Origin: Minisyncoccia bacterium
Lineage (GTDB): Bacteria; Patescibacteriota; Minisyncoccia; Phycocordibacterales; UBA9973
Length of the DNA stretch: 64,000 bases
Direction: 5' to 3'
Assembly: GCA_049287045.1 (NCBI GenBank)
Contig: JBAQFC010000009.1
Coordinates: 946-64,945, forward strand
The translations under genes were made by a program, and so were the position numbers. The notes beneath the pieces are model-generated. The model worked only from the letters and a program-made list of their open reading frames with translations, was not told where the DNA came from and ran no database searches. How positions within the stretch are numbered: the first letter of the stretch is position 1; every line of letters starts with the position of its first letter. This document shows, in pieces, positions 1-64,000 of the stretch.

Positions 1-2
1 TC

Positions 3-161
3 ATTGTTACCCAGGGCAAAACTTTTGAAGAACTGTTAAGCAATATTAAAGAAGCTACTGCACTTTATATGGAAGGCGAAAACTCCGCAGAGATCGGACT
101 TTCCGCAACTCCATCACTTTTAGCAAACTTCGAAATTCCACAACAGGTATATGTCTCATAA
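3..161 (+). CDS. HicB-like antitoxin (UPF0150 domain), N-terminally truncated by window edge
   Basis: Frame-3 translation ...VTQGKTFEELLSNIKEATALYMEGE... matches HicB N-domain consensus (FTQGDTLEEALENAKEALELHLEG); overlaps hicA start by 11 nt. Confidence 0.5.
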   Translation: MVTQGKTFEELLSNIKEATALYMEGENSAEIGLSATPSLLANFEIPQQVYVS

Positions 162-393
162 ACTACGCCAATTGTCAGGCAAACAAGTGGTCTCCATTTT
201 TGAAAAATTCGGATATGAAGTCAGTAGCCAACATGGAAGCCATATAAAAATGAAAAGAGCAGAAAGCAGGATTGTTTTAATCCCTAACCATTCAATTACT
301 GACAAAGGAACACTCAAAGCCATATTCAATCAGGCTTTAGCAATAATTCCCGAAAAAGAAATAAAAAAATATTTTTACTCGGAAGACCGTTGA
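151..393 (+). CDS. hicA: HicA-family mRNA interferase toxin
   Basis: 80 aa; GSHIKMKR...VLIPNHSITDKGTLKAIFNQA matches HicA (GSH..K...VP.H...GTLK.I..QA). Confidence 0.65.
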   Translation: MSHKLRQLSGKQVVSIFEKFGYEVSSQHGSHIKMKRAESRIVLIPNHSITDKGTLKAIFNQALAIIPEKEIKKYFYSEDR

Positions 394-551
394 GAAATTT
401 AGAAAACACACTTGACAAACCCATTATTCTTATGATAGACTTATTGTATTATTATTTAATATAGCCAATTATATATTTCCATTTATGGCATACAGCCATT
501 GATTTCCGAAAGGGGATTATCCTTACAGATAAATGGGTTTTTAAAAAGGTA

Positions 552-578
552 TTGACATTTCAGCAAATCTGCTATAAT
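552..578 (+). promoter_or_regulatory. sigma70-like promoter upstream of recombinase (TTGACA-15nt-TATAAT)
   Basis: ttgaca at 552-557, tataat at 573-578; followed by ~110-nt leader with several hairpins. Confidence 0.45.
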
Positions 579-603
579 GCCAGTGTCAGCATCTGCTGAT
601 CGT

Positions 604-684
604 CCCCAATAGTATATTTGGGACACGAAACCGCCTATTGAAACCCACAAGGTCTGTAAGCCGAGTGGACGTAAATAGGCGGTT
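604..684 (+). other. Structured leader / possible att-like site: 12-bp perfect inverted repeat aaaccgcctatt...aataggcggttt flanking 37 nt, plus two small hairpins
   Basis: seen directly: cgaaaccgcctattgaaaccc...gtaaataggcggttttgcg immediately 5' of recombinase start. Confidence 0.4.
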
Positions 685-1572
685 TTGCGTTTTATGCATG
701 AAAGAATACAAGAGTATTTAGAATGGAAGGGGACTTATGCTCACAGGGCAAGCATCAATTATAAGATATGGCTGAATCATTTCCTGGCTGTTTGCGGTGA
801 TAAAACCATAGAGGAATATAATTCAGGAGACATTGTAAAATATCACAGGTGGCTTGAAGTGCATTATAGCTCCTATAGCATTCAGTATGCGATGGTTGTT
901 TTGAAAAACCTCTTTAAGTTTTTCAAACTCCGTGACTGCAAATGCCTTTCACCCGAACTGATACGACTGCCAAGAATTAAAATCAAATCTCATCGAGCTG
1001 TGGCAGAAATCGAATACAAAAAAATCATTGATGTGATTCCAACCAAAGAATTTCTTCAATTAAGAGATTCCATCCTGATCCGTTTGCTATGGGACACGGG
1101 AGTGAGAGTTTCAGAGCTATGCGATTTAGACACTTCTCAAATAGATGAAAACAAAACCTCAACTATTATCTTCACCAAAAAGACCGGAAATAAACGTGCT
1201 ATCATGTGGTCGGCTGAAACGCATCGCCTCCTCATGAAGTATATACCAATGCGTATGGAATTAGAAAAGATCAACGGAGCATCCGCCTTGTTTGTCGGCA
1301 GAAGCCGCAACAATAGATGGAGTCTGAGATTATCTCCCAGAACCGTTGAACGGATGACTAGGCACTATGTTGATCAGGCAGGTATCAAAGAAAGAATCAC
1401 TCCGCATAGCTTTCGACATGGTTGGGCACATAAACGCAGGGATAATAATGCACCTCTTGCATTTATCCAAAAGGGCTTGGGGCACAGCAACCCAATATCC
1501 ACATTTGTTTATCAGCAATATGAAGACAAAGAGTTTATGAAAAATGCCAGGCAATATTTAGAAGCGGCATAA
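685..1572 (+). CDS. Tyrosine-type site-specific recombinase/integrase (XerC/D-phage integrase family)
   Basis: 295 aa; LLWDTGVRVSEL, HSFRHGWA, LGHSNPISTFVY (R..HxxR..Y catalytic signature); ORF track start is TTG at 685, first ATG at 694. Confidence 0.8.
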   Translation: MRFMHERIQEYLEWKGTYAHRASINYKIWLNHFLAVCGDKTIEEYNSGDIVKYHRWLEVHYSSYSIQYAMVVLKNLFKFFKLRDCKCLSPELIRLPRIKIKSHRAVAEIEYKKIIDVIPTKEFLQLRDSILIRLLWDTGVRVSELCDLDTSQIDENKTSTIIFTKKTGNKRAIMWSAETHRLLMKYIPMRMELEKINGASALFVGRSRNNRWSLRLSPRTVERMTRHYVDQAGIKERITPHSFRHGWAHKRRDNNAPLAFIQKGLGHSNPISTFVYQQYEDKEFMKNARQYLEAA

Positions 1573-1793
1573 ATGTTTTTCCACATGGAATAACTTGCAT
1601 AGCTAAAATCTATATGATAAGATTTTAGAAGAAATTGAACTTTCATTTACAATGTTTTAGAGTATTTTATAAAAGAGCTAACGCTCTTAAAATTTTTCAA
1701 TGTTGATTACCGCAAAGATATATTGTGCGACGTACCTATAATATAATCCCCTTTGAATATATACTTCAAATATAGAGATTATAAAGAGACCTT

Positions 1794-2237
1794 TTATTTA
1801 CACGAGCTTGAGAGCTCATACCCACTCTGTTCAGCCTCAGTTGATGAACTAAAATAAATTCTATTTTCTTCTTTAATAGTTTTTCCTGCAGAGCACCCGA
1901 TTGAATAATATTTTTGTCCCCTTTTGGAAGCAAAATAATTTTGAGAGGTTTTTTGTACTATATTAGAATTAGGAGTTTTGGGTGTTGTAGACTCTGTTGA
2001 TCTTATGACGCTAGCTTCCTGGTTTTCGTATGATATTTGTACACCAGAAGATGTGCTATCCTTAGATAATCTACCTATTCCAAATGAGCCTAGACCTACT
2101 AAAACAACGATAATAACCGTTAAAATATCCTTTCCATTATCACTTTCTATAAAATACTTGATTTTTTCCATAGAATTGTTTATACTTGATTTACATTTCT
2201 TATAGAAGAATTTTAGCATTAAATAACATAAAAGCAA
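1794..2237 (-). CDS. Hypothetical membrane-anchored protein; C-terminal Cys-containing motif ([32 protein letters not shown]...C) reminiscent of Ada-type metal-binding domain
   Basis: ORF; single TM ([17 protein letters not shown]); probable true start at internal Met (MEKIKYF, ~2171). Confidence 0.35.
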
Positions 2238-2241
2238 TTAT

Positions 2242-2517
2242 ATGGCACATAGAAAAGCCGGCGGAACCGCCAAAAATTTAAGAGACTCAAACCCACAATA
2301 CCTAGGTACTAAACTTGCTGATGGCCAGAAGGCTCAGCCTGGTTCTATTATCATCCGCCAAAGAGGTACAGCTATCATGGCTGGTACTAATGTCGGTATT
2401 GGTAAGGATCATACCCTTTTTGCTCTAAAGACTGGTACAGTCAAATTTGGATCTAAACGAAAGACATCCTTCAATGGTAAAACTGTTGTAAAAAAAGTTG
2501 TAAATGTAGTCTTGTAA
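2242..2517 (+). CDS. rpmA: 50S ribosomal protein L27
   Basis: [24 protein letters not shown]...IIIRQRGT typical L27 N-terminus and core. Confidence 0.9.
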
Positions 2518-2530
2518 ATATTAAATAAAA

Positions 2531-2558
2531 AAATTCCCCGAAAGGGGAATTTTTTTAT
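2531..2558. terminator. Bidirectional rho-independent terminator between convergent rpmA and rplI
   Basis: aaaaaattccccgaaaggggaattttttt. Confidence 0.7.
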
Positions 2559-3001
2559 TATAACTTTTCGATTATGAGCTTAAAAGAAGATTTTTTACCC
2601 CTTATCTGAATAGGGATTTCGAACTCCCCTATTTCTTTAATTGGTTTTTCTAGGATAATAAATTCTTCATTTATTTCAGCGCGATGTTCTATTCTCATTG
2701 CTTCTGCAATTTCTTTTTTATGAATTGCAGAAAAGAGATTTCCTTTTTCATTTGATTTACCTTTTATAGTAATTACTTTTCCTTTTATTTCTTCAAGATT
2801 TTTTTCCAAGAGTTCCTCTTGGATTTCTCTTTCAACTATAATCTCTTTTTTACGTTTTTCAAGTTCAAGTGCTGCTTTTGGTGTTGCTATAACAGCAAGT
2901 TTTCTTGGTAATAAGAAGTTTGCAGCATAACCATCGTTCACTTCTTTTATATCGTGTCTTTTTCCAACCTTTGGAACATCACTCAATAGAATTACTTTCA
3001 T
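2558..3001 (-). CDS. rplI: 50S ribosomal protein L9
   Basis: MKVILLSDVPKVGKRHDIKEVNDGYAANFLLPRKLA typical L9. Confidence 0.85.
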   Translation of the reverse strand: MKVILLSDVPKVGKRHDIKEVNDGYAANFLLPRKLAVIATPKAALELEKRKKEIIVEREIQEELLEKNLEEIKGKVITIKGKSNEKGNLFSAIHKKEIAEAMRIEHRAEINEEFIILEKPIKEIGEFEIPIQIRGKKSSFKLIIEKL

Positions 3002-3028
3002 TTTTTTTATTTCGTTTATTTAGTAATA

Positions 3029-4237
3029 CTAATTATTTAATAAATTAACTGCCTTCTCTAATTGTGGATCTTTTTTAAGTTCAGCGTCTTTTTGAGTATA
3101 TTCAACTTTATAATCCGGTGTTAATCCTTTTTCAGAGATTGAGTTACCTTTTGGTGTTAACCATTTTGCTACTGTTATCTTTAAAAGAGTATCTGGTGTT
3201 ATGTTTATTACTTCTTGTACTGATCCTTTTCCATAACTTTGTATTCCGACCAATTTTGCTTTTCCATAGTCTTGCATGGCACCAGCAAGAATTTCTGAAG
3301 CCGAAGCTGAACCACTATCCATTAATATCACAAACTTTAATTTATCAGTAAAAACATCATAACCAGCACTTCTATATTGTTTAGCTTTTTCACTATTTCC
3401 ATAATCTTCAGTAACAACAACTTTTCCTGATGGTAAGAACCAACTTGCCATACTTACGGCAGCATCAAGATACCCACCTGGGTTACCTCTTAGGTCAAGA
3501 AGCATTTTATCACTTTTTGAATCAGCAAACTTTTTTATAGCATCTCGGAAAAGATCAGCAGAAGTTGCAGAAAAGCTATAAAGTTTTATTACGAAAATTC
3601 CATCAGGACGTAGTTCAGTATCAAGTGTTGGTATATTGATGGTGTCACGTACTATTTTTATTTCCCTTGGTGCTTTTTCACCATCTCGAAAAATAGTAAG
3701 TGCAACTGTTGTACCTTTTTCACCACGAATAAGTTTTATTGCTTTTTCAATACTTAAATCGGAAGTTATTTTAGCATCAATTTTTAAAATTCTATCTCCA
3801 GGCTTGATATTTGCTTTGTACGCTGGAGTATCTTTAAGTGGAGCAATAACCGTCAGTATTTTATCTTTTATACCAACCTCCATTCCAACACCACTGAAAT
3901 TACCGGCAATATCATCTTGAAACATTTTTGCTTCTTCTGGGGCAAAGAATACGCTGTATGGGTCATTTAAAGAGCCTACAAGGCCTGAAATGGCTCCATA
4001 AACTCTATTTTGGTCAGTTATCTTGCTAGCGTTTGGTGACTTTTCATTTATTGTGTTCCATGCTTTCCAAAATGGTGAAAAATCCGCTTGAGTTGCAACT
4101 TCAGTTTCTTTTCCTAGGACGGATGCTTTACTTATCTCAGTGCGGTTATGGAATCCTATATAAATACCAAATGCAAAAAAAATTGCAACTAGTAAAATTA
4201 TTGAGCTATTTTTTCTTATTTTAAAATATTCAAACAT
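3029..4237 (-). CDS. Carboxyl-terminal processing protease (S41 peptidase with PDZ)
   Basis: GVGMEVG...KPGDRILKID (PDZ), LDLRGNPGGYLD, SGSASASEILAGA...YGKGSVQ (S41 motifs); N-terminal TM. Confidence 0.85.
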   Translation of the reverse strand: MFEYFKIRKNSSIILLVAIFFAFGIYIGFHNRTEISKASVLGKETEVATQADFSPFWKAWNTINEKSPNASKITDQNRVYGAISGLVGSLNDPYSVFFAPEEAKMFQDDIAGNFSGVGMEVGIKDKILTVIAPLKDTPAYKANIKPGDRILKIDAKITSDLSIEKAIKLIRGEKGTTVALTIFRDGEKAPREIKIVRDTINIPTLDTELRPDGIFVIKLYSFSATSADLFRDAIKKFADSKSDKMLLDLRGNPGGYLDAAVSMASWFLPSGKVVVTEDYGNSEKAKQYRSAGYDVFTDKLKFVILMDSGSASASEILAGAMQDYGKAKLVGIQSYGKGSVQEVINITPDTLLKITVAKWLTPKGNSISEKGLTPDYKVEYTQKDAELKKDPQLEKAVNLLNN

Positions 4238-4273
4238 ATTGAAGTTATGATATTAGATTTTTATTAATACAAA

Positions 4274-4555
4274 CTATTCGTTAAGGTTATTTTGTGATTC
4301 TTCTGTATTTTGGTTTTGATCTTCGGTTTGATTTATTTTTTTCTTAAAATTATGGTTTTCAGAAAAATTATCGAAAGATGTCTGTTTTTTGCCTTTTTCT
4401 GTCATTTTAAACTCTTTATATAAAATATAAGAAAAATACATGAGTACCAAGCCTGTTAATGTAAATAAGGTATTTTTCCAAGCATATGGAAAACCTAAAT
4501 AAGGCAGTACTGTTACCCAAATACCCAACGTTAAAAGTGTTCTTGCTTTTTGCAT
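4274..4555 (-). CDS. Hypothetical small membrane protein (2 TM)
   Basis: ORF only; hydrophobic N-terminus. Confidence 0.3.
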   Translation of the reverse strand: MQKARTLLTLGIWVTVLPYLGFPYAWKNTLFTLTGLVLMYFSYILYKEFKMTEKGKKQTSFDNFSENHNFKKKINQTEDQNQNTEESQNNLNE

Positions 4556-4619
4556 TTATGCATTATACCGCGCGAGTATATAAATTTGCAACAAATTTAT
4601 TGTTGACTATTTTCATTTT

Positions 4620-6338
4620 TTACTTGAAATATTCCGGTGTATTTAAAGACATCCAGTCTAAAAGTTGGCGCATCACATATGGAGCCCCTACACCATTGGT
4701 GGAAGGACCAGATTCCATAAGAATAGTAAAAGCATATTTTGGATTTTCGTAAGGAAAGAAACCCATTACCCAAGAGTTAACTTTGTTTTTTGCGACACCG
4801 AGCTGGGCAGTACCAGTCTTGGATGCGACTTGAACATAAGGGACATTTAGTGCAACAGAAGTACCAACTTGAACACCTCTTCTCATTCCTTCGTGGACGA
4901 CATCAAAGTATTCTTTCTTTAAATCTATTTTTGTAACTTCCGCTTCTCTTATTGTATCTCCCAAAATAAAATGAGGAGTAACAAGTTTGCCATAATTCGC
5001 GATAGCTCCAGCAGCTCTTACCATTTGAAGCGGTGTTACTTGAAATCCATATTGCCCAATAGCGGTATGATAAGTGTCTCCGATACGCCAGGGGTCATTT
5101 TGAAACTTTCGAAGTTTCCATTCAGGGCTTGGTATGGTTCCTCCTATTTCATCTGGTAAATCAACATTTGTTTTTTCACCTATACCAAAAAGTTCGGCAT
5201 ATTTTTCAATATTACCAATACCAAGTCCTTTTTGACCTTCAAAACCACCACCAATTTCATAAAAATAAACATCAGAAGATACTGCGAGTGCCTGTCTCAT
5301 ATCTACCCAGCCATGGGCTTTCCAGTCTTTGAAAACAGTTTTTTGATCAGGGAAATATGGATTTGGTATAGATATAGAACCAGTAGAAAGTATTTGTTTT
5401 GTAGGATTAATAATTTCTTCGTTTAGAGCCCCTATAGCGAAGAATGGTTTTACGATTGATCCTGGTACATAAAGTCCAGAAATAATTTTATCAATAAAGA
5501 CTCCTCTTTTGTCCGTAAGATAACCTTTGATTGTTGTAGCGTCTTTTCCGAGAGAAAGTATTCCTGAATCGTATTCAGGGAAACTGACAGATGTTATGAT
5601 CTCTCCTGTATTTATATCCATAATGACGCCAGCACCACCTTTAAAAGAATTACTTTCAGATAATTTTTTAATAAAAGTAAATAATTGACCTTGGATACGT
5701 GAATCGACTGTTGTTATAAGATCCGCACCTCGTATTGGAGCGTTTACAGTATTTTCTGACTGCACAGTCTTGCGAGCATTCATTTCGACTATCTTTGTCC
5801 CATTTTCACCTTGTAATATATCATTATATTCTTTTTCTATTCCATCCTTACCGGTAAATTCATTACGCCAATAATTTCCAGATTTGTCCTTGGCTGGGTA
5901 ACTTACGTACCCTAGAATGTGTGAAAACCCTGGTGTTAGATACACACGACTAGAAAATTCTTCACCATCGTTGCTTTGTAGTGTAGTGTCTCCTGTTTTT
6001 TTATTCCAAACTAATTCCTTTTTGTTTCTATCATAAATAATTCCTCTATCAGCAAAAATTACTTGCTTTTTTAATGTATTGTTTTCACTTCTATTGAAAT
6101 ACATTTCACCTTTATGTATTTGTAGATAGATTAGTCGTGTAGAAAAAATAAGAGCACAAAATACAAAAGAAATACTTAGAAAAGTAATAGTTCTTTTTGA
6201 AATTGGTTTTTCAATTCTACCTTCGAACTGTTGACTATCAAAATTTTGAAAATTCTTCGAATCAAGAAAAACCTCATCTGGTTCAACAAAAAAGTTTGCA
6301 TTTTTTATTCTTTTTTTTCTTAATATTTTACGAATCAT
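4620..6338 (-). CDS. Penicillin-binding protein 2 / class B peptidoglycan D,D-transpeptidase
   Basis: 572 aa; N-term TM; SIVKPF (SxxK), SSD, KTGTA motifs. Confidence 0.85.
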   Translation of the reverse strand: MIRKILRKKRIKNANFFVEPDEVFLDSKNFQNFDSQQFEGRIEKPISKRTITFLSISFVFCALIFSTRLIYLQIHKGEMYFNRSENNTLKKQVIFADRGIIYDRNKKELVWNKKTGDTTLQSNDGEEFSSRVYLTPGFSHILGYVSYPAKDKSGNYWRNEFTGKDGIEKEYNDILQGENGTKIVEMNARKTVQSENTVNAPIRGADLITTVDSRIQGQLFTFIKKLSESNSFKGGAGVIMDINTGEIITSVSFPEYDSGILSLGKDATTIKGYLTDKRGVFIDKIISGLYVPGSIVKPFFAIGALNEEIINPTKQILSTGSISIPNPYFPDQKTVFKDWKAHGWVDMRQALAVSSDVYFYEIGGGFEGQKGLGIGNIEKYAELFGIGEKTNVDLPDEIGGTIPSPEWKLRKFQNDPWRIGDTYHTAIGQYGFQVTPLQMVRAAGAIANYGKLVTPHFILGDTIREAEVTKIDLKKEYFDVVHEGMRRGVQVGTSVALNVPYVQVASKTGTAQLGVAKNKVNSWVMGFFPYENPKYAFTILMESGPSTNGVGAPYVMRQLLDWMSLNTPEYFK

Positions 6339-6598
6339 TTGGGGTAAAATTTGAGTTTCTTTTTTAAGAATTCAACCAAAATTAAAACAAAAAAAGAAAT
6401 TATTAAAGATAAAAATATGGTCTGAAAGAGTCTAGCTTCCCTCGCCCCAAAAAATAGATCAGAAATTAAAAATAAAAAAACAACCTCCCAAAAGAAAGAA
6501 AAAATAATAATTCCTAGGAATGCCAAAATGCAAGAAAGCCAAAAAGGCATAAACAGGATTGAGAGCAGTAATACGAAAAAAGATAAAATTCGAAGCAT
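6335..6598 (-). CDS. Small polytopic membrane protein (MreD-like position upstream of PBP2; speculative)
   Basis: 87 aa entirely hydrophobic; 4-nt overlap with PBP2 start. Confidence 0.3.
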   Translation of the reverse strand: MLRILSFFVLLLSILFMPFWLSCILAFLGIIIFSFFWEVVFLFLISDLFFGAREARLFQTIFLSLIISFFVLILVEFLKKKLKFYPK

Positions 6599-6636
6599 TA
6601 TGTTCTTATATTACACGCTTGGTAGAAAAAAACAAA

Positions 6637-7494
6637 CTAGAAGATCTTATGCCATATAAAACGGACAAGAAAGAAAACGATAATACTTAAAAGACTGTAA
6701 AATATGAGTTTATTATTAAAAATAGCTGAAGATAAAGTAAGAAAGAAAAGTTCTACATATTTAAATGGTTTTAAAAATTTACTTTTATTTAATTTGGATG
6801 TAGTACTATTTTCTACTGTGGTACCACCACTATCTAGTGTTTTAATTTCAGTTTTAGTTATTTCTTTTTTATTTGCTGAATTTGTGCCCATATATTCTCT
6901 GAATCCATCAATCGCACTTGCTGTCATTGATATAGGTTTAGCGATAAAATCAGGAGTTTTTTCGGCTATTAGTTTTTGAATATTTTGTATAGCTCCTATG
7001 CTTGAATTATCTGCGGTATTATCTGTATTAGAGTCAGGATTAGTAACTATTTTTATTATTTTTTCTACAGTACGTTCACTCTTTTCTGTTTCATTCTCGG
7101 TAAGAAGGATATCTTCATATTTTCCTTTTGATATTAAAAATTTAGCATTTTCAATCTTGCCATAAATTAAATGGTCACCAGCTGTCACTGTCCAATCGAT
7201 AAAAATATCTTTTACTCCATTTGCTGGCACTGTAAAATTTTTAGTACCTAGAAAGGTGGTTTTATCAAAAAAGATTACAGTACCCGAAATTTCTTTACTG
7301 TCTGGGTTGATAACTAGAGTATAAATTTTAATTTTATCACCATCTAGAAATGGGTCTTTAGAATATCTAATATTGGCAGATGCAAAGCCTACATTGGGTG
7401 AACTTTGTGCTTTAGCTATTCCACACAAAAATTTTACAGGGGCAAAAGAGATTAAAAGAATAAATAGGAATAAAATTATTTTTCTTTTTCGCAT
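6637..7494 (-). CDS. Hypothetical secreted/membrane-anchored protein
   Basis: N-terminal signal peptide, C-terminal TM helix; no recognised motifs. Confidence 0.4.
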   Translation of the reverse strand: MRKRKIILFLFILLISFAPVKFLCGIAKAQSSPNVGFASANIRYSKDPFLDGDKIKIYTLVINPDSKEISGTVIFFDKTTFLGTKNFTVPANGVKDIFIDWTVTAGDHLIYGKIENAKFLISKGKYEDILLTENETEKSERTVEKIIKIVTNPDSNTDNTADNSSIGAIQNIQKLIAEKTPDFIAKPISMTASAIDGFREYMGTNSANKKEITKTEIKTLDSGGTTVENSTTSKLNKSKFLKPFKYVELFFLTLSSAIFNNKLIFYSLLSIIVFFLVRFIWHKIF

Positions 7495-7560
7495 ATAGAT
7501 ATTCTAACATATTTTAATAATATATTTATGTCCGTGTCGTTTAATATTCAAGTGTATTTT

Positions 7561-8832
7561 TTATTTGTTTGCGGCTGATGTTCCTGCCACAAAACCTGTT
7601 GTCCAGCATAGTTGCAGGCCATATCCACCTGTGGGACGATCAACATTCAATATATCTCCAATAAGATAAAGATTAGGAAATATTCTAGAACGCATTGTTT
7701 TGAAATCAACTTCATTGAGTGGTACACCTCCACTAGAAATAACGGCCATATCTAGACCTAGAAGTTTATCAATATGAATTGGTATATTTTTAAGTAGATT
7801 AACAAGCTTCATACGTCCTTCTCGTGTGACACTATTACATTGCATTTCAGGATCAATACCAGAAAGATCAGTAATCACAGGTATTATTGCAGAAGGTATT
7901 AAACTAGATAGACAATTTTTAAATTTCTTTTTATCATTTTCTTTAAATATTTCTAAAAGCTTAAGATTAAGTTTTTCTTGATCTAGATTTGGTAAAAGAT
8001 CAAGAGATACCACAACATCACCAAAACTAAGAATATCACTGACATCTTTGCTCATATTTAAGATAGTAGGTCCACTAATACCAACATGAGTAAATAATAT
8101 TTTTCCAATTTTTGCAGATGATTTTTTTCTAAAATTTTGTTTAACACCATTAAGAAAAATAGTAAGTTTAATATCATTAAGACTGACTCCAGCTAATTTC
8201 TTGATCCACTTGTCTTTTGCAGCTAGTGGTACTAGAGATGGTGCTGTTTCTATGATTTTATGACCAATATACTTAAGCCATTTATATGCATCCCCTGTTG
8301 AACCTGTTTCTGGATGAGAAGTACCACCAGTTGCAACAATCACGGAACAAGCATAAATATTTTTATTTTTTATTTTTATGCCTGTAATATTTTTTTTATC
8401 ATCGGACATAATTAAATCTGTAACTGGAGAATTTGATAATACTGTGACATTATTTTTTTTAATATATTCCACCATCACATTCCATACCGATTGAGACCTG
8501 TTGCTCACAGGAAAGACACGTTGCCCCGGTTCTGTTTTCGTTTCCATATTTCGATTATGAAAAAAATCTAGTGTTTCTTTTACACTCCATTGTGAAAAAG
8601 CGGAAAATAAAAATTTCCCATCATCTTTGAATTTTTCAAGTAGTTTTCGGTTGTCGAATTCAGCATTTGTTATATTGCATCTGCCTCCACCAGTAATAAG
8701 GAGTTTTTTGCCTAGTGAATCATTTTTCTCTAGCAAAATAACCTTTGCGCCGAGTTCAGCTGCACGCCCTGCGGCCATCATCCCTGCCGGACCTCCACCA
8801 ATTACCATTACATCCCAAACAAAATCTTTCAT
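7561..8832 (-). CDS. BaiN/HI0933-family NAD(P)/FAD-dependent oxidoreductase
   Basis: VIGGGPAGMMAAG...GGGRCNITN typical HI0933 family N-terminus; ~420 aa. Confidence 0.8.
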   Translation of the reverse strand: MKDFVWDVMVIGGGPAGMMAAGRAAELGAKVILLEKNDSLGKKLLITGGGRCNITNAEFDNRKLLEKFKDDGKFLFSAFSQWSVKETLDFFHNRNMETKTEPGQRVFPVSNRSQSVWNVMVEYIKKNNVTVLSNSPVTDLIMSDDKKNITGIKIKNKNIYACSVIVATGGTSHPETGSTGDAYKWLKYIGHKIIETAPSLVPLAAKDKWIKKLAGVSLNDIKLTIFLNGVKQNFRKKSSAKIGKILFTHVGISGPTILNMSKDVSDILSFGDVVVSLDLLPNLDQEKLNLKLLEIFKENDKKKFKNCLSSLIPSAIIPVITDLSGIDPEMQCNSVTREGRMKLVNLLKNIPIHIDKLLGLDMAVISSGGVPLNEVDFKTMRSRIFPNLYLIGDILNVDRPTGGYGLQLCWTTGFVAGTSAANK

Positions 8833-8864
8833 AATTTATATGTTAGCATAGAAAAATTTTTTTT

Positions 8865-9836
8865 CTATTTTATCTCACAATTTACCTTAAGCTCTGCAAT
8901 GTCTGCCTCAGTCAAAGTTTGATTGTTACTTTGGTTCAATTTGTACATTATTGCTTTTGGATCATTTACATGTCCGAGACCCAATGCGTGTCCTAACTCG
9001 TGAGCGAGTACTCTCACTAGTTTTTCTCTATTACTAAATTCATAAATATCTATTTTTTTATTTACACCATCACTTTGATACACACCTTCTTCGAAACTCT
9101 CTCCTAGAGTGCCATTGATTGAATTATATTCCTCCACAGAAAGATTGAGTGTATTTACTAGGCGATTTAAAACAACAACAAGAGCGTTAATCTCATCAAC
9201 AATTTCATTAATATGAGTTTGTAAATTATTTAATTGTATTACTTCAGCATCTAGTATAGATTTATCTGTTTGCAGGGTATTATATTCTTTTTTTGGTGCA
9301 CCTCCTTGTTCATTCCAATATTTTACCTGTTGTTCATAAACTTTCTGTTTTTCATTAAAAATAATTACACGTTTTTCATAACTATTTTTAGCTGTAGCGA
9401 GCTGTGTTTTTAGGTCTGTAAATTTAATTTTAAGTGAATCATAAGATGCTTTGTTGTTCTCAACAACAATACCCACACTTGCGAGTTTACTTGTTGCTTC
9501 TTGTCGGTAATCGTAAACAAGATTTATTTTTAAATCTCCAGTATCGGATACATAAGTAAACAATTCCTTTCCAAAAGGTTTTTCCCATATGTTTTCCGCT
9601 TCAGATAAAGCACTTAAAAAATATTTTTCAGAAATACCAAACTTAGTATCGAAGGAATCAATCTTGTAGGTAATAGGTTTAGAACAAGGAGTACTTAATA
9701 AGCTAATATTAGTATTTATTTGACTAAAAATATTATCAAGGGGCGTTTCGATTTTAGTCCTTATGCTGTCTCCATATTGATACAAAATCATACTGATAAT
9801 TGCAATAGGAATAAAAATTTTTAAAAATTTTTTCAT
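8865..9836 (-). CDS. Matrixin-like zinc metalloprotease (metzincin), membrane anchored with coiled-coil region
   Basis: HELGHALGLGHVNDPKAIMY (HExxHxxGxxH + Met-turn); N-terminal TM. Confidence 0.7.
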   Translation of the reverse strand: MKKFLKIFIPIAIISMILYQYGDSIRTKIETPLDNIFSQINTNISLLSTPCSKPITYKIDSFDTKFGISEKYFLSALSEAENIWEKPFGKELFTYVSDTGDLKINLVYDYRQEATSKLASVGIVVENNKASYDSLKIKFTDLKTQLATAKNSYEKRVIIFNEKQKVYEQQVKYWNEQGGAPKKEYNTLQTDKSILDAEVIQLNNLQTHINEIVDEINALVVVLNRLVNTLNLSVEEYNSINGTLGESFEEGVYQSDGVNKKIDIYEFSNREKLVRVLAHELGHALGLGHVNDPKAIMYKLNQSNNQTLTEADIAELKVNCEIK

Positions 9837-9842
9837 AATTAT

Positions 9843-12026
9843 CTAATTAGCATTACGTACTAAAAAGTATTCGTTATATGGTTGATCATCAGTTACTTCA
9901 ATTTTTTTATTAGAATTTAATAACTGATTAATATTAATTTTGCCACTTATAATTCTTTTAATGAAACTTAAAATATTAGGATCGTTGTAATCATTCCATT
10001 CCATTAAATCGTCTTGTGCAGATAATGGCATGTTTTTTACAATTTGTTCTGGATTTGGAATATTAATAGGTTCATTTGAAGCAAAAAAGTGATATCCCCA
10101 CTGTCTAACTGATTGATAGACTTCAACATAAGGAAAAACGTCAACTAGTGATCTTGCTACTGCTTGTAGGGCTTTGTCATTTTCATTTCCTCCTGGGTAC
10201 CATTGGGCCAGAATACCATTTTTAGATAAATGTGTTTGAGCGATTTCATAAAATTCTTTTGAATACAATAAACTTGATCCAGCCGCTTCTACTGGTGGTG
10301 GTGGATCAATAGCAATCAAATCATACTTTTCTGAAGTACGTTCTAGAAATCTACGCCCATCGTCTATAATTATTTGGTTGTTTGATTTAGCTAAAACCTG
10401 ATTCGCATCAGAAAAAAAATATGAAAAGAATTCCTTAACACTTGGTGTCAGTTCAACTGCTGTTGTGTTAAAGCCCCAACTTGCTGCAGAACGGAAAGTT
10501 GTACCCATACCGAAACATATTACTAATGCTTTTTTTGGATTTTGAGGTAAACTGGCTAAGGGTAAATGCGCCATTATTTTAGTAATAGGTGTTAATGTTG
10601 TCATACCAACACCATTAACCATTAAGTACTTAGATCTCATATCAGTTTGATCTAGAGTTGCAGCTAAAACCGTAGCATTATAATCGTTTTTAATAATTTT
10701 ATTAGGTGCTATCATATACTCCTCAAATGTTGTGCTAAATTTAACAGTGAGTAATAATAAAACAAACACCATAATTAATATTGGTTTACGAAGGTATGAT
10801 TGTAGAGTACTTATTTCACTTTTACGAATTAAAAACCAAATTAAAGGTAAACTAAAAAATATAATTGATAATTTTGAACCAATTAACGGCAGTAATATAT
10901 ATGAAGCCACAATTGGACCAATAATACAACCTAGTAAATTAATTGCATATGCCACTCCAGCAGTATTTGGATTTCCTTGTGATAATTTGTCAATTTGTTT
11001 CGGAGTTAAATAACCCAAAATATATGAAATTAAAAATACACACAAAATTACTCCAATAACTCCCCAACCTATGCGTGGATCTACAAACCAAATTTGTCCA
11101 ATAGAAACTATACACAATAGTTGTAATAAAATTTTAGTTGATAAAACTTTCCCTTTTTGAATATTATTTCGATAATGTAATAGCCCAACACAAGTTCCGA
11201 GTAAATATAAAAACAATATGAATGCAAATGCATAAACTGAAGTTTCTAAAATAGGTGTAAATAATCGATTCCATACTACTTCAAAACCAACAGATGAAAA
11301 TCCAGTAATAAATAATAAACCTAAAATAAACTTATCTTTTATGTTTATTTCCTTTAAAATAAAAGATTTAAATTCTTCTTTCTTTTCTTGTCGAAGAGGA
11401 TTTAATTTTAAATTTTTAGCAATTTTAATACTGATTAGTGCAATTAAAAAATTTAAAAATGAAGCGAATAATAATGTTTTTTTAAAACCTAATAATTCAA
11501 TTAATACTCCGGCAGTTAAAAATGTACCAACCATAGCACCAAATGTATTAGCTAAATATAAAAAACTAAAAATATTTTTATCCCAAGTGAAATGCTTATT
11601 TAAGAACTCCATTATTAATGGAATTGTAGTACCCATTAAAAAACACCAAGGTAGCATAGTTAAAGACAGAACTAGTGCTGATAAACCTAAGTATGCCCCC
11701 GAATTTGTTTGACCGAAAGTAAGAAGCCATAAATGTCCCATTAAAAAAAGTTTTGGTATAATTAATGCTCCTATTCCTATTCCTATTTCTGCAATACTGT
11801 AAAAATACAAAGATTCTATCTTATATTTTTTAGCTAACTTTATTAAATATTTACCAGAGATCCATGATCCTAGCACTAGTCCTAACATAAATACAGATAC
11901 AACTATTGAGATCACTTGAGCATTTATACCAAAATTTGCATAAGCTAATCTTAACCAAACAGTTTGATATAATAATGCACAAAATCCTGAGATAAAAAAT
12001 AAAAAGAAAAAAAGTTTTTTGATCAT
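9843..12026 (-). CDS. Fused polytopic membrane domain / spermidine synthase-like aminopropyltransferase
   Basis: ~470 aa of TM helices followed by LIAIDPPPPVEAAGSSLLYSKEFYE and GxG methyltransferase-like fold motifs of spermidine synthase. Confidence 0.7.
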   Translation of the reverse strand: MIKKLFFFLFFISGFCALLYQTVWLRLAYANFGINAQVISIVVSVFMLGLVLGSWISGKYLIKLAKKYKIESLYFYSIAEIGIGIGALIIPKLFLMGHLWLLTFGQTNSGAYLGLSALVLSLTMLPWCFLMGTTIPLIMEFLNKHFTWDKNIFSFLYLANTFGAMVGTFLTAGVLIELLGFKKTLLFASFLNFLIALISIKIAKNLKLNPLRQEKKEEFKSFILKEINIKDKFILGLLFITGFSSVGFEVVWNRLFTPILETSVYAFAFILFLYLLGTCVGLLHYRNNIQKGKVLSTKILLQLLCIVSIGQIWFVDPRIGWGVIGVILCVFLISYILGYLTPKQIDKLSQGNPNTAGVAYAINLLGCIIGPIVASYILLPLIGSKLSIIFFSLPLIWFLIRKSEISTLQSYLRKPILIMVFVLLLLTVKFSTTFEEYMIAPNKIIKNDYNATVLAATLDQTDMRSKYLMVNGVGMTTLTPITKIMAHLPLASLPQNPKKALVICFGMGTTFRSAASWGFNTTAVELTPSVKEFFSYFFSDANQVLAKSNNQIIIDDGRRFLERTSEKYDLIAIDPPPPVEAAGSSLLYSKEFYEIAQTHLSKNGILAQWYPGGNENDKALQAVARSLVDVFPYVEVYQSVRQWGYHFFASNEPINIPNPEQIVKNMPLSAQDDLMEWNDYNDPNILSFIKRIISGKININQLLNSNKKIEVTDDQPYNEYFLVRNAN

Positions 12027-12063
12027 ATTTGAAGTATTTTATTTAAAATAATAATATGTAAGT

Positions 12064-13758
12064 TTAATAAGTTTGAATAAGTTGTAAAAATTCTGGTGGG
12101 AGTTGAAATCCTCTTTTGTAAAGTTCTCCTGCATAAAATGCAGCATCTTTGTAATTCTTTTGGTCATAGTAATTTGCAGCCAAAGCTTTCAAGGCATCAA
12201 TATGGTTAGGATTAATTTCCAGTGTTTCTTTCCATTTTATTTCAGCTTCTTCAATTTTTTCTTGTTTCCAATACAATAATCCTAAATTAAAATACGCATT
12301 ATCATAATTTGGATTAATTTCTATTTCTTTTTTATATTCAATTTCAGCTTCTGTAAATTTATTTAAATTAGCGTAAGTAAGACCTAGATTGTTGTGGGTC
12401 ATTGGTTCATTAGGGTTAAGTTCTAGTGTTTTTTTGAATTGAATTTCTGCCTCCAACATATTCCCATCCAAAAAATTCATTGCGCCTAAATTATTACTAC
12501 TAAAAGCATAACTTGGTGATGTTTCTGTCGCATTTTTCCAAAACGCTAGTCTATTAACAAAATTTCTACTGTGCACCATTGTAATTACACTAAATATAAT
12601 TATTATGCTACTAATGATTATTAGTATACTTTTCTTTTTCAAGTCAATTTTTTTAATGAAATCAGTTTCAAGCAGGATTATAAAAATCCCAATTATAGGT
12701 AAATACAATCTGTGTTCACTAAAATTAGCAACAGAACTAGGATCTGGGCGGATAAATGAAGGCAACAAAAAAAACATAAACCACATTAATCCAAACAAGA
12801 TATAGTTCCAGCGTTTACCCTTGGTAAGGAATAATATTATAGTTAATAAAATTATTGAAACAATGCCATAAACAAATGTCGTGTCTTTCATTATGGGTAA
12901 TACGCTTAAGTTAAATGGAAAAAATATTTTACCTAGGAGTTGAACTAATGCAGGAAGACTAGAGAAAACTGATTTAATCATATTGATTAATGTTGCAGGC
13001 ATAGAACCTTCAAGGGCAAAATATCTAAGTAAAACCCAGATTCCAACTGCACCAGAAGATCCAATTAATAAATAAAATTTATTATATGTCTTATTTTCTT
13101 TATTCATAAAGAATAAATACCAAAATATTATTGGTAAAATGAATATTGCTGATTCTTTTGTAAAGAGAGCTAAACTAAAAAATAATAAAGACCAAAGTAA
13201 ATTACTTACTTTTTTTTCTTTAATTTCTTTAATAAGAAAAATAAAACTTGAAAGGATAAAAACTGCTAATAAAGAGTCGTTTCTTCCTGGAATCCAAGCG
13301 ACAGCTTGAGTTAAAACAGGATGAACTAAAAATATTATAGAAAAAAGTAATGCAAGTTCTTTGCGATAATCTAGTTTTTTTAGGAAACTAAACAGTAAAC
13401 ATGTTGCCAAAATATGTAGCCAAATATTGGTAAAATGATAAATAAAAGGAGAAATTCCACCAATTTGGTAATCAAATAGAAATGATAGAGTTAGAATTGG
13501 ACGATAATAAAAAGCGAGTATTTTTGTTGAGTTAAATACATCAATTTGAAAAAAATGCACAATATTTGAAAAACTACTGAGAAGATTCGTATTACCTAAA
13601 ATTAATGCGTTATCATCTAAATAAGAAAAATCAAAAAAAATCGCCTGAAAATAAACAAATAATCCCAGCGAAATAATAATTCCAAATGGAATCCAATTTA
13701 TTGAAAATATTTTATCTATAAAACTAACTGAATAATTTTTTAATGATTTGTTTTTCAT
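12064..13758 (-). CDS. TMTC/PMT-like GT-C membrane glycosyltransferase with C-terminal TPR repeats
   Basis: N-terminal ~400 aa multi-TM (DUF1736/PMT-like), C-terminal 4-5 TPR repeats ([41 protein letters not shown]...). Confidence 0.55.
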
Positions 13759-14483
13759 TTTTTAATACCAAAAATTCTTTTTAAAAAAAACTTGATTGCA
13801 ATAAAAAGAGTTGAAAATCCATATTTTAAACTCCTAATAAAATTTATCGAAGAGGCTTCTTTGAAATATCTAACTGGAACAGGAATTTCACCAATACGAT
13901 ACCCTTTTTCTATTATCTGGAATAAAACCTGTGTATCAAAAACAAAGTCATTTGAATTCTTCGTAAAATCAATATTTTCCAATACCTCTCTTTTATAAGC
14001 TCTCATACCTGTGTGCCATTCGGATAAATTATATCCACTCAAGACATTCTCCCAAAAAGTTAGGAAACGGTTCGCAAAATATTTATACATTGGCATCCCT
14101 CCTGCCAAAGCTTCTTTTCTGGATCGGATTCTAGAGCCCAACATCACATCACAATATCCTTCTTCAATGAAACCTACTAAATATTTTATTACTTTAGGGT
14201 CATATTGATAATCAGGATGAATCATTACGATAATGTCTGCGCCTTTCGCTAAGGCCATTTTGTAGCAAGTTTTTTGATTACCTCCATAACCTTTATTTTT
14301 ATCGTGACAGAATACAGTGAGGTTAAGTTTTTTTGCTAAAAAAACTGTCTCATCACTACTATTATCATCAACTAGGATTATTTCACTGACAATATCCCTC
14401 GGTATTTCTGATACCGTTTTTTCTAAAGTCTTCTCTGCATTATATGCAGGCATTATAACGATAATATTTGATTTTTTAGTCAT
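13755..14483 (-). CDS. GT2 family glycosyltransferase (polyprenol-phosphate sugar synthase, DPM1/ArnC-like)
   Basis: [18 protein letters not shown]...[10 protein letters not shown]; 242 aa; 4-nt overlap with downstream GT-C gene. Confidence 0.8.
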
Positions 14484-14547
14484 ATTGTCTTGTTTGAAAA
14501 CTTCTAAAGTTTAACACAATAGAAAAATGGCGGCAATAATATGATTT

Positions 14548-15579
14548 TTATAAAATTCTCGCAAAAAATTGGAATAAATGTGCCCAAAAATAGTCCAACA
14601 TATTTGGTTTGTAATTTTTTTGGTCAAAAATAATTGACTCCCCTTTCCACTTGTCTGTTATTTCAACAAGTTTACTTACCGTCGCAAGGTCACTAAAAAA
14701 AACTCCCAGCTCTGTATTTAGTTCAAATGATAAAAAATCTAAATTTTGTGATCCTATTATTCCTTCCTTCTCATCAATAATCATAACTTTTGCATGGTTC
14801 ATTTTTGGTTCGAGATAAAAATTTACTCCAAGTTTCGCCAATTTATTCATGTAAAAATAATTTACACGATCAATCAAAGCATGGTCAGTTGTTTTTGGAA
14901 CTAGAATATCTACTTTAACTCCACGTAAAACCGCTTGGTGAAGAAGTACAATAAACCAACGTTTAGGCATGAAATATGGAGTTGCGAGTATTACGTGTTT
15001 TTTTGTTTGATTTAAATATTCTTTGTAAACTCTTTTTAGGAAAAATTTATTTCTATGTGGAAAATTTTCAACGAGCCAGATCTGTGTTTTATGTAAAAAG
15101 TTCTTTTTGCTTTCAGAAAGAATTAGTGGATCTTTACCTCCGCATTCTACATATGATTTAGCAAAAGATTTAACTATTTTTTTAATAAATGCACCTTTAA
15201 CTCTTACCACTAAATCATCCCACAACCTTGCACTTTGATGAAAATTGACACCCCCTATAAAACCAATAGAATTATCTATGACAAGTATTTTCCTGTGTGC
15301 ACGATGAAATAAATAACTAATAAATAAAACTTCTACTCCGGCTTCTTTCATACTACTAAGTGCATTTTTACTGAGTTTGGAGCTACCAAAATAGTCTAGT
15401 ATTACACGGACTCTAAGTCCTTGTTTTGCTTTTTCTTTTAAAAGTTCAGAAAAATTAAACTTTTCCATGTCATCTTGAAAAATGTACATTTCTAGATATA
15501 CAGATTCCTTGGCTAGTTTTATTGCTTCAAACATGGCCTGCCATGTCGTTTCTGAGTTAGTAAAAAATTTATACTGCAT
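14548..15579 (-). CDS. Phospholipase D family protein / cardiolipin synthase-like (two HKD motifs)
   Basis: HRKILVIDNSIGFIGGVN and HAKVMIIDEKEGIIGSQNLD. Confidence 0.8.
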   Translation of the reverse strand: MQYKFFTNSETTWQAMFEAIKLAKESVYLEMYIFQDDMEKFNFSELLKEKAKQGLRVRVILDYFGSSKLSKNALSSMKEAGVEVLFISYLFHRAHRKILVIDNSIGFIGGVNFHQSARLWDDLVVRVKGAFIKKIVKSFAKSYVECGGKDPLILSESKKNFLHKTQIWLVENFPHRNKFFLKRVYKEYLNQTKKHVILATPYFMPKRWFIVLLHQAVLRGVKVDILVPKTTDHALIDRVNYFYMNKLAKLGVNFYLEPKMNHAKVMIIDEKEGIIGSQNLDFLSFELNTELGVFFSDLATVSKLVEITDKWKGESIIFDQKNYKPNMLDYFWAHLFQFFARIL

Positions 15580-15651
15580 TAAACTATATTATACACGAGA
15601 TAATAATAAAAAAAGCCACAAATTATATGTGGCTTTAAAAATAAAACAATA

Positions 15652-16236
15652 CTATTCTTCACTCTGATAAATATCAAAATGAATTATACCCATAACCATA
15701 GTATGGTCTACAAAATAGTCTTTGATATGGACAAAAAATTTTGATGATTGCTCCGGGGTGATTCCCTTAAGGGTAAAAATACTTGTAATCTGAGTTACAA
15801 CAGCTATTTGGTTGTTTATGTCAGACTTAAAAGGAAAGGATTCAGTAAAAGCATCCTTGATGAATATTTTTACTAAATTATTAGGTTTAATATTTGAATA
15901 ATAAGGCTTAAATGAGTTCAAATCATTATTCTCAGAATATTTAAATAATTTCTCTAATCCTTCTTTTGAAGCAGCTTGAAATATTTCATCCTGAAGTGTT
16001 TGCCATATAGCCAATAGTACTTTGATTTCAGATTTTTGATTAAATGGAATTGAAACAAAGTGTCCTTCATGCATCTTTGAAATATAAACAAAGTTTTTTG
16101 TTGCAAGTTTTCTTTTATAAATTCTACTTGCAATTTCAGCTGTACCAAAGAATGTAAACAATAAGCCGATAATGAAACATCCCATATAAAAAAGGATTTG
16201 TTCGCCTGTTGAGGAAAAAGTGAAAAAAATCATCAT
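15652..16236 (-). CDS. Hypothetical membrane protein
   Basis: ORF; two N-terminal TM helices. Confidence 0.35.
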   Translation of the reverse strand: MMIFFTFSSTGEQILFYMGCFIIGLLFTFFGTAEIASRIYKRKLATKNFVYISKMHEGHFVSIPFNQKSEIKVLLAIWQTLQDEIFQAASKEGLEKLFKYSENNDLNSFKPYYSNIKPNNLVKIFIKDAFTESFPFKSDINNQIAVVTQITSIFTLKGITPEQSSKFFVHIKDYFVDHTMVMGIIHFDIYQSEE

Positions 16237-16308
16237 AATCTTAGGTGTTTTAAGTTGTTGAGAACTATTTCTACTTTAGTAGAGTAACAATTAATTCATA
16301 TTTTGTCA

Positions 16309-16342
16309 ATAAAAAAGCCTCTCAGTTGAGAGGCTTTTTTAT
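16309..16342 (-). terminator. Rho-independent terminator after Cys-rich repeat protein gene
   Basis: aaaaaagcctctcagttgagaggctttttt. Confidence 0.7.
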
Positions 16343-16355
16343 TGACTAGCTTATT

Positions 16356-18506
16356 TTAATCGTTACCTTTGCATTGTTCACATTGAGATCTGACACCTTC
16401 TGGTACATAGGAACACGACGGTACTGCAGCAAAGTTACTACAGTTGATACTAGGCACTGCGCCAGATGGTGGCGTATATATACCAGTAGGAGGGGTAATT
16501 CCAGCTCCTGTTGGGATATCATCTCCTGATGGACCAAAACCACCTGTAGGTATCTTGAAATCAGATCCATCTGGAATATCACTTTGTTTAAATCCTTCCG
16601 GAATATTTTCTGGTTTAAAACTCTCTGGCATTTTCGGTTTAAAGTTGGCCATACAAGCAGTAACAAGTGAAGTAACTACTTCCTGACCAGCTGCACCACT
16701 TTGGATTTTAGCCATCATCGCATCATTAATTTTATTTTTCACACAATCACGAATTTCTTGAGGAGCTTGGCTTAGTTTATCTTCCATCATTTTTAGTGCT
16801 GAACTTTTTAGCACACCAGCACAATCCTGCATAGCCTTTCCTACTTCTTGTCCAGCTCCTGCATTTTCACCTTTTTCGTATGCTGCTACTTTTTCTTTTC
16901 CTAGTTTTTCTTCCAAACATGCTCGTGCTTCAGGAGGCATTTGGCCAATACCAGTTTGGAATTTTTTCATACCTTCTATTTTCATGTTTTCAAAACATTT
17001 TTTGAAAACATCACCTTGTTCTGGTGTTGGAGCAGTACCTTCTTTTATTTTTTCTAATCCCCCATCACCCAATTCTTTATTTAAGCAAGAGATGGTCTCT
17101 GGTGATGCCTGTTCTAATGCACCTTTCATCTGTTCTACTAGCTTACTCATATTTTTTTCAAAACAATTTTTTATTTTCACGCCCATTTCTGGTCCAGGCA
17201 TAAATTTACCACTTTCAATTTCGCCTATTATATTTTCACCAAAGTTATCCTTTAAACATTGGATTACTTCTTTTGGTGATTGATCAAGTCCTGATCGTAA
17301 TCTCCCCATTCCGTCTTCAATCTCTTTTAGTTTATCAGCCGGGATAATATCGTGTTCTTTCGCAAACTGGAAACAAGCTTCTTGGTTGGCTGAATCATTA
17401 CAAAATGATGCACAAGAATCCTTAGAACGACATCCACCTGGTCCTTTACCACCAACCTTTTTAGCTAAAACTGCATCTTCTGGACTAATAAGTCCTGCTT
17501 TTTCAGCAAAGGTTAAACATTCAGTTATATTGTTTTCACTGTCACAATATTTCTGACAATCGGCTTTTGTTTTACATCCGCCTGGTGATTGACCAGAATT
17601 TATAAGAGGCAATACTTTTCGTGCAAGAGCTGCATCTTCTGCGTTGACGAATCCTGCTTTCTCAGCAAAACCTAAGCACTCTTCAACATTAGCTGGAACA
17701 GCACAATAACTTGAACAGGAAACTTTATCCTTACACCCTCCTGGCATAGTAGCACCAGATTTCAGTGCACTGGCTACTTGTTTAGCCTCTTTCAAAGCTC
17801 CCGCCGGAATAAGATCATGCTTCTCTGCGAAAGTTAAACATGAATCAATGTTCTTTAAGTCACTACAGAAAGCTTCGCAGGAATTTTTGTCTTTACAAGC
17901 TCCTGGACCTTCTCCTTTTAATACATCTGCAAACTTTTTGGATTGTTCAGCTTGGTCTTTTGTAATCAGACCACTTTTTTCTCCATAAGAAATACAAGCT
18001 GAGATATTTTCTTGTTTAGCACAAAAGGATTGACAATCTGATTCACTTTTACAACTACCAAGTTCAGCTATTGGAAATTTTGTATCTGGTTTTGCTGTTT
18101 TTCTTAAATGACCTACAAGGCCAAAAGAACTATCTGTAACTACACCATCAGTAGAAAAAGTATAAACTCTACCCCAAAGATTTAGTTTATTATCGTTGGG
18201 GCTGATTGTTCTGTAGTTATAAGTTCCGATTGTGCCTGAGCCTTCATTAAAACCGGTCACTGACCAGTTTGTGGTAGAAGGGTTGTATTTAACAGTATAT
18301 GTCTCACCAGCCTTGAGTGTACCCATTGGATCCTTAATACTCGTCCAACCGGAGTCATCAAAGGTCGCAGTATCAAAGGCTACATAGAAAACTTTACCGG
18401 AATTTATATATGCAGACCAATCATTGGCAGTCGATTGCGCACTTACTTGAGACACACCTAAAAGACAAAGTAAACTCAGCACCAGTGTAAAAATATTTTT
18501 TTTCAT
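16356..18506 (-). CDS. Large secreted Cys-rich tandem-repeat protein (signal peptide, beta-rich N-domain, 5x ~50-aa C-x5-C-x3-C-x9-C repeats, 4x two-Cys repeats, Pro/Gly-rich Cys-containing tail)
   Basis: Start taken at MKKNIFTLVLSLLCLLGVSQVSAQS (18506) rather than ORF-track 18587; repeats read directly in translation. Confidence 0.6.
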   Translation of the reverse strand: MKKNIFTLVLSLLCLLGVSQVSAQSTANDWSAYINSGKVFYVAFDTATFDDSGWTSIKDPMGTLKAGETYTVKYNPSTTNWSVTGFNEGSGTIGTYNYRTISPNDNKLNLWGRVYTFSTDGVVTDSSFGLVGHLRKTAKPDTKFPIAELGSCKSESDCQSFCAKQENISACISYGEKSGLITKDQAEQSKKFADVLKGEGPGACKDKNSCEAFCSDLKNIDSCLTFAEKHDLIPAGALKEAKQVASALKSGATMPGGCKDKVSCSSYCAVPANVEECLGFAEKAGFVNAEDAALARKVLPLINSGQSPGGCKTKADCQKYCDSENNITECLTFAEKAGLISPEDAVLAKKVGGKGPGGCRSKDSCASFCNDSANQEACFQFAKEHDIIPADKLKEIEDGMGRLRSGLDQSPKEVIQCLKDNFGENIIGEIESGKFMPGPEMGVKIKNCFEKNMSKLVEQMKGALEQASPETISCLNKELGDGGLEKIKEGTAPTPEQGDVFKKCFENMKIEGMKKFQTGIGQMPPEARACLEEKLGKEKVAAYEKGENAGAGQEVGKAMQDCAGVLKSSALKMMEDKLSQAPQEIRDCVKNKINDAMMAKIQSGAAGQEVVTSLVTACMANFKPKMPESFKPENIPEGFKQSDIPDGSDFKIPTGGFGPSGDDIPTGAGITPPTGIYTPPSGAVPSINCSNFAAVPSCSYVPEGVRSQCEQCKGND
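16736..18059 (-). repeat. In-frame tandem coding repeats (~150 nt units) within Cys-rich protein gene
   Basis: repeat units GGCK.K..C..FC........C..FAEK.GLI...A...K visible 5 times, then a related 2-Cys unit 4 times. Confidence 0.6.
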
Positions 18507-18516
18507 TTTGTTTAAA

Positions 18517-18771
18517 TTATTTAGCAAAAGGATTTGTATATCCTGATTTATAAGGATTAGTTTCGACCGAATTAAATACATTAACATTTGGAATCTTTTC
18601 TAATGGCTGTTCTTCTCCAACAGCATCCGAGACAACTCCTCCAAAAGAGGCAGCTTGTGTTTCTGTTTTTATTTCTTCAGCTGTTTTTGTTTCTTGTTTT
18701 TTACCAACAAAAAACCAAGCTGCTAAAATAATTAAAATTACTACAATAATTGCTATTATTATTTTCTTCAT
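18517..18771 (-). CDS. Small membrane-anchored protein immediately upstream of Cys-rich repeat protein
   Basis: 84 aa; N-terminal TM IIIAIIVVILIILAAWFFV; stop 11 nt before downstream start. Confidence 0.4.
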   Translation of the reverse strand: MKKIIIAIIVVILIILAAWFFVGKKQETKTAEEIKTETQAASFGGVVSDAVGEEQPLEKIPNVNVFNSVETNPYKSGYTNPFAK

Positions 18772-18863
18772 GTAATTCTATTTATAAACTTATAATAAAT
18801 TCGACGACATGTTTTTATTATAACAAATTAGTAAGACGCAAATCTCTATAGATTGTGGATATT

Positions 18864-18900
18864 AAAAATAAAAAACCCAGCCTTATTTTTAAGGCTGGGT
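18864..18900 (-). terminator. Rho-independent terminator
   Basis: cccagccttatttttaaggctggg flanked by A/T runs. Confidence 0.65.
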
Positions 18901-18984
18901 CAGTATGTTCATTAGAATCAAAACAATTATGTTAAGCGGTTAACCAAACGTTTGTTTTCTAAACTAATGTTTTTAAAAACATAC

Positions 18985-19413
18985 CTATTCTAGAGGTTCG
19001 TTATCAATCCAATCAATTTCTTTTAAGTTGTTGATAGGAAAAATTATTTGATATCTCTTAGCAAGAGTTATTACTTCTCGCTTCAAGATAGTCTCATAAT
19101 CAAAGTCATAATCAGCGAGTTTTTCAAACTCTTTTTTTTCTGAGAAGAAAATTACCGCTGATTCTGCTTCTTCATCAAAACTAAAAGTAATTCCTCTCGG
19201 ATCATTTATTATCAATTCCCTCTTTTCCTGAATATTTTTTTTGAAACCAATTCGTCCCATAAATCCTTCAGCCTTAACTTTCTTTTTTTCTGAAAGATAA
19301 CCGATCTTAACAGATATAATGTTTTTTTTGACTATTTCTGTTAAAGAAATATTTTTGTTTTCTTTATTTTTGAAAACTGGAATTTCTGGGAACACTGCAT
19401 TATTTCTTTTCAT
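18985..19413 (-). CDS. Hypothetical protein
   Basis: ORF 142 aa, no motifs recognised. Confidence 0.4.
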   Translation of the reverse strand: MKRNNAVFPEIPVFKNKENKNISLTEIVKKNIISVKIGYLSEKKKVKAEGFMGRIGFKKNIQEKRELIINDPRGITFSFDEEAESAVIFFSEKKEFEKLADYDFDYETILKREVITLAKRYQIIFPINNLKEIDWIDNEPLE

Positions 19414-19584
19414 ATTTATTAGTTTTAATTATTTTTATTTAAATTACTTCAAATTCCTCTGAAAATACAAAGTAATTTAAACAAATAAAATTAAACTTTC
19501 CAACAAAGAACCATAACTACAGTATGTATAGTAGCATAATATATCAGTATGTCAATTTAATTTAGGTATAATCGTAACAAAAAA

Positions 19585-19625
19585 CATAAAAGCCCGCCAG
19601 GTTAACCTGGCGGGCTTTTATTATT
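19585..19625 (-). terminator. Rho-independent terminator
   Basis: agcccgccaggttaacctggcgggct + T-run on minus strand. Confidence 0.7.
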
Positions 19626-19633
19626 AGCTTAGA

Positions 19634-20263
19634 TTATTTATTCTTTTTTGTTGCTACAGTTTTCTTGACTACTACTTTTTTTGCAGGAGTTTTTGCTACA
19701 ACAACCTTTTTTGCAACTGTCTTGACAGCTAATATTTTTTTTACTTCTATTTTTGGTGCTGTCATTTTAGGTGCCATGATTACAGCTGGAGTAGTTTTAG
19801 CAATAGGGGCTGATTCTTTAGTTTGAGAAAGTCTTTCCATTACGGTTATAAGACGATCAAGTTTCATACCTATTTCTCTTAATTGTTTCTTTGTATCATC
19901 TTGTGCGAACGCAGGGGTTGATGTAGGTTTTGAAAAAGAACTAGTTGAACTAGGTCTGTCACTACTGTATTCTCTTCTTGGTTCACGACTTTCAAAATCT
20001 CTACGTGGAGCTCTTTCTCCTCCATCTTCTCTTTTACTACTAAAACAATCGGAACAGTAAACAGGCTTATCACCTGTTGGGCGAAAAGGAACTTCACAGT
20101 TCTTGCCACATTCACTACAGACAGCTTTGTGCATAACAACTTCTCTATCACGAAAACCTCCACCTCCAAAACTCTTTTTCTGAAAGTTTGGTCTTCCTCC
20201 GCTACTATTACCACCTCTAAAACCTCCACCTCCTCTTCTGTCTCCTCCTTGAAAATTTCCCAT
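19634..20263 (-). CDS. Nucleic-acid-binding-like protein: RGG/Gly-Arg-rich N-terminus, CxxC-x18-CxxC zinc ribbon, Lys/Ala-rich histone H1-like tail
   Basis: GGDRRGGGGFRGG..., CSECGKNCEVPFRPTGDKPVYCSDC, KKVVVAKTPAKKVVVKKTVATKKNK. Confidence 0.5.
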   Translation of the reverse strand: MGNFQGGDRRGGGGFRGGNSSGGRPNFQKKSFGGGGFRDREVVMHKAVCSECGKNCEVPFRPTGDKPVYCSDCFSSKREDGGERAPRRDFESREPRREYSSDRPSSTSSFSKPTSTPAFAQDDTKKQLREIGMKLDRLITVMERLSQTKESAPIAKTTPAVIMAPKMTAPKIEVKKILAVKTVAKKVVVAKTPAKKVVVKKTVATKKNK

Positions 20264-20434
20264 AAAATATTTTGTTTGTATGTCTATATACTAGACAAGT
20301 TATAATAAATATTTCATAACTATATGCTTTTTAGCAATAAAAAGCAAGAAAAAAGCCTTAATCTCATTATTCATGATAAATTTAGAATAAAAAAAGCCCA
20401 TCATTACGATAGGCTTGTTTATTTTTTAAATTAA

Positions 20435-20797
20435 TTATTTTATTAATTCAGCTTCTTTTTTTCTAATATCAACATACTTAAACCAAGTATCAATAGAGTA
20501 ATTCATTTGACGTCTGAATTCTCTTTGGTAATATTGTTCTCTTGATTCTTTGTCCAGTGTAAATGAAGGTATTTCTCGTGCTCTCTCTTCTCTTTCCAAG
20601 TCATTAATCCTTTGGTTATACAGACGTACATAAAAATTTTTATCTGTCTCCATTTCCAATTCAGCAGTTGCTATGTCCTTAATTATAGCTTCGTCTTGAG
20701 GTGTTTTCATCTCCTCTTTTTGTTTAGCCCAATTTTGGTTAATAATTTCTTGGAACTTTTTAAGTTCTTTTTCTAGGTACTCCGCGTTTGTTTCCAT
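20435..20797 (-). CDS. Hypothetical coiled-coil protein
   Basis: ORF 120 aa, charged/heptad-like. Confidence 0.35.
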   Translation of the reverse strand: METNAEYLEKELKKFQEIINQNWAKQKEEMKTPQDEAIIKDIATAELEMETDKNFYVRLYNQRINDLEREERAREIPSFTLDKESREQYYQREFRRQMNYSIDTWFKYVDIRKKEAELIK

Positions 20798-20802
20798 TTC
20801 TC

Positions 20803-21165
20803 TTAGTTTTTTAATTGTGAATTTTTATTTAATTTTTCTTGTTCAATTCTTCTATTAAATTCATCTCTAATCAATATAGATTTTTCATAATCTTCTTCAT
20901 TGATTGAAATTTCTAATAGAGATTGTAATTCTTTGTTTTCTATTTTTTTATAATCAATTTCTGATTTAAATTTAAAATAGTCAATAAAATTTTCAGAATT
21001 GGCACCAATTTTTATCAAGGAAGTAGATTTATTTCTCTGCTTTTCCTTTTTAATTTCCTTTTGTATTTCTTTTTTGTTTTCTTTAGGTCCTCTCGAATAA
21101 AACAAAACGAGCAAAAGAAGTATTAGTACTTCTAGACCAGTTTCAATAAGATAAGACATATTCAT
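20803..21165 (-). CDS. Hypothetical membrane-anchored coiled-coil protein
   Basis: ORF 120 aa; N-terminal TM. Confidence 0.35.
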   Translation of the reverse strand: MNMSYLIETGLEVLILLLLVLFYSRGPKENKKEIQKEIKKEKQRNKSTSLIKIGANSENFIDYFKFKSEIDYKKIENKELQSLLEISINEEDYEKSILIRDEFNRRIEQEKLNKNSQLKN

Positions 21166-21244
21166 ATGACAAAGATTTATAGATTATTACTATTTTCATT
21201 AAAATACCATAGATTAGTTAAAAAAGGAAGAGGGTGTAATTAAA

Positions 21245-21283
21245 ATAGAAAAATAAAATGCAGCCCATTTTTAGGGCTGCATT
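21245..21283 (-). terminator. Rho-independent terminator
   Basis: tgcagcccatttttagggctgca. Confidence 0.65.
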
Positions 21284-21301
21284 GGATGTAAAATATTTTT
21301 T

Positions 21302-21724
21302 TTATTTTAATGGTTCGAACCCATATCTTGGGATACTGACTTTTTCACTATTTTCCTTATCGTCAAAACTATCTGACCACTCTTTTATTTTAAATCCGGC
21401 ATCTTTTAGTTCTTTAATATAATCAAAAGGTAGAAATTCTGTTTCAGTATTATTTTTCGGAAAAATAAGAGCAATCTTATCATTTTTTCTTTCTGTTTCA
21501 CTTTGAATATACTTAAAAAGTTTTACTGCGAACTCAAGTTTGTATTTTTTCCTTAAATTAATAAGGTTAATACCGTACGTAAGAGCCTGATTTAGTAGCA
21601 TTCGGTGGTGCTTGCTAATTTTTTTAATATAGATAGGAGTGTTAGTTTTACCAACACCGTCTCTCAATTCCTTCATCCTTATGTGGAGATTCAGAATCTT
21701 TTTTCTGTGTTTTTTGCTACTCAT
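21302..21724 (-). CDS. Hypothetical protein
   Basis: ORF 140 aa, basic N-terminus. Confidence 0.4.
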   Translation of the reverse strand: MSSKKHRKKILNLHIRMKELRDGVGKTNTPIYIKKISKHHRMLLNQALTYGINLINLRKKYKLEFAVKLFKYIQSETERKNDKIALIFPKNNTETEFLPFDYIKELKDAGFKIKEWSDSFDDKENSEKVSIPRYGFEPLK

Positions 21725-21903
21725 GTTCTGTTTTTTTGAGGTTTATAAAAATCAATTATTAGTTCTTCCAAAAATCTGTAAAGACCCTTGGATCAACCAA
21801 CAATTAATTAAAATAAAGCAGAATATCAAAGAACCACCATCCTTGGGATGATAGAATATTTACACTTGACTGTCAATTCATATTTATTTGTAATTTTAAA
21901 AAG

Positions 21904-22107
21904 CTACAAACATTTGCAATTACTTTCTGCTTCTTTGCATTTTTTGCACTTTACTTGCACCATAGATTTTTCATTACATGCTTGAAAATGTAAAGGATTG
22001 TATTGCATTGTGGTGTATCCACACTTAGGGCATTTAAATCCATCACCTTCACCATGACAAGTACTGCAATTTTTGGGAGACAAATGTTTTGTTATGTTGT
22101 AAGCCAT
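21904..22107 (-). CDS. Small Cys-rich protein (11 Cys / 67 aa; rubredoxin/zinc-ribbon-like CxxC...CPxCG)
   Basis: CSTCHGEGDGFKCPKCG ... CKKCKEAESNCKC; 9-nt spacing from upstream peroxiredoxin stop. Confidence 0.45.
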   Translation of the reverse strand: MAYNITKHLSPKNCSTCHGEGDGFKCPKCGYTTMQYNPLHFQACNEKSMVQVKCKKCKEAESNCKCL

Positions 22108-22116
22108 ATATATAGT

Positions 22117-22680
22117 TTAAATTTTTCCAACCAAATCAATCCCTGGTGTTAATACCTCTTTTCCTGGCTCCCAGTTTGCGGGACAGACGTTTTCACTATG
22201 TTCTCTGACAAATTTAGCTGCTTGTAGTTTTCTTAACATTTCCTTTGCACTTCTGCCAATATTATTGGCATGTATTTCGATTGTTTTTAAAACTCCATCA
22301 GGATCAATAATAAATGTACCACGTAAAGATAAACCCTCAGCTTCAATATAAGTTCCAAACATCATTGATACACTTCCAGTCGGATCAGCTAACATTGGAT
22401 ATTGTATTTTACTTATGGTCGGTGAGCTATCATGCCACGCTTTATGAGCAAAGGCGGTATCAGTACTAATGCTCATTATCTCCCCTCCTAAATTTTTAAC
22501 TTCTTCATAATACGTAGATGCATCTTCTAATTCTGTCGGACAAACAAAAGTAAAATCAGCTGGGTAAAAAATCAAGATTACCCATTTACCCTTGTATTCA
22601 GAAAGTTTTATTTTCTTTATTTCATTATTTTGGTATGCATCTACTTCAAAATCAGGCACAATTGAATTTATATTTATCAT
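22117..22680 (-). CDS. 2-Cys peroxiredoxin (AhpC/Tsa family)
   Basis: FTFVCPTELE peroxidatic Cys motif, 187 aa. Confidence 0.85.
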   Translation of the reverse strand: MININSIVPDFEVDAYQNNEIKKIKLSEYKGKWVILIFYPADFTFVCPTELEDASTYYEEVKNLGGEIMSISTDTAFAHKAWHDSSPTISKIQYPMLADPTGSVSMMFGTYIEAEGLSLRGTFIIDPDGVLKTIEIHANNIGRSAKEMLRKLQAAKFVREHSENVCPANWEPGKEVLTPGIDLVGKI

Positions 22681-22696
22681 AATATGATTATATCAA

Positions 22697-23062
22697 TTAA
22701 AAACCTGAAGCACGAGTTACGCTATCTAGGTTGATTTGTTTAGAATCATCTTTGTCTTTTATTAATTCTTTTAGAAGAACATAAATATCCTGTAGCTCTG
22801 AATTAACTATTCGTGCTTCCAAAAATATTCCATCCTCATGAGGAGTCCTTTCTTTTGAAATAACTTTTTCTATTTTTAGAACTATTACTTCACTAAAGAA
22901 TGGTTTATAAATATTCAGCATATCCTCAATACTATATTTAGCAGTGTAAAGTTCATCTGATTTTAATAACTCCAAATTTCCCAATGTGAGCATTTTTCTT
23001 ACCTTCACAAAATGTGACATTAAATTTTCTACCAATTCCTTGTTTGTCATATAAGTACACAT
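22697..23062 (-). CDS. Hypothetical protein
   Basis: ORF 121 aa. Confidence 0.4.
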   Translation of the reverse strand: MCTYMTNKELVENLMSHFVKVRKMLTLGNLELLKSDELYTAKYSIEDMLNIYKPFFSEVIVLKIEKVISKERTPHEDGIFLEARIVNSELQDIYVLLKELIKDKDDSKQINLDSVTRASGF

Positions 23063-23210
23063 CTTAACATTTTAATTATGGAAATAGTAAATTTATATAT
23101 TTGACATACCTAGAACTATAAGCTATTGTATACATGAATCGTTTAACTTTGTTCCGTTAAATAAATTCCGAAAATTAACTAATTATTTAACCATTTAAAA
23201 TTAAAAAACT

Positions 23211-23486
23211 ATGGGAAATCTTATTTACCACTCATTGCCGTTTATTTTGGCTATCATTATCACTTTGTACACTATGTATCTATTTTTTACAAGAGGTATA
23301 ATTGTAAACGTAGTTGGGCTATTAATGTTAGCTTTCAATTTAACAATTTGGGGAGCCTGGTTTTTACCAAATGTCCCAAATAGTCCATTAACAATATGTA
23401 CAGTTCTTGTATTTACTGCATCAACAATTTTAATTTTTGTTATTGCTAAATATTTTATTGATGGCACGAAAAAAATTCAACAATAG
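23211..23486 (+). CDS. Small membrane protein (3 TM)
   Basis: ORF 91 aa hydrophobic; followed by terminator. Confidence 0.35.
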   Translation: MGNLIYHSLPFILAIIITLYTMYLFFTRGIIVNVVGLLMLAFNLTIWGAWFLPNVPNSPLTICTVLVFTASTILIFVIAKYFIDGTKKIQQ

Positions 23487-23498
23487 TATTTAATCATC

Positions 23499-23531
23499 AA
23501 AAAAAACACTTCAATCGAAGTGTTTTTTTTA
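23499..23531. terminator. Bidirectional terminator
   Basis: aaaaaaaacacttcaatcgaagtgtttttttt. Confidence 0.7.
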
Positions 23532-23564
23532 ATTTTAAATTAAAATCATACAACAATAAAAGAA

Positions 23565-24191
23565 TCAATTAAACGTTAAGGTGTGACGAATTTGATCAAA
23601 CTGATCTAAAAGTGCTTTTTCGTTAAATTGTTTTATTGTCCCCTCTGGATAGTTTTCAAGAACTCCATAATGAATAAAATAACGTACTGCTATACATGAG
23701 TTTGTTCCTGGAATTGCGTATATTTTTTCCTCGTATCTATTTCCTGCTGCTGCGCCGGTAGATGAAGCATACGAATAAGTCATATTTCCATCAATCAAAC
23801 TACTAGCTTTAGCTTGATCTAGAAAAAGATCCGCTGTGCAATTTTTACTCTGTTTGATATTTTCAATACTTATATATGAATCATTGCTTAGGTTTGTTCC
23901 ATCTGATATTGATTTTGGAATAGCAAATTTTATACCTTCTATGTCTTTGCCAGGTCCTAGCATTTGGTATTTATATGTATTATCAATAATAAAATTTTCT
24001 GGATATGTTACAGACATATGCAAAGCAATATCTGTATAAGTTTTGTATTGCGTCATTTCTAGTTTGATTGGCAAATAATATATATTTATTTTTCGCTCCC
24101 CTATCACAAAACCAACAAAAAAAGTTGAAACAAATAAAACAACCGCAAGCAGTTTAGAATACCAAGTTACTTTGTAAAATTCTATTTTCAT
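23565..24191 (-). CDS. Hypothetical membrane-anchored extracytoplasmic protein
   Basis: ORF 208 aa, N-terminal TM. Confidence 0.4.
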   Translation of the reverse strand: MKIEFYKVTWYSKLLAVVLFVSTFFVGFVIGERKINIYYLPIKLEMTQYKTYTDIALHMSVTYPENFIIDNTYKYQMLGPGKDIEGIKFAIPKSISDGTNLSNDSYISIENIKQSKNCTADLFLDQAKASSLIDGNMTYSYASSTGAAAGNRYEEKIYAIPGTNSCIAVRYFIHYGVLENYPEGTIKQFNEKALLDQFDQIRHTLTFN

Positions 24192-24285
24192 AAATTAATT
24201 ATACTACTTCTAAGTTTATACGTTCAATTTTAATTTAAAATAAAAAAACATCCCTTACAAAGAGATGCTTTTACTGACATTTTTA

Positions 24286-24873
24286 TCATATTTTTTTATT
24301 AGCTTGTGCCAAAAATAATTTATAGCTACAGTTTACAATCTTGTCATCCATGTATCCAGCATACCCATGTTGAAAGAACGTGATTCCTGTTGGATTAATC
24401 CAATACTGTGCAAAAAAATTTCTTGGATCGTTGTCGTCATTTTTATATACATCAACAAGAATAGATATTATCTTACTTTGATCATTTTTAAATGTATGAA
24501 AATGATGTATGTTATTCAGACTATCACGAAGAATATAATCGTGTTCTGTCCAAAAACGATATTCTCTTTCAGTAAAATCAGGAGTTCCATGTTTTTCAAC
24601 ATAGTTGGCTAGCCTGTTAAACTTTCTTTTACTCATTGCTAAGGTCGGTACAGATATTTCTTCTTTAGGATCTAAATAAAAATATTCATCCATAGATGTT
24701 GAAATATTTGTATTACTTGTTTGAGTAACTTGCGATTGTTTTACTTTATTAGAACAACTAACAAAGATAAAAATAAATAAAGTTAATACGAAAACTGAGA
24801 TTACATTTTTCATGATATATAGTTTTAATTGGGTTACCACAAACCCCTTATATTTAGGATCTTTGGTAACCAA
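24286..24873 (-). CDS. Putative lipoprotein (probable start at internal MKNVISVF..., lipobox FVSC)
   Basis: signal + L-x-x-C lipobox-like motif. Confidence 0.4.
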   Translation of the reverse strand: MVTKDPKYKGFVVTQLKLYIMKNVISVFVLTLFIFIFVSCSNKVKQSQVTQTSNTNISTSMDEYFYLDPKEEISVPTLAMSKRKFNRLANYVEKHGTPDFTEREYRFWTEHDYILRDSLNNIHHFHTFKNDQSKIISILVDVYKNDDNDPRNFFAQYWINPTGITFFQHGYAGYMDDKIVNCSYKLFLAQANKKI

Positions 24874-24945
24874 TCAAAACATTTTTAAGGAGCTAATTAA
24901 CTAACTTAAGTATAGCATAATTATATTAAAAAGTCAATAGATATA

Positions 24946-24963
24946 AACCTTATAAAATAAGGC
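24946..24963. repeat. Minimal R1-type hairpin CCTTAT-aaa-ATAAGG (followed by gcttata) upstream of bcp
   Basis: aaccttataaaataaggcttat; same stem arms as the long R1 elements. Confidence 0.4.
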
Positions 24964-25024
24964 TTATATAACTTATTAACTTTTTTCATATGGTACACAC
25001 ATATATAAGTGATATAGTTTATAT

Positions 25025-25474
25025 ATGCTCAAAGTAAAAACTCTAGCTCCAAATTTTAAACTTTTAGACCAAGATGGAAAGGAACATTCACTTGTTTACC
25101 ATCGTGGTTCTTATGTTCTTATTTATTTTTATCCCAAAGATGATACACCTGATTGTATAAAAGAAGCTTTCAGTATACGTGACTTATATAAGGATTTTAA
25201 AGCTAATGATATTAAAGTTTTTGGTATAAGTCCTGATTCAATAGAAAGTCATAAAAAATTTGCAGAAAAATATAATCTTCCATTCACTTTATTATCTGAC
25301 CCTGAAAAAAAAGTTATCCAAATGTATGAAGCAGATAGTATTATTTTCTGTAAACGAATTTCATATCTAATAGGCCCTGACGGAACGATAGAAAAAGTTT
25401 ATCCCAATGTAGACCCCGCTAAACATGGCATTGAAATACTTAACGACTTTTATGATTTACATTTTAAACGGTAA
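25025..25474 (+). CDS. bcp: Thiol peroxidase Bcp/PrxQ (peroxiredoxin)
   Basis: LIYFYPKDDTPDCIKEA matches Bcp FYPKDDTPGCT. Confidence 0.8.
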   Translation: MLKVKTLAPNFKLLDQDGKEHSLVYHRGSYVLIYFYPKDDTPDCIKEAFSIRDLYKDFKANDIKVFGISPDSIESHKKFAEKYNLPFTLLSDPEKKVIQMYEADSIIFCKRISYLIGPDGTIEKVYPNVDPAKHGIEILNDFYDLHFKR

Positions 25475-25507
25475 GAAAAAATATAAAATAGATGACAATG
25501 ATAGATT

Positions 25508-25975
25508 CTATTTATTTATCACTGTGACAATAGCCGATTCAAGTTTTGTTGGTTCATCAGTTCCGATTCGATAGATTTTTCCGTTCTTCATAATTAATTC
25601 AACCGCATCAAAACCTGAAACACTATATATCCACATTTTGGGCCACAGCCACAATTTTATTCCCCATCCATAATACCAATGATTCTTTACTGTTCTAACT
25701 GAAGCTATTTGATTAAGTGCGAACTTCCTGGTAAAAATTCCGTAACCAAATTTGATCCGGAGGTAGTTTTCATCAGTCGAAACCGTCAGCGTGGCAAACG
25801 ATGCAAGAATAAACACAATCAACACCATCACAGCAGTAACGAGAAAATTTGTGCCGGAGTCGACTGAAGGAGGTTCGGCCCTGGCCGTAAGATGAGCCCA
25901 TGTGAAAAACACCAGCACGGCTAGCGTAATAACCAGCATCAGATATCCAATTTGAGTGTGTTTATATGAAACCAT
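25508..25975 (-). CDS. Membrane protein with C-terminal bacterial PH-like domain (tentative)
   Basis: 2 TM then beta-rich ~90 aa region; weak resemblance to bPH_2. Confidence 0.35.
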   Translation of the reverse strand: MVSYKHTQIGYLMLVITLAVLVFFTWAHLTARAEPPSVDSGTNFLVTAVMVLIVFILASFATLTVSTDENYLRIKFGYGIFTRKFALNQIASVRTVKNHWYYGWGIKLWLWPKMWIYSVSGFDAVELIMKNGKIYRIGTDEPTKLESAIVTVINK

Positions 25976-26012
25976 AAATATATTATATCAAATAAAGTTA
26001 AAAATACGAGTT

Positions 26013-26067
26013 GACCTTATTGGACAATATTGGAGGCATTTTTAATGCAGAATGAGGTTTAAATATC
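26013..26067. repeat. R1 intergenic element copy A (gaccttattggac...ttggagg...tttttaat...gaggtttaaa)
   Basis: aligned by eye with copies at 26607, 27343, 28051. Confidence 0.55.
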
Positions 26068-26155
26068 TTATTTATATTTCTTTAACTTCAATAATATCTT
26101 GAGTGATAATCTTTGAAGAATATTAAGAATCAGAATGTTAAAATCTTTTTCATAA

Positions 26156-26560
26156 TTATTTATTTAGATAAGTTATAGTTAATTGTAATACTGTTGCAAA
26201 TGACACCCACAATAAATAAGGGATATTTATATAAACAACCCATCTAAGTTCTGGTAATGCATTCCAGACAACAAAAAGAGCCCATATAAGAGTTGTAAGA
26301 ACTAGAACAATATCAACAGCTGCAAGAAGATTATTTTTCAGCCCAAATTGGATGGGGGTAAAAGCTAAATTAAAAATAAGATTTAAAATAAAAGGTAATA
26401 CTATTATCCAAGAAAGTTTGGCATTAAAAGCCTTATAAAAAACTGCCCCAAAAGAAACAAAAATAATAGCGTATAAAAGAGTCCAAACAGGACCAAAAAT
26501 CCAGCTAGGTGGTGCCCAGGTAGGTTTGATTAGATGTTGATACCAATCATATGTGTTCAT
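26156..26560 (-). CDS. TspO/MBR-family tryptophan-rich membrane protein
   Basis: WYQHLIKPTWAPPSWIFGPVWTLLYAII matches TspO N-terminal signature (W..L.KP.W.PP...F.PVW..LY). Confidence 0.55.
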   Translation of the reverse strand: MNTYDWYQHLIKPTWAPPSWIFGPVWTLLYAIIFVSFGAVFYKAFNAKLSWIIVLPFILNLIFNLAFTPIQFGLKNNLLAAVDIVLVLTTLIWALFVVWNALPELRWVVYINIPYLLWVSFATVLQLTITYLNK

Positions 26561-26606
26561 AATAAAATTATATCATAGTTGATATCCGATATTTGGATTT
26601 AGTGCT

Positions 26607-26649
26607 AACCTTATGGGACGCTGTCGAATCTATTTTAATAAATAAACAA
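26607..26649. repeat. R1 intergenic element copy B
   Basis: aaccttatgggacgctgtcgaatctattttaataaataa. Confidence 0.5.
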
Positions 26650-26680
26650 TAAAAAAGGGCTTCACGTTACATGAAGCCCT
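26650..26680 (-). terminator. Rho-independent terminator
   Basis: gggcttcacgttacatgaagccc + T-run on minus. Confidence 0.65.
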
Positions 26681-26689
26681 TAATAAACA

Positions 26690-27193
26690 TTAATAAATTC
26701 TACGATGCTGTCGTATTGGTTTAGTCAATTCAATACCATCATCATAATGTCTGGAATTAAGATTTTTAATTTTTTCATAAAGCTTTTCGGAATTATATAA
26801 AACATCAACTGGTGATTCCTGATCTTTAAAAAGATGTCCGAATAAACCAACATAATCAGAATTTGTTTTCCCATAAAGTTTTATATAGGACTTAGTTTCA
26901 AGCGAGGAAAAAGAAATTAATCCACCCAAATACACATAAGAATATATAGGTAAATCTACAAAAACGATTGCTCCCGGATTATTATATTCAATCAAAACTT
27001 GATTGTTCTTTGTTTTAGTAATGCCATTTTCTGGTACATCAATAAGTTTGTAACAATTATAATTTGGGACGAACGAAAAGTGTATTGTTTCATCAAAAAT
27101 TAATAGTTTGTCACCCGCGAGAATATCCTTTACCTGTTTCTTGATTATAAAACTATTTGAATCAGGTAATAAGAAAGAATTTATTTTTTTCAT
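26690..27193 (-). CDS. Hypothetical protein
   Basis: ORF 167 aa. Confidence 0.4.
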   Translation of the reverse strand: MKKINSFLLPDSNSFIIKKQVKDILAGDKLLIFDETIHFSFVPNYNCYKLIDVPENGITKTKNNQVLIEYNNPGAIVFVDLPIYSYVYLGGLISFSSLETKSYIKLYGKTNSDYVGLFGHLFKDQESPVDVLYNSEKLYEKIKNLNSRHYDDGIELTKPIRQHRRIY

Positions 27194-27267
27194 ATTTTAT
27201 AGATTTAAATTGTTTAATTGATTGATTTACTTTATTCTCCATTTAGAAGCACAAGGTAAATCAATCA

Positions 27268-27437
27268 TTAACAAATAAACCAAATATCAAAGAGCTATTA
27301 TTGTTTGGATAATAGAGTATTTATATCAATATGTCAATTACTGACATTATGGGACAAAATTGAAACCTTTTTGATACAAAATAAGGCTTAAATTCAGTGC
27401 TGTTTGTCTAGTGCGACGTTGGAACATTTTTGAAATC
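27268..27437. repeat. Composite R2+R1 element (R2: aaataaaccaaatatcaaagagctattatt-hairpin-...tgtcaattactgaca; R1: gacattatgggac...ttgaaacctttttgat...aaaataaggcttaaa) plus partial second R1 core (cgacgttggaacatttttgaaatc)
   Basis: direct sequence comparison with 28768-28871 and other R1 copies. Confidence 0.55.
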
Positions 27438-27448
27438 TATTTAACTCT

Positions 27449-28018
27449 CTAACGTGATTCACCCTCAAAATCAGGCACGACAATCCCCCATTGCATTGTT
27501 GCTGGATTAAGTTTTAAATATGTACTTTTACCGACAGAAGGGATGGCCGTCATCGGTTCATTCGATTTACGTTCTGTATAGTTAACCACGATTACATTTT
27601 TATGCTGCGAATTAGGGCTAATTTCAGTAGTTTGCGGAGCTATCCTATCTCCCAATAAATATCCATCAGAGCCGGCGTATCCAGTGTCTGTTTTTAGAGC
27701 AGCCATAACATAAAAGAAAGTGCCTGAGCCACCGCTGTTCTGGGTGAGAAGAAAAACGACATCTTCTTGGCCATCATTGTTTAAGTCTGTTTTTAGTTCG
27801 TTACCAAAATATTGAGTGGTAAGCTTCGAAACAGAACCTGGTGTAATATCTGTTTGAGCGGCACCGTCTTGCAGTTTTATTTTTTTGCCTTCGATGACAT
27901 ACTCTATATTTTTGTAGCCAATTTCCACAACCGTTTGTTTGCGTACATAAGCATTTAACATAAAAAATCCGACAACAATAACAACAATCATCAGAAAAAA
28001 TAAAAAGGTTTTTTTCAT
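27449..28018 (-). CDS. Hypothetical secreted/membrane-anchored protein
   Basis: ORF 189 aa, N-terminal TM. Confidence 0.4.
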   Translation of the reverse strand: MKKTFLFFLMIVVIVVGFFMLNAYVRKQTVVEIGYKNIEYVIEGKKIKLQDGAAQTDITPGSVSKLTTQYFGNELKTDLNNDGQEDVVFLLTQNSGGSGTFFYVMAALKTDTGYAGSDGYLLGDRIAPQTTEISPNSQHKNVIVVNYTERKSNEPMTAIPSVGKSTYLKLNPATMQWGIVVPDFEGESR

Positions 28019-28024
28019 GTAAAC

Positions 28025-28033
28025 ATTATAGCA
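28025..28033 (-). promoter_or_regulatory. Extended -10 (TGcTATAAT) 6 nt upstream of ATG: leaderless-type promoter
   Basis: minus-strand reading cgTGCTATAATgtttacATG. Confidence 0.4.
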
Positions 28034-28050
28034 CGCAGGAACAATTTGCT

Positions 28051-28102
28051 GACCTTATGAGACGATGTAGGAAACTTTTTGATGGAAAATAAGACCTAAA
28101 CC
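28051..28102. repeat. R1 intergenic element copy D
   Basis: gaccttatgagacgatgtaggaaactttttgatggaaaataagacctaaacc. Confidence 0.55.
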
Positions 28103-28124
28103 CCATATCTTTCAATAAATCGAA

Positions 28125-28166
28125 TAAAAAAAGCCGTATCTTTAGAAAATCTCTAAGGATACGGCG
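28125..28166 (-). terminator. Rho-independent terminator
   Basis: gccgtatctttagaaaatctctaaggatacggc + T-run on minus. Confidence 0.6.
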
Positions 28167-28187
28167 TTCACTATTTGTATAGTGTAT

Positions 28188-28688
28188 TTATTTTGAAATA
28201 GTATAAGCAATTCCTGTATTACACGGTAATTGTTCTGATAAATCTAAGCCCGAATAGAAGTATTGATCTTCAATTTTTTTAAGGCAAATAGTTGTTAACC
28301 AATAACCTTGAGGGTCGTAACAAAGTTTACCGATTCTTGGTATTACAACTTGTTTAAAGTTACCAAAATTTAATTTTTCAAAATTATCAGCTATCAAACA
28401 GGCAATTTCAAAGTAAGGTTTCTCTAATTTAACATTTAAGAGTTTTTCAACTTTTTGTTTATTCATTGGCTTGATTATTATAATCTCAGTATCACCACGA
28501 AATGGTGAATTGAAATTATTGTCATTATTTAAAACAAATTCAAAGACCCCGTTATTATTACTAGATGTTTTCTTAGTAACAATATTGAAATGTTTATTTT
28601 TTAAATAATTCAGCCATTGTTTTCCAGACCTATCTTGTGGTTTAATTGTGAGACGAATAAATTCATCATTAGATTTAATACTATTCAT
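28188..28688 (-). CDS. Hypothetical protein
   Basis: ORF 166 aa. Confidence 0.4.
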   Translation of the reverse strand: MNSIKSNDEFIRLTIKPQDRSGKQWLNYLKNKHFNIVTKKTSSNNNGVFEFVLNNDNNFNSPFRGDTEIIIIKPMNKQKVEKLLNVKLEKPYFEIACLIADNFEKLNFGNFKQVVIPRIGKLCYDPQGYWLTTICLKKIEDQYFYSGLDLSEQLPCNTGIAYTISK

Positions 28689-28767
28689 TTTTATTTTTGA
28701 TTTAAATTAGTTTGCAATATTGCTCTGTAGAAATCAATAAATGACGTCCAGAGAGCAATACACAAAA

Positions 28768-28871
28768 AAATAACCAAATATATCAAAGAACTATTATTAC
28801 ATAAAATAATAGCATATTTTATTCATTTGTCAATTACTGGCAGTCTGGTATGAAGTTGGAACTTTAATGAC
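28768..28871. repeat. Composite R2 + partial R1 element (aaccaaatatatcaaagaactattattacataaaataatag...tgtcaattactggcagtctggtatgaagttggaactttaatgac)
   Basis: ~70% identical by eye to 27268-27345; internal 8-bp hairpin ctattatt/aataatag. Confidence 0.55.
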
Positions 28872-30120
28872 TAGCGAGAAGCTTTGTTAATTCAACTATT
28901 ATTCCTTGAGCAATAACATTGCCAGCAACTCCTTCAAATATAGTCTTTAGAGAAGTAAGGGTTGTTTTAATTTTTGATTGATTGGGTGTATCTTTATAAA
29001 TCTCCTTTTTTAATTCTATTGCTAGTGTTTCGATGTTTTCTTTTTCTTCTGTTCTAAGTTTTATTTTAGTAAGAAATTTTTGCATTTGACCGACTAGATC
29101 AATAACTTTTTCTTGAGAAAATCCATTTACTTGTTTAATAGAAACATACGCTTGGTCAGTAATACTTCCAATCGATCCTGCAAAATTTTCTATATGGCCA
29201 ATACTATATGATGATGATGATGTTTGTTGGACAAACATAGCAACAGAACCCTGTATATTTTTTAATGCTCTTTTAAGTTCAGAGACTGTAGTAATAATTC
29301 TTTTATCATCATTTTTTGTATTTGGGTCAAATATATATTCCATCAGTTCTATCGCTTCGGTAGTTTTTACAGGAAGTTCTTTTTTTATTTCGGGTAATGC
29401 TTTCTCAACTTCCTTTGTTTTTATTATTCTTGGCTCAAAAATAAAAGGTGAAGTAATAGTTTCAGAATCTACGTATACAGGTACATGATCAGAGATTTTT
29501 CCTAGAGAGATAGAACTATCCATAAGAACAGTCGCTCCATTTTTAAATATCTCACTGTCTGCAAGAATACTAAATTGATTTTGAACAGCTTGTCCGTATG
29601 CCAAAACTGTCGTTATGCTTTCTGACAACTTGATTACTTCGTTAGCTTTGATGTGGTATTCCGTAGCCAAACGAAGACTTGAAGTAACTGATGGGATGTT
29701 TATTCTATCTATCGCTTCTATAGTAAGTCTGCCGTGAGTTAGAGCTATAGCTGATGCCGATTCTATTGATTTGAGTAGCCCGTTATTTTCAGAAAATACT
29801 GATGCGACATTATTGACCCCAACCATAAAATTTCTGGCATCGCTGATAGTTTTTATTTTCATCTCCAAAAGATTTTCTCCTAGAGCATTTACTCCCAGTA
29901 CTCCTGCTTGTGTGGCGAGTGTGAGCGATTGATAATCACTCCTTGCGGTTATTCCTACTATATCTACAGTAGATGCTCCACAAGCCAGGTCCAAGGTACT
30001 CTTATAGCCAGTATTTACAAAACTATCAATAGACCTAGCAGTGCTTATATTCTTTGGGATTTTTATGACACTAGGGTCAGTTTCCTCATCGTTCTTCTTT
30101 TGTTCATTATTATCTGCCAT
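28864..30120 (-). CDS. Hypothetical protein (418 aa, no recognisable domain)
   Basis: long ORF with consistent codon usage. Confidence 0.45.
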   Translation of the reverse strand: MADNNEQKKNDEETDPSVIKIPKNISTARSIDSFVNTGYKSTLDLACGASTVDIVGITARSDYQSLTLATQAGVLGVNALGENLLEMKIKTISDARNFMVGVNNVASVFSENNGLLKSIESASAIALTHGRLTIEAIDRINIPSVTSSLRLATEYHIKANEVIKLSESITTVLAYGQAVQNQFSILADSEIFKNGATVLMDSSISLGKISDHVPVYVDSETITSPFIFEPRIIKTKEVEKALPEIKKELPVKTTEAIELMEYIFDPNTKNDDKRIITTVSELKRALKNIQGSVAMFVQQTSSSSYSIGHIENFAGSIGSITDQAYVSIKQVNGFSQEKVIDLVGQMQKFLTKIKLRTEEKENIETLAIELKKEIYKDTPNQSKIKTTLTSLKTIFEGVAGNVIAQGIIVELTKLLASH

Positions 30121-30230
30121 AGTAATTGTAATTTATGCTTAAAACATAGTGATTTTAGCATATTTTGCTTTGAAAATAAAGATTTTTTGTTATAGTTACA
30201 TTGTTTAGTCACAATAAAACACTTTTAACG

Positions 30231-30273
30231 TTTGATACGAAGTTGGAACCGTTTTATTGGAAAATAAGGATTA
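30231..30273. repeat. R1-related element copy F (gatacgaagttggaaccgttttattggaaaataaggattaa)
   Basis: shares ttggaac-N5-tt..t.g and aaaataagg with other copies. Confidence 0.45.
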
Positions 30274-30358
30274 ATTACCTTAAAATTTTTCTGTTTTAAT
30301 TTATCTGGTCATATTGAACTATCTTTTAGTTTTTATAAAAAAGAGTATACTTATAAAT

Positions 30359-30631
30359 ATGATTTATCTTATAACGTATGATTTAAATAAACCTGGAAAG
30401 GATTATAATTCTTTATATACAGCACTACGACAGTGTCAATACATAAGGGATACTGGATTAGATTCTGTCTGGTTTGTTTCTGTTGCGACATGGAATTCCA
30501 CACAAATTTATGAATATCTCCGTGTTCATCTTGATGTAAACGATAGACTTTTTATTACACAAATTACGCGTGGAACCAATTATGGCTGGATGAATAAAGA
30601 AGTCTGGGATTGGATTAACGCTCGTGTTTAA
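30359..30631 (+). CDS. VapD/Cas2-fold endoribonuclease-like protein (tentative)
   Basis: MIYLITYDLNKPGKDYNSLYTALRQCQYIRDTGLDSVWFVSV...NDRLFITQI aligns by eye with VapD (YALAFDL...DLRQEL...GSVYV...RDIRAFKV) and Cas2 (LVLVTYDV...SVFEC...DSLRIY); ORF track starts at 30314. Confidence 0.35.
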   Translation: MIYLITYDLNKPGKDYNSLYTALRQCQYIRDTGLDSVWFVSVATWNSTQIYEYLRVHLDVNDRLFITQITRGTNYGWMNKEVWDWINARV

Positions 30632-30640
30632 ATAAAAAAA

Positions 30641-31195
30641 TTAAACCATGTTGTAAGCAATTGTACGATAATCCATCACAAGAACATACGGTAATAGTTT
30701 GTATTTATCTTTAATTCTTTCATCTTTTGTAAGTATTGCTATTTTTTTCTTTTTATCTGTAAAATCATCCGCCATAACAAATATTGATATATCTCCAGAT
30801 TCTATTATAGGTTTTGCTTTATCAATTTGTTTACAAAAATCTATTTTAGATACTGAATATTCACTCATTCCTTCTAGTATCGGAAATACTTCTTCAACTA
30901 TGTCTTTGTAATCTAAACGATTATTATAATTTACTTCAAGATGGCGACATGTCTCAGTGAGAATATGTGGAGTAACGTAAAGCTTATTAAGATGTTGAGT
31001 TACATGTAGCAAATCAAATACAACATTAATTTGTTCGAATTCCGACAATATATCTAGTTTTTTTTTACTGATTCTTGTTTCAACTAAACCATTGATCAAT
31101 TCATAAAGAACACACGTGTCGATAATTATCCCATTTCTTAAAAAAGGTTCTATTGTTATACCGTAATCTTCTAGTCTTATATTATCTAAAGTCAT
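30641..31195 (-). CDS. PIN-domain (VapC-like) nuclease
   Basis: GIIIDTCVLYELI N-terminal PIN motif; start taken at MTLDNIRL (31195), 1 nt after stop of upstream ORF. Confidence 0.5.
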   Translation of the reverse strand: MTLDNIRLEDYGITIEPFLRNGIIIDTCVLYELINGLVETRISKKKLDILSEFEQINVVFDLLHVTQHLNKLYVTPHILTETCRHLEVNYNNRLDYKDIVEEVFPILEGMSEYSVSKIDFCKQIDKAKPIIESGDISIFVMADDFTDKKKKIAILTKDERIKDKYKLLPYVLVMDYRTIAYNMV

Positions 31196-31196
31196 T

Positions 31197-31559
31197 TTAA
31201 CTCTTCGAGAGTATTGGCGGTGTCGTTTTTTCTTCTGGGGTTGTGGCTGTATCAATTTTATTTTCAGCCCCTCCTTCTCCTTCTTCTGTAACAGTAAATT
31301 TTCTGTCAGGTTCATCTCCTCCAATTTTTTTTATAGACACTGTTTTATTTTCTGTATTTACTACTGCAATATATTTGCTAGGAGTTGGATTTCCTAGGTT
31401 CTCATAGAAACTGCAAGTTAAATTCCATATTTTAGAATCTGTACCTTCTACTGGAACTAGTTCCTCCACACTAAATTTTATTAAACCCAATTGTCCTTGG
31501 GCGCTAGAAAATGCAGCTCTTGCTAGTGTTATTGCTTCAACAGATAAAGAATCACTCAT
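31197..31559 (-). CDS. Hypothetical protein translationally coupled to PIN gene (possible cognate partner)
   Basis: 120 aa; stop codon abuts PIN start. Confidence 0.35.
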   Translation of the reverse strand: MSDSLSVEAITLARAAFSSAQGQLGLIKFSVEELVPVEGTDSKIWNLTCSFYENLGNPTPSKYIAVVNTENKTVSIKKIGGDEPDRKFTVTEEGEGGAENKIDTATTPEEKTTPPILSKS

Positions 31560-31647
31560 ACTTTTGATTATATCACATTATTATAATAATAAAATCCTTC
31601 AGTATTTTCCTTAATACATCCAGGAACAACGAACCTATTTCAAGTTT

Positions 31648-31665
31648 GCTGGGAGACATGGACTC
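31648..31665. repeat. 18-bp direct repeat of tRNA-Gln 3' end (gctgggagacatggactc): att-like
   Basis: identical 18-mer at 32050-32067. Confidence 0.6.
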
Positions 31666-31727
31666 CCTTCGGTAAACTCAGGGTTAACTCCATATCTAAA
31701 TCCAAATCTTATAGCACTTCAACATAC

Positions 31728-32015
31728 TCAGTGTAAGCCTTTCAGTTCTTCAAGACAAGTATTAATACCTAACTTACCATCAATGAGCATTTGCTTCTTT
31801 GTGCGACTCCATCTTTTTAATTGTTGTTCTCTTTTTGCTGCTAAATCCTTACTTTGATATTTTTCACAATATACAATTTTTATCTCAGAAAACTTTTTTG
31901 TAAAAAATGATTCTTTATTTATATGTTCAAACAACCTTCTTCTTAAATTATCAGTTATTCCGATGTAAAAAGTTTTCTGGTCGCAAAGAAGTATATAAGT
32001 AAAATGTTCTTTCAT
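31728..32015 (-). CDS. GIY-YIG nuclease family protein (UPF0213-like)
   Basis: FTYILLCDQKTFYIGITDNLRRRLFEH; ORF-track N-terminal extension is read-through of tRNA-Gln. Confidence 0.65.
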   Translation of the reverse strand: MKEHFTYILLCDQKTFYIGITDNLRRRLFEHINKESFFTKKFSEIKIVYCEKYQSKDLAAKREQQLKRWSRTKKQMLIDGKLGINTCLEELKGLH

Positions 32016-32050
32016 TATTACAAATCGTTTACACTGAGCCTGCCGAAGTG

Positions 32051-32121
32051 CTGGGAGACATGGACTCGAACCATGATTCACGGCTTCAAAGGCCGCTGTC
32101 CTACCATTAGACGATCTCCCA
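32051..32121 (-). tRNA. tRNA-Gln (anticodon UUG)
   Basis: Cloverleaf folded by hand: acceptor TGGGAGA/TCTCCCA, anticodon stem GCGGC/GCCGT, loop cuUUGaa, T-arm CATGG-TTCGAGT-CCATG. Confidence 0.8.
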
Positions 32122-32203
32122 ATGTTTTTTAAACTCTATTAGACTACCATTTAAATATGGTCTCCCAATATTCTTTTTAACGAGGTTAAAGCCCTCAAAC
32201 CTT

Positions 32204-33241
32204 CTAATCCTTACTTATTATCTCAATAAGTGCAAGTTCTAGGGGTAATTCTGACACAAATGCTCTATCTATGTTTTGGTACGCTTCGAGCAATACCGAA
32301 AGCTGTGTTGACCTGAGCATTCCTATCTTATCCTTTTTTACCAATTCTTTCAAGAAGTCCAAGTCGACAGTAGATAAAGACCCCATCATTTCTTCTTCAA
32401 GCTTGGGCGCGTATTTCAAAATAATCGCCATGCGGAATTTCTGAATGATGAGCTTCAAGTACAATTTCATATCCAAATTCTCACCTGAAGCTTTTTGCAC
32501 ACTCATAATTCCCTCTTCTAAATTTTTATCAGCAATTGCAGAAATAAAATTATTTACAAGAGTTGTTTTTGGCGCGCCGGTTATTTTCTCGACGTCTTCT
32601 CTATTCACCTTTTTACTTTTCGAGAAATTCAAAACTTTCTGCAAAGCTCCTTCGGTATCACGGAAAGATCCATCACCAAGTATTGCGATTAATTCTGCGG
32701 AACCAGCATCGAGCTCAAAACCTTCTTTCTTTGCAATATCTAAGATAACATTTTTCAAAATAACATCAGACGGTTTTCTGAAAGTAAAAACTTGGCAACG
32801 AGAAACAATTGTCTCAGGGACTTTGTGTAGTTCTGTCGTCGCTAAAATAAATATCACATGCGCTGGTGGTTCTTCTAAGGTTTTCAATAATGCACCCCAA
32901 GCATCTTTGGAAAGCATATGTACCTCGTCGATAATATATATTTTATATTTTGAATCAAAAGGAAGAACTCGCACTCCATCGCGCAGTATTCGAATATCCT
33001 CAATACCTCTGTTTGAAGCGGCATCTATCTCATATAAGTCATTTTCAGAAACTCCGATCTCTGCAGCAAAGATTCTGGCGACAGAAGTCTTGCCTGTACC
33101 GCGAGAACCTACAAAAAGGTACGCATGAGAGACCTTTCCAGTCTCAATAGAGCTTTCTAGCACTTTCACGATATGGTCTTGTCCTAGCACCTCCTTGAAG
33201 GTTTTAGGGCGATATTTACGATATAAAGCTAAGTCATGCAT
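32204..33241 (-). CDS. dnaX: DNA polymerase III subunit gamma/tau (short form)
   Basis: LYRKYRPKTFKEVLGQDHIV...HAYLFVGSRGTGKTS. Confidence 0.7.
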   Translation of the reverse strand: MHDLALYRKYRPKTFKEVLGQDHIVKVLESSIETGKVSHAYLFVGSRGTGKTSVARIFAAEIGVSENDLYEIDAASNRGIEDIRILRDGVRVLPFDSKYKIYIIDEVHMLSKDAWGALLKTLEEPPAHVIFILATTELHKVPETIVSRCQVFTFRKPSDVILKNVILDIAKKEGFELDAGSAELIAILGDGSFRDTEGALQKVLNFSKSKKVNREDVEKITGAPKTTLVNNFISAIADKNLEEGIMSVQKASGENLDMKLYLKLIIQKFRMAIILKYAPKLEEEMMGSLSTVDLDFLKELVKKDKIGMLRSTQLSVLLEAYQNIDRAFVSELPLELALIEIISKD

Positions 33242-33248
33242 AGCGAAA

Positions 33249-34316
33249 TTATACTCCTGATTGAATTAATTTCAAAGAATTTTTAAGGAACTCATTTACT
33301 ATCTTTTCTATCTGTTTAGCATTTTCTGCTTCCATAAGTTTTATACGCAATTCTTTCGCGCCTTCGAAACCATTACAGTAGGCTTTGTAATGTTTTTTCA
33401 TGATTGCAAAATTTTTATGTTTGCCTAAAGTTTTTTCAAAAAGTTTTGTGTGTTCTATTAGGACTTTTAATTTTTCTTTTATGGTTGGAATATGAACTTC
33501 ATCAAGGTCGGACCTTTTTAAATTCTTAAGATCCGACCTTTTTGGGGCAGAATCAAAAAGCCAAGGATTCCCAAAAATAGCTCGTCCGAGCATCGCTCCG
33601 TCACAACCACTTTTTTTAACTTTTTCTTTAGCATCAACTAAATTCAAAACATCACCATTACCGATGATTAAAGTATCTTTGTTTATTTTATTTCTTAGTT
33701 CGACAATTCTAGGCATCAAGTCCCAATGTGCAGGTACGAGAGACATTTCTTTGCGCGTACGCAGATGCACAGTCAAAGCTGCTAAATTTTCTTTTAGTAA
33801 TTCTGGAATCCAAGTTTCAATTTCATTTTTGTTGTAACCAATGCGAGTCTTTACGGATATTGACAATCCTCCACTGCCTTCTTTTGCGGCACGAATTATT
33901 TGTAATGCATGTTTCGGATCTTTGATTGATGCTGCACCAGAACCTTGTTTCTCGATAGTTTTATCTGGACAACCCATATTGATATCAATACCATCAAAAC
34001 CAAGCTTGGCACAAAGGGCTGCTGCTGAGCGAATATTGTCTGGATTGGATCCGAAAATCTGTGCAACTATCGGATGTTCATTTTTACTGAACTTCAAACC
34101 AATAACAAGCTTTTTGCGTGCTTCAGGATGAGCAAGGCCATCAGCTGAGACAAACTCAGTCCAAAACACATCTGGGCCACCACCGACCTTGCCATGACGT
34201 GAATATTTAGCGATTATTTGTCTAAAAGCACAGTCCGTGACATCTGCCATCGGAGCCAGACAAAAGAATGGCGCTTTTAATTCATTCCAGAAATTTTTAA
34301 CTTTTTTAGTTCTCAT
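33249..34316 (-). CDS. dus: tRNA-dihydrouridine synthase
   Basis: FCLAPMADVTDCAFRQI Dus signature. Confidence 0.8.
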   Translation of the reverse strand: MRTKKVKNFWNELKAPFFCLAPMADVTDCAFRQIIAKYSRHGKVGGGPDVFWTEFVSADGLAHPEARKKLVIGLKFSKNEHPIVAQIFGSNPDNIRSAAALCAKLGFDGIDINMGCPDKTIEKQGSGAASIKDPKHALQIIRAAKEGSGGLSISVKTRIGYNKNEIETWIPELLKENLAALTVHLRTRKEMSLVPAHWDLMPRIVELRNKINKDTLIIGNGDVLNLVDAKEKVKKSGCDGAMLGRAIFGNPWLFDSAPKRSDLKNLKRSDLDEVHIPTIKEKLKVLIEHTKLFEKTLGKHKNFAIMKKHYKAYCNGFEGAKELRIKLMEAENAKQIEKIVNEFLKNSLKLIQSGV

Positions 34317-35215
34317 TGGAATTTGTAATATACCTTATTACCAAACCTTAAATCAATATATAATAGTGACGAATATTTTTTTTGAAAATCAGATTTCAAA
34401 GGCTCCTCAGTTATGACTGCTTGTAAATTTTCTGCAATTCGATCAAAATCCGCGTCGGATTTAAAAATTATTTTAGGAGTATTCGGTAAAGCAGAGTTTA
34501 ATGAAAGATAAAGTTCCATATCACCATCAGATTTTACTAAAAGTGAAGACAATTTGAATCCCATTTTTTCGAGATTATTTTTGAATATTAAAATTTTTTC
34601 AAAAGTGTTTGGTATAAAATAAGACCCAGCTACACTTTCACTGTTAAGTTCAGTTTTACCAAAAAATTTAAAGTAAACATCACCAGAGAAATATGGTGCT
34701 TCGTCAAAAATATACCCACTTCCGTCCATAAAATAACATTGAGTTTCTTTAGGCATCATATTATTCACTTCAACTAAATCATCTACAGGTAAACTTTCTC
34801 CGCACCAAGTATATTTACTATCTCGCTCTACAATATCAATAACGAGGTTGTTAAAATTTTCTCGATTAATATCAAAAGATTTAATACGTGGAATACTAGA
34901 CAGAATTTTTTCTATTTTACTTTTTGAGTAAAAGAAAACATTGCGCTTAGAAAAAACGATAAATTTTTCGTTCAAGACACTCTCAATATTTTCTTTAAGA
35001 TTTTTAGGATCTAAAATATTGGCCCCACGTACTTCGACAGATTTTATCGAAAGAGCAGGTATTCTTGAAAGTAAATTCAAACCAACCAAAATAATTAAAA
35101 AACCTAAAATATAAAGAATTATTTTATTTCTTAAAACACGTTTTCTTTTTCTTTTAAGTTCATCGAGACGTGGAGAACTTAAAATATTCCGCTCTTTGGT
35201 ATGAAGCGTAGCCAT
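34313..35215 (-). CDS. FtsQ/DivIB-like cell division protein (TM + POTRA-like; tentative)
   Basis: single N-terminal TM then LSIKSVEVRGANILDPKNLKENI... POTRA-like pattern. Confidence 0.4.
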   Translation of the reverse strand: MATLHTKERNILSSPRLDELKRKRKRVLRNKIILYILGFLIILVGLNLLSRIPALSIKSVEVRGANILDPKNLKENIESVLNEKFIVFSKRNVFFYSKSKIEKILSSIPRIKSFDINRENFNNLVIDIVERDSKYTWCGESLPVDDLVEVNNMMPKETQCYFMDGSGYIFDEAPYFSGDVYFKFFGKTELNSESVAGSYFIPNTFEKILIFKNNLEKMGFKLSSLLVKSDGDMELYLSLNSALPNTPKIIFKSDADFDRIAENLQAVITEEPLKSDFQKKYSSLLYIDLRFGNKVYYKFQ

Positions 35216-35222
35216 TTTTTGT

Positions 35223-36488
35223 TTATTTTATAAACTCTCTATCACCCATATATCTCCTCAATACTTCTGGAATTTTTACAGTACCATCTGCTTGTTGGTA
35301 GTTTTCAATCAAAGAAACGAGGATTCTAGGAGTTGGAATAGCTGTGGAGTTCAATGAGTGCACATAATGCATTTTTCCTTCTTCGTCTTTATAACGAATA
35401 CCTAGACGACGAGTCTGGAAATCATGGAAATATGAAGCAGAACTGATCTCACGATACTTACCTTCTTTAGGAACCCAAAGTTCAACATCATATTTTTTAA
35501 CTGGTCCTGCACCCAAATCTCCTCCACAGTTTATAACTGTATGATATGGAATGCCGAGTGACTCGATAAATTCTTCGGTGTTTCTATTTATCTCGTCGTG
35601 TAGTTTTACAGAAAGTTGATGATCAGCTTCACAGAAAATAACTTGTTCTAGTTTGAAAAATTCATGGACACGAATAAGACCTTTCACATCTTTACCATGA
35701 CTTCCCGCTTCACGTCGGAAACATGGAGAAAAACCAAGGTATTTTATTGGGAAAGTACTTTTGTCTAAAACTTCTCCAGCATGCATACCCATAATAGGTA
35801 CTTCGGCTGTACCAGCAAGAGCATCTCCGTCCTGAGTCATATAAAAGTCGTCTACGTCACCTGGAAGATGTCCTGTACCGTATAGATTTTGTTTTCTCAC
35901 AATAACTGGAGGAATGATTGGAGAAAAACCACGATTACCAAAAAATTCCATCGCGTAATTCCAAATAGCAAAAGATAATCTAGCACCATCATTGGTCAAA
36001 AAATAACCACGGAAACCGTGTACCTTTGCTCCACGTTCAAAGTCACACATCTTTAATGCAGTCATTATTTCAACATGGTCTTTTGGTTCAAAATTAAAAA
36101 CTGTCTTCTCGCCCCAACTTTTTATTTCTTGGTTATCAGCATCAGACAATCCATCTGGTACAGACATATCTGGAACGTTCGGAACTTGAAGCATTAAAGT
36201 CTGCCATTCTTCAGTAATCTTTTTAAGATTTTCTTCTTTGGCCTTAATATCGTCTTTGACCAAACGCATCTCTTCAATCAACTGAATTTTTAGAGCTGGA
36301 TCTTGGTCACGAGCTATATCATTAGAAACTCTATTTACCTCACTTCTTAAATCTTCGACTTCTCTCAACACCTTTAGACGTTCGTCATCAAGTGTGACTA
36401 ATTTTTCAATATCAATATTAATAAGCTTCTTTTTAGCGCCTGCTTGCACTATATCTTTGTTTTCTCTTATAAATTTTATATCTAACAT
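35223..36488 (-). CDS. serS: Seryl-tRNA synthetase
   Basis: MLDIKFIRENKDIVQ... N-terminal coiled coil and class II core. Confidence 0.9.
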   Translation of the reverse strand: MLDIKFIRENKDIVQAGAKKKLINIDIEKLVTLDDERLKVLREVEDLRSEVNRVSNDIARDQDPALKIQLIEEMRLVKDDIKAKEENLKKITEEWQTLMLQVPNVPDMSVPDGLSDADNQEIKSWGEKTVFNFEPKDHVEIMTALKMCDFERGAKVHGFRGYFLTNDGARLSFAIWNYAMEFFGNRGFSPIIPPVIVRKQNLYGTGHLPGDVDDFYMTQDGDALAGTAEVPIMGMHAGEVLDKSTFPIKYLGFSPCFRREAGSHGKDVKGLIRVHEFFKLEQVIFCEADHQLSVKLHDEINRNTEEFIESLGIPYHTVINCGGDLGAGPVKKYDVELWVPKEGKYREISSASYFHDFQTRRLGIRYKDEEGKMHYVHSLNSTAIPTPRILVSLIENYQQADGTVKIPEVLRRYMGDREFIK

Positions 36489-36494
36489 GTTGAG

Positions 36495-36502
36495 ATTATA
36501 TA
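36495..36502 (-). promoter_or_regulatory. -10 box (TATATAAT) 6 nt upstream of serS ATG (leaderless-type)
   Basis: minus strand attaTATAATctcaacATG. Confidence 0.4.
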
Positions 36503-36645
36503 ATATTCTTATTATAATTACAAAGCTAGAAAATTACGAAGAATATATTTTATAAAACACACATATTTTCTTGCTAGAAAATTGCTATACTCGGCCCGTC
36601 GGCCTGTGTAATGTTTTCTAAAACATATTCTTCGTAATTTTCACT

Positions 36646-37506
36646 ATGCAAATAAAAAAACTACCAAAAAATAAATTTCCAAAAGGTCTTTTAGAAATTC
36701 CTCAGCCTCCGAAAGATCTTTGGATCGTGGGTGATCTACCAGATCAAGATCTTATACATTTATGTGTTGTCGGTTCTCGTAAATTTACTTCTTATGGACG
36801 TGAGACTTGTGAAAAATTAATTACCGGACTAAAAGGCTACCCAATAGCTATTGTTTCTGGTTTTGCAATGGGCATCGACACTATTGCTCACAAAAAAGCG
36901 ATGGAAGTAGGTCTCAAAACTATAGTTTTTCCTGGCTCAGGTCTTTCTAAAGAAGTGATGTATCCAAAATCAAATATTCAGATGATGGAAGAAGTCCTCA
37001 GAAATGACGGATGTTTAATTTCAGAATATGAACCAAGTTTCAGAGCAACACTTTGGACTTTTCCAAGACGCAACAGATTGATGGCAGGTATTTCTAAAGC
37101 AGTACTCGTAATAGAAGCGGAAGAAAAATCCGGTACCTTAATCACAGCTCGTCTCACAACAGAATACAATCGAGATTTACTCGCAGTACCAGGCTCAATT
37201 TATTCTTCGAACTCTAAAGGTACAAATAGACTAATACGCCAAGGTGCAACACCGATAACCTGCGTGGAAGATGTTTTAGAAGCACTTGGTTTCGAACAAG
37301 AAAAAGATGAAGAAAGACAAATGAAACTTTTTGCAGATACATCACCGGAAGAAAAAAAGGTTATAGCTTTATTGCGTGAACCAGTAGAACGTGATGAATT
37401 AGTGAGGACAATGAAAATGCAAACTTCCGCTGCTAATTCTCTACTTTCAATAATGGAAATAAAAGGATTAATAAAAGAAGAATTAGGAGAAATTCGACTT
37501 GCATAA
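36646..37506 (+). CDS. dprA: DNA processing protein DprA (SMF family)
   Basis: VVGSRKFTSYGRE...IVSGFAMGIDTIAHKKA. Confidence 0.8.
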   Translation: MQIKKLPKNKFPKGLLEIPQPPKDLWIVGDLPDQDLIHLCVVGSRKFTSYGRETCEKLITGLKGYPIAIVSGFAMGIDTIAHKKAMEVGLKTIVFPGSGLSKEVMYPKSNIQMMEEVLRNDGCLISEYEPSFRATLWTFPRRNRLMAGISKAVLVIEAEEKSGTLITARLTTEYNRDLLAVPGSIYSSNSKGTNRLIRQGATPITCVEDVLEALGFEQEKDEERQMKLFADTSPEEKKVIALLREPVERDELVRTMKMQTSAANSLLSIMEIKGLIKEELGEIRLA

Positions 37507-37532
37507 AACAAGGTTGAACCTTGTTTTAAATT

Positions 37533-39371
37533 TTATTCTACTGTTACAGATTTTGCTAAATTACGAGGCTTGTCTATATCACAACCACGTAGGACTGCAA
37601 TATGATATGCAAGAAGCTGCAAAGGTATTGTAGCAACAAAAGGCATCATAGTTTCTGAGGTTTCTGGAATTTCTATAGAATAGTCCGCAATCTTTTTGGC
37701 TTCAGTGTCACCTTCAGTAACAATAGCGATAATGATTCCTTTGCGTGCTTTTACTTCCATCATATTACTGATTACTTTTTCATACGAAGGTCCGTGAGTC
37801 GCAATAAAAACAACCGGCATATTTTCATCAACAAGAGCAATAGGTCCGTGTTTCATTTCTGCTGCTGGATAGCCTTCTGCATGTATGTATGAAATTTCTT
37901 TCAACTTAAGAGCTCCTTCGAGAGCTAAAGGAAAAGCATACCCTCGTCCAAGATAAATAAAATTTGTGGCGTCTTTGAATTTTTCTGCGATTTTTTTTGT
38001 AACATCATCAACCAAAAGAACCTTTTCAACTTTCTTAGGAATATTTTCAAGTTCCGTAAGAATCTTTTTCATTTCTTCTTTATTTAAAATTTCCTTCGCC
38101 TCTGCGAGCCATAAACACATCAACATCAAAACTGTAAGCTGAGAAGTAAAGGCCTTAGTAGAAGCGACACCAATCTCTGGTCCAGCATGGGTATACACGC
38201 CAGCATGAGTCGCACGAGGAATAGATGAACCGACAACATTACAAACTCCAAAAACAGTCGCGCCTTTTTCTTTAGCAAGATTGAGAGCAGCTAGAGTATC
38301 AGCTGTTTCTCCTGATTGAGAAATGGCAATAACTAAATCATTTTCATAAACCACAGGATTGCGATATCGAAATTCAGAAGCGTACTCGACAGAAACTGGC
38401 ATATGAGCAATATCCTCAAAAAAATATTTTGCTTCGAGTCCAGCATGCCAAGAAGTACCGCAAGCCAAGATTATTATTCTTTTTGCATCTAAAAATTGTT
38501 GTTGGTAATTCTCTATGCCCCCTAACTTTATCATCCCGTCTTCAGAACTTATTCTTCCACGCATAGAGTCATGTATTGAACGTGGCTGTTCAAAAATTTC
38601 TTTCAACATAAAATGTGGAAAGCCTCCTTTCTCCAGATCTTCTATTTTCATTTCCAATTTTTGAATGTAAGGATCTATGATTTCATTTTGAATTGTCTTT
38701 ACGACAAGTTTGCCATTTTTAATAACAGCCATCTCTCCGTCTTCTAGATAAATAACTTTATTTGTATATTCAATGATTGGAGTGGCATCAGATGCAATAA
38801 AATATTCTTCATCTCCAATGCCTAGAACTACCGGACTTCCTTTTTTAGCAATTATTACTGTCTCAGGTTCTTCTTTACATAACACTACTATCGCATACGC
38901 ACCGACAACCTTGGACAACGCAAAACGTACAGCTTCATCTATAGAAGTATTTGTGTTCTTTTTAACATCTTCGATCAAATTTACTAGAACTTCTGTATCT
39001 GTATCACTATCAAAGTGATAACCTTTTTCTATTAGGACTTTTTTAAGAGAAGCATAATTTTCTATTATACCGTTATGAACAAGAGCAATATTACCAGAAT
39101 TTGAAAGATGAGGATGAGCATTTCTGTCAGAAGGTTCTCCGTGAGTCGCCCAACGAGTATGCGCGATACCAACTGCGCCTGAAATATTTTTGTCCATTGC
39201 GAACTTTGAGAGTTCAGCGACTTTGCCTTTTTTCTTGTAAACAGATAAAGAATTTTGTCCTAAAAGTGCAATACCTGCACTATCGTATCCACGATATTCA
39301 AGACGTTCTAGACCTTTAATTAAAATAGGCCAAGCTTCCCTTTTTCCAATGTATCCAACTATTCCACACAT
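37533..39371 (-). CDS. glmS: Glutamine--fructose-6-phosphate aminotransferase
   Basis: MCGIVGYIG N-terminal nucleophile; SIS domains; 612 aa. Confidence 0.9.
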   Translation of the reverse strand: MCGIVGYIGKREAWPILIKGLERLEYRGYDSAGIALLGQNSLSVYKKKGKVAELSKFAMDKNISGAVGIAHTRWATHGEPSDRNAHPHLSNSGNIALVHNGIIENYASLKKVLIEKGYHFDSDTDTEVLVNLIEDVKKNTNTSIDEAVRFALSKVVGAYAIVVLCKEEPETVIIAKKGSPVVLGIGDEEYFIASDATPIIEYTNKVIYLEDGEMAVIKNGKLVVKTIQNEIIDPYIQKLEMKIEDLEKGGFPHFMLKEIFEQPRSIHDSMRGRISSEDGMIKLGGIENYQQQFLDAKRIIILACGTSWHAGLEAKYFFEDIAHMPVSVEYASEFRYRNPVVYENDLVIAISQSGETADTLAALNLAKEKGATVFGVCNVVGSSIPRATHAGVYTHAGPEIGVASTKAFTSQLTVLMLMCLWLAEAKEILNKEEMKKILTELENIPKKVEKVLLVDDVTKKIAEKFKDATNFIYLGRGYAFPLALEGALKLKEISYIHAEGYPAAEMKHGPIALVDENMPVVFIATHGPSYEKVISNMMEVKARKGIIIAIVTEGDTEAKKIADYSIEIPETSETMMPFVATIPLQLLAYHIAVLRGCDIDKPRNLAKSVTVE

Positions 39372-39453
39372 AGGTAAAATGTAGCACGAAAATGATTATA
39401 AATAAATAACTAAATTTGCCAAAAAAATAGTTTTCGTGTAATACTGTTACGTA

Positions 39454-41661
39454 ATGAAACTTTTAATTGTGGAATCACCTTCAAAAGCAAAGACTATCGA
39501 GAAGTATCTTGATGGCGCATTTACTGTGCGCGCATCTGTCGGACATATTCGTGATTTACCAAAATCAAACAAAGCTGCGATAGATATCGAGGCCGGATTC
39601 GTACCTCATTATGAGATATCAAAAGGCAAAGAAAAAGTTGTACATGAACTTCAAAATCTTGCAGAAAAAGCGACAGAAATAATGTTGGCGACTGACCCCG
39701 ACCGTGAAGGAGAAGCTATCGCTTGGCATATTGAAGAATTATTGAAACAAGATAAAAAAGTAAAAGCTCCAATGCAACGTGTGGCTTTTCACGAGATTAC
39801 TAAAGAAGCAGTAGAAGAAGCATTACTGCATCCTCGTGCAATTGATACAGATTTACGTAAAGCTCAAGAGGCTCGTAGAGTATTGGATAGACTCGTAGGT
39901 TATGATTTGTCAGGACTTATCTGGAAAAAAGTACGTTACGGCCTTTCAGCTGGACGTGTTCAGTCCCCGGCTCTTCGTATCATTATGGAACGTGAAAGAG
40001 AAATTCGTGCTTTCATTCCGGAAAAATATTGGAGATTACATGGACTTTTTGAAACACTAAAAAAAGAAAAAATAGCTTTGGAATGTTCCAAAGAACCTAG
40101 AGACCAAGAACTCGTTGAAAAAATTCTTGAAGAAGGAAATAAAGGTATTTGGAAAGTTGCCGGAGTAAAAGAATCAGAACAAAAACGTTCACCTCGTGCG
40201 CCTTTTACTACTTCCACTTTGCAACAAACAGCTAGTTCACGCTTGGGATATTCACCATCACGTACTATGCAAATAGCGCAGAAACTTTATGAAGCAGGAC
40301 ATATCACATATATGAGAACCGACAGTACAAATCTTTCTGCAACAGCTCAAGCCCAAATTATCGCACTTATTAAAAAAGAATACGGCGACAAATACGCAGA
40401 GGCTAGAACTTATAAAACAAAATCAAAAAATGCACAGGAAGCCCACGAAGCTATTCGTCCGACTCATGTCGAAGTTTTTGAAGCTGGTACTGATGAACAA
40501 CAGAGACTTTACAAACTAATCTGGGAACGAGCAGTTTCTTCTCAAATGACAGACGCAAAACTTCTAAAAACAAAAGTCTCAGCTCAGATTGAAGGCCATG
40601 AAGACTTGCCTGATTTCACTGTCGTTGGTTCTAGAGTTCTTTTTCCTGGTTGGCTTGAAGTAGACAAAGATGCACGAGGAGAAGATGTCGAACTACCAGA
40701 AGTAAAAGAAGGTGAAAAATTAAAACTTCTTGATCTGGTCAGTGAAGAAAAATTTACCGAACCACCAAATAGATATTCTGAAGCAGGGCTTGTGAAAGAG
40801 CTTGAATCTCGCGGTATCGGACGACCTTCGACATATGCTGCTATTATGCGCACTCTAGAAGACCGTGAATATGTCCGTAAAGAAGGAAAAACATTGTTCC
40901 CTACTGATACCGGTGAAGTTGTTTCTGATTTCCTAGAAAATAATTTTGCAAATTATATCAGTGATACTTTCACTGCTGAAATGGAAGACAAACTTGATGA
41001 AATTTCTCGAGGTGAACGTGAGTATGAAAAAACTCTTAAAGATTTTTACGGTCCTTTCTTAAAAGAAGTAAAAGAAAAAGACAAACTAGATAAAGCGACA
41101 AACCTAGGCGAAGCGCCTGATAATATTAAGTGCCCTAAATGTGGTGGCAAGATGATAATTAAATTATCCAAGAATGGTAAGTTTTATTCTTGTGCAAATT
41201 ATCCAGATTGCGAAGGAGCATTGAAACTAGATGGTACAGAAATGGCAGGCCCAGTAGAAACTGGAGAGATGTGTCCAAAATGTGGCGAGAAAAAAGGCAA
41301 ATCCGGTGGCGGTAAGCTTGTAGTACGTGAAGGAAAATTTGGAACCTTTATTTCTTGTTCACGTTATCCAAAATGTAAATTTATAAAACAAGATGAAGAA
41401 GAAGTTAAAAGAAAAATGACTGATGTCACTTGTCCTACTTGTAAAGAAGGAAAAATGATGGAACGCCGCGGACGCTTCGGTATTTTTTATTCTTGTTCAA
41501 ACTATCCTGATTGTAAAAATGCTATCAAAGCAAAACCTACCGGACGTATCTGTGCAGAATGCGGATCACTGATGATGGAAGGCACAAAAACGATTCCGGA
41601 ACGATGTAGTAATAAGAGTTGCCCAAACCATAATCCACACAAATTAAACAAAATGCAATAG
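39454..41661 (+). CDS. topA: DNA topoisomerase I with C-terminal zinc ribbons
   Basis: MKLLIVESPSKAKTIEKYLDG TOPRIM start; multiple C4 ribbons at C-terminus. Confidence 0.9.
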   Translation: MKLLIVESPSKAKTIEKYLDGAFTVRASVGHIRDLPKSNKAAIDIEAGFVPHYEISKGKEKVVHELQNLAEKATEIMLATDPDREGEAIAWHIEELLKQDKKVKAPMQRVAFHEITKEAVEEALLHPRAIDTDLRKAQEARRVLDRLVGYDLSGLIWKKVRYGLSAGRVQSPALRIIMEREREIRAFIPEKYWRLHGLFETLKKEKIALECSKEPRDQELVEKILEEGNKGIWKVAGVKESEQKRSPRAPFTTSTLQQTASSRLGYSPSRTMQIAQKLYEAGHITYMRTDSTNLSATAQAQIIALIKKEYGDKYAEARTYKTKSKNAQEAHEAIRPTHVEVFEAGTDEQQRLYKLIWERAVSSQMTDAKLLKTKVSAQIEGHEDLPDFTVVGSRVLFPGWLEVDKDARGEDVELPEVKEGEKLKLLDLVSEEKFTEPPNRYSEAGLVKELESRGIGRPSTYAAIMRTLEDREYVRKEGKTLFPTDTGEVVSDFLENNFANYISDTFTAEMEDKLDEISRGEREYEKTLKDFYGPFLKEVKEKDKLDKATNLGEAPDNIKCPKCGGKMIIKLSKNGKFYSCANYPDCEGALKLDGTEMAGPVETGEMCPKCGEKKGKSGGGKLVVREGKFGTFISCSRYPKCKFIKQDEEEVKRKMTDVTCPTCKEGKMMERRGRFGIFYSCSNYPDCKNAIKAKPTGRICAECGSLMMEGTKTIPERCSNKSCPNHNPHKLNKMQ

Positions 41662-41666
41662 TAAAC

Positions 41667-41700
41667 AAAAGAGAGCATTGATGCTCTCTTTTAGATTTTT
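41667..41700 (+). terminator. Rho-independent terminator after topA
   Basis: aaagagagcattgatgctctcttttagattttt. Confidence 0.7.
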
Positions 41701-41732
41701 GCGGAAGTGCGGAAGTCCGACTTCCGCAAAAC
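41696..41732. repeat. GC-rich palindromic repeat copy 1 (ttttgcggaagtGCGGAAGTCCGACTTCCGCaaaac)
   Basis: 19-bp perfect palindrome gcggaagtccgacttccgc flanked by T4/A4; partial tandem duplication of left arm. Confidence 0.7.
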
Positions 41733-41790
41733 CTGTTAAAAAAATAACATAAAAAAAGCCTCATTAATTTGAGGCTTTTTGCTTTTTTTA

Positions 41791-42249
41791 TTAAGCAACA
41801 TTATTTTTTAGATAACGTTCCTTCCAAATTTTCCATTTCCAGGGTGTTGAGTGATAGGCATTTTCACCGTCTTCATTTTTAAGTTCAATCATAATCTTCT
41901 CAATGTCTGAATCTTCAAGAACAGGGGCATAATTCTTTACATAATCATCCTTTGATTCAAAACCATTACATGTAAGCGATTTAAGTAATCCATATTCAGT
42001 ACTGGTAAATATTTCATCACCAAATTTTTTTGCTGCACGTAATTCTTGTTCAATTATTTGCCATACTGTTGACTTTGTAAGGTTTGATTTTTCATTTGAC
42101 GTAATAAGTAATTTAAAAGGATGTCGATCCAATCGTGGTCCACGACTTATTACTAATCCCCAAATATCTTTTTTGTCTTTTTCCTCACCGACATATAACT
42201 CAATATCATCAGGATTAAAATAAATTTCCAGTGCTGTTCTACCTGTCAT
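41791..42249 (-). CDS. Hypothetical protein
   Basis: ORF 152 aa. Confidence 0.4.
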   Translation of the reverse strand: MTGRTALEIYFNPDDIELYVGEEKDKKDIWGLVISRGPRLDRHPFKLLITSNEKSNLTKSTVWQIIEQELRAAKKFGDEIFTSTEYGLLKSLTCNGFESKDDYVKNYAPVLEDSDIEKIMIELKNEDGENAYHSTPWKWKIWKERYLKNNVA

Positions 42250-42335
42250 AACTTTATATTTTAATGTACTTCCAGAATCTGCTGGGTCAGTTTTCTTCTT
42301 AAATTACCACAATAATTAACTATTAACAATAACAT

Positions 42336-42362
42336 CTCGCGGAAGTCGGACTTCCGCAAAAC
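42336..42362. repeat. GC-rich palindromic repeat copy 2 (inverted orientation: gcggaagtcggacttccgc)
   Basis: central triplet cgg vs ccg in copies 1 and 3. Confidence 0.7.
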
Positions 42363-42436
42363 TACAGCTGTTAATAAAATGGAATAAAAAAAGCCGTAAG
42401 AAATATAAATGTATATATTTCTTACGGCCTTACTTT

Positions 42437-42952
42437 TTAATTCAATATTAATCCTTTTGTAAGTTCTTTTTCTAATTTTAAATTAAGAATTAACATTTCT
42501 CCTTCAGCTAATACACGCCAAACGAATGAATCTTCATTTGCGCCTATTATCAGGTTACTTAAACCGATTGTATAATCCAGATTCGTAACCAATACAACAA
42601 TATTTGCTTCTTTTTCTTTAGCTCTTTTTTTAATTAAAGCCAAAGCCTTTGGATTGTCTTGTTTGTGTTTGTAAGAAATATTACTCCAAAATTCAGGATG
42701 AACTTCACAAGGAATATTTAATGCATCACTTAACATTTTCGCAGACTCTTCAGCATGAGGTGCGGAAGAAGATAATAACAAAACTTTTTTCTCATTCATT
42801 AAACTCTTTACAAGTTCAGGAATAAGATCATTTGTTTGCTTTTTACCTTTTTCGGTAAGACATTGTCCCATGGTGTACTCACCATGACGAATAATTATTA
42901 TTTTTCTTAACATAAGAATTTTTTTAAATGAACATTTCAGGCTTAACGGCAC
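42437..42952 (-). CDS. Histidine phosphatase superfamily protein (SixA/PGAM-like)
   Basis: IIIIRHGE (RHG catalytic motif); likely start at MLRKIIII (~42913). Confidence 0.55.
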   Translation of the reverse strand: MPLSLKCSFKKILMLRKIIIIRHGEYTMGQCLTEKGKKQTNDLIPELVKSLMNEKKVLLLSSSAPHAEESAKMLSDALNIPCEVHPEFWSNISYKHKQDNPKALALIKKRAKEKEANIVVLVTNLDYTIGLSNLIIGANEDSFVWRVLAEGEMLILNLKLEKELTKGLILN

Positions 42953-43053
42953 CTTTTACGAAGTCAAACTAATCTGTTTAACATTTCCATATATTGTCAT
43001 ATTTTTATGAATATGTCAAATCTTTAAATCAAAATGAATTAAAAATAGATACA

Positions 43054-43080
43054 TTTTGCGGAAGTCCGACTTCCGCAAAA
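43054..43080. repeat. GC-rich palindromic repeat copy 3 (ttttgcggaagtccgacttccgcaaaa)
   Basis: identical to copy 1 core. Confidence 0.7.
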
Positions 43081-43119
43081 CTGATGCATCAGTGGTAAAA
43101 AAATGTTAAAATTATCAGT

Positions 43120-44589
43120 ATGACAGACGTAAAACACATAATTAACCTAATCGAAGGAAAAATCCCAAAAAAAGATGAAGAGCTTATAATTAAAGCTTAC
43201 GAATTTGCTAAAAAAGCTCACGAAGGACAAAAAAGAATGAGCGGTGAACCTTATTTCATTCACGTTTTTGAAACTGCCAAAATTATTGCAAAACTTGGTA
43301 TGGATGCTCAGACTATTGCCGCAGGACTTGTGCATGATGTCTTAGAAGACACACAAATCAAAGAGGCAGAGATGGAAAAAGAATTCGGCAAAGATGTCGT
43401 TTTCTTGGTTAAAGGTGTTACCAAACTTGGAACCTTGAAATATCGCGGTCATGAGAGGCACGTAGAAAGTCTACGTAAATTTTTTGTCGCAATGGCCAAT
43501 GACTTACGTGTAGTCATTATTAAATTTGCTGACCGAATGCATAACCTTAGCACCTTACAGCATGTGAGAGAAGATAAACAAAAAAGAATAGCGATAGAAT
43601 CAATCGAAGTTTACGCACCGCTTGCAGACCGTCTTGGTATGGGTAAATTGAAAGGTGAAATCGAAGATGCTGCTTTTCCTTATGCTTACCCAAAAGAATA
43701 CGCTCAGGTAGAAGAAATAATAAAAGAGAAAAAAGATCTATATGAAAAATATTTGACAGAAGTACGCAATGAACTTCAGAAAGAATTAAATAAAAATAAA
43801 ATTAAATATACTGAAATTGATTATCGAATGAAGCACAAGTATAGCCTTTACAAAAAGCTTGTTCATTATGATATGGATATAGAAAAGATATACGATATTG
43901 TCGCTCTTCGTGTTGTTGTAGATACTGTTGAGGATTGTTATCGAGTTTTAGGTATTGTTCACTCTACTTGGAGACCATTACCGGGTAGAATCAAAGACTA
44001 TATTGCATCACCAAAATTAAACGGTTATCGTTCTATTCATACTACTATCTTTACTGGTTCTGGAGGAATCGCAGAAATACAAATCAGAACCAAGGAAATG
44101 CATGCTGAAGCGGCTTATGGTATCGCTGCGCATTTCGCATACAAAGAACAAGGTAATAAAAAAGCTCAAGACGACAAATCAAAATTCAAATGGATAGAAG
44201 AACTCAAAAATTTAAAACATATTTCAGATAAACCAGAAAAATTTATTGAGAATTTGAAAATGGATGTTTTCAATGATCGTATTTTTATCTTCACTCCTGC
44301 AGGAGACGTTGTAGATCTACCAGAAGGCTCTAGCTCAATAGATTTCGCTTACACGATTCACTCTGATATTGGCAGTCATATCTCTAGTGCAAAAATCAAC
44401 GGTAAAATGATACCAATCAGCACAAAATTAAAAAATGGTGATATTGTGGAAATAATAACCAAAAAAGATGCTCACCCTTCAAGTAAATGGCTAGAATATA
44501 CTAAAACAGGTTTAGCAAAAAAACATATTAAAGCTTATTGCGAAAAAAATAGCCTACTTGCAAAACTAAAATCATTCGGACATTTTTAA
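43120..44589 (+). CDS. rel: Bifunctional (p)ppGpp synthetase/hydrolase Rel (RSH; HD + synthetase + TGS, no ACT)
   Basis: HD: IAAGLVHDVLEDT; synthetase: DYIASPKLNGYRSIHTT; TGS: IFIFTPAGDVVDLPEGS. Confidence 0.85.
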   Translation: MTDVKHIINLIEGKIPKKDEELIIKAYEFAKKAHEGQKRMSGEPYFIHVFETAKIIAKLGMDAQTIAAGLVHDVLEDTQIKEAEMEKEFGKDVVFLVKGVTKLGTLKYRGHERHVESLRKFFVAMANDLRVVIIKFADRMHNLSTLQHVREDKQKRIAIESIEVYAPLADRLGMGKLKGEIEDAAFPYAYPKEYAQVEEIIKEKKDLYEKYLTEVRNELQKELNKNKIKYTEIDYRMKHKYSLYKKLVHYDMDIEKIYDIVALRVVVDTVEDCYRVLGIVHSTWRPLPGRIKDYIASPKLNGYRSIHTTIFTGSGGIAEIQIRTKEMHAEAAYGIAAHFAYKEQGNKKAQDDKSKFKWIEELKNLKHISDKPEKFIENLKMDVFNDRIFIFTPAGDVVDLPEGSSSIDFAYTIHSDIGSHISSAKINGKMIPISTKLKNGDIVEIITKKDAHPSSKWLEYTKTGLAKKHIKAYCEKNSLLAKLKSFGHF

Positions 44590-44590
44590 A

Positions 44591-44631
44591 TACAAAAATA
44601 GCTAGGTATATTACCTAGCTATTTTTGTATT
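44591..44631. terminator. Bidirectional terminator between convergent rel and parB
   Basis: aaaaatagctaggtatattacctagctattttt. Confidence 0.75.
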
Positions 44632-44634
44632 TAA

Positions 44635-45648
44635 TTAGACACTAAAATTTGTAATATCGTATAAATTAGGATCATCTTCTATCTCTCTTTTTTCTTCCTT
44701 GGTTCTGTCATCAAGAGGCACTTCTACATTTTCTTCAGTTGAGATATCTGAGGCTGGAACATTTTGAGCTATATAATTTTCAAGCATTCCAGATTGTGCA
44801 GGTAGATCAACTGATATTTTATTACCCGTCTTATTGATTAGATCCAAAATAGCTCGTAAGTCTTCAGTAGAAAAGAAATCTATTTTTATTTGTCCACCTA
44901 ATTCTTTTCTATCTATATGCACACGAGTACCGAGCTTGTCCTGAAATTCTTCTTCTAGTTCAGTAATTTCAGGATCAGGCATAAACTCTTTCTTGCGTAC
45001 ACGATCAAAAGCAATTTTTCTAGCAAGTCTTTCAGCTTCACGGACAGTAATTTTCTTATATAAAATTTCTTTGAACAAAACCATTTGTTCTTCAGGGTGA
45101 TCTGTCAACATTAATATTGGTCGAGTATGACCTTCTGTAATTCGTCCTTCAGAGAGAGTATTTAAAATTTCATCAGGCAATGCAAGAATACGAAGAGAGT
45201 TCGAAACATATTCTCGACTACGTCCCATTTTCTTGGCAACTTCAAGGTGGGTGAATTTAAATTCACTAACTAAACGTAAAAATGCTCTTGCTCGATCAAC
45301 AGAATTCAAATCTTCACGTTGCAGGTTCTCAATGATCGCAAGTTCGAGCTTCATAATAGAAGTATCACCTGTGCGGATAATAGCAGGTACCTGAGCAACA
45401 CCAGCGAGCTTCGCAGCACGTAGTCTGCGTTCACCGGCGATGAGTTCATATTCAGTTACAAGTCCCCCATCTTCTTTTTGGACTTCAACACGAGAGACTG
45501 TGAGTGGCTGAAGGATGCCGTATTGTTTTATGGAGTCAGCAAGGTCTTGAAGACGTGCTTCTTCAAATTCCCTTCTTGGTTGATATGGGTTTGGTTTAAT
45601 TTTATCGGTCTCGATCCAGAAAATTGAATTGGAATAAATGTTGGACAT
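44635..45648 (-). CDS. parB: Chromosome partitioning protein ParB/Spo0J
   Basis: GERRLRAAKLAGVAQVPAII, AIIENLQREDLN ParB box. Confidence 0.85.
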   Translation of the reverse strand: MSNIYSNSIFWIETDKIKPNPYQPRREFEEARLQDLADSIKQYGILQPLTVSRVEVQKEDGGLVTEYELIAGERRLRAAKLAGVAQVPAIIRTGDTSIMKLELAIIENLQREDLNSVDRARAFLRLVSEFKFTHLEVAKKMGRSREYVSNSLRILALPDEILNTLSEGRITEGHTRPILMLTDHPEEQMVLFKEILYKKITVREAERLARKIAFDRVRKKEFMPDPEITELEEEFQDKLGTRVHIDRKELGGQIKIDFFSTEDLRAILDLINKTGNKISVDLPAQSGMLENYIAQNVPASDISTEENVEVPLDDRTKEEKREIEDDPNLYDITNFSV

Positions 45649-45762
45649 TGCATTATTTTAGCATACTTTTTAAAAAGTAAATTATTGATTTTTGTCGCAA
45701 TGTGAAGTATTATTTAGAAATTGCTTAACTAAGCAATAAATACGAAGTGTATTATAAGAATT

Positions 45763-45846
45763 GCCCAGATGGCGGAATTGGTAGACGCGATGGACTCAAA
45801 ATCCATTGATGGCAACATCATGAGAGTTCGATTCTCTCTCTGGGCA
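45763..45846 (+). tRNA. tRNA-Leu (anticodon CAA), type II
   Basis: Hand fold: acceptor GCCCAGA/TCTGGGC, anticodon stem ATGGA/TCCAT loop cuCAAaa, long variable arm, T-arm GAGAG-TTCGATT-CTCTC. Confidence 0.8.
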
Positions 45847-45849
45847 CAT

Positions 45850-47175
45850 ATGCAAAAAACAAAAAGCAAGATAGTAAATTTTGAAATAGAAGGTGGACAC
45901 AAACTTCATGGGTCAATTACTACTAACACTTCCAAAAATGGATCAGTGGGTCTCTTGTGTGCTTCTCTTTTAAATAAAGGAAAGACAACTCTTCATGGTA
46001 TTTCTCGTATCGAAGAAGTTTTTAGAATTATAGAAGTTTTAGAAAGTATTGATGTAAAAATAAAATGGATTGGTGCACAAACCCTTGAGATAATTCCACC
46101 CAAAAGATTCAAACTAGAAAATCTAGATGCAACTTCTGCAATCAGAACTCGCAGTATTATTATGTTTGCAGGACCGATGATTCATCACATGGGATCATTT
46201 TCTTTACCTCATGCTCAAGGGTGTAAACTTGGAAAGAGGACAGTCAACGCACATATCTACGGCCTAGAAGAAATGGGTGTAAAAATAAAAGTTACAAATT
46301 CAACATATGAATTTTCTAGTAATAAATTAAAACCTACTACTGTCGTCATGTATGAATCAGGTGACACTGCTTGTGAAAATATTCTTACTGCAGCAGCTCT
46401 AATTCCTGGAAAAACAATAATTAAATTCGCCACAGCTAACTATATGGTGCAAGAAATTTGTTTTTTCTTGGAAAAATTAGGCGTAAAAATCGAAGGTATT
46501 GGTTCGACCACACTCACTGTCCACGGTATAAATGAAATAAATCAAGATATTGAATACTACAATAGCGAAGATCCTATTGAATCAATGATGTGGATCACAG
46601 CAGCCATTGCTACAGAATCAACCCTTGAAATCAAAAGATGCCCGATAGATTTCCTAGAACTTGAACTCTATAAATTAAAAAAAATGGGTTTCAAATACAA
46701 AACACTCAAAAATTATAAATCAAAAAATGAGCGTACAAGCTTGGTAGATATAGTAGTGCAACCTTCCAAATTGAAAGCCTTAGAAGACAAAATCGAACCT
46801 AGACCATATCCTGGCATAAACATAGATAATCTACCTTTCTTTGGACTTATAGCTGCTTGTGCTAAGGGCCAAACACTTATCCATGATTGGGTTTATGAAA
46901 ATCGTGCTATTTACCTAACAGAATTAAATCGTTTTGGAGCAACCGTCCTTCTTGCTGATCCACATCGTGTTTTTATACAAGGTCCAACGGAATTTAAATC
47001 AGGAGAAGTCGTCTGTCCACCAGCATTACGTCCATCAGTTGTTATTATGCTCGCAATGCTCGCAGCAAAAGGCACTTCAGTCCTTCGCAACGTCTACATG
47101 ATCAATCGTGGATATGAAGATATCGTAAATAGATTTAATAGTATTGGTGCAAAGATAACATCTTCAGAAAGCTAA
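45850..47175 (+). CDS. murA: UDP-N-acetylglucosamine 1-carboxyvinyltransferase
   Basis: IEGGHKLHGSITTN...; start moved to MQKTKSK since ORF-track 5' extension is the tRNA-Leu read-through. Confidence 0.85.
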   Translation: MQKTKSKIVNFEIEGGHKLHGSITTNTSKNGSVGLLCASLLNKGKTTLHGISRIEEVFRIIEVLESIDVKIKWIGAQTLEIIPPKRFKLENLDATSAIRTRSIIMFAGPMIHHMGSFSLPHAQGCKLGKRTVNAHIYGLEEMGVKIKVTNSTYEFSSNKLKPTTVVMYESGDTACENILTAAALIPGKTIIKFATANYMVQEICFFLEKLGVKIEGIGSTTLTVHGINEINQDIEYYNSEDPIESMMWITAAIATESTLEIKRCPIDFLELELYKLKKMGFKYKTLKNYKSKNERTSLVDIVVQPSKLKALEDKIEPRPYPGINIDNLPFFGLIAACAKGQTLIHDWVYENRAIYLTELNRFGATVLLADPHRVFIQGPTEFKSGEVVCPPALRPSVVIMLAMLAAKGTSVLRNVYMINRGYEDIVNRFNSIGAKITSSES

Positions 47176-47176
47176 A

Positions 47177-48022
47177 ATGAATAAAGTTTTTGTAATACTC
47201 GGTCAGACTGCCACTGGCAAAAGTAATTTAGCAGTGAAAATTGCCAAGAAAATAAATGGTGAAATAATCTCTGCCGATTCACGTCAAGTTTATAAAGATC
47301 TCGATATTGGTTCTGGTAAAATTACAGAGAAAGAAATGAGGGGTGTTCCTCATCATTTACTTAGTGTTGCAAACCCAAAACGTAAATTCACTGTTGCTCA
47401 ATATAAAAAACTCGCAGATAATGAAATAAAAGAAATAATTAAAATAGGTAAAATTCCAATAATTTGTGGAGGTACAGGATTTTATATTGATGCATTAACT
47501 AAAGGAATCATTTTCCCAGAAGTTCCTCCAAATACCAAACTTAGAAAAGAATTAGAGAAAAAAACACCAGAAAAACTTTTTAAAATACTTAAAAAACTAG
47601 ATTCAAAAAGAGCACAAAATATTGATGCAAAAAATAGTGTGCGTTTAATTCGTTCGATTGAAATCGCAAAATATTTAGGAAAAGTACCACAACTTACGGA
47701 GGCAACGCCTCCGTATCAGTTTGTAAAAATTGGTCTTTTTCTGCCTGACGATAAATTAAAAAAGAATGTGACTAAAAGAGTAAAAGGAATGTTTAAGAAT
47801 GGCTTATTGAATGAAATAAAGAAATTAAAAAAGAGTGGAATCTCTGAAAAAAGGCTCAAAGAATTTGGCTTTGAATATTTCAATCCGACAGAAGAAAGTG
47901 TGATAAATGGGACGATTAAATATGCAAAAAGACAAATGACTTGGTTCAAGCGTGACCCAGAAATCAAATGGTTTGAAGCTTCAAATAAAGACCAGAGTGA
48001 AATAATAAAACTAATTAAATAA
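47177..48022 (+). CDS. miaA: tRNA dimethylallyltransferase
   Basis: VILGQTATGKSNLAV...ISADSRQVYKDLDIGSGK. Confidence 0.85.
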   Translation: MNKVFVILGQTATGKSNLAVKIAKKINGEIISADSRQVYKDLDIGSGKITEKEMRGVPHHLLSVANPKRKFTVAQYKKLADNEIKEIIKIGKIPIICGGTGFYIDALTKGIIFPEVPPNTKLRKELEKKTPEKLFKILKKLDSKRAQNIDAKNSVRLIRSIEIAKYLGKVPQLTEATPPYQFVKIGLFLPDDKLKKNVTKRVKGMFKNGLLNEIKKLKKSGISEKRLKEFGFEYFNPTEESVINGTIKYAKRQMTWFKRDPEIKWFEASNKDQSEIIKLIK

Positions 48023-48062
48023 CTAATATTCCCACATGTCGGACATGTGGGAATATTAGTTA
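48021..48062. terminator. Bidirectional terminator (long palindrome)
   Basis: aactaatattcccacatgtcggacatgtgggaatattagtt. Confidence 0.75.
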
Positions 48063-48632
48063 TTAACGAATCCTCGAACCATTCTTTTTCAAATCCTTTC
48101 TGATTTCATGATGATCCGGAATAGTCTGAGCCACTAAACTCCAAAAGTTTTTAGAATGATTGAATTGTCCGAGGTGACATAATTCATGCACAATAATATA
48201 ATCAGCCATTTTTTCTGGAAGCAATGCAATCTTGTAATTAAAATTTAAATTTCTTCTCTTGGAACAACTCCCCCATTTAGTTTTCTGATTTTTTATACTT
48301 ATTTTATTGTAACTAAAATTATAAAATTGATTGAAGTATTCGAGTCGTGTCTGTGCTAGGATCAATGCTCGTTCTTTATGTTCAACATATTCTTTCTTGG
48401 TACTTTTCATGAAAACCATACCCGAAAAACCTTTGAAGTATTCCAACTTTTTAATAATCCATTGAGATTTCTGAATAATGAACTGCTCGATAGTATTCTC
48501 GCTCATCGTCCGAGGAACTGTCACCACAAAATTACCATCACGAAAAATAGAAAGTCGTAACCGTCGTATACGTGGACTTACTTTGAGGGTGTAAGGTATT
48601 TTTCTATCCTGAAGTTCTATGTTTTTTTCCAT
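48063..48632 (-). CDS. YgjP-like (DUF45) / M48-type zinc metallopeptidase-like protein
   Basis: YIIVHELCHLGQFNHSKNFW (HExxH...NHS..FW). Confidence 0.6.
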   Translation of the reverse strand: MEKNIELQDRKIPYTLKVSPRIRRLRLSIFRDGNFVVTVPRTMSENTIEQFIIQKSQWIIKKLEYFKGFSGMVFMKSTKKEYVEHKERALILAQTRLEYFNQFYNFSYNKISIKNQKTKWGSCSKRRNLNFNYKIALLPEKMADYIIVHELCHLGQFNHSKNFWSLVAQTIPDHHEIRKDLKKNGSRIR

Positions 48633-49207
48633 TACTTCATTAACTCAATTTTTTCCAATATTTTTTGCAAATCATCAGCTAAAGGACTTTCGGGCCATTT
48701 AATTAAAAGTTCTTTTGCAACATTTTTATATACTTCCAAAGTTCTTTCTTTTGAAGCAAAAAATCTATCAAACATTTTATTTCCATCTTTATCAAAATCA
48801 TCTTTAATCTCAGAAACATTTGAAATAATATCACCTGACTTTAACATAACTGAATCATTGGAAAAGTTTTTAATATGTTCCAGAGCTTCCTTTTTTCTTT
48901 CTTCCCAAGTTAAAGATATTCCTTGTTCTGTAACACTGAGTACCAAGTCAGCAACATTTTGACCGAATTTTTCTGCTAGAATTTCTTTTGTGACTTTATT
49001 TGTTTCAATACTATCCTCAACAGTATCATGAAGTATTCCAGCTGAGACAAGGTCCTCATTTGCCCCTGCAGAAGCCAATATAAGCCCCACAGTGAGTGGA
49101 TGAGTGATATAAGGGATATCTTTACCTTTTCGCTTTTGCTTCTGGTCTAGCTCGTGGGTTTTGATGGCAAAAACTATCGCATCTTTTATTTTTTGTGTGT
49201 ATTTCAT
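48632..49207 (-). CDS. Stand-alone HD-domain protein (small alarmone hydrolase-like)
   Basis: YITHPLTVGLILASAGANEDLVSAGILHDTVED resembles Rel/SpoT hydrolase HD motif. Confidence 0.55.
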   Translation of the reverse strand: MKYTQKIKDAIVFAIKTHELDQKQKRKGKDIPYITHPLTVGLILASAGANEDLVSAGILHDTVEDSIETNKVTKEILAEKFGQNVADLVLSVTEQGISLTWEERKKEALEHIKNFSNDSVMLKSGDIISNVSEIKDDFDKDGNKMFDRFFASKERTLEVYKNVAKELLIKWPESPLADDLQKILEKIELMK

Positions 49208-49467
49208 AGCTTTTTAATAGGTACCTTTTTATTAATTAAATCTAACTTTTCATCCCTTGTTAACTGTTTAATTCGAGATTCTTCTTTAGAAGCAGTAGAC
49301 CGATTCCTAAATTTTTTAGAAAAGACTACTTTGACCGGCCGTCGAGCAGAGGTGTATTTTGCCCCAAGCTTTGTATTATTGTGTTCCAAAACTCTACGAT
49401 CTAAATCGGTAGTAATTCCAGTATATAGAGTTTTATCAGCACATTCAAGAATGTATAAGTAATACAT
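49204..49467 (-). CDS. GIY-YIG nuclease family protein (UPF0213)
   Basis: MYYLYILECADKTLYTGITTDLDRRVLEHN. Confidence 0.7.
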   Translation of the reverse strand: MYYLYILECADKTLYTGITTDLDRRVLEHNNTKLGAKYTSARRPVKVVFSKKFRNRSTASKEESRIKQLTRDEKLDLINKKVPIKKL

Positions 49468-49469
49468 TA

Positions 49470-49667
49470 TTAATCCTTCCTAATATCTACCCAAAGAGAT
49501 ATCAATCCTAAAGCTAAAAAGAGTACAGCCTCAAGCCAATTTTGTTTTTGAAAAGCTTCAATAAGACTAATACCAAAAAATATTATAAATACTGCTAGAT
49601 TTGTAAATTTTATTTTTTTCATATTAACATTATAACCTTTTTCACCGACAAGGTCCGACCTTGTCAT
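49470..49667 (-). CDS. Small membrane protein
   Basis: 65 aa, 2 TM. Confidence 0.3.
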   Translation of the reverse strand: MTRSDLVGEKGYNVNMKKIKFTNLAVFIIFFGISLIEAFQKQNWLEAVLFLALGLISLWVDIRKD

Positions 49668-49735
49668 TACTTATCAGTACCAGGAATATAGATTAAAAGA
49701 ATCTATATTCCGTCTTCACTCGGACGAAAAGAAAG

Positions 49736-50110
49736 CTAGCTTTCTTTTCGCTCCTCCCTAGCCGGAATAAACTTCATCGATATCGAATTCACACAATATC
49801 TCATATTTTTCGGAGTTAAATTTTCACCAATAAATAAATGTCCTAGATGCGCTCCGCAATTTGCACAGGTAATTTCTGTTCTCATACCATCGGCATCCAA
49901 GCTTTTGTGAACTGCACCCGGTATCTCATCATCAAAACTCGGCCAGCCGCAATCGGACTCAAATTTATCTTTAGAATTATACAGTGGTGCACCGCATTGT
50001 CGGCACACATACACTCCAGTTTCTTTCGTATTCACATATTCACCGGTAAATGGTGCTTCGGTGCCTTTATCAAAAATTACTCTTTTTTCTTCAGGTGTTA
50101 ACATATTCAT
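49736..50110 (-). CDS. msrB: Peptide-methionine (R)-S-oxide reductase
   Basis: CGWPSF, HLGHLF, RYCVNS; start at [12 protein letters not shown]-track Ser-rich N-extension rejected. Confidence 0.85.
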
Positions 50111-50132
50111 ATAAGTATTATACAATGAGCGA

Positions 50133-50375
50133 ATGGAAACAGAAAATGAAGACGAAGAAGTAGTTATTACTAAAGACGCGCATGGCAATATCTTGGCCAA
50201 TGGTGATAGTGTTATGGTTATTAAAGATTTAAAAGTTAAAGGAACGTCAGTCACACTCAAGGGTGGGACAAAAATTAAAAATATCCGATTAACAGAGGAT
50301 GAAGAACTCATCGAATGCAATGCTGATGGTATGAAAGGTCTTGTATTACGAACTGAATTTTTAAAGAAAGCCTAG
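50133..50375 (+). CDS. PhnA-like C-terminal domain protein
   Basis: [39 protein letters not shown]...[11 protein letters not shown] matches PhnA/YjdC C-domain. Confidence 0.5.
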
Positions 50376-50389
50376 TTTTAAAAAAATAA

Positions 50390-50424
50390 ACAAAAAACTC
50401 CAGCGTATTGCTGGAGTTTTTTGT
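50390..50424. terminator. Bidirectional terminator
   Basis: aactccagcgtattgctggagttttttg. Confidence 0.7.
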
Positions 50425-50447
50425 TTGTACTAAATATTATTTTAAAT

Positions 50448-50798
50448 TTATTGTACTGGTATTGGTATCAATATTTGTGCACCAGTAGTTATGTCTGAAG
50501 CACTATTAGAATAGTTACTATAACCACGCATCATTCCACTTCCATAACTATTACCAAACATCATTCCACCTCCAAATTCTGTTCTGATAGAACCAGTTAT
50601 TTCACCAAGCTTAAATCCACACCAAAAAATAAGAACAACAATAATAAGCATTAAAATCATTTTCTTTAAGCCATGTTTTCCTCCATGACCATAACATTCA
50701 CCCATCATTTGAGTACCACCACAAGTACCACCATGACAAGAATTTTTAGATTCACCACCTCCACAATTTCCACATTCTTTTTTCTCAAAATTTTCCAT
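50448..50798 (-). CDS. Cys/His/Gly/Met-rich membrane protein (putative metal-binding)
   Basis: CGNCGGGESKNSCHGGTCGGTQMMGECYGHGGKHG + TM + GGGMMFGNSYGSGMMRGY. Confidence 0.4.
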   Translation of the reverse strand: MENFEKKECGNCGGGESKNSCHGGTCGGTQMMGECYGHGGKHGLKKMILMLIIVVLIFWCGFKLGEITGSIRTEFGGGMMFGNSYGSGMMRGYSNYSNSASDITTGAQILIPIPVQ

Positions 50799-50879
50799 AA
50801 AATATATTTACAAAAATTAATAATGATTAATAATGACCTCTATGTATCTATTGTACACCTTTTTAAAAATGTTAAAAGA

Positions 50880-51395
50880 TTACACACCGACCAAACATGT
50901 TTTTACTGTATCTATTTCAGATGCAAGCAATGAAAGGAAATCTTTTTGTTGGAGCATACCAGAGAGATCAACAAGAGGATATTTTTTTTCTTCTATTATC
51001 ACTGAATTATTCAGATAATGACTGCGTATTTTAGAAGATAATATTGATAATAATGGCTTTACTTCAGAAATAGGCACATTGAGTACTTCAATAACTTCAT
51101 CGACAACTATTCCAAATTTATTTCCCGCAATCTCAATAACTATAATATGGCGAAGGAGAATCTTATTTGTACATGATAGATTGAATTTCTTTTCTAGATC
51201 TATAATTATCACAACATTACCGTTTAAATTTAGAATTCCAAGGACAAAATCAGGCAGGTCCGGAATAAATTTTATTTTAGTCATATCAATGACTTCTTTC
51301 AAGTCAGGAATAAGTGCACCATATTCTTCTTCATCAATCATAAACAAAACAACTTGAACTAGGTCTATCTCTTTTTTTAGATTTATATTATCCAT
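50880..51395 (-). CDS. CheW-like coupling domain protein
   Basis: EEEYGALIPDLKEVID...FVLGILNLNGNVVIIIDL...GNKFGIVVDEVIEVLN CheW pattern. Confidence 0.55.
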   Translation of the reverse strand: MDNINLKKEIDLVQVVLFMIDEEEYGALIPDLKEVIDMTKIKFIPDLPDFVLGILNLNGNVVIIIDLEKKFNLSCTNKILLRHIIVIEIAGNKFGIVVDEVIEVLNVPISEVKPLLSILSSKIRSHYLNNSVIIEEKKYPLVDLSGMLQQKDFLSLLASEIDTVKTCLVGV

Positions 51396-51597
51396 AATAT
51401 TTTTAATTAATAAATATTCAATCGATAGTACGTAGAATGATAAATTTAATCGTGTCTATAATATTTACGCGACACGATTCCGTAGAATCCAAATAAAAAA
51501 CCCGTAACCTTACGGTCGCGGGCTTCTAGAGCCTCAGTTCTTTATACGAAGAAATTATAACACAATATGCTGTGTCATAATAAAAGTTATCCACATA

Positions 51598-52527
51598 TTA
51601 CTTTTTCTCCAACCAAACTAGTACACAATAACCAAAAAATTTCCCTGTATCATTATATTTCGGTGCAAAATACATTTCACATTCAGTATCTTTTCCTTCT
51701 ATATTTATAAAAGTTTTATTTGTTATGCGGTATGGCTGACCATTAATAGAAAAATTATCAAAAATCTTTTTAGCCTCATCTTTATTCTCAACTGAAATAA
51801 AATCAAAATATTTTTTACCAACAGAAACTTCTTGAGGAACTCCAATAAATTTTTCTGCTGATGAACTGATATGTTCAACAATCCCATTCTTGTCTATATC
51901 AAAATAAAAATCACAAACATTGTTTAAATATTCAGAATTATTTGTTTCAAAAATCTTTTTATCATTTATAATATTTTTTAGTTCTGACGATAACAATACA
52001 TGTCTATCATGATCATTCAAATGATACAATTTTAAAAGAGCAGTTATTGGAATATTCTTTCCATCCTTTGTTTGATGGACAGTATCTAATTGAAAATAGT
52101 TATCTTCACTCAAGATTGAATCTGGTCCAAAAAACTTCTCACCGGTTTCTTTAGAAAGTAAAGGACTAATATCAGAATAATGTTTACCAATAAGTTCCTC
52201 ACAAGAATAGCCCAAAATAACACAAGCTGAATTACTGACCATAGTGATCTCTCCTTTATCATTAAACATCAATAGATAGTGTGTATCATCATCTGCAAGT
52301 TTAATACTACCTATCTTATTTATTGTTCCACATTTCTTGCATTTTATCTCGAGAGTGCCATCAAAAAATAAACCCTTTAGAAGAAGTTTACCACACTGAC
52401 ATCTTTGCTCATTTAAAAAAAGTGTATCCATAAAAACAATCAAAGACAGAAAGATATACTTGAGCTTCATGAGCTTCTTAAAAAAGTACTGAAGTAAGTA
52501 TAACACATAACACCTTTTAAAAAGCAA
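51598..52527 (-). CDS. PAS-domain sensor protein with N-terminal zinc-ribbon-like CxxG...CxxCG
   Basis: two PAS-like segments (SNSACVILGYSCEELIGKHYSDI...; ...GIVEHISSSAEKFIGVPQEVSVGKKYFDFI). Confidence 0.5.
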   Translation of the reverse strand: MLFKRCYVLYLLQYFFKKLMKLKYIFLSLIVFMDTLFLNEQRCQCGKLLLKGLFFDGTLEIKCKKCGTINKIGSIKLADDDTHYLLMFNDKGEITMVSNSACVILGYSCEELIGKHYSDISPLLSKETGEKFFGPDSILSEDNYFQLDTVHQTKDGKNIPITALLKLYHLNDHDRHVLLSSELKNIINDKKIFETNNSEYLNNVCDFYFDIDKNGIVEHISSSAEKFIGVPQEVSVGKKYFDFISVENKDEAKKIFDNFSINGQPYRITNKTFINIEGKDTECEMYFAPKYNDTGKFFGYCVLVWLEKK

Positions 52528-52673
52528 ATATTTTAAGTAATATACATTTGCTAGTTTGACTTAAAACTAATTCTATTATATTATAATATTAAATTCGTTG
52601 AGATTAATTTCTCGTTAAATAACCCCGATATATATCCCCTAAAAAAATTATTTAACCCTTAAAAATTATTCAT

Positions 52674-53186
52674 ATGGAAAATATATTGAACCACCTGATA
52701 GCCAGCGAGGATGGCAAGTGCGTCTGGATACAATTTGTAAACGGAAAAGAGAGCACTAATTATGAAAATAAAGAAGATGCGATAAACGATATACTAAACT
52801 GTTTTTTAGAAAAAAGAATTACAGAAATGGAATTTTTTCTATTTATAAGAGAAATTCTTTTTGAAAGCGAACTTGAAGCTTATTCTGTTTTTAATCTAAA
52901 ATCTATAGAAAAGTATGCTGGTATCGAAAGACAGAAAATAGAAAGTCCGGTTTTTAAAAGATGTGATTGTAAGAAAATAAAACAACCTCATGGTTATTTC
53001 TATAACCATGATGGTCAAAAACTTTTACCATTACGATTTAAATACCAATATGAAGCTAACTATATGGCTGATTTACTTCTTAAATCTGGAGAAATCAGTG
53101 ACGAAACATGTAGTTCTCTGAGAGTTCTGATAGAAATTTCTAAAATTCCATCTGAACCAATAAAAAGAGACTATAATCTGAATTAA
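52674..53186 (+). CDS. Hypothetical protein
   Basis: ORF 170 aa; terminator follows. Confidence 0.4.
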   Translation: MENILNHLIASEDGKCVWIQFVNGKESTNYENKEDAINDILNCFLEKRITEMEFFLFIREILFESELEAYSVFNLKSIEKYAGIERQKIESPVFKRCDCKKIKQPHGYFYNHDGQKLLPLRFKYQYEANYMADLLLKSGEISDETCSSLRVLIEISKIPSEPIKRDYNLN

Positions 53187-53195
53187 ATATAATTC

Positions 53196-53230
53196 AAAAA
53201 ACTACCCAATAAATCGGGTAGTTTTTTATT
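53196..53230. terminator. Terminator
   Basis: aaactacccaataaatcgggtagtttttt. Confidence 0.65.
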
Positions 53231-53420
53231 TGCGGAATTAGATTCGCCCGCGAATAAACTTTTTTCGTCAAAAAAGTTTTTCTGGGCACCAGCTCATCTA
53301 TTTTTTCTACTGAAAAAATATGATTCCGCTGTTCGAACCTCACACAGACATGAAGCAGTTCATGTCCTCGCTCCGCAAATAAAAATGGCCCGACTTTCGT
53401 CGAGCTCATTTTTATTAATG

Positions 53421-53505
53421 CGGAGGCGGTGAGATTCGAACTCACGGTCCGGTAAGGGACGACGGTTTAGTAAACCGTTGATTTAAACCACTCATCCACG
53501 CCTCC
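53421..53505 (-). tRNA. Type II tRNA, Ser-like architecture; anticodon reads ACU (unusual A34)
   Basis: Hand fold: acceptor GGAGGCG/CGCCTCC, 3-bp D-stem GAT/ATC with GAGTGGTTTAA loop, anticodon stem ACGGT/ACCGT loop uuACUaa, 16-nt variable arm, T-arm GTGAG-TTCGAAT-CTCAC. Confidence 0.65.
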
Positions 53506-53625
53506 ATGGTTTATTTTTCTTTCGAACTCAAATATTCTAGCATATTGTCCTAAATTCGACCACAAGCCGATTTATTTTTCAAAAATAAAAAAATCACCTC
53601 ATAATTCAAGGTGATCTTTATCTTG

Positions 53626-53703
53626 TGCCAATGAGAGGATTCGAACCTCTAAGAGATTATTCGTTCCTCTTCCTGTTTTTCTGCATGATGCAGGTACACT
53701 GGC
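53626..53703 (-). ncRNA. Atypical tRNA-like gene (canonical acceptor + T-arm, aberrant D/anticodon region) or tRNA pseudogene
   Basis: GCCAGTG...AGAGG-TTCGAAT-CCTCT-CATTGGC-A; internal palindrome ctgcatcatgcag; AAGAG/CTCTT stem closing 11-nt loop; terminator hairpin downstream at 53591-53620. Confidence 0.35.
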
Positions 53704-53740
53704 TCTAGTTAGATTATAACATTTTTTTATAATTTATAAT

Positions 53741-53772
53741 AAAAAAAGCTTTCGTATTACGAAAGCTTTTTA
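53741..53772 (-). terminator. Rho-independent terminator
   Basis: aaagctttcgtattacgaaagcttt + T-run on minus. Confidence 0.7.
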
Positions 53773-53789
53773 AAAAATTTATAACTTTG

Positions 53790-54203
53790 TTATGGTTTCT
53801 GGTCAGTAATTTTATATTCAGCAACTCTTTTTTCCCAATCATCGAGAGGTATAGAGGTCAGATGCCATCCGCTACATTTATCGCACTCATACGACCTAAT
53901 AGGTTTTTTTCTAGATTGATCTAAAATACGAATTCTAGCAAGCTCTTCTTTCGCATCTTTTTCACACGGAAATACTCTTTTTTCACAAACTATTTCAAGT
54001 TTTGGGATAGCTATTGTGCCATTTTTCCAGCCTTTGATTTTTTCTAAATTTTTTGCAACATAAGCAACCAAAGCTCTATCGGGATGCTTTTCGCTTTTAT
54101 GTAAACTTAATAACCAATCGGGGGGCACCCTGCAAAGAGAAGTATATCTGTATTTTCCAGAAGTTAATAAAGTATTATCGGTATAAACTATATCCGGTTC
54201 CAT
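53790..54203 (-). CDS. Hypothetical protein with C-terminal Cys cluster (CEKRVFPC...CDKCSGWH)
   Basis: ORF 137 aa. Confidence 0.4.
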   Translation of the reverse strand: MEPDIVYTDNTLLTSGKYRYTSLCRVPPDWLLSLHKSEKHPDRALVAYVAKNLEKIKGWKNGTIAIPKLEIVCEKRVFPCEKDAKEELARIRILDQSRKKPIRSYECDKCSGWHLTSIPLDDWEKRVAEYKITDQKP

Positions 54204-54331
54204 AACTGTATTTTTTTATTAAAAAACATTTTATAAGGCTGTCTTTTGTTTGCCTTTCTACACTGTATATTCTTCTACATACTACTATGATTTACAAAAA
54301 TGTCAAGAAAGTGAAATAAAATAATACTATT

Positions 54332-55579
54332 TTATTCATATCTCAAGGCATCAATAGGATTTTTCTTGCCAGCTTTACGAGCTGGATAAATACCGAAAGC
54401 AATACCAGAAACACCAGAGACTACAAGACCCATCACCACAGCAGAAATTGGAAAAGCAAATACCCAACCAATAGAAAAGAAAGTAGAGAGAACAAAATAT
54501 ATGAGAATTACTATAATAGCCCCCATTAAAATACCTATTACTCCCCCTACAAAAGTCAGTAAAACCGACTCGATAAGGAACTGTTGCAAGATGTCATTGT
54601 TTGTCGCACCGACTGCTTTACGAAGCCCAATCTCTCTAGTTCTTTCTGTAACAGATACAAGCATAATATTCATGATACCAATACCACCAACCACGAGAGA
54701 AATAGACGCAATCGCAGCTAAAAATATAGTAAGAATTGAAGTGATGTTACCTAGAAGAGACAAAATATCTGCTTGTGTTTGTATTGTAAAATCATCTTTG
54801 TTTGGGTCAGTAATACCATGATTCTGACGTAATGAAAATGTTATACGTGATTTCGCAAAATTAATATCATAATTTGGGTTTGCTTTTGCAATAATAACGT
54901 TGAAATAATTCATACCTAGAAGTTGTTTCTGAGCTACTGTTATTGGAAGGATTACGAGATTACCCATATCAACACCGAATGCACCAGTACCACCTTTACT
55001 TAAAACTCCAACAACACGAAATGAAATATTTTTAACTCTTATTGTTTTATCAATAGGATTAAGTGAAGGACCAAAAAGAGTGTTCGCAAGATCGGGACCA
55101 ATAACCGCGACATGATTTGCAGAATCAACATCTGATTTAGAGAATTTTTGACCTTTACCTATTGTAAGATTACTAACTTCAAAAAGATCAGTAGTCGCAC
55201 CAGCATAACCGACAGAAACATTATTATTTCCATATACAACACTCGCCTGTCCGCGTACTTCAGGAGCCACAGCCATTACAGATGGCTCACGTTGTAAATC
55301 ATCAACATCTCTTTGTTGTAAGCTAGTTATAATTATTCCTTGGGAAGAAGCAGGAGAAGAAAATTTACCATTTGTCGGAGCACCGGGCATTATAATAATA
55401 AGATTTGAACCAATACTTTGAACCTGTCCTAAAATCAGATTTTGAGCTGATTGTCCGATAGACATTAAAATAATAACTGAAGCAATACCGATAACAATAC
55501 CAAGCATAGTCAAAATCGAACGCATTTTTCCATGAGTTAGACTACGAGTGGCTGTTTTAAATGCATCTTTATATAACAT
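54332..55579 (-). CDS. ABC transporter permease, MacB/FtsX family
   Basis: N-terminal TM, large periplasmic domain, C-terminal FtsX 3-TM bundle; 415 aa. Confidence 0.8.
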   Translation of the reverse strand: MLYKDAFKTATRSLTHGKMRSILTMLGIVIGIASVIILMSIGQSAQNLILGQVQSIGSNLIIIMPGAPTNGKFSSPASSQGIIITSLQQRDVDDLQREPSVMAVAPEVRGQASVVYGNNNVSVGYAGATTDLFEVSNLTIGKGQKFSKSDVDSANHVAVIGPDLANTLFGPSLNPIDKTIRVKNISFRVVGVLSKGGTGAFGVDMGNLVILPITVAQKQLLGMNYFNVIIAKANPNYDINFAKSRITFSLRQNHGITDPNKDDFTIQTQADILSLLGNITSILTIFLAAIASISLVVGGIGIMNIMLVSVTERTREIGLRKAVGATNNDILQQFLIESVLLTFVGGVIGILMGAIIVILIYFVLSTFFSIGWVFAFPISAVVMGLVVSGVSGIAFGIYPARKAGKKNPIDALRYE

Positions 55580-55580
55580 A

Positions 55581-56288
55581 TTATTTTAAATTATTTCGAT
55601 GATGTTGGTTTGCAATAATAGCTTTATCACTTTCAACCATCCCGTCTTTTATTCTAATAATTCTATTTGCAAATTCAGCAGTTTGAGTCTCGTGGGTTAC
55701 CAATATCACAGTCCTACCCTTTTTATTTAGAGCTTCAAATATTTCCATGACTTGTAAACCAGATTGTGAATCAAGATTACCTGTAGGTTCATCAGCAAAT
55801 ATAACATTTGGGTCAGTCACAAGAGCCCGAGCAATAGCGACGCGTTGTTTTTGCCCTCCAGAAAGACGAGCAGCTTCAGTGTAAATTTTATCTTCAAGAC
55901 CTACCGATTTGATCGCTTCTTCAACAAGATTTTTTCTTTTTGGTGAAGGAATCTCTGAGTATAAAAGTGGAATTTCAACATTATCATAGACAGTCAAACG
56001 AGAAAGTAAATTGAATGATTGAAAAACAAAGCCCATATCACTGTTTCGAACATGAGCAAGTTCACGGTCTGTCATATCGTCAATACTTTTGCCTTGAAAT
56101 TTATAAGAACCTCCAGTGGGTCTATCCAGAAAACTCAAAATATGAAGCAAGGTTGATTTACCAGATCCAGAGGGTCCCATAATTGAAACAAATTCTCCTT
56201 GTTCAATAGAAAAAGTAACTCCACGCAAAGCTTTTGTCGTAACCTCTTCTTCTAAATATTCTTTTTTTAAATTATTTACCTCAATCAT
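55581..56288 (-). CDS. ABC transporter ATP-binding protein (MacB/LolD-type)
   Basis: [14 protein letters not shown] Walker A; [15 protein letters not shown] signature; ADEPTGNLD. Confidence 0.9.
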
Positions 56289-57901
56289 AATGCCTTGAGA
56301 CCAATGTTGAGAACCTGCTCACCTTCTATAGTACCTGAGACTATTTCAACATTACCTTTTTGATCTTGAATACCGAGAGTCACTGGATTTTGTTTTATTT
56401 TACCATTATCAATGGTCTCAATAAATGTGCCTAAGTCATTTTGTAATATTGCATACTGGGGTAAAATTAGTACTTGGTCTTTAAAGTTTGTCTCTATATT
56501 TATATTGGCAGTAAGTCCACTTTTAAGTCTAGCATCAGGTTTACTAAAAGATATTTTTATTTGATAAGTAATCACTCCTTGTGTGTTTGTCTGAGCAGGA
56601 GCTATATAAAATACTGATCCTAAAAATGTTTCATTTGGGAAAGCATCGAGGGTCATAGAAACTTTATCTCCAACTGAAATTTTTCCGACGTCTATTTCAG
56701 AAACACCTGCATCTACTTCATAACCATCACTAGACATTATAGAAACAAGAGGCGTACTTGGAGATGCGAGTTGACCTATCTTTGCATCAAATTGTGTAAC
56801 AGTACCACTGATAGGAGCAAGAATCTGAGCGTTTTGAATCTTGGCAATTGCACTCTCGACACTTGCACGCGCTTGTTCGACTTGTGCCTGTTGTACAGCG
56901 ACATTTGCTTGTGCTTGTTCTACTTGTGCTTGTTGAGCAGAAATATCTGTAGGAAGAGCTCCGGCGAGCGTTAAATCTAGTTCAGCTTGTTTTTGTGCGA
57001 CAGTAGCTTCACCTTGAGAAACTGCAGTACTCTGTGCTGTTAAGGTATTATTATAAAGATTTAAATTAGTAATATAATTACTTGCTTGTGTGTTTGGTAT
57101 TGGAATACTCCATACTGCCCAAGAACTAGCAGTAAAACCTGATGGGAAAGAAACATAAAGACCACTATTACCAAGAGGAACTGAATTTGTTGTTACAGGT
57201 CCTGATGCAGAAAAAAGACCAGTAACATTAAAATATTCACCGTTTCCTGTTTCATATGTACTCATCAAAGCCATACCTTCTTGTGTCCCTAAATAAACTC
57301 CTGAGATGGTCGGCGCAGTTACTGTAGAAGTTGAGTCTGTATTTGTAGTTATGTATGCACCAAGTGTCGAATTCAAAAGTGCACGATGAGCATTTGCGAC
57401 GAGCATTGCTTGTTGAGTTTTTGTATTCTCTAGATCAGTTTTAGCATTATTAAGGGAAACCTCTGCGAGAGTAATATCTTCAGGTCTTGATCCAGCTTTT
57501 AATCCTTCAAGTTTTGCTTGCTGAGTTGTAACATTGGCTTCTGTTTGGTTAAGTTGAGCTAGTTGTGCAGTGACATTGGCTTGTGCCTGATGAAGTTGAG
57601 CCAAGAGATCATTTGTGTTTAATTCTACCAATACTTGTCCGACATGCACTTTATTTCCAAGAGCCGAATATATATGGGAAATAGTACCGCTTGTACCCAG
57701 TGTAAGTGAAACACTTTGTGAAGGTGTGGTATTACCAGTAAGTGAAACTATTTCAGTGACAGAACCACGTTGAACAGTGATAAATTGGTATGTTGGAGTA
57801 CGATGAAAAAAGATAAAATAAATACCTACACATACAGCCAGTATACCTATCACACTAAATATGATTTTGTACTTTTTAATAATCGAATGGATTAATTTCA
57901 T
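56285..57901 (-). CDS. HlyD/MacA-family periplasmic adaptor (membrane fusion protein) with long coiled coil
   Basis: N-terminal TM, extended Gln/Ala-rich coiled coil, beta-barrel/lipoyl-like ends. Confidence 0.7.
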   Translation of the reverse strand: MKLIHSIIKKYKIIFSVIGILAVCVGIYFIFFHRTPTYQFITVQRGSVTEIVSLTGNTTPSQSVSLTLGTSGTISHIYSALGNKVHVGQVLVELNTNDLLAQLHQAQANVTAQLAQLNQTEANVTTQQAKLEGLKAGSRPEDITLAEVSLNNAKTDLENTKTQQAMLVANAHRALLNSTLGAYITTNTDSTSTVTAPTISGVYLGTQEGMALMSTYETGNGEYFNVTGLFSASGPVTTNSVPLGNSGLYVSFPSGFTASSWAVWSIPIPNTQASNYITNLNLYNNTLTAQSTAVSQGEATVAQKQAELDLTLAGALPTDISAQQAQVEQAQANVAVQQAQVEQARASVESAIAKIQNAQILAPISGTVTQFDAKIGQLASPSTPLVSIMSSDGYEVDAGVSEIDVGKISVGDKVSMTLDAFPNETFLGSVFYIAPAQTNTQGVITYQIKISFSKPDARLKSGLTANINIETNFKDQVLILPQYAILQNDLGTFIETIDNGKIKQNPVTLGIQDQKGNVEIVSGTIEGEQVLNIGLKAL

Positions 57902-57906
57902 AAAAT

Positions 57907-57915
57907 TATTATATC
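57907..57915 (-). promoter_or_regulatory. Extended -10 (TGTGATATAAT) 6 nt upstream of adaptor gene ATG
   Basis: minus strand ctgTGATATAATaatttt ATG. Confidence 0.4.
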
Positions 57916-57947
57916 ACAGTAATATACTAGGCTCGAATAAATTTTGA

Positions 57948-57984
57948 ATAAAAAAAAGGAGATAACTTATAAAGTTATCTCCTG
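57948..57984 (-). terminator. Terminator between small ORF and exporter operon
   Basis: ggagataacttataaagttatctcc + T8 on minus. Confidence 0.65.
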
Positions 57985-58269
57985 TCAGATTGATTTGATG
58001 ACTGACCAAAAACAGAGTAAAAAAAAGAAAAAAAATCCAATAATTGATATTACCAACCCAAAGACACATTTTGTGCCATTATGTGGTGCGTAACCCAGAT
58101 GACGAGTGTGTAAATTTGTAAATTTACCAAACATCCATACAGATTGTTTCCATACCCATTTAGTTTGGATTATAATGTTTTTGATTAAACGTTCGATGAA
58201 TCCTACACCGTAACGAAAGTAGTGAGTAAAGCCCTTACTACTACCTTTTTTTGAAGAACTTGCGCTCAT
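57985..58269 (-). CDS. Small Trp/Lys/His-rich protein with C-terminal hydrophobic helix
   Basis: 94 aa; ...WVWKQSVWMFGKF...VFGLVISIIGFFFFFLLCFW. Confidence 0.35.
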   Translation of the reverse strand: MSASSSKKGSSKGFTHYFRYGVGFIERLIKNIIIQTKWVWKQSVWMFGKFTNLHTRHLGYAPHNGTKCVFGLVISIIGFFFFFLLCFWSVIKSI

Positions 58270-58540
58270 GTCTTTTGTTATTAGTGAATATTTAAATGAA
58301 TTACTTTTATCTCCAAAATTTGAAAAGCAAAGTAATTCATTTAAATAATATAAAAATACAAAAGATTACTAAAAAAGTATAGCATATATATGCTAAAAAG
58401 TCAATACAAATAGGTATATGCATATAATATAAGGCCTGATTTGGACAATACCTAAATACCAGGTATTGTCTTTTTATTTCTTTTAAATGGTATAATTTGT
58501 CTAGATAGAATATTCTATTGAACCTTAATAATTAAATAAA

Positions 58541-59701
58541 GTGAAGACACAAAAAGAAATAGATGATTTTATTAAGAATAATTATCATCTAAGTTATCCA
58601 GTATTAGCGGATAAAACTGGATTATCTAAAGGAAAAGTAAAAGATATTTATCGAAGATTGAAATTACCTCCAAAGACCATAAATAAAAAGAAACTTACTG
58701 AGGAGCAAATTCAAGAAGATATAAAATCTTATTTTTCTAAAGTTGAGAAAATCTCAACGGACAAAAAATACAAATTCCTTATTGCTAAAAACGAAAAGTT
58801 AACTAAAGATTTAGATGCTGCCTTAGAGATTAAACACAATATTCATCCTCATGAAATTGTACAGAAAGTTATCACAGGTAACACAGAAGCTACAGCCGTT
58901 GTTTTGGCTTCTGATTGGCATATTGAAGAAAGAGTCATTAGTGAGAGAGTAAATGGACTTAATGAATACAGTATACCGATTGCCCGCCAGCGTTGTTATG
59001 AGTTTTTTCAAAACACATTAAGACTTGTAGAAAAAGAAAGACACGCAGTAAAAATTGATACTTTGGTTTTAGCTTTATTGGGTGATTTTATTTCCGGTAA
59101 TATTCACGATGAATTATTGGAAAACTGCAGTCTTCAACCGATTGATGCAATGATTGAAGCTCAAAATATTATTGTTTCTGGAATTGAATTTTTACTTAAG
59201 AACTCTGATTTAAAATTAGTAATTCCCTGCCATGTCGGCAACCATCCTCGTATTACAAAAAAGGTACACATCTCAACAGAGAATGGTAATAACCTCGAGA
59301 CCTTCATGTATCACAGCATGAAGAACTATTTTAAAGATAACAAGAGAGTTAAATTCTTAATTTCAGCAAGTTATCATAGTTATTTAAAAATCTATGATTT
59401 CACAATCCGTTTTCATCATGGTCACCAAATGCAATATGGTGGTGGTGTTGGTGGTATCTTCATTCCTGCTTTCAAAGCAATTTCTCAATGGAACAAAGCA
59501 CACCGGGCAGACTTAGACTGTTTTGGACATTTCCATAACAGGAAAGATGGTGGAAACTTTATTTTAAATGGTTCAATCATTGGACACTCTGCTTATGCTA
59601 TCAGCATAAAATGTGATTATGAAAAACCAATGCAAACTTTCTTCTTGGTAGACAAAAAAAGAGGAAAAACGATGGTAACACCCATCTGTTTTAAAATATA
59701 A
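58541..59701 (+). CDS. HTH-containing calcineurin-like metallophosphoesterase
   Basis: N-terminal LSYPVLADKTGLSKGKVKDIYRRL (HTH-like); MPP motifs VVLASDWH, ALLGDFISGN, CHVGNHP, RFHHGHQ, DCFGHFH; GTG start. Confidence 0.6.
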   Translation: MKTQKEIDDFIKNNYHLSYPVLADKTGLSKGKVKDIYRRLKLPPKTINKKKLTEEQIQEDIKSYFSKVEKISTDKKYKFLIAKNEKLTKDLDAALEIKHNIHPHEIVQKVITGNTEATAVVLASDWHIEERVISERVNGLNEYSIPIARQRCYEFFQNTLRLVEKERHAVKIDTLVLALLGDFISGNIHDELLENCSLQPIDAMIEAQNIIVSGIEFLLKNSDLKLVIPCHVGNHPRITKKVHISTENGNNLETFMYHSMKNYFKDNKRVKFLISASYHSYLKIYDFTIRFHHGHQMQYGGGVGGIFIPAFKAISQWNKAHRADLDCFGHFHNRKDGGNFILNGSIIGHSAYAISIKCDYEKPMQTFFLVDKKRGKTMVTPICFKI

Positions 59702-59702
59702 T

Positions 59703-59738
59703 TTTAAAACTCTATTCATTATGAATAGAGTTTTTTAT
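59703..59738 (+). terminator. Terminator
   Basis: aaaactctattcattatgaatagagtttttt. Confidence 0.7.
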
Positions 59739-59774
59739 TTCTTAATTATTCTATTTATATATTTAAATTTTTTA

Positions 59775-59810
59775 TAAAAAAAAATCGCCTCATTTTTAAA
59801 TGAAGCGATG
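59775..59810 (-). terminator. Terminator
   Basis: atcgcctcatttttaaatgaagcgat with T-run on minus. Confidence 0.6.
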
Positions 59811-59860
59811 TTGATATGCATTTTTACAAGAAGGTAGCATATTCATTACCCTTTTGACTT

Positions 59861-60412
59861 TTATATTTTTATTGCTAGTCCAGCAATTAATCTTTTCGCC
59901 TTTGATTCTATATCGTAGGCTGGTGATAACCAGATTGTTACATTACTCTTTTTCGGAGTGTAACTAACAATCGGCCCTACTCCGTGAAATCTCCACGCGA
60001 TAGCACCCAGTGTAAGATGGTCAGAGGTTTTATAGGCTAATACTGTTTTATACCAGTAATTGTCTTTTCCACTCCCTTGTTCACCAAGAATAAGTAAGGA
60101 TGTTTTTCCTTTGCCAATCCAGATGCTTCCACCGAAGCGTAAGATTGCTGGGTTGTGTTCAACTCCAGCACTTAATCCAAGTTCCAACCAACTCTTTGGA
60201 GCGTATGAAAACCCGATTAGTCCTTCTGACCATTGCTCTTCAATCAGAGCAAAATAGGTCAAATTAAATTTTTCGGATATTTTCTTTGTTCCAAAAATAT
60301 TGATATCTGGTTCAACTTTACCGTCGAGGGTATAGCGACCAAAAATTTCAACTTGTGAATGAGCAACAACTGCAGTAAAACTGCAAATTAAAACCATAAT
60401 TAACTTTTTCAT
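59861..60412 (-). CDS. Secreted beta-rich protein (signal peptide; alternating-hydrophobic strands, possible beta-barrel)
   Basis: MKKLIMVLICSFTAVVAHSQ signal; amphipathic beta pattern, C-terminal ...GLAIKI. Confidence 0.4.
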   Translation of the reverse strand: MKKLIMVLICSFTAVVAHSQVEIFGRYTLDGKVEPDINIFGTKKISEKFNLTYFALIEEQWSEGLIGFSYAPKSWLELGLSAGVEHNPAILRFGGSIWIGKGKTSLLILGEQGSGKDNYWYKTVLAYKTSDHLTLGAIAWRFHGVGPIVSYTPKKSNVTIWLSPAYDIESKAKRLIAGLAIKI

Positions 60413-60698
60413 ATCTGTGTTTTTAATTGTTTATATATAGGATTTTCTAAACCTCCCAACCAGAGAAACTTAGAAAATCCTATATTTTTCAACCAAAAAC
60501 TAAATATCAAATAGCTTATTACTAGGTAAGTATAGCATTTTAAACATATTTTGTCAAGTCCATCTCTAATACATTCAAAAAAGGGATATTTTCATGTTTA
60601 TATTGACTTTTCAAAAATATATTATATTATTCACACAGGAATTACTGCACACATATTCGACCCGAAATTCATAAATTGAACCTTAAAAAATTAAAAAC

Positions 60699-60959
60699 AT
60701 GCAACCACTAACTCCAGAAGAAATAGTAACCTTAAAATCTCAAGGTCTTAAGGAAGATATCCGTAACCAACTCTATAACGCCAAGAACATGGCGTGCGAT
60801 TTAGAAAATTGGGAAAAGGAAAAAGATTCAAAAATTAAAGAAATATTGTTTAGACGTCTCAAAAGAAATGCTATGCAATTAGAAAAAAACGTAGATCATA
60901 TTTGTAATTCACTTGATTATTTTGATTGCATTGAAAAACCAAAAGAGACCAGCACATAA
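60699..60959 (+). CDS. Hypothetical protein
   Basis: ORF 86 aa with terminator overlapping stop. Confidence 0.35.
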   Translation: MQPLTPEEIVTLKSQGLKEDIRNQLYNAKNMACDLENWEKEKDSKIKEILFRRLKRNAMQLEKNVDHICNSLDYFDCIEKPKETST

Positions 60960-61076
60960 GCTGGTTTTTTTATTTTCAGATAAGATTATTTACAAAATAT
61001 TAATTTCATGATATTGTACGAAAGAATAAATTTCAGATTACTAACGGAGCCATTGGTTCATTAATAAATTAACATT

Positions 61077-61559
61077 ATGCGAAAAGCAACCATTTTCTTT
61101 CCTATGGAAGACATTAGCGAATACATTCATTGTATTTTTGAAGGAGAAAAAAGTCTTATTCTTAAATCCTTACCCCATGCAGATATACAACATGTCGGTG
61201 GCACATCCATTTCTGGATCAATTACAAAAAAAGAATTGGACATCCAGATAAGAGTAGAGCCGGGTAAATTTGAAGAAACAATTTTGTTCTTTAAAAAAAG
61301 TTCTCACAAACCACACCACAAAGAACTATGGACTGAAACATTTTTTATTATGACTGGTGAAATAAATCGAATACCGATTGATTACATTATTACAGTTATT
61401 AATTCCAAAGAAGATCATTACTTCAAATCTCGTGATTATTTAAGAAACAACAAAGAAGCCTTAAATAAATACAATAACTTAAAGCTCTTGTACGCTGGCA
61501 AACCTTACAATGATTACCGGAAAGCAAAACAAAAATTTTTTTGTGAAATGGAAAAATAA
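61077..61559 (+). CDS. GrpB family protein (UPF0157, nucleotidyltransferase-like)
   Basis: IQHVGGTSISGSITKKELDIQI matches GrpB ieHIGSTsvpGl.AKpiiDi. Confidence 0.55.
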   Translation: MRKATIFFPMEDISEYIHCIFEGEKSLILKSLPHADIQHVGGTSISGSITKKELDIQIRVEPGKFEETILFFKKSSHKPHHKELWTETFFIMTGEINRIPIDYIITVINSKEDHYFKSRDYLRNNKEALNKYNNLKLLYAGKPYNDYRKAKQKFFCEMEK

Positions 61560-61567
61560 AATCTTAA

Positions 61568-61597
61568 TCAAAGACTCTCAAAAAGAGTCTTTTTTAT
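61568..61597 (+). terminator. Terminator
   Basis: aagactctcaaaaagagtcttttttat. Confidence 0.7.
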
Positions 61598-61690
61598 TTA
61601 CTAAACCTTGACAATTATTAACCATTATGTTAGTTTACAGACAAAGAACGTTGGCAATATTGCCGTAAATGCACATTAATAATTGAAAAC

Positions 61691-62911
61691 ATGAAAAGAA
61701 TAAGTTTATTCCTGATTTACGCACTAATCCACACTCAGGCTGCGGCACAGTTCCGCAACAAAGAAACAAACAAAATTTGTTCGGAAATAAAAAATGGTAA
61801 GTTAGATGAAGCATCAAAAGCATTGTCAAAAACCAAGAAGCCAGAGTTAAGCAACAAAAGTTTAAAACCTTTTATTTCTTATTACTATTTGAAGTTTACT
61901 TTAAAAGAAAACGAAGATTTTTCACAGACTGAAGCACAAAATTCTTTGGATACAATTTTGGTTATCACTAATCTATTTAGTGCAATGCCCGAAAGAGGAT
62001 TATTTAACAGAAACACTAAAAATAAATTAGTGAGAGACTGTCCGTTGATTGATGTTAATGGTAAATGTTTTGTTAAGCTCGAAAAGTATTGGAATGATAC
62101 TCTCGCTCAACTTAAAAATGGACCTGTAAATAAAAACAAAATCAACGGTGGAGAAAAAAATAATTTAATTACTAAGGATGACCCAAAAAGGGACTCGATT
62201 TTAGTTGTTCTTAATCAAGCAAGAAGAGATTCTGAACAATATAAAATAATGCTTAAAGATTCTTTTAAAAAATCGACAATAAAAGCTACTGCCAAGGAGC
62301 TAAAAGAAAAAAAGTCACCAGCGGTAAATGATTCTGTTTTTGTTGATTTTGTAGTTCACAGTGTTGATTCTATAGAATTGGAAGTTTATTTTGTTTCTCA
62401 CGAATCTTTTGGACCAGATCAAACAATATCAGGCAAACATAAAATTGCTGAGTATTGCAATGAAAAAGTTAGTTCTTTGATTGAAAACGGGGTCTTCGAT
62501 ATAACAAGAAGATGGTTTAGTCTTTACAATAAAGACACCTTAAATATCTCAGCAACCATCATTGGTGAAGCTGACGATATTTGGGCCGACACAAGCAAAC
62601 TACAAACTTTTACAAATGATTGCTGTGGAATTGGATCAGAAATAGGTTTAAAAACCGGTGACAAGATCAACAATGAAACAATTGCAACATTAAGATCATT
62701 GAATGCAAAAACTTTCTTGAAGTCTGGTATTAAAAAAACTGAATCTTACTTGAAGAATAATTCAAAAAATAAAACTGGGTATGTTAGTATGAAATCCCCT
62801 GTTTTATACTCAAAGGATTGGATGAAAAATAAAAGTATTGATGAAGGACCGGAATTCAGAAAAGAAACAATCATATTAAAATGTGATTGTAGCGAAAAAG
62901 CTAAAACGTAA
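61691..62911 (+). CDS. Hypothetical secreted protein
   Basis: signal peptide MKRISLFLIYALIHTQAAAQ; 406 aa. Confidence 0.45.
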   Translation: MKRISLFLIYALIHTQAAAQFRNKETNKICSEIKNGKLDEASKALSKTKKPELSNKSLKPFISYYYLKFTLKENEDFSQTEAQNSLDTILVITNLFSAMPERGLFNRNTKNKLVRDCPLIDVNGKCFVKLEKYWNDTLAQLKNGPVNKNKINGGEKNNLITKDDPKRDSILVVLNQARRDSEQYKIMLKDSFKKSTIKATAKELKEKKSPAVNDSVFVDFVVHSVDSIELEVYFVSHESFGPDQTISGKHKIAEYCNEKVSSLIENGVFDITRRWFSLYNKDTLNISATIIGEADDIWADTSKLQTFTNDCCGIGSEIGLKTGDKINNETIATLRSLNAKTFLKSGIKKTESYLKNNSKNKTGYVSMKSPVLYSKDWMKNKSIDEGPEFRKETIILKCDCSEKAKT

Positions 62912-62957
62912 AAAAAACTTTACGTTTAAAGCCCCACAAATTGTGGGGCTTTTTATT
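62903..62957 (+). terminator. Tandem hairpins / terminator
   Basis: aaacgtaaaaaaaactttacgttt and aagccccacaaattgtggggcttttt. Confidence 0.65.
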
Positions 62958-62985
62958 TTAGACAAGGAGTATTAAAAAATTTAAT

Positions 62986-63780
62986 CTAAGCACCAAAGGT
63001 CATAAAATTTGAACTTTCATATTTTTTAACTGCTCTTTTAAATAACCAAAAAGAAAAAAAGAGCCAAAAAATTGAAATGATTCCAACTAAAGCAACCTTT
63101 CCATATGACAAATGAGACACAGCCTCAACAGGAAGTGTACCAATAACGAGTGACGGTATAATGAAGGTAAAGAAAAAACGCGTTGGTCCTTGAAATGCAC
63201 CACCGTGAAAAAGTGACGGTGAAAAAAATAATTCAAAAATACTTCTTGTAACAGAATCAGGGTCAGTAAAATAAAAACTTATTGATTGTATTGATATAGT
63301 TACACCAATAAAAGCAAAAACAGAAAAAATAGTGAGAAGTAAGGTTAAAAGTATCTGTGGTATACCTGCACTAATCATCACAAGATAAACAATTAAACAA
63401 ATAATACCAAAAAATACATCACCGATAGCAGAAGCTGAAAATGAAGAAGTCGCTGTTCTTACCAATAAACTCTTTGGTGACAACAAGAATTGATCAAAAA
63501 TACCAGAACTAACCAGACGAGGAATATCTTTAAGGCCAGCACCAAAGGAAAACACAAAACCATAAACAAGTGCAACAAAACCTTGAAGACCAAATACATC
63601 GGCAGATGTCCATCCACCTATATCACCTGCTGTTTGAACAAGAAAAACCCATATAATAACGAACGAGATATTATTTATGGTCATACCAAAAATATTCATC
63701 AAAAAACTAGTGCGAAGTTCAGCACTACCAGCGAGATTCTTTTTTATTGCATATAAAGCAAAATTAATTTCTTTTTTCAT
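62986..63780 (-). CDS. ABC-2 type transporter permease-like membrane protein
   Basis: 6 TM; 264 aa; adjacent to another polytopic membrane ORF. Confidence 0.45.
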   Translation of the reverse strand: MKKEINFALYAIKKNLAGSAELRTSFLMNIFGMTINNISFVIIWVFLVQTAGDIGGWTSADVFGLQGFVALVYGFVFSFGAGLKDIPRLVSSGIFDQFLLSPKSLLVRTATSSFSASAIGDVFFGIICLIVYLVMISAGIPQILLTLLLTIFSVFAFIGVTISIQSISFYFTDPDSVTRSIFELFFSPSLFHGGAFQGPTRFFFTFIIPSLVIGTLPVEAVSHLSYGKVALVGIISIFWLFFSFWLFKRAVKKYESSNFMTFGA

Positions 63781-63783
63781 ATA

Positions 63784-64000
63784 TTAACCACCATTAACAG
63801 AAACTTTTTTGTGTGCTCTACTAAATATGTAAACAACAGACACTCCAAGTATAATAATCCAAAATAACTGTATGCCAAACATTTTCAGATATTCATATTT
63901 CCATGATTCATAAACAGTATGAGTGATAAATTGAGATGCACCAAATGGACTCCAGATTGCAACTTGATACATAGCTTTAGGAAAAAGAGCCACAGGTAGA
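63784..64000 (-). CDS. Membrane protein, C-terminal fragment (gene continues beyond window end)
   Basis: ORF open at window edge; hydrophobic. Confidence 0.3.
   Translation of the reverse strand, partial: LPVALFPKAMYQVAIWSPFGASQFITHTVYESWKYEYLKMFGIQLFWIIILGVSVVYIFSRAHKKVSVNGG

Follow-up and report, generated by a model that had tools for sequence, protein, structure and literature searches.

Gene organization of the locus

Two adjacent genes on the minus strand of a 64-kb window (the whole stretch of DNA analysed here) from a Minisyncoccia (Patescibacteria/CPR) MAG encode a putatively secreted Cys-repeat protein and, directly upstream, a small single-pass membrane protein. The features of the locus are listed in Table 1. 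The large product is 100% identical to the NCBI entry 'hypothetical protein WAV23_01960 [Minisyncoccia bacterium]'. A preliminary description of the locus had correctly placed an 84-aa TM protein upstream of the large ORF, but the gap between the two genes is 10 nt and not 11 nt. It had also stated that terminators bracket the pair, and terminator-like hairpins were indeed found on both sides. The hairpin on the upstream side appears to close the preceding gene (18985..19413) and to delimit the gene pair at its 5' end. TGtTATAAT, ahead of the small gene, may be a promoter-like element; this extended -10 was missing from the consensus promoter scan because it has no well-spaced -35. From the sequence, we read both genes as one probable transcription unit with its own terminators.

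Table 1. Features of the two-gene locus (positions in the 64-kb window; residues refer to the encoded protein).
Feature	Position	Strand	Basis or detail
Terminator-like hairpin, symmetric, bidirectional	16305..16346	.	19-bp stem; directly 3' of the stop codon of the large gene
Large gene, predicted secreted Cys-repeat protein, 716 aa	16356..18506	-	ORF listing; stop codon within span
C-terminal 4-Cys mini-domain, residues 687-716	16359..16448	-	C-x8-C-x10-C-x2-C; pLDDT >90
Pro/Gly-rich linker, predicted disordered, residues 626-686	16449..16631	-	pLDDT <50 at 629-632 and 653-684
Four Cys2 helical units, residues 406-625	16632..17291	-	Period 56-58 aa; Cys pair 30-32 residues apart
Five Cys4 units, residues 146-405	17292..18071	-	C-x5-C-x3-C-x8-C; ~48-54 aa, three predicted helices each
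N-terminal beta domain, residues 24-145	18072..18437	-	AlphaFold2 strands at residues 40-135
Signal peptide, residues 1-23	18438..18506	-	Sequence reading; predicted cleavage after VSA, no lipobox
Small gene, 84-aa single-pass membrane protein (NPF-tail partner)	18517..18771	-	ORF listing
Conserved C-terminal tail of small protein, residues 58-84, EKIPNVNVFNSVETNPYKSGYTNPFAK	18520..18600	-	Family alignments
N-terminal TM segment of small protein, residues 4-22, IIIAIIVVILIILAAWFFV	18706..18762	-	Sequence
Promoter-like extended -10, TGtTATAAT	18817..18825	-	~45 nt upstream of the ATG of the small gene; read from sequence
Terminator-like hairpin, upstream of the pair	18874..18901	-	12-bp stem, 6 GC pairs, then T-run

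Leader, accessory domain, and tail of the large protein

The N-terminus of the large protein, MKKNIFTLVLSLLCLLGVSQVSA/QS, has the appearance of a Sec-type signal peptide, in agreement with the preliminary description, and comparable hydrophobic leaders were found at the start of all homologues. AlphaFold2 gave a pLDDT below 50 for residues 1-25. The large protein is predicted to be exported. A bacterial lipoprotein was rejected, as the leader LSLLCLLGVSQVSAQ does not end in a lipobox (L-[AS]-[GA]-C), and its C14 lies outside any lipobox and is not conserved among homologues. Sortase anchoring was also rejected, since the C-terminus, ...CSYVPEGVRSQCEQCKGND, has no LPXTG-type motif, hydrophobic segment, or basic tail.

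The ~120-aa beta-rich domain that had been described after the leader was recovered as strands by AlphaFold2. This domain is accessory: it had no match in Pfam, is missing from most homologues, and also exists by itself in secreted proteins of 115-153 aa. LamG (PF13385) was found at the N- or C-terminus of four distant family members, one of them named 'LamG domain-containing protein [Candidatus Giovannonibacteria]'. These relatives recall the LamG/ConA-like lectin surface proteins of Patescibacteria, whereas the 716-aa protein has no LamG and its beta domain is another, unannotated module. An adhesin role of the large protein may be suggested by its beta domain and by the fusion of relatives to LamG. 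In about two thirds of the family, however, no such binding domain accompanies the core, which must therefore have some role of its own.

At the other end, a Pro/Gly-rich tail with a Cys cluster was present as described earlier, but it holds just one CxxC and not two: the four Cys are arranged as C689-x8-C698-x10-C709-x2-C712, with the consensus CxxFxxxPSCxYVP...CxxC. Of 120 close homologues, 64-68 carry this mini-domain, as do some distant homologues. The linker before it is the sole site of length difference from the nearest relative (80% identical), with an indel of 24 aa.

Tandem Cys4 and Cys2 units

The Cys4 units start at C152, C204, C258, C311, and C359. Five units of ~50 aa with a conserved FAEK-GLI segment had been noticed before and are present, although the last spacing is x8 instead of x9. 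The motif C-x5-C-x3-C-x8-C occurred only these five times in the six-frame translation of the window and is therefore not due to chance. The Cys2 units that follow the array carry the pairs C417/448, C474/504, C530/562, and C588/618. Their number and their place after the Cys4 units were given correctly in the preliminary description, but the Cys are 30-32 residues apart and not ~35, and the period of 56-58 aa shows that these units are not the shorter ones. Shared ancestry of the Cys4 and Cys2 units was rejected, as hhalign found no detectable relation (probability 0.1).

Structure prediction of a repeat and a check for length polymorphism of the array between strains had been proposed with the preliminary description. 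The AlphaFold2 model of the full-length protein had a mean pLDDT of 83.6, with values above 90 in the Cys4 array, and a three-unit segment reached a pLDDT of 92.3 and a pTM of 0.73. The segment was all-helical with no strand, and each Cys4 unit was predicted as three helices. The pTM suggests that the units may pack rigidly together. No length polymorphism of the array was seen, the nearest relative differing solely by the tail indel. No tandem repeat was found in the array at the DNA level, and exactly five Cys4 units were present in 94 of 120 close homologues. The array is thus not a strain-variable repeat; it appears to be a position-specifically conserved, lineage-wide envelope module and not a one-off adhesin.

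Comparison with known families and folds

The repeat had not been recognised as a described domain, and a match to a known family, which had been named as the contrary outcome, did not appear in Pfam, NCBIfam, or PDB at a significant level. The large protein gave nothing above cutoff in Pfam and NCBIfam, and 145 single units gave only sub-threshold Cys-pattern matches in Pfam. PDB sequences were searched with the protein itself and with profiles of the unit and of the family, and nothing fell below E=0.1. Foldseek found no fold match in PDB for the full-length model (best E=0.19) or the three-unit model (best E=2.6), nor in BFVD (best E=0.056 with TM 0.10); overall, the matches of these two confident AlphaFold2 models had E>0.05 and TM<0.3. 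No account of the family turned up in the full-text literature searched. Neither the Cys4 family nor its gene pairing is described in any of the sources covered.

CS-alpha/beta defensins (AtDEF-like PF25052, scorpion toxins) have the C...CxxxC spacing on a helix in common with the Cys4 unit, and no other sequence family surfaced, even these doing so only under the threshold. In the defensins, the helix lies on a beta sheet and CxxxC is paired to CxC, whereas the Cys4 unit has no CxC. Because it is all-alpha with no beta strand, it is not CS-alpha/beta. AtDEF-like was rejected, as single units of the large protein scored at most 18.8 bits against the 25-bit gathering threshold. The whole 716-aa protein had no AtDEF-like match, and only three homologues came to 25.4-27.9 bits, when their repeats were added up, with 0-1 passing stretches. 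The resemblance is best read as a coincidence of Cys pattern and not homology. It is extremely improbable that the protein is a polyprotein whose PGG junctions are cleaved, setting free defensin-like antimicrobial peptides that target the host. Such a polyprotein would fit the sub-threshold AtDEF-like matches of 21 of the 145 units, the sub-threshold matches of single units to nodulin, scorpion-toxin, and Euplotes-pheromone families, and the three homologues just over the whole-protein cutoff, but every single-unit score is under the gathering threshold, the units are all-alpha and conserved position by position, their predicted packing (pTM 0.73) is that of one body, and there are no recognisable cleavage sites.

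The large protein shares tandem short helical units, here predicted to stack as a single elongated body, with the TPR domains that clamp the EEVD-COOH tails of Hsp70/Hsp90, and in both cases the conserved feature of the ligand, a candidate one here, is a short motif at the extreme C-terminus. The weak best Foldseek matches were PPR/TPR-like solenoids. In contrast to the helix pairs of 34-35 aa in TPR/PPR, the Cys4 and Cys2 units are three-helix units of 48-57 aa, carry 2-4 invariant Cys, and would be extracytoplasmic, with peptide binding as a candidate property. A TPR/PPR alpha-solenoid was rejected, as there was no Pfam match and the Foldseek PPR matches had E>5 and TM<=0.26. Prosaposin-type arrays are also secreted and built of consecutive small helical modules stapled by Cys, as the units here may be. 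The saposin module has ~80 aa, 4-5 helices, and 6 Cys, whereas the Cys4 unit has ~50 aa and 4 Cys. A saposin-like (SapB) module was rejected, since Pfam gave no match and the Foldseek PDB matches included no saposin structure.

The units could also act like CW_7 or PG_binding_1, forming an array that binds peptidoglycan or another wall polymer. They are similar to these domains in size (~50 aa) and in three-helix secondary structure, and in Minisyncoccaceae, secreted proteins that carry peptidoglycan-binding domains and are highly expressed have been reported (PMC10936435). However, PG_binding_1 and CW_7 were rejected as families, since neither was matched in Pfam at E<=1 with the protein or E<=0.1 with the unit, and neither fold was among the Foldseek matches. 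The resemblance comes down to size, and we consider a wall-binding array quite improbable.

Family range and conservation of Cys

The Cys4-unit family comprises ~1,850 clusters at 50% identity, with 4-13 units per member. All named members belong to Parcubacteria, in at least 16 named candidate lineages. All four Cys were kept in 1836 of 1869 unit instances (98%). Because of this, natural variants give no disulfide topology: among units missing one Cys pair, no informative case was found. Cys totals are even. Enrichment of CPR genomes in an MdbA-like oxidoreductase with VKOR has been reported (bioRxiv 10.1101/335083). Because of the even Cys counts, the existence of Cys2 units, and this enrichment, it is plausible that both the two-Cys and the four-Cys units are stapled by disulfides. 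A scan of 35 ORFs in the window revealed no Dsb/MdbA/VKOR gene.

The nearly invariant four Cys per unit, with no partial-loss variants to reveal disulfide pairs, would also suit metal sites (Zn, Fe, Fe-S), in which case the protein would be an extracytoplasmic metal store or a redox protein. This is very improbable, as the leader is of the Sec type and not Tat, the Cys4 spacing lies in a helical context with no CxxC knuckle, and the oxidising MdbA/VKOR machinery of CPR speaks against it. Cys2 units are unable to form metal sites alone and are therefore counted, with the even totals, toward disulfides.

The small NPF-tail membrane protein

The small protein belongs to a family of at least 626 members, all of ~75-140 aa and all without annotation. 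Neither Pfam nor NCBIfam contained a family above cutoff for it. Its tail follows the pattern TNPF..NPY..Y-x-NPF, in which N72, P73, N80, and P81 are invariant in the alignments, and NPx was found at most 3 residues from the C-terminus in 160 of 160 family members examined. The small protein contains an (I/L)PxTN string with no TM segment after it, unlike a sortase signal. Among 155 members, the flanks of the TM segment had a net charge of +1.9 on the N side and +1.0 on the C side; the N flank was more positive in 59% of the proteins and equal in 19%. Lys/Arg nearly always directly precedes the TM segment. This charge bias is weak; the topology is likely N-in/C-out.

Instead of an anchor, the small protein could be dedicated to the export, folding, or quality control of the Cys-rich protein, with the NPF tail possibly in the cytoplasm. 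Tight gene coupling would agree with such a role (the gap is -32 to +108 nt across loci), as would the modest flank-charge bias, a weakly FliL/YajC-like N-terminus, and the 'FliL' names of some JGI members. These labels are automatic, however, and FliL (NCBIfam NF004285) was rejected because the match reached 23.1 bits against a 179-bit cutoff and covered the TM region (residues 2-40) only. Lys/Arg before the TM segment is typical of N-in signal anchors, and the conserved region is the extreme C-terminus and not the membrane segment. These results make an export or folding factor improbable.

The pairing with a small membrane protein, pointed out in the preliminary description, was strongly conserved: the NPF-tail gene lay directly upstream of the large gene in 75 of 77 GTDB species-level loci and in all 7 loci checked by hand, whereas the other neighbours of the pair varied among the loci. 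As criteria for the family, we propose a signal peptide, at least four tandem three-helix C-x5-C-x3-C-x8-C units, and a single-pass membrane protein, encoded upstream, that ends in repeated NP[FY] motifs. All three are present in the large protein and its partner.

Possible function of the pair

Few uncultivated bacteria are as abundant as Parcubacteria/Paceibacteria, yet roughly half the genes of this group lack an annotation, and little is understood of how the envelope is made and how hosts are held. In this study, one 'hypothetical protein' became part of a defined, testable module with three new elements: the Cys4 helical domain, the small-protein family with its diagnostic C-terminal NPF tail, and the near-obligate pairing of the two genes.

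We tentatively propose that the pair forms an envelope module specific to Parcubacteria, the class Paceibacteria/Minisyncoccia of the Patescibacteria, in which a disulfide-stapled helical rod is held at the surface by the NPF-tail anchor and displays optional binding domains. The large protein would be exported through Sec and fold outside the cytoplasm as an elongated all-alpha rod of five three-helix Cys4 units and then four Cys2 helical units, each presumably stapled by disulfides. The co-translated 84-aa protein would be inserted N-in, C-out in the membrane, and the NPF-motif tail may dock onto the helical array and so tether it to the cell surface. The conserved core would serve as a scaffold or stalk for lineage-variable binding domains: the 120-aa beta domain here, LamG in some relatives, and none in many. 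Points in favour of this reading are the non-random repeat anatomy, the confident models, the conserved and even-numbered Cys, the near-obligate pairing, the NPx ending of every small protein examined, the weak rise of NPx motifs with unit number, the accessory terminal domains, and the terminators of the pair. Points against it are the many members with no binding domain, the weak flank-charge bias, and the lack of a structural homologue, so that function is read here from the architecture.

In the two-component surface layer of Sulfolobus, the large secreted SlaA is anchored by the small membrane protein SlaB. The pair described here is similar in having a large, apparently exported protein and a membrane-anchored partner encoded by adjacent genes as a conserved pair, but there is no relation in sequence or fold, and the anchor here is only ~84 aa long, carrying a TM segment at its N-terminus and a short motif tail. 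The rod and its partner may instead be structural, as a piece of the wall, an S-layer-associated lattice, or a spacer for envelope geometry, with no host binding. The conservation of the family over its many candidate lineages, the stable unit number, the lack of an accessory binding domain in most members, the acidic nature of the large protein (pI 5.2), and the strong, isolated transcription unit are consistent with this. However, classical S-layer proteins are typically Cys-poor, unlike the Cys-rich large protein, and no SLH or other wall-binding domain was found in it with Pfam. We therefore regard a purely structural role as unlikely.

If the docking proposed for the anchored rod is true, it would provide a handle on Parcubacteria surface architecture, and it could offer a marker and, in the NPF peptide, an affinity tag for the few cultivated members. 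If it is wrong, the Cys4 family would still merit an entry of its own in Pfam/InterPro.

It is also conceivable, although doubtful, that the pair is a new, lineage-specific surface-attachment system of the ultra-small, episymbiotic Parcubacteria in which the membrane peptide threads onto a stapled rod of new fold bearing interchangeable host-binding domains. In the threading reading, each peptide has two to six NPx motifs (mostly NPF/NPY), the last at the free C-terminus, and there would be roughly one NPx motif per unit interface. A one-to-one match of motifs to units was rejected, as the correlation is weak. Counts of NPx motifs and of units were weakly and positively correlated (Spearman 0.30, p=0.006, uncorrected for phylogeny).

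Organization of the gene pair

The large protein is encoded in a window with ~31% G+C, and the homologue search returned it at 100% identity as 'hypothetical protein WAV23_01960 [Minisyncoccia bacterium]', which places the window in a metagenome-assembled genome of the Patescibacteria/CPR. An ATG at 18587 would give a longer ORF, and the shorter start at 18506 was preferred because homologues start at a MKKNIF-type hydrophobic leader. When the ORF, leader, repeats and tail were re-read, the preliminary description proved correct in substance. The five four-Cys units (Cys4 units) with their FAEK segment were found, with a final spacing of x8 instead of x9. The four two-Cys units (Cys2 units) are not the shorter repeats that had been described, the Pro/Gly-rich tail with its four Cys contains a single CxxC, and the small membrane protein gene lies upstream at a gap of 10 nt, not 11. 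Bracketing of the pair by terminators, also proposed earlier, agrees with the terminator-like hairpins on both sides. A TGtTATAAT element, ~45 nt ahead of the small gene, is a possible promoter. The Cys4 motif was looked for in every one of the six frames of the 64-kb window and occurred only at the five sites of the large protein. In its mature form this protein contains 32 Cys, and its pI is 5.2.

Features of the gene pair and of the protein encoded by the large gene
Feature	Window position	Strand	Residues	Remarks
Terminator-like hairpin	18901-18874			closes the gene preceding the pair
Small gene	18517..18771	-		84 aa; ends 10 nt before the ATG of the large gene
Large gene	16356..18506	-		716 aa
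Sec-type signal peptide			1-23	ends in …LLGVSQVSA, followed by QS; without lipobox
Beta domain			24-145	strands in the AlphaFold2 prediction
Five Cys4 units			146-405	C-x5-C-x3-C-x8-C invariant; 'C..FAEK.G(L/F)I' conserved
Four Cys2 units			406-625	~57 aa each; Cys-Cys separation 30-32 residues
Pro/Gly-rich stretch			626-686	disorder predicted
C-terminal mini-domain			687-716	C-x8-C-x10-C-x2-C; confident prediction
Symmetric hairpin, 19 bp	16305-16346			after the stop codon of the large gene

Comparison with known domains and folds

The preliminary view that the repeat is not a described domain was borne out. The large protein had no match in Pfam or NCBIfam, and no PDB sequence matched below E=0.1, whether the query was the protein itself, the profile of the unit or that of the family. 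Foldseek searches of the full-length model found no significant match in the PDB (best E=0.19, TM 0.15) or in BFVD, and neither did the three-unit model against the PDB (best E=2.6, TM at most 0.26). When 145 single family units were compared with Pfam, the best match, to AtDEF-like, scored 18.8 bits where the cutoff is 25 bits; other sub-threshold matches were scattered among small Cys-rich families (nodulin, scorpion toxin, Euplotes pheromone). Three homologues narrowly passed the AtDEF-like whole-protein cutoff through summed repeats. This kinship was rejected since the matches reflect the C…CxxxC spacing only and the predicted units are all-alpha and lack a beta hairpin. The same prediction speaks against a defensin-like polyprotein, which we regard as hardly credible.

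At least one defining feature failed for AtDEF-like/CS-alpha-beta, TPR/PPR and saposin membership, for PG_binding_1/CW_7, LPXTG substrates and lipoproteins in the case of the large protein, and for FliL in the case of the small one. The Cys4 and Cys2 units showed no detectable relatedness to each other (hhalign probability 0.1). No description of either the Cys-repeat or the NPF-tail family was found in the open-access full-text literature. The finding is real and the family undescribed; the most fitting category is that of a new domain family together with a new conserved gene pair. In general kind it would be a familiar one, a membrane-tethered, Cys-stapled repeat scaffold outside the cytoplasm.

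Predicted structure and conservation of the repeat array

AlphaFold2 with a 120-sequence alignment gave a mean pLDDT of 83.6, with values above 90 across both repeat regions. In the predicted Cys4 unit, the first Cys lies in a loop before a short first helix that carries the second and third Cys one turn apart; the fourth is on the second helix, and the third helix is longer. A three-unit segment modelled alone reached pLDDT 92.3 and pTM 0.73, which suggests that the units would pack as one rigid body and not as beads on a string.

Homologues of the full protein numbered more than 460, every one 'hypothetical', and those with names all came from Parcubacteria-type candidate phyla. The Cys4-unit profile matched 1,849 clusters (50% identity) at E<=0.001, of which 1,033 reached 1e-30; the few matches with names were again Parcubacteria. 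These proteins are up to 1,555 aa long and have at most 13 matched stretches (the motif count is 8-10 in the two proteins concerned). When GTDB was scanned with a single genome for each species, 151 loci were confirmed, and the 80 retained represent at least 16 named lineages (Nomura-, Lloyd-, Azam-, Sung-, Niyogi-, Wildermuth-, Harrison-, Wolfe-, Terry-, Lipton-, Yanofsky-, Colwell-, Kaiser-, Giovannoni-, Specht- and Jorgensenbacteria). Locus L067 and ~20 loci of the scan, on contigs with clear family members, bear other labels, in one case 'uncultured Gammaproteobacteria' and in many cases 'uncultured Candidatus Saccharibacteria'. The Saccharibacteria-labelled loci are third-party 'binchicken'/co-assembly MAGs with automated labels. 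Probably both labels are generic or wrong and do not reflect true occurrences outside Parcubacteria. CPR genomes contain many unannotated families, but this one is unusual in its size and clean definition, has a diagnostic partner and is directly testable.

All four Cys were kept in 1,836 of 1,869 unit instances. Exactly five units occur in 94 of the 120 closest homologues (range 4-8); Cys totals in this set are nearly always even, and 64-68 of its proteins have the C-terminal 4-Cys element. The large gene has no DNA-level tandem repeat, and a 24-aa indel, located in the Pro/Gly linker, is the sole length difference from the nearest relative (80% identity). Together, the mostly constant unit number, the missing DNA repeat and the linker-only indel show that the array is ancient and conserved position by position. 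It is no fast-changing adhesin repeat; the repeat-number polymorphism expected earlier was wrong, and the label 'adhesin' is unproven. Two giant members, P0127 (1555 aa, 140 Cys) and P0131 (1431 aa, 110 Cys), carry a Cys4 array followed by a different Cys-rich low-complexity repeat, e.g. TTTTCPADQYWNGTSCV repeated, and P0131 ends in a hydrophobic segment.

The small NPF-tail partner

A gene for a 79-93-aa protein lay directly upstream of the large gene in 7/7 hand-inspected loci, three of which lack the C-terminal Cys element in the large protein, while all other neighbours differed. Defined by an N-terminal TM segment and by two or more NP[FYLIW]-type motifs among its last 45 residues, the partner was also upstream in 75 of the 77 GTDB loci with enough upstream DNA. 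It ends anywhere from 32 nt inside to 108 nt before the start of the large gene. At least 626 proteins of ~75-140 aa belong to the small-protein family, none with a Pfam domain; their names ('FliL', 'FtsL') are automatic only, and the small protein matched FliL at 23 bits against a cutoff of 179 bits, in the TM region only.

The consensus reads M-(K/R)-TM-variable linker-LGGxIY-x5-NPxE-x-(I/L)PxTNPF, then x5-9-TNP(F/Y)-x3-Y-x-NPF-(0-2 residues)-COOH. In 160/160 small proteins an NPx lies within three residues of the C-terminus, and each has two to six NPx motifs. NPx number increased with Cys4 unit number (Spearman 0.30, p=0.006, ignoring shared ancestry), and the correlation failed for the strict NP[FY] count; this is a weak hint that the two track each other. 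Net charge at the TM flanks was +1.9 before and +1.0 after, and the N flank was more positive in 59% of small proteins and equal in 19%. Judged from sequence, an N-in/C-out orientation is moderately favoured. The small protein could instead be a helper for export or folding with a cytoplasmic tail, which appears quite unlikely.

Proposed mode of action

The large protein combines a Sec-type leader, two types of tandem Cys-bearing helical unit, a disordered linker and variable accessory domains, and is almost obligatorily accompanied by a small membrane protein whose C-terminus bears motifs. We infer that its Cys residues would pair as disulfides, from the even Cys totals, the inability of Cys2 units to form metal sites, export by Sec and not Tat, and the reported enrichment in CPR genomes of an MdbA-like thiol-disulfide oxidoreductase, often adjoining VKOR (bioRxiv 10.1101/335083). 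No MdbA-like/VKOR gene was present among the 35 window ORFs scanned. The first three points also argue against metal binding by the Cys4 sites, which is highly improbable.

The NPF tail of the small protein may face outward and bind the helical array, and this binding would tether the otherwise releasable large protein. The tethered rod would then act as a scaffold that either gives the envelope its shape or displays binding domains. As a whole, this picture of a disulfide-stapled array held by an outward tail is tentative, somewhat short of an even chance. A purely structural role in an envelope or lattice is rather unlikely, and an array that binds the wall is very unlikely. For the tethered scaffold, the closest systems in working principle are alpha-solenoids that clamp C-terminal peptides (TPR-EEVD) and prosaposin, with its tandem disulfide-stapled helical modules. 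SlaA/SlaB, a large exported protein with a membrane anchor, may be a further close analogue.

Accessory domains

The N-terminal beta domain is common only to the closest relatives; the others have a different N-terminal domain or none. In more than half of the 120 closest homologues the first unit begins at ~residue 40-55, which means that they have no N-terminal domain. The beta domain also occurs free-standing in secreted proteins of 115-153 aa with the motifs FDDSGW…DPMGTLKAGETY…LWGRVY (contig L089, 4001-4453; homologues P0392-P0401), and the surrounding genes are all hypothetical, without Pfam match. The search with the isolated domain gave 10 stand-alone proteins, an incomplete set, as the domain-bearing full-length homologues P0001-P0013 were not returned. 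The domain is an unannotated mobile beta module. Four distant family members contain a LamG/ConA-like lectin domain (PF13385, E 1e-20 to 1e-27), ahead of the array in one and behind it in three. These add-ons are the sole pointer to ligand or host binding, and they concern the accessories, not the core.

Neighbouring genes

Directly downstream of the pair, a mostly envelope-related gene run (7561-15579, -) encodes an HI0933-like flavoprotein, a matrixin-like metalloprotease (PF00413), a 727-aa protein with a spermidine-synthase-like domain, a 564-aa PMT_2 glycosyltransferase with C-terminal TPRs, whose gene overlaps a GT2 glycosyltransferase gene by 4 nt, and a PLD-type (cardiolipin-synthase-like) enzyme. 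This neighbourhood was not conserved beside homologues elsewhere. At 19634-20263 (-), a gene flanked by its own terminator-like hairpins encodes a 209-aa protein with an N-terminal Gly/Arg-rich (RGG-like) stretch, a CxxC-x17-CxxC treble-clef zinc finger (PF23477 / TIGR04272, E ~5e-18) and a Lys/Ala/Val-rich C-terminal tail weakly resembling histone H1-like Hc2 proteins. About ten ORFs of 120-208 aa follow at 20435-28688 (mostly -); those scanned had no Pfam match, and they are interrupted only by two AhpC/TSA peroxiredoxins (22117-22680, -; 25025-25474, +). An MsrB (SelR) gene lies at 49736-50320, and a CheW-like domain protein (PF01584, E=6e-26) is encoded at 50880-51395 (-) in this reduced CPR genome. 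On another contig (L006, 6306-7599, -; ENA ERZ27249449 k141_82438, 341 kb), the gene two downstream of a Cys-repeat homologue encodes an 830-aa product with precomputed Pfam matches to the major vault protein domains Vault_3 and MVP_shoulder. It would be a relative of the eukaryote-type vault protein, unexpected in a Patescibacteria-like contig.

Follow-up and report, generated by a model that had tools for sequence, protein, structure and literature searches.

Additive flexible genomic islands at tRNA genes, found in Alteromonas and other marine bacteria, usually carry integrases, and the recombinase-associated orphan-immunity arrays of Bacteroidales (rAID-1) adjoin a conserved tyrosine recombinase. 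In Acinetobacter, pdif sites with a pair of inverted 11-nt arms follow one another in alternating orientation. T4 carries free-standing homing-nuclease genes. The hyperplastic regions of T4-type phages contain promoter-early stem-loop (PeSL) elements, which are mobile regulatory cassettes (PMC2839356, PMC4122927). Here we describe an array downstream of dnaX and tRNA-Gln in a 64-kb window (the whole stretch of DNA analysed), in which unrelated single genes are joined by a conserved, co-oriented element of ~30 bases. This region is best read as an accessory-gene array of flexible (hypervariable) content, anchored at dnaX–tRNA-Gln of a Nomurabacteria-like Patescibacterium, one of the ultra-small Patescibacteria/CPR bacteria.

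Results

The array units (0.6–1.4 kb) are single genes, each with its own predicted promoter, and about half also have their own terminator. The promoters are either leaderless, with a TATAAT box 6 nt before the ATG, or consist of TTGACA-N17-TATTAT followed by a leader of ~110 nt. All-vs-all blastp confirmed the original prediction that the array genes are unrelated to one another. They had also been described as eight consecutive minus-strand genes, each with its own terminator. Because the plus-strand peroxiredoxin gene bcp sits between them, the eight are not consecutive, and a recognisable terminator follows only four (g208, g195, g167 and g166). The TspO assignment was upheld by Pfam (E = 1.7e-26), the "bPH-like" label of the 155-aa protein had no Pfam support, and the 189-aa protein, called an ORFan, has more than 3,600 homologues (3,666 matches at E ≤ 1e-5, the 100% match being an entry named 'Minisyncoccia bacterium'). 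The att-like duplication of the tRNA end was recovered as exact copies flanking a nuclease ORF (Table 1). Overall, the original prediction stood with respect to the repeats, unrelated genes, TspO, tRNA duplication and absence of attC sites, but not consecutiveness, terminators, repeat structure and some labels.

Table 1. Features of the array and its flank; brackets give the 37-nt scan windows of the core copies
Feature	Position	Strand	Remarks
dnaX	32204..33241	-	stop codon is exact end of 92.8% nt homology with L082
tRNA-Gln(UUG)	32050..32121	-	with dnaX, conserved anchor of variable region
19-nt direct repeats	32049-32067 and 31647-31665 (span 31647..32067)	-	exact copies of tRNA-Gln 3' end
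GIY-YIG nuclease ORF	31728-32015		between the 19-nt repeats; Pfam E=1.2e-14
Array head region	30314..31559	.	three genes, none present in relatives
g120	31197-31559	-	array head
PIN-like protein	30641-31324	-	array head; weak
Cas2-fold 90-aa protein	30359-30631	+	array head
Copy 1 A-rich module	up to ~30280	-	upstream
Core copy 1	30221..30250	-	R2-type, weakest, 19.2 bits; 101 nt upstream of g418 start [30221-30257]
g418	28864..30120	-	unit gene; C-terminal third weakly similar to AbiTi / PDC-M14B candidate defence proteins (E=5e-7)
Core copy 2	28834..28863	-	R2-type, 32.4 bits; starts right after g418 stop codon, then TTGACA directly [28834-28870]
Promoter/leader module	28689..28833	-	g167 type, upstream of g166
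g166	28188..28688	-	unit gene; no family match
Copy 3 A-rich module	up to ~28105	-	
Core copy 3	28046..28075	-	R1-type, best in window, 38.2 bits; 28 nt upstream of g189 ATG [28046-28082]
g189	27449..28018	-	secreted or membrane-anchored; family widespread in Patescibacteria
Core copy 4	27397..27426	-	R2-type, 24.5 bits; orphan, 22 nt past g189 stop [27397-27433]
Copy 5 A-rich module	27368-27396	-	
Core copy 5	27338..27367	-	R1-type, 33.7 bits; g167 promoter directly after [27338-27374]
Promoter/leader module	27194..27337	-	upstream of g167; TTGACA-N17-TATTAT, TAGCTCTTTGATAT box, hairpin leader
g167	26690..27193	-	unit gene; no family match
Core copy 6	26602..26631	-	R1-type, 33.6 bits; 42 nt upstream of TspO ATG [26602-26638]
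TspO/MBR family protein	26156..26560	-	sole array gene common to both close relatives
Copy 7 A-rich module	26038-26067	-	matches L082 9120-9180
Core copy 7	26008..26037	-	R1-type, 27.6 bits; 33 nt upstream of g155 ATG [26008-26044]
g155	25508..25975	-	membrane protein
bcp	25025..25474	+	Bcp/PrxQ-type peroxiredoxin; inside array, opposite strand
Hairpin 24946-24977 and promoter/leader module	24814..24977	-	module of g167 type, upstream of g195
g195	24286..24813	-	lipoprotein-like; likely start ATG at 24813
g208	23565..24191	-	membrane-anchored; 89% homologue directly after TspO in L086-L088

The element consists of an asymmetric core of 28–30 nt (GTTCYRACATCGTCCCATAAGGCCAGCA), often with an A-rich module of ~26 nt upstream, and its orientation is constant. 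A position-weight scan found seven co-oriented core copies on the minus strand between 26008 and 30250 and none elsewhere in the window; beyond these copies no site exceeded 12 bits, and the maximum in shuffled sequence was 16.5 bits. When a copy was omitted and scored with a model built from the other six, it reached 10–38 bits and ranked right after the other copies among 128,000 positions. These results agree with the earlier call of one repeat family with two subtypes, R1 (containing TCGTCCCATAAGGTCAG) and R2 (containing TCGTACCAGACNGCCAG). The repeats had also been called structured; repeat-only segments fold at z-scores of only −1.3 to +0.65, and significant folding was confined to true terminators and the hairpin at 24946–24977 (z = −5.3). 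No gene lies between copies 4 and 5. TTGACA follows the end of the core after 0–3 nt in L082, L091, L094 and the window. The distance of the core to a leaderless TATAAT box ranges from 5 to 29 nt. None of 21 other leaderless-type promoters in the window, among them the dnaX and serS promoters, carries the element; within the window the repeat is confined to the array and does not precede housekeeping genes.

Modules of the type found upstream of g167 also precede unrelated genes in L086 (89% identity) and L082 (76% identity). These matches of the shared promoter/leader modules show that copying of non-coding segments does occur. The hairpin upstream of g195, previously taken for a minimal R1, lacks the core; it resembles the A-rich module and is followed by the shared promoter/leader module, and 24908–24969 matches the end of the L082 contig.

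Comparison with relatives showed that turnover of genes and gene order in the array far outpaces divergence of the core genes beside it. The SerRS, FtsQ, Dus and DnaX proteins of L082 are 96–99% identical to those of the window, and nucleotide identity of 92.8% over 4,014 nt is lost exactly at the dnaX stop codon. Past dnaX, only ~0.8 kb (12%) of the next 7.2 kb aligns, and L082 carries five co-oriented element copies among different genes, with TspO alone shared. The order is g167, element, TspO, element, g155, bcp, g195, g208 in the window; 213-aa gene, 300-aa gene, element, TspO, g208 in L086–L088 (independent assemblies from three sequencing runs), bcp being missing between TspO and g208 in L086; and 88-aa gene, TspO, 213-aa gene in L082. 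The arrangement in the window is matched by an independent assembly, L001. As close relatives carry almost entirely different genes there, the array behaves like an integron cassette array, and its reading as a hypervariable island is strongly supported.

In alignments of related genomes, the element was shown to mark points where homology switches neighbour. Between copies, homology passes from one flank to the other inside the core or at its edge. Homology of the window with L086 starts at core copy 6, the TspO copy, where the right flank is shared (50/60) and the left is not (6). Similarly, the g167 copy and L082 6706 share the right flank (26, versus 8 on the left), and L082 9155, an orphan copy without a gene, shares the left flank with L086 3988 (23, versus 8 on the right). 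The g155 copy and L082 9155 have the adjacent A-rich module in common (22/30), but their outer left flanks (8/60) and right flanks (7/60) do not match. Several breaks fall at codons instead, namely the TspO stop codon (all three genomes), the g208 ATG and, in L082, the TspO ATG. Because homology between relatives switches at the element, a recombination-site-like role is plausible.

The same core, nearly identical, recurs on short metagenome contigs (29–46% GC), where its copies cluster in one orientation; viral, phage and plasmid collections did not contain it. Four co-oriented copies lie within 1.7 kb of L091 and three within 1.6 kb of L094; one opposite-strand predicted ORF in each indicates that orientation of the element follows the array, not the gene. 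In L002 and L105 the element occupies the entire gap of 42–47 nt between a stop codon and the next ATG; the downstream genes include Ogt in L002 and, in L105, a GDSL-lipase gene, then an 82-aa gene, then a g189 homologue. Element and downstream gene run in the same direction in ~17 of 24 instances, and some copies precede only terminators or reverse-strand ORFs. Arrays typically contain one near-consensus copy together with degenerate ones; the copies in the window are degenerate (19–38 bits, versus 44–48 bits for the best copies elsewhere). The more distant L089 has a half-copy upstream of TspO, and TspO in four other genomes has no copy.

The locus was originally read as an integron cassette array or other hypervariable island, and only the island part stands. 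With no integron integrase and with attC core (R''/R') pairs at chance level, in line with the earlier failure to find such cores by eye, the array is not an integron; moreover, the repeats do not fold and the genes have their own promoters. The only tyrosine recombinase in the window (685–1572), which had been named earlier as the sole recombinase there, is Xer-type, lies 22 kb from the array and reaches 59.9 bits with the integron-integrase model, whose cutoff is 265.

Discussion

Our leading explanation, tentative and given somewhat less than an even chance, is a flexible array of self-sufficient units shuffled at the conserved junction element. We infer that units are gained, lost and reordered by cross-over at the element. 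Most probably, its copies would recombine, within one genome or with DNA from natural transformation, and units would be shuffled in the way that PeSL composite promoter-terminator cassettes move ORFans in phage hyperplastic regions. The window encodes DprA, which speaks for an ability to take up and recombine DNA, and Saccharibacteria can be transformed by the mere addition of DNA (PMC13622651). That a sequence-specific protein may recognise the core is implied by its conservation among lineages that differ widely in GC content. In several lineages the core lies immediately before the −35 box, which suggests that the same protein may also affect transcription of the downstream unit. Against recombination between copies, a core of 28–30 nt is short for RecA-dependent exchange; against shuffling at the element, homology is in several cases broken at a start or stop codon, away from it. 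Two further points count against the leading explanation: the variable distance from the core to the leaderless TATAAT box is a misfit with a fixed activator geometry, and the element that alone spans the stop-to-ATG gap in L002 and L105 has the look of a recombination site or scar more than of a regulatory cassette.

Alternatively, although this is unlikely, a dedicated recombinase or nuclease, its gene lying at another place in the genome, could recognise the core and use it for cross-over, with units excised and inserted as in an integron analogue. Such a system would fit a core that is contiguous (~33 bits), without dyad symmetry or a bipartite gap, and nearly identical across the range of GC contents, as well as the orientation kept even beside reverse-strand ORFs, the geneless copies (27397–27426; L082 9155), the single near-consensus copy per array and the cassette-like unit size. 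The stop-to-ATG gaps of L002 and L105, which consist of the element alone, would fit as well. However, no recombinase adjoins any array examined, the Cas2-fold gene at the array head lacks a Cas1 partner and does not occur in L082, and homology breaks are scattered over the core, its edges and some codon boundaries instead of falling at one nucleotide. Inverted arms, normal for the core sites of tyrosine and serine recombinases, are also missing from this site.

The agreement in direction with most downstream genes, the abutment on TTGACA in four lineages, the genes downstream in L002 and L105 and the half-copy in L089 would suit a purely regulatory element: a stress/defence regulon (TspO, peroxiredoxin, Ogt and others) would be controlled by one transcription factor or alternative sigma factor, with the element as its operator or upstream element. 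GTTC-N7-GTCC within the element is reminiscent of direct-repeat operators, the alphaproteobacterial LexA box for example, and variability would have an unrelated cause, a tRNA-adjacent hot spot with homing-nuclease genes. We regard this reading as quite improbable, since TspO lacks a copy in four other genomes, the spacing to the −10 box varies by 24 nt, some copies precede only terminators or reverse-strand ORFs, 28 nearly invariant contiguous bases exceed the usual need of an operator, and the window encodes no sigma factor or obvious regulator. It is very improbable that the copies are decaying relics without present function, such as a terminus of a mobile element now extinct, or side products of promoter-region duplication. 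Their degeneracy in the window and the copied promoter/leader modules would be consistent with decay, but conservation of the core across contigs of very different GC and strict orientation within arrays are not, and neither an inverted partner nor a transposase or target-site duplication was seen.

The locus resembles integron arrays (IntI, attI, attC) in its co-oriented 0.6–1.4 kb single-gene units separated by a repeated site of fixed orientation, in content almost wholly different between close relatives, in toxin/defence/stress cargo and in orphan sites. It differs in having no IntI, R''/R' cores or hairpin, in a site conserved in sequence and not structure, and in units with their own promoters and often terminators. 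Additive flexible islands share the tRNA-adjacent hot spot and the strain-variable accumulation of gene cassettes, but are not known to have a single conserved inter-unit element of this type, and they usually have integrases. Like rAID-1, the array combines unrelated small genes with repeated intergenic sequences and varies between strains; no tyrosine recombinase adjoins it, however, and immunity function belongs to the rAID-1 side of the comparison. Gene modules bounded by ~28-nt sites recall pdif, and part of the core (TCGTCCCATAA GGCCAG) resembles a XerC arm plus central region, but there is no second arm and all copies point in the same direction.

Unlike PeSL, the element lies in the cellular chromosome of a Patescibacterium and its core is not a recognisable sigma-70 promoter or stem-loop; mini-circles, too, belong to PeSL in this comparison. 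In both settings, small conserved composite intergenic motifs (terminator plus promoter) flank ORFans in variable regions between conserved blocks, insertion, deletion and replacement junctions between relatives of ~95% identity lie at the motif, and free-standing homing-nuclease genes are present.

A conserved, oriented element lies between unrelated single-gene units

Repeat finding, alignment and a weight-matrix scan of the 64-kb window located seven copies of one element in the array downstream of dnaX and tRNA-Gln, all on the minus strand and within 4.3 kb, and none elsewhere in the 64 kb. The copies scored 31–47 bits compared to a maximum of 16.5 bits for shuffled sequence, and in leave-one-out scans each omitted copy was the next-best position in the window. 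The consensus core derived from 26 instances from all sources, RGTTCYRACWTCGTMCCA.A..GYCAGCAA, is contiguous and carries ~33 bits, with an invariant CA at core positions 25–26; dyad symmetry was looked for and was absent, as was an unconserved spacer. There are two subtypes, R1 (..TCGTCCCATAAGGYCAGCA) and R2 (..TCGTACCAGACNGCCAGCA), and about half of the copies have an A-rich module (TTTAAGCCTTATTTTG.AT.AAAAA) ahead of the core.

The original prediction described structured intergenic repeats separating eight consecutive minus-strand genes, each with its own terminator. A single repeat family is indeed present, but in neither RNA nor DNA form do its copies fold better than shuffles. The minus-strand series is likewise real but is interrupted by a plus-strand Bcp peroxiredoxin gene, and recognisable terminators follow four of the eight genes. 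As predicted, the array proteins are unrelated to one another, and the identity of TspO was confirmed. The bPH-like label of the 155-aa protein found no support, and the 189-aa protein (g189), taken for an ORFan, belongs to a large Patescibacteria family. The 418-aa protein (g418) weakly resembles AbiTi-type defence proteins. Separately, a strong hairpin between the divergent bcp and g195 genes (RNA −18.1 kcal/mol, z = −5.3) has a stem, AAGCCTTAT...ATAAGGTTT, that resembles the A-rich module.

Several familiar sources of repeats were considered and rejected. A hairpin or attC structure was ruled out by the fold z-scores and the core-pair count, and paralogous gene duplication by the unrelatedness of the array proteins. 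REP, BIME and MITE repeats do not fit seven copies on one strand within such a short distance, with no hairpin and no inverted copy. Nor is this a CRISPR array, as the copies are 59–1,812 nt apart with whole genes between them, compared to CRISPR spacers of 26–72 nt and repeats of 28–37 nt, and no Cas1 domain was found among window ORFs of at least 100 aa. Local alignment scores between the element and tRNAs were within the shuffle range, and tRNA-derived att repeats were rejected. Sigma-54, sigma-32, Xer/dif, CtsR and Pho-box readings were discarded on by-eye comparison, each matching the core in part. An ECF-sigma promoter was rejected because the window encodes no sigma factor and the core misfits the GGAAC-N16-CGTC spacing; no element copy was found upstream of the ECF sigma gene near the corresponding locus of L105, a more distant genome. 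A search of Rfam with the window and seven related loci, at gathering thresholds and at permissive E-values, returned tRNAs alone and no match to the element.

Coordinates of features in the window and in related loci
Sequence	Position	Strand	Feature
Window	685-1572		Tyrosine recombinase
Window	22117-22680		Peroxiredoxin, left of array
Window	22681-22697		TATAAT-like box before start (prx)
Window	23211-23486		ORF containing TspO-like fragment
Window	23246-23374	+	TspO-like fragment
Window	24192-24208		TATAAT-like box before start (g208)
Window	24814-24937		Promoter/leader module
Window	24930-24995		Strong hairpin
Window	26008-30257	−	Extent of the seven element copies
Window	27194-27337		Promoter/leader module
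Window	28689-28833		Promoter/leader module
Window	30359-30631	+	90-aa array-head protein
Window	30641-31324		Weak PIN-like ORF
Window	31647-31665		tRNA-Gln 3' end repeat
Window	31728-32015	−	GIY-YIG nuclease ORF
Window	32049-32067		tRNA-Gln 3' end repeat
Window	33242-33260		TATAAT-like box before start (dnaX)
Window	36489-36505		TATAAT-like box before start (serS)
Window	37533-39371	−	glmS
L082	4042-4767		Unannotated 241-aa ORF
L082	4782-4853		tRNA-Gln
L082	6738-6884		Promoter/leader module
L082	8194-8326		Promoter/leader module
L082	11116-11193		Promoter/leader module
L086	188-333		Promoter/leader module
L094	1-230		Two tandem copies of one unit

The units turn over while the flanking genes are conserved

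The window has a GC content of ~32% and carries the housekeeping genes serS, ftsQ, dus, dnaX, dprA, glmS, topA, relA/spoT, parB, murA-like, miaA, PBP2 and rplI; the closest DnaX relatives, at 78–79% identity, are from ‘Candidatus Nomurabacteria’ and ‘Paceibacterota’ MAGs. Judged by these genes and relatives, it is chromosomal DNA of a Nomurabacteria-like Patescibacterium (CPR). The glmS gene lies between dprA and topA, which are adjacent in the more distant genomes L002 and L008; by gene order this is a single-gene indel within an otherwise syntenic block.

All of our comparisons were between metagenome assemblies, and cover 64 kb of this genome plus a small number of related loci. SerRS, FtsQ, Dus and DnaX of the close relative L082 (GCA_036169735.1) are 96–99% identical to those of the window, and the nucleotide sequences are 92.8% identical across 4,014 nt, up to the stop codon of dnaX, where homology is lost. 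Five co-oriented element copies lie in the following 7.2 kb of L082, together with a divergent tRNA-Gln, a 241-aa ORF that lacks annotation, and ten other genes. TspO (87% amino acid identity) is the only product of those ten genes also encoded in the window, and alignable sequence is limited to ~0.8 kb (12%) of the segment: the coding sequence of tspO, the tRNA, a single promoter/leader module and two short stretches of non-coding DNA. In another close relative (L086–L088, assembled independently from three sequencing runs), the element precedes tspO (95%) and a g208 homologue (89%) follows after 22 nt; the 1.96 kb containing g155, bcp and g195 is therefore missing. These assemblies also have a 300-aa gene in place of g167, under the g167 promoter/leader at 89% identity. 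The order of units changes as well: a 213-aa gene directly follows tspO in L082, and its homologue in L086–L088 lies two genes before tspO. The window arrangement itself was reproduced by a separate assembly (100% across 2,374 nt).

More distant genomes have one element copy at this locus. L105 carries dnaX, tRNA-Gln, a NUDIX gene, one element copy, a GDSL lipase gene, an 82-aa gene and a g189 homologue, and L002 carries a NUDIX gene, one element copy and ogt; in both, the element essentially fills the 42–47-nt gap between a stop codon and the next ATG. No element copy was found at the dnaX–tRNA-Gln locus of L008 (78% DnaX identity), where these genes are followed by the efflux genes found at 54–58 kb of the window and then by homologues of the genes at 2.5–7.5 kb of the window (6637-2558). 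From these data we conclude that a flexible gene array sits at dnaX–tRNA-Gln, and that units are replaced and reordered there at a much higher rate than that of divergence in the flanking genes. The hypervariable island proposed in the original prediction is thus strongly supported, with unit content and order differing in both close relatives (L082 and L086–L088).

Variation was also seen next to the array. About 25 kb of the window (7500-32100, compared with 11080-17250 of L008), extending beyond the array itself, has no counterpart at the L008 locus. In a search for the left border of the variable region, no homologue with >87% identity to the peroxiredoxin on the left of the array was found except on its own contig. 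Just past g208, on the opposite strand, is a fragment with 39.5% identity over 43 aa to L082 TspO (E = 5e-5), which may be the remnant of a second tspO unit.

Homology switches at the element

Pairs of copies were compared segment by segment: 60 nt of flank on either side, the A-rich module, and each half of the core. The copies 5' of tspO in the window and L086 were identical at 50/60 positions in the right flank and 6/60 in the left, and within the core at 9/14 (5' half) and 13/16 (3' half). The g167 copy and the L082 copy at 6706 gave 26 in the right flank and 8 in the left, while the L082 copy at 9155 and the L086 copy at 3988 gave 23 in the left flank, 17 in the A-rich module and 8 in the right flank. 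Only the A-rich module (22/30) was alike between the g155 copy and L082 9155. In these four informative pairs homology switched within or at the edge of the core. The element that joins the units is thus conserved and oriented and marks switches in homology, and it is probably the preferred exchange point. Other homology breaks fell exactly at start or stop codons, so it is not the sole one.

Array units carry their own expression signals

TATAAT lies exactly 6 nt upstream of the ATG of g155, tspO, g189 and g208, as TGnTATAAT in the first three. A looser TAnnWT-N5-8-start pattern, usually with a distance of 6 nt, is found at 21 of the 63 window ORFs, housekeeping genes included; exact TATAAT-N6-ATG occurs at dnaX, serS, the peroxiredoxin gene left of the array and an efflux operon, and relA and parB have TAAAAT. 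No Shine-Dalgarno sequence was evident at the box-bearing ORFs of the window, which suggests widespread leaderless mRNAs in this Patescibacterium.

The g167, g166 and g195 genes share another module, consisting of TTGACA/T-N17-TATWMT, a TAGYTCTTTGATAT box near the likely transcript start, and a ~110-nt leader with a hairpin. It precedes unrelated genes in three genomes, and its homology ends 10–20 nt inside the coding sequence. The hairpin returned by RNAalifold has some double changes; its covariation term, however, was unfavourable (+1.39).

Generic promoter or terminator architecture, repeated at housekeeping genes, had been put forward as an alternative source of the repeats. The element was found at 0/21 of the leaderless-type promoters, dnaX and serS included. 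As these boxes occur without the element and array genes have promoters of their own, the element is not a generic promoter, and the units can, as these signals predict, be transcribed on their own.

A nuclease gene and a probable toxin-type pair at the tRNA-Gln end of the array

The att-like duplication of the original prediction was confirmed: the 3' end of tRNA-Gln recurs as an exact direct repeat of 19 nt, and the two copies bracket a 95-aa GIY-YIG nuclease ORF (Pfam E = 1.2e-14). Here a small insertion entered the end of the tRNA gene and rebuilt tRNA-Gln. The junction has therefore also been invaded by nuclease genes, and such invasion could itself stimulate local recombination. In L082 the 241-aa ORF is inserted between dnaX and tRNA-Gln; its by-eye reading as LAGLIDADG-like was dropped, as Pfam, NCBIfam and PDB sequence searches gave no match. 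The L082 tRNA-Gln itself appears to have been replaced, because it is only ~75% identical to that of the window while the flanking genes are 93% identical.

The 90-aa array-head protein (phrog_1090, ~1,000 representative homologues) has a confidently predicted Cas2 fold (pLDDT 95), and Foldseek matched it to Cas2 structures with a TM of ~0.6. No cas1 or CRISPR array was found near the gene, which is absent from the relatives. Because it is solo and absent from the relatives, the predicted protein is more probably a Cas2/VapD-type toxin than a CRISPR component, and for the same reasons it was set aside as a clue to a recombinase. As its gene adjoins a weak PIN-like ORF, the pair is probably a toxin-type module.

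The element occurs in arrays on other contigs

A single degenerate pattern search of 241 million metagenome records returned seven matches. Two were inside coding sequence (62% and 32% GC) and are probably due to chance. The other five (29–46% GC) share GTTCYRACATCGTCCCATAAGGYCAGY (mostly ...GGCCAGC), well past the requirements of the pattern. Two of these short contigs contain additional copies in the same orientation that lay beyond the reach of the pattern, with four copies in 1.7 kb in L091 and three in 1.6 kb in L094, and each has one interval with a predicted ORF on the opposite strand. In 1.39 Mb of collected loci, mostly non-CPR dnaX regions, there were two weak, chance-level matches outside element-bearing contigs. 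No protein was common to the element-bearing metagenome contigs and the window. A phage or plasmid origin of the element was rejected on zero matches in IMG/VR, INPHARED and PLSDB. A reverse-strand tRNA read by eye in L091 was not found by ARAGORN or Rfam. Downstream of the last copy in L094 are two tandem copies of a unit of ~100 nt, as read by eye.

Possible roles of the element

The explanation that we tentatively favour, while placing it a little short of probable, is PeSL-like recombination, in which exchange between repeated composite intergenic cassettes would shuffle the units. Natural transformation might feed this recombination with DNA; the window encodes DprA, and DNA added to Saccharibacteria is taken up (PMC13622651). 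The element would also influence the adjacent promoter. A dedicated site-specific system, its putative enzyme encoded elsewhere in the genome, seems doubtful. The window's sole tyrosine recombinase, the one candidate for the cognate enzyme sought by the original prediction, lies 22 kb from the array and scored best on XerA/XerD/XerC models.

If the element were purely regulatory and the hot spot otherwise ordinary, this would account for the core ending 0–3 nt before TTGACA in four lineages. However, the core lies 5–29 nt from leaderless −10 boxes, and some copies face terminators or reverse-strand ORFs. The element precedes tspO in the window and L086, with a half copy in L089, but was absent 5' of tspO in L082, L083, L097, L099 and L100; the four of these loci other than L082 led us to reject a TspO regulon. 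We consider a purely regulatory role rather improbable. Because the element is conserved across very different GC contents, we infer that a sequence-specific protein recognises it, and it is very unlikely that the copies are functionless relics.

The genomes of Patescibacteria (CPR), which live on other microbes, are tiny and contain few recognised mobile elements. To our knowledge, the routes by which these bacteria gain and exchange accessory genes are largely unknown, and a search of open-access literature returned no account of such arrays in CPR. At this locus the turnover of single-gene units is near complete between genomes with 96–99% identical neighbouring core genes, with a single conserved element as its organising feature, and arrays of this element recur on contigs that look unrelated. 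Should it prove to be a recombination site, the element would define a new mechanism of gene capture and a marker with which to search the CPR flexible gene pool. If it is the site of a regulator, it would provide the accessory, stress and defence genes of CPR with their first broadly conserved cis-regulatory signal.

Comparison with integrons and PeSL cassettes

The array had been likened to integron cassettes. No integron integrase (IntI, with its specific extra domain) adjoins it, and the Xer-type recombinase scored 59.9 bits on the integron-integrase model, which has a cutoff of 265. The original prediction saw no attC core sites, and this stands: core pairs (RYYYAAC/GTTRRRY, 55–150 nt apart) in 8 kb numbered one per strand, away from the repeats, compared to 1.9 ± 1.9 in shuffles. 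Whereas integron cassettes are mostly promoterless and rely on a common Pc, the genes here have, at the sequence level, promoters of their own (four TATAAT and three TTGACA-N17-TATWMT) and four terminators. Like an integron, this is a co-oriented array with units that differ between close relatives. We conclude that the array is not an integron and that its large-scale architecture is integron-like. A gene-capture system of the Patescibacteria's own would use a 28–30-nt, sequence-conserved, asymmetric attachment site rather than an attC hairpin, and a putative recombinase or nuclease would insert, excise and reorder self-expressing single-gene cassettes at tRNA-Gln and in similar arrays of other lineages; we regard this as unlikely.

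PeSL cassettes are another parallel. In T4-type phages, a conserved composite motif of terminator and promoter lies between ORFan genes, and mini-circles are described (PMC2839356, PMC4122927). The order terminator, element, promoter is found here 5' of g189 and tspO and at L082 7343 and 9155, and other copies lack a terminator. In contrast to PeSL, the core is neither promoter nor stem-loop, and the setting is chromosomal (dnaX, serS, topA, relA), with zero viral, phage or plasmid matches, rather than a T4-type phage. As with PeSL, the junctions of insertions, deletions and replacements between close relatives coincide with the element, with some other breaks at codon boundaries.

Follow-up and report, generated by a model that had tools for sequence, protein, structure and literature searches.

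R1, a short repeat between accessory genes beside tRNA-Gln in a Patescibacteria chromosome, may be an attC-like cassette-junction element

What is the role of a short repeat, R1, that recurs between unrelated genes in one part of a Patescibacteria (Minisyncoccia/Paceibacteria) chromosome? We analysed a stretch of 64,000 nucleotides of this chromosome (the window) and compared it with related loci. A preliminary description of the window had read R1 as a long-range stem with covariation, in which CCTTAT and ATAAGG arms enclose a -35-like core, and had offered an RNA element or a cruciform recombination site as its function. The best explanation that we can give, and to which we assign an even chance, is that R1 is an att-type, attC-like repeat at the junctions of cassettes, most of them with a single gene, which have accumulated as an array at the tRNA-Gln 3' end.

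The copies of R1 in the window, together with one partial arm, are as follows.

24946-24966, minus strand: partial R1 arm (AACCTTAT/AAAATAAGGCTTA), beside a TTGACT-17-TATACT promoter
26008-26066, minus strand: copy A, full length, diverged, between TspO (26156-26560) and g25508; nhmmer E = 9e-9
26602-26660, minus strand: copy B, core kept and A/T-rich arm decayed, after the g26690 terminator; nhmmer E = 2e-8
27338-27396, minus strand: copy C, full length, its distal GTCAGT running straight into the R2 promoter; nhmmer E = 4e-11
27398-27445, minus strand: copy Cp, core only, in tandem with C and ~4 nt past the g27449 stop; nhmmer E = 1e-6
28046-28104, minus strand: copy D, full length and the best of the full-length copies, after the g28188 terminator; nhmmer E = 2e-12
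28836-28884, minus strand: copy E, core only, overlapping the g28864 stop codon; nhmmer E = 2e-7
30221-30279, minus strand: copy F, full length, upstream of g28864; nhmmer E = 1e-9

R1 proved to be a true repeat, some 35-55 nt long. Its seven window copies lie on a single strand between 26008 and 30279 and match the profile with E values from 2e-12 to 1e-6; R1 is restricted to this 4.3-kb stretch, and nhmmer found no R1 elsewhere in the 64 kb, the next best match having E = 3. The four copies named in the preliminary description, at 26013, 26607, 27343 and 28051, each fit GACCTTATGRGAC with at most one mismatch. One longer R1 pattern has three matches against 0.23 expected, a number reached in none of 100 shuffles, and another has four against 0.24. 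About 50 more copies were observed in 23 other Patescibacteria loci. The family as counted here has 53 members in 24 loci, every one of them Patescibacteria-like, and a few kb of one strand hold 2-7 copies. Copies are homogenised within each genome. Read in the direction of the genes, the consensus opens with an A/T-rich arm, ATTTAAsCCTTATTTTCCATCAAAAA, which is optional, and continues with the core GGTTCCAACATCGTnCCAnAnnnCCAGC; conserved blocks in the 29-copy consensus are TTATTTT, AAAAAGGTTCCAA, CCA and CAGC. The start of the core, GGTTC.AA, resembles the T-loop of the tRNA at the head of the array, and its end, CC(C)AGC, the acceptor 3' end of that tRNA. R1 also contains 7-bp direct repeats, GTTCCAA and GTACCAG, 11 bp apart.

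The conservation of R1 does not extend to structure, and the proposed long-range stem with covariation was refuted. The changes taken as compensatory, ACCT/AGGT and CCTTAT/ATAAGG, are identical base pairs. Among five window copies no pair was altered on both sides, and 63% of the cells were paired, compared to a shuffle mean of 67%. With more copies aligned (29 full copies) the figure was 52.2% against a shuffle mean of 51.9%, and partners slid along the sequence paired as well or better. The 5' arm CCTTAT is GTCTGG in relatives that keep the 3' arm ATAAGG, and the 'short' copies do not have the 3' arm of the proposed stem at all. Folding of seven copies on both strands gave z-scores of -1.24 to +1.27, no better than shuffled sequences, and RNAalifold returned 0 pairs on either strand. 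Rfam at gathering thresholds reported only three tRNAs in the window and, between 25900 and 30400 at E <= 10, nothing at any R1. Other parts of the preliminary description fared better. The repeat itself, the variable distance to the start codon (about 28 to 150 nt) and the view that R1 is more than a fixed promoter element were all borne out, as was the perfect CCTTAT-aaa-ATAAGG hairpin, present at 24948-24962, unique in the window (0.02 expected) and sharing 13 nt with copy C. The compensatory changes and the -35-like core were not: the TTGGAA/TTGAAA core lies on the strand opposite the neighbouring genes, and only copy F scores as a weak plus-strand promoter (9/12).

The position and orientation of R1 are strict. 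Flanking ORFs run antisense to the orientation in which R1 was first described in 76 of 81 cases, and only two of the 53 copies are within an ORF. Most gaps between a stop codon and the R1 core measure 0-40 nt. R1 as a whole usually starts no more than about 40 nt past the stop, though as far as about 120 nt in the window, and it generally precedes the promoter of the next gene. The promoters, terminators and tRNA features around the array are listed below.

25982-25990, minus strand: extended -10 TGATATAAT, 6 nt ahead of the g25508 ATG
26655-26681, minus strand: intrinsic terminator of g26690, ahead of copy B, from the terminator scan
27194-27337, minus strand: R2 module of g26690, a TTGACA-17-TATTAT promoter (match 11/12), then a leader of ~110 nt
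28128-28170, minus strand: terminator of g28188, a G+C-rich hairpin and T run ahead of copy D, read directly from the sequence and not listed by a simple scan
28689-28833, minus strand: R2 module of g28188, a TTGACA-16-TATTAT promoter (with TG; 11/12), then a leader
31648-31665, minus strand: exact 18-nt copy of the tRNA-Gln 3' end (two exact matches against 0.01 expected)
31728-32015, minus strand: GIY-YIG nuclease ORF, the first cassette (Pfam PF01541, E = 2e-14)
32050-32121, minus strand: tRNA-Gln(ttg), head of the array and in the orientation of the cassettes (ARAGORN and Rfam)

Two promoter layouts serve the genes of the array. As the extended -10 is only 6 nt ahead of the g25508 ATG, a leaderless mRNA is implied, and the same arrangement of an extended -10 and a short gap to the ATG recurs at 26567-26575, at 28025-28033 and in many loci. 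The second layout, R2, is nothing more than a regular promoter on the minus strand with a leader behind it. Both R2 promoters (28833 to 28806 and 27337 to 27309) agree with sigma-70 criteria, and the motif TGTCAATTACTG, highlighted earlier as a part of R2, is the reverse complement of a minus-strand -35 box, TTGACA. The alignment of the g26690 R2 module with the second R2, and with positions 5455-5625 of the related locus L018, extends as far as the ATG, and the distal end of copy E, like that of copy C, runs into an R2 promoter. In many copies the end of R1 is 8-31 nt from a TGnTATAAT box; copy D, for instance, sits 17 nt upstream of the g27449 promoter TGcTATAAT. We asked whether R1 is helically phased with the -10 box and rejected the idea, as the spacings cluster at 12 and 23 nt and one third of them are out of phase. 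Terminators precede R1 in the window (copies B and D) and follow it in L018, L062, L034, L054, L021 and L011. It follows that R1 is placed without regard to where transcription units end, which is how a site acting at the level of DNA would behave.

Comparison with relatives showed that units are gained, lost or exchanged with breakpoints at the repeats (in L034, L054, L071 and between the window and L127). In related sediment contigs, one and the same right-hand cassette, beginning CAGTGTTTTTAACTATATAAC, follows three different left sides, and the joint is in each case exactly behind ...CCCAGC. The left sides are one gene with its R1 (geneX-R1, L034), another gene with its R1 (geneZ-R1, L054) and a 23-nt tRNA fragment (L071). 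This fragment is identical to the 3' end of the L018 tRNA-Gln. Conversely, geneX-R1 continues into two different cassettes. A close relative of the window, L018/L127 (holB 98% identical, DNA 92% identical), has in common with it the tRNA-distal part, comprising copy C, g26690, TspO and g25508 onward, whereas its cassettes between tRNA-Gln and copy C differ wholly from those of the window. Homology between the window and L127 ends at 27394, inside copy C. Of the five breakpoints between the window and L127, four fall away from any R1, which counts against reading R1 as a cassette junction; processes other than R1 exchange also reshape the island, and homologous recombination between the 35-55-nt repeats could be the source of some of the shuffling. 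The partial R1 arm at 24946-24966 belongs to a 1.3-kb segment missing from L127. Copy A together with g25508 is 73.7% identical to L017 in an alignment of 536 nt. The loci compared yielded neither a circular cassette nor a precise empty site, and look-ups of exact proteins for other contexts of the window cassettes returned one 2.4-kb contig or nothing.

Further evidence comes from tRNA genes. Arrays start directly after a co-oriented tRNA in six loci, most others being too short to judge: tRNA-Gln in the window, L010, L018, L080 and L062, and tRNA-Ser in L040. In the window, the GIY-YIG cassette has the tRNA-Gln 3' end on one side and the 18-nt copy of that end on the other. This copy occupies the place of R1 between the GIY-YIG and g31197 cassettes and is followed by AAA...TGATATAAT-N7-ATG. 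Partial tRNA 3' ends are likewise present at junctions in L071 (23 nt) and L010, so that R1 and partial tRNA 3' ends are interchangeable at this position. The local alignment of R1 with tRNA-Gln is weak (129 of 2000 shuffles were as good) and matches only GGTTC.AA and CC(C)AGC; within the tRNA-Gln arrays only CAGC follows the tRNA end. In L040, tRNA-Ser ends ...CTCCGC and its two R1 copies end ...CTCCGC and ...CCCGCC, while every other copy listed has CA at this variant position, mostly as ...CAGC; this co-variation of R1 ends with tRNA-Ser amounts to 1-2 bases at a single locus. R1 was absent from the contexts of g25508 homologues in more distant CPR (L132-L137), in which tRNA-linked islands of accessory genes are present.

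The recombination reading was one of the options offered in the preliminary description, and it is supported here because of the cassette breakpoints and the equivalence of R1 with the tRNA 3' end, which are positional and comparative evidence, and not because of structure. From these we infer site-specific exchange through circular cassette intermediates, with a recombinase as the agent. Read along the genes, on the minus strand, each unit has its own promoter, then one ORF and then R1. The promoter is either TGnTATAAT placed 6-7 nt ahead of the ATG, which implies a leaderless mRNA, or an R2 of the form TTGACA-16/17-TATTAT with a leader of ~110 nt. In the mechanism that we propose, a putative site-specific recombinase, acting in trans, would join the R1 of a free cassette to the tRNA 3' end or to a resident R1, the exchange point being at or just past ...CCAGC. 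New cassettes would come in on the tRNA side and push the older ones outward.

R1 most likely marks the joints between cassettes, in a layout that is integron-like but without an integrase in sight. As in integrons and CALINs (clusters of attC sites without an integrase, as in the R1 array), the ORFs of the array all point one way, are unrelated and mostly small, and have at their 3' end a repeat of ~50-60 nt that goes with the upstream gene, the exchange point being at the far end of the repeat. Cassettes closest to the insertion point vary most, and pairs resembling toxin-antitoxin systems occur in the array. R1 copies from one genome are homogenised, which is also the case for the attC sites of chromosomal integrons. 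There are differences as well. R1 has neither the inverted R''/R' core sites of attC (RYYYAAC...GTTRRRY) nor a foldable imperfect palindrome or L/R-box hairpin; in the 29-copy consensus its gene-proximal end, ATTTAAs, varies at the last base, and its distal end is CC(C)AGC with no GTTRRRY. The array is anchored at a tRNA 3' end and not at an attI beside intI, most of its cassettes carry their own promoter, and there is no IntI, the only tyrosine recombinase in the window being Xer-like.

Tandem integrative elements at tRNA genes, with partial tRNA copies between them, are known from Prochlorococcus islands and tycheposons (bioRxiv 10.1101/2020.12.28.424599). The R1 array resembles these in being a hypervariable island beside a tRNA gene, in its partial tRNA 3' ends at junctions (window 31648-31665, L071, L010), and in the proposed way that repeated integrations at the same site push older elements deeper into the island. 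R1 units differ from these elements in being about 0.5-1.4 kb, mostly single genes, with no integrase or replication genes, and most of their junctions are not partial tRNAs but R1, which is common to many CPR lineages. The pdif modules of Acinetobacter plasmids and the IMEXs, which are moved by the host Xer, share with the array, as proposed, small cargo modules bounded by short recombination sites and a recombinase encoded elsewhere; a Xer-type enzyme is the only tyrosine recombinase in the window. R1 differs from them in that its copies are direct repeats instead of alternating inverted sites and are devoid of the dif-like 11-6-11 architecture. Neither a canonical attC nor a dif/Xer architecture could be recognised in the R1 consensus.

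Clustering and Pfam searches found no recombinase in or next to any array, and none figures in the Pfam families that recur most often in a set of 150 flanking ORFs. No IntI-type integrase was found in or beside the window array. The sole recombinase of the window is the Xer-type gene at 685-1572, 24 kb from the array, and no feature ties it to R1. We considered it as an integron integrase and rejected this assignment, as the protein is XerA/XerD-like and matches IntI4 at only 1e-6.

We weighed the cassette-junction reading against other explanations. The one that survives best, though we regard it as unlikely, is that R1 is a cis-acting site of a conserved DNA-binding protein (a regulator, nucleoid protein or insulator) that controls accessory genes, the shuffling being due to homologous recombination only. 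R1 is indeed conserved in sequence and not in structure; its 7-bp direct repeats and the proximity of many copies to TGnTATAAT are as expected of such a site, and R1 and the promoter region are co-inherited with the downstream gene between the window and both L017 and L127. The cargo is also enriched in house-cleaning and stress enzymes (NUDIX, HD, HAD, Ham1, RidA, peroxiredoxins). However, the spacing between R1 and the -10 box varies and shows no phasing (8, 9, 11, 12, 16-18, 22-24 and 31 nt), a terminator often comes between R1 and the next promoter, and R1 moves with the upstream and not the downstream gene in L034 compared to L071. A DNA-binding site would also leave the partial tRNA-Gln 3' end that substitutes for R1 at the same junction unexplained, and its limitation to 4.3 kb of the 64 kb speaks against it.

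Less probable still is that R1 works as RNA, that is, as a 3'-UTR or intercistronic element such as a signal for processing or stability in imitation of the 3' end of a tRNA ('tRNA punctuation'). Its strict orientation relative to the genes agrees with this, as does its usual start at most about 40 nt past a stop codon, ahead of a terminator in several loci and hence transcribed. In L131 (contig JBAQEZ010000003.1, with a terminase gene upstream), genes begin 9-13 nt past R1 or tRNA-like ends, which leaves no space for a promoter, so R1 must be transcribed there, a point that also counts against the junction reading, and in L136 the g25508 homologue starts 7 nt past tRNA-Ser. On the other hand, neither strand has a consensus structure, R1 mimics no acceptor or T-arm, and Rfam has no match for it; copies B and D, each lying between a terminator and a promoter, are probably left out of the transcripts of both neighbouring genes, and the cassette breakpoints at the end of R1 would go unexplained.

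We think it very improbable that R1 is a selfish small repeat, MITE- or REP-like, spreading by transposition into intergenic DNA. Like REP/BIME and MITE repeats it is short, intergenic (just past stop codons), present in many copies and homogenised within genomes. Unlike them it is non-palindromic, has no terminal inverted repeats (nor were target duplications found) and is not dispersed, with one array per locus and copies that nearly all face the same way with respect to their neighbours; no RAYT or transposase gene was seen close by. Finally, that the CCTTAT/ATAAGG stem is a selected RNA structure or DNA cruciform around a -35-like core deserves next to no credence, for although the minimum-energy fold of copy A contains the stem and the perfect hairpin exists, the pairing and RNAalifold results described above contradict it.

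We also considered several further origins and discarded them. The TTGGAAC core does not qualify as a plus-strand promoter (ECF-type GGAAC-TTTT, sigma-54-like CTGGTAC-N4-TTGG or PhoB-like 7-bp direct repeats) because the sigma-54 spacing is one base short, there is no -10 partner and 76 of the 81 flanking ORFs are on the opposite strand. R1 as the 3' remnant of a coding gene has two codon-like frames ending in TGA/TAA, yet no long ORF enters any copy. Paralogy of the flanking genes is not the source of the repeat, since these genes have no similarity to each other. Three scans of viral contigs yielded chance matches only; a pattern match in about 35 G+C-rich virus contigs was one conserved coding motif, VWDDVGTFDG, with similarity over ~23 nt.

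The cassette-junction reading of R1 can be extended, with more reservation than the junction role itself, to a CPR cassette-capture system that is analogous to integrons and differently built. Here, non-palindromic R1 sequences of 35-55 nt would end promoter-bearing cassettes, the tRNA 3' end would be the primary insertion site, and the gene of the recombinase would lie at another place in the genome or be carried by a helper element. We consider this broader proposal somewhat likelier to fail than to hold. We found no comparable cassette arrays in CPR in the literature, and to our knowledge attC covariance models such as that of IntegronFinder are not built to recognise such a platform. If the proposal is correct, R1 would mark an integron-like gene-capture platform with a simple sequence signature that can be searched for in metagenomes, and its cargo (NUDIX, HD and HAD proteins, peroxiredoxins and many unknowns) would be of interest for the episymbiotic lifestyle. 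In the genomes of CPR/Patescibacteria, which are ~1 Mb in size, few mobile elements can be recognised, and the ways in which accessory genes reach them are poorly understood; such a system would provide these tiny, mobile-element-poor genomes with a general route to gain and shuffle accessory genes.

The window is A+T-rich (G+C ∼31%) and, between 18.6 and 31.6 kb, carries a run of small genes, almost all on the minus strand and most of them devoid of a Pfam match; the Pfam-matched exceptions are TspO (26156-26560) and two peroxiredoxins. The four R1 copies of the preliminary description (at 26013, 26607, 27343 and 28051) exist, and a profile derived from local copies found seven in the 64 kb searched (E = 2e-12 to 1e-6), the best non-R1 match having E = 3. 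Longer R1 consensus patterns far exceed chance expectation in the window.

R1 copies in the window (profile matches)
26008-26066, R1 A
26602-26660, R1 B
27338-27396, R1 C
27398-27445, R1 Cp
28046-28104, R1 D
28836-28884, R1 E
30221-30279, R1 F

We read R1 as the reverse complement, because all the neighbouring window genes are on the minus strand. In gene direction it runs from the stop codon as ATTTAAsCCTTATTTTCCATCAAAAA GGTTCCAA CATCGTnCCAnAnnnCCAGC and onward; short, core-only copies read CAAAAAGGTTCCAACATCGT.CCA.A..CCAGC. No paralogy was found among the genes adjoining R1 copies, so R1 is not a by-product of gene duplication. Degenerate patterns run on public genomes and metagenomes, followed by profile filtering, gave ∼50 more copies in 23 loci outside the window. 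All the taxonomically named loci are Patescibacteria (Paceibacterota, Adlerbacteria, Nomurabacteria, Moraniibacteriota and one labelled Saccharibacteria). Each locus has its copies on a single strand, at 2–5 per few kb. Over the full set of loci, the orientation originally described for R1 is opposite to that of 76 of the 81 flanking ORFs, and only 2 of 53 copies lie within an ORF. The R1 core begins mostly 0–40 nt downstream of a stop codon, with the next start codon 40–60 nt or ∼100–170 nt further on.

A long-range stem with covariation had been proposed for R1. No copy folded better than its dinucleotide shuffles on either strand (z from −1.24 to +1.27), and copy A alone among those in the window adopted the stem. 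In the five full window copies, the ACCTTAT/ATAAGGT stem was paired in 63% of cells (shuffle mean 67%) with 0 pairs changed on both sides; the two variants regarded as covarying, CCTTAT/ATAAG and ACCT/AGGT, are an identical set of base pairs. An alignment of 29 full-length copies from 20 loci gave 52.2% of cells paired against a shuffle mean of 51.9%, and partners shifted by 1–3 columns paired equally well or better. The 5' arm in relatives is GTCTGG or CTATGG with ATAAGG retained as the 3' arm, which is absent from many copies. RNAalifold yielded no consensus pairs on either strand, and Rfam had no match at R1. The structural claim fails.

The window array starts at a tRNA gene. The same tRNA-Gln(ttg) also heads the arrays of three other Patescibacteria loci (L010, L018 and L080), and array heads elsewhere are tRNA-Gln(ctg) (L062) and tRNA-Ser(tga) (L040).

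Features at the tRNA end of the window array
32050-32121, co-oriented with the cassettes, tRNA-Gln(ttg), adjoining holB
31728-32015, GIY-YIG nuclease ORF, first unit after tRNA-Gln
31648-31665, exact 18-nt copy of the tRNA-Gln 3' end, after the GIY-YIG ORF (0.01 such matches expected)

The 18-nt copy is followed by the usual grammar, AAA...TGATATAAT-N7-ATG of the ORF g31197; thus, a partial tRNA takes the place of R1 within the window. The GIY-YIG ORF between the tRNA and this copy (31648-32121) resembles an integrated unit of minimal size, or else an insertion of homing type at the end of the tRNA. The tRNA-Ser of L040 ends in ...CACCACCTCCGC and the two R1 copies of that locus in ...CTCTCCGC and ...CGCCCGCC; all other R1 copies in the same comparison have CA there, mostly ...CAGC, as in the tRNA-Gln end ...CCCAGC. 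The likeness of R1 to a tRNA 3' end is limited to GGTTC.AA and CC(C)AGC, and this alignment by itself falls short of significance (129 of 2000 shuffles were as good).

Near the array head, g31197 (120 aa) and a weak PIN-domain protein (30641-31559) overlap at stop and start and look like a toxin-antitoxin pair. Such pairs are frequent in chromosomal integrons. In a more distant Patescibacteria genome (L135, 2988-20465), tRNA-Gln(ttg) is directly followed by a long series of closely spaced accessory genes, all in one direction and including DpnI, AbiEii, NUDIX, Ham1, RelB/YafQ and a homologue of g25508. No R1 was found in this stretch, so the tRNA-Gln island has a wider distribution than R1. 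In the window, g25508 (25508-25975) encodes a 155-aa membrane protein that belongs to no Pfam family and has 3685 homologues, of which the best 120 are 73–99% identical and are labelled as members of several CPR lineages; such conservation is unusually strong for an 'island' gene. In L136, a homologue begins 7 nt after tRNA-Ser(gct).

Comparison of relatives located the exchange points. A right-hand segment, CAGTGTTTTTAACTATATAACATAAG..., is common to three related sediment contigs with 1–2 mismatches over ∼90 nt and begins in each exactly after ...CCCAGC, the left sides being unlike.

Left side of the shared segment
L034, geneX-R1
L054, geneZ-R1
L071, 23-nt fragment GGTTCGAATCCAGGTCCCCCAGC

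The L071 fragment is identical to the tRNA-Gln 3' end of L018, without the tRNA 5' half. The cassette gene geneX with its R1 (95.5% identity, 689 nt) precedes two different cassettes, one of which recurs behind another gene's R1. In this comparison, R1 moves with its upstream gene, and the exchange point is the distal end of R1.

L018 and L127 belong to one MAG of a close relative (holB 98% and DNA 92% identical to the window) and share with the window the outer part of the island, beginning at R1 C (R2, g26690, R1 B, TspO, R1 A, g25508 and onward); from tRNA-Gln to R1 C, their cassettes are entirely different. Homology between the window and L127 ends at 27394, the Cp/C junction, so it is the tRNA end that varies, which fits an entry of new units at that end. 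Further differences fall outside R1, such as the window-specific 25538-24200 (Bcp, a partial R1 arm and g24286). The segment 16313-18861, which holds a 743-aa ORF, is absent from L127 as well; conversely, L127 has two genes that are missing from the window, a 159-aa gene and a His_Phos_1 gene. One of the breakpoints of these segments lies at an ATTGACA promoter box.

Genes downstream of R1 carry TGnTATAAT 6–7 nt ahead of the ATG, as in most related loci, which implies that their mRNAs would be leaderless.

TGnTATAAT-N6-7-ATG segments
25973-25990, box downstream of R1 at 25982-25990
26558-26575, box downstream of R1 at 26567-26575
28016-28033, box downstream of R1 at 28025-28033
31559-31575

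Intrinsic terminators precede window copies B and D and follow R1 in L018, L062, L034, L054, L021 and L011, and the −10 box is 8 to 31 nt away from R1. R1 is thus tied to no fixed promoter and is not consistently a 3' UTR. The R2 modules at 27194-27337 and 28689-28833, upstream of g26690 and g28188 respectively, are minus-strand promoters (TTGACA-16/17-TATTAT), the best promoter-like sites of the region (11/12), each with a leader of ∼110 nt. The whole module (∼150 nt) can be aligned down to the ATG before three unrelated genes, one in a relative (L018 5455-5625). The TGTCAATTACTG motif earlier assigned to R2, when reverse-complemented, gives the R1 end and the −35 box; its recurrences at 21868 and 24931 are present, as further minus-strand TTGAC(A/T) promoters. 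What had been called a hairpin (CTATTATT/AATAATAG) is present as an inverted repeat that overlaps the −10 box; it may serve as an operator or form a 5' hairpin.

The simplest account, to which we give an even chance, makes R1 an att-type junction between small cassettes that pile up at a tRNA 3' end; from the sequences compared, we infer a putative recombination step at R1. The most frequently recurring families in 150 ORFs surrounding the arrays include no integrase, resolvase or transposase; NUDIX, HD, HAD, Ham1, RidA, peroxiredoxins and methyltransferases make up the recurrent cargo. The sole recombinase in the window is a XerA/XerD-like tyrosine recombinase (685-1572), 24 kb away from the array; in NCBIfam it matches an XerA-type model best, though below the curated cutoff, and in the PDB it is closest to XerA 5hxy; it is probably the chromosome-dimer resolvase. 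Neither cassette circles nor precise empty sites turned up in the loci examined. The strongest alternative, though an unlikely one, is a regulatory or insulator site that binds a protein, with homologous recombination producing the rearrangements. Less likely still is an intercistronic element acting at the RNA level, which agrees with the L131 genes beginning 9–13 nt after R1, but no structure supports R1 as RNA. A MITE- or REP-like repeat is highly improbable, and the structured element first proposed has next to no probability as the explanation of R1.

L131, a Moraniibacteriota contig, has prophage-like genes at the head of its R1 array (1-8252), namely a terminase, an N6/N4 methylase, an S24/LexA-type repressor and SduA; the sequence adjacent to the stretch examined may encode an integrase. 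Between R1 and the start codon it has, twice (∼9330-9445 and ∼12020-12150), a conserved ∼120-nt element (GGGTCGGG..CCCGTTTGAGGTGACCT..AGGGCTAGAGG..GAAG..CTATAGAG) with a tRNA-3'-like end, ...CCCCAGC; it had no Rfam match and may be an undescribed leader RNA.

R1 arrays have the array logic and layout of integrons, whereas R1 lacks the defining features of attC (R''/R' core sites, a foldable palindrome and IntI). In anchoring they are similar to tycheposons. Tandem integrations at tRNA genes are known from Prochlorococcus islands (bioRxiv 10.1101/2020.12.28.424599), and R1 arrays have their positional features; however, the units here consist of one gene, lack integrases and mostly meet at a dedicated conserved element, not at a partial tRNA. 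Full-text searches turned up no published description of such arrays in CPR bacteria. With R1 as an att-type junction, new cassettes would enter at the tRNA end of the array.
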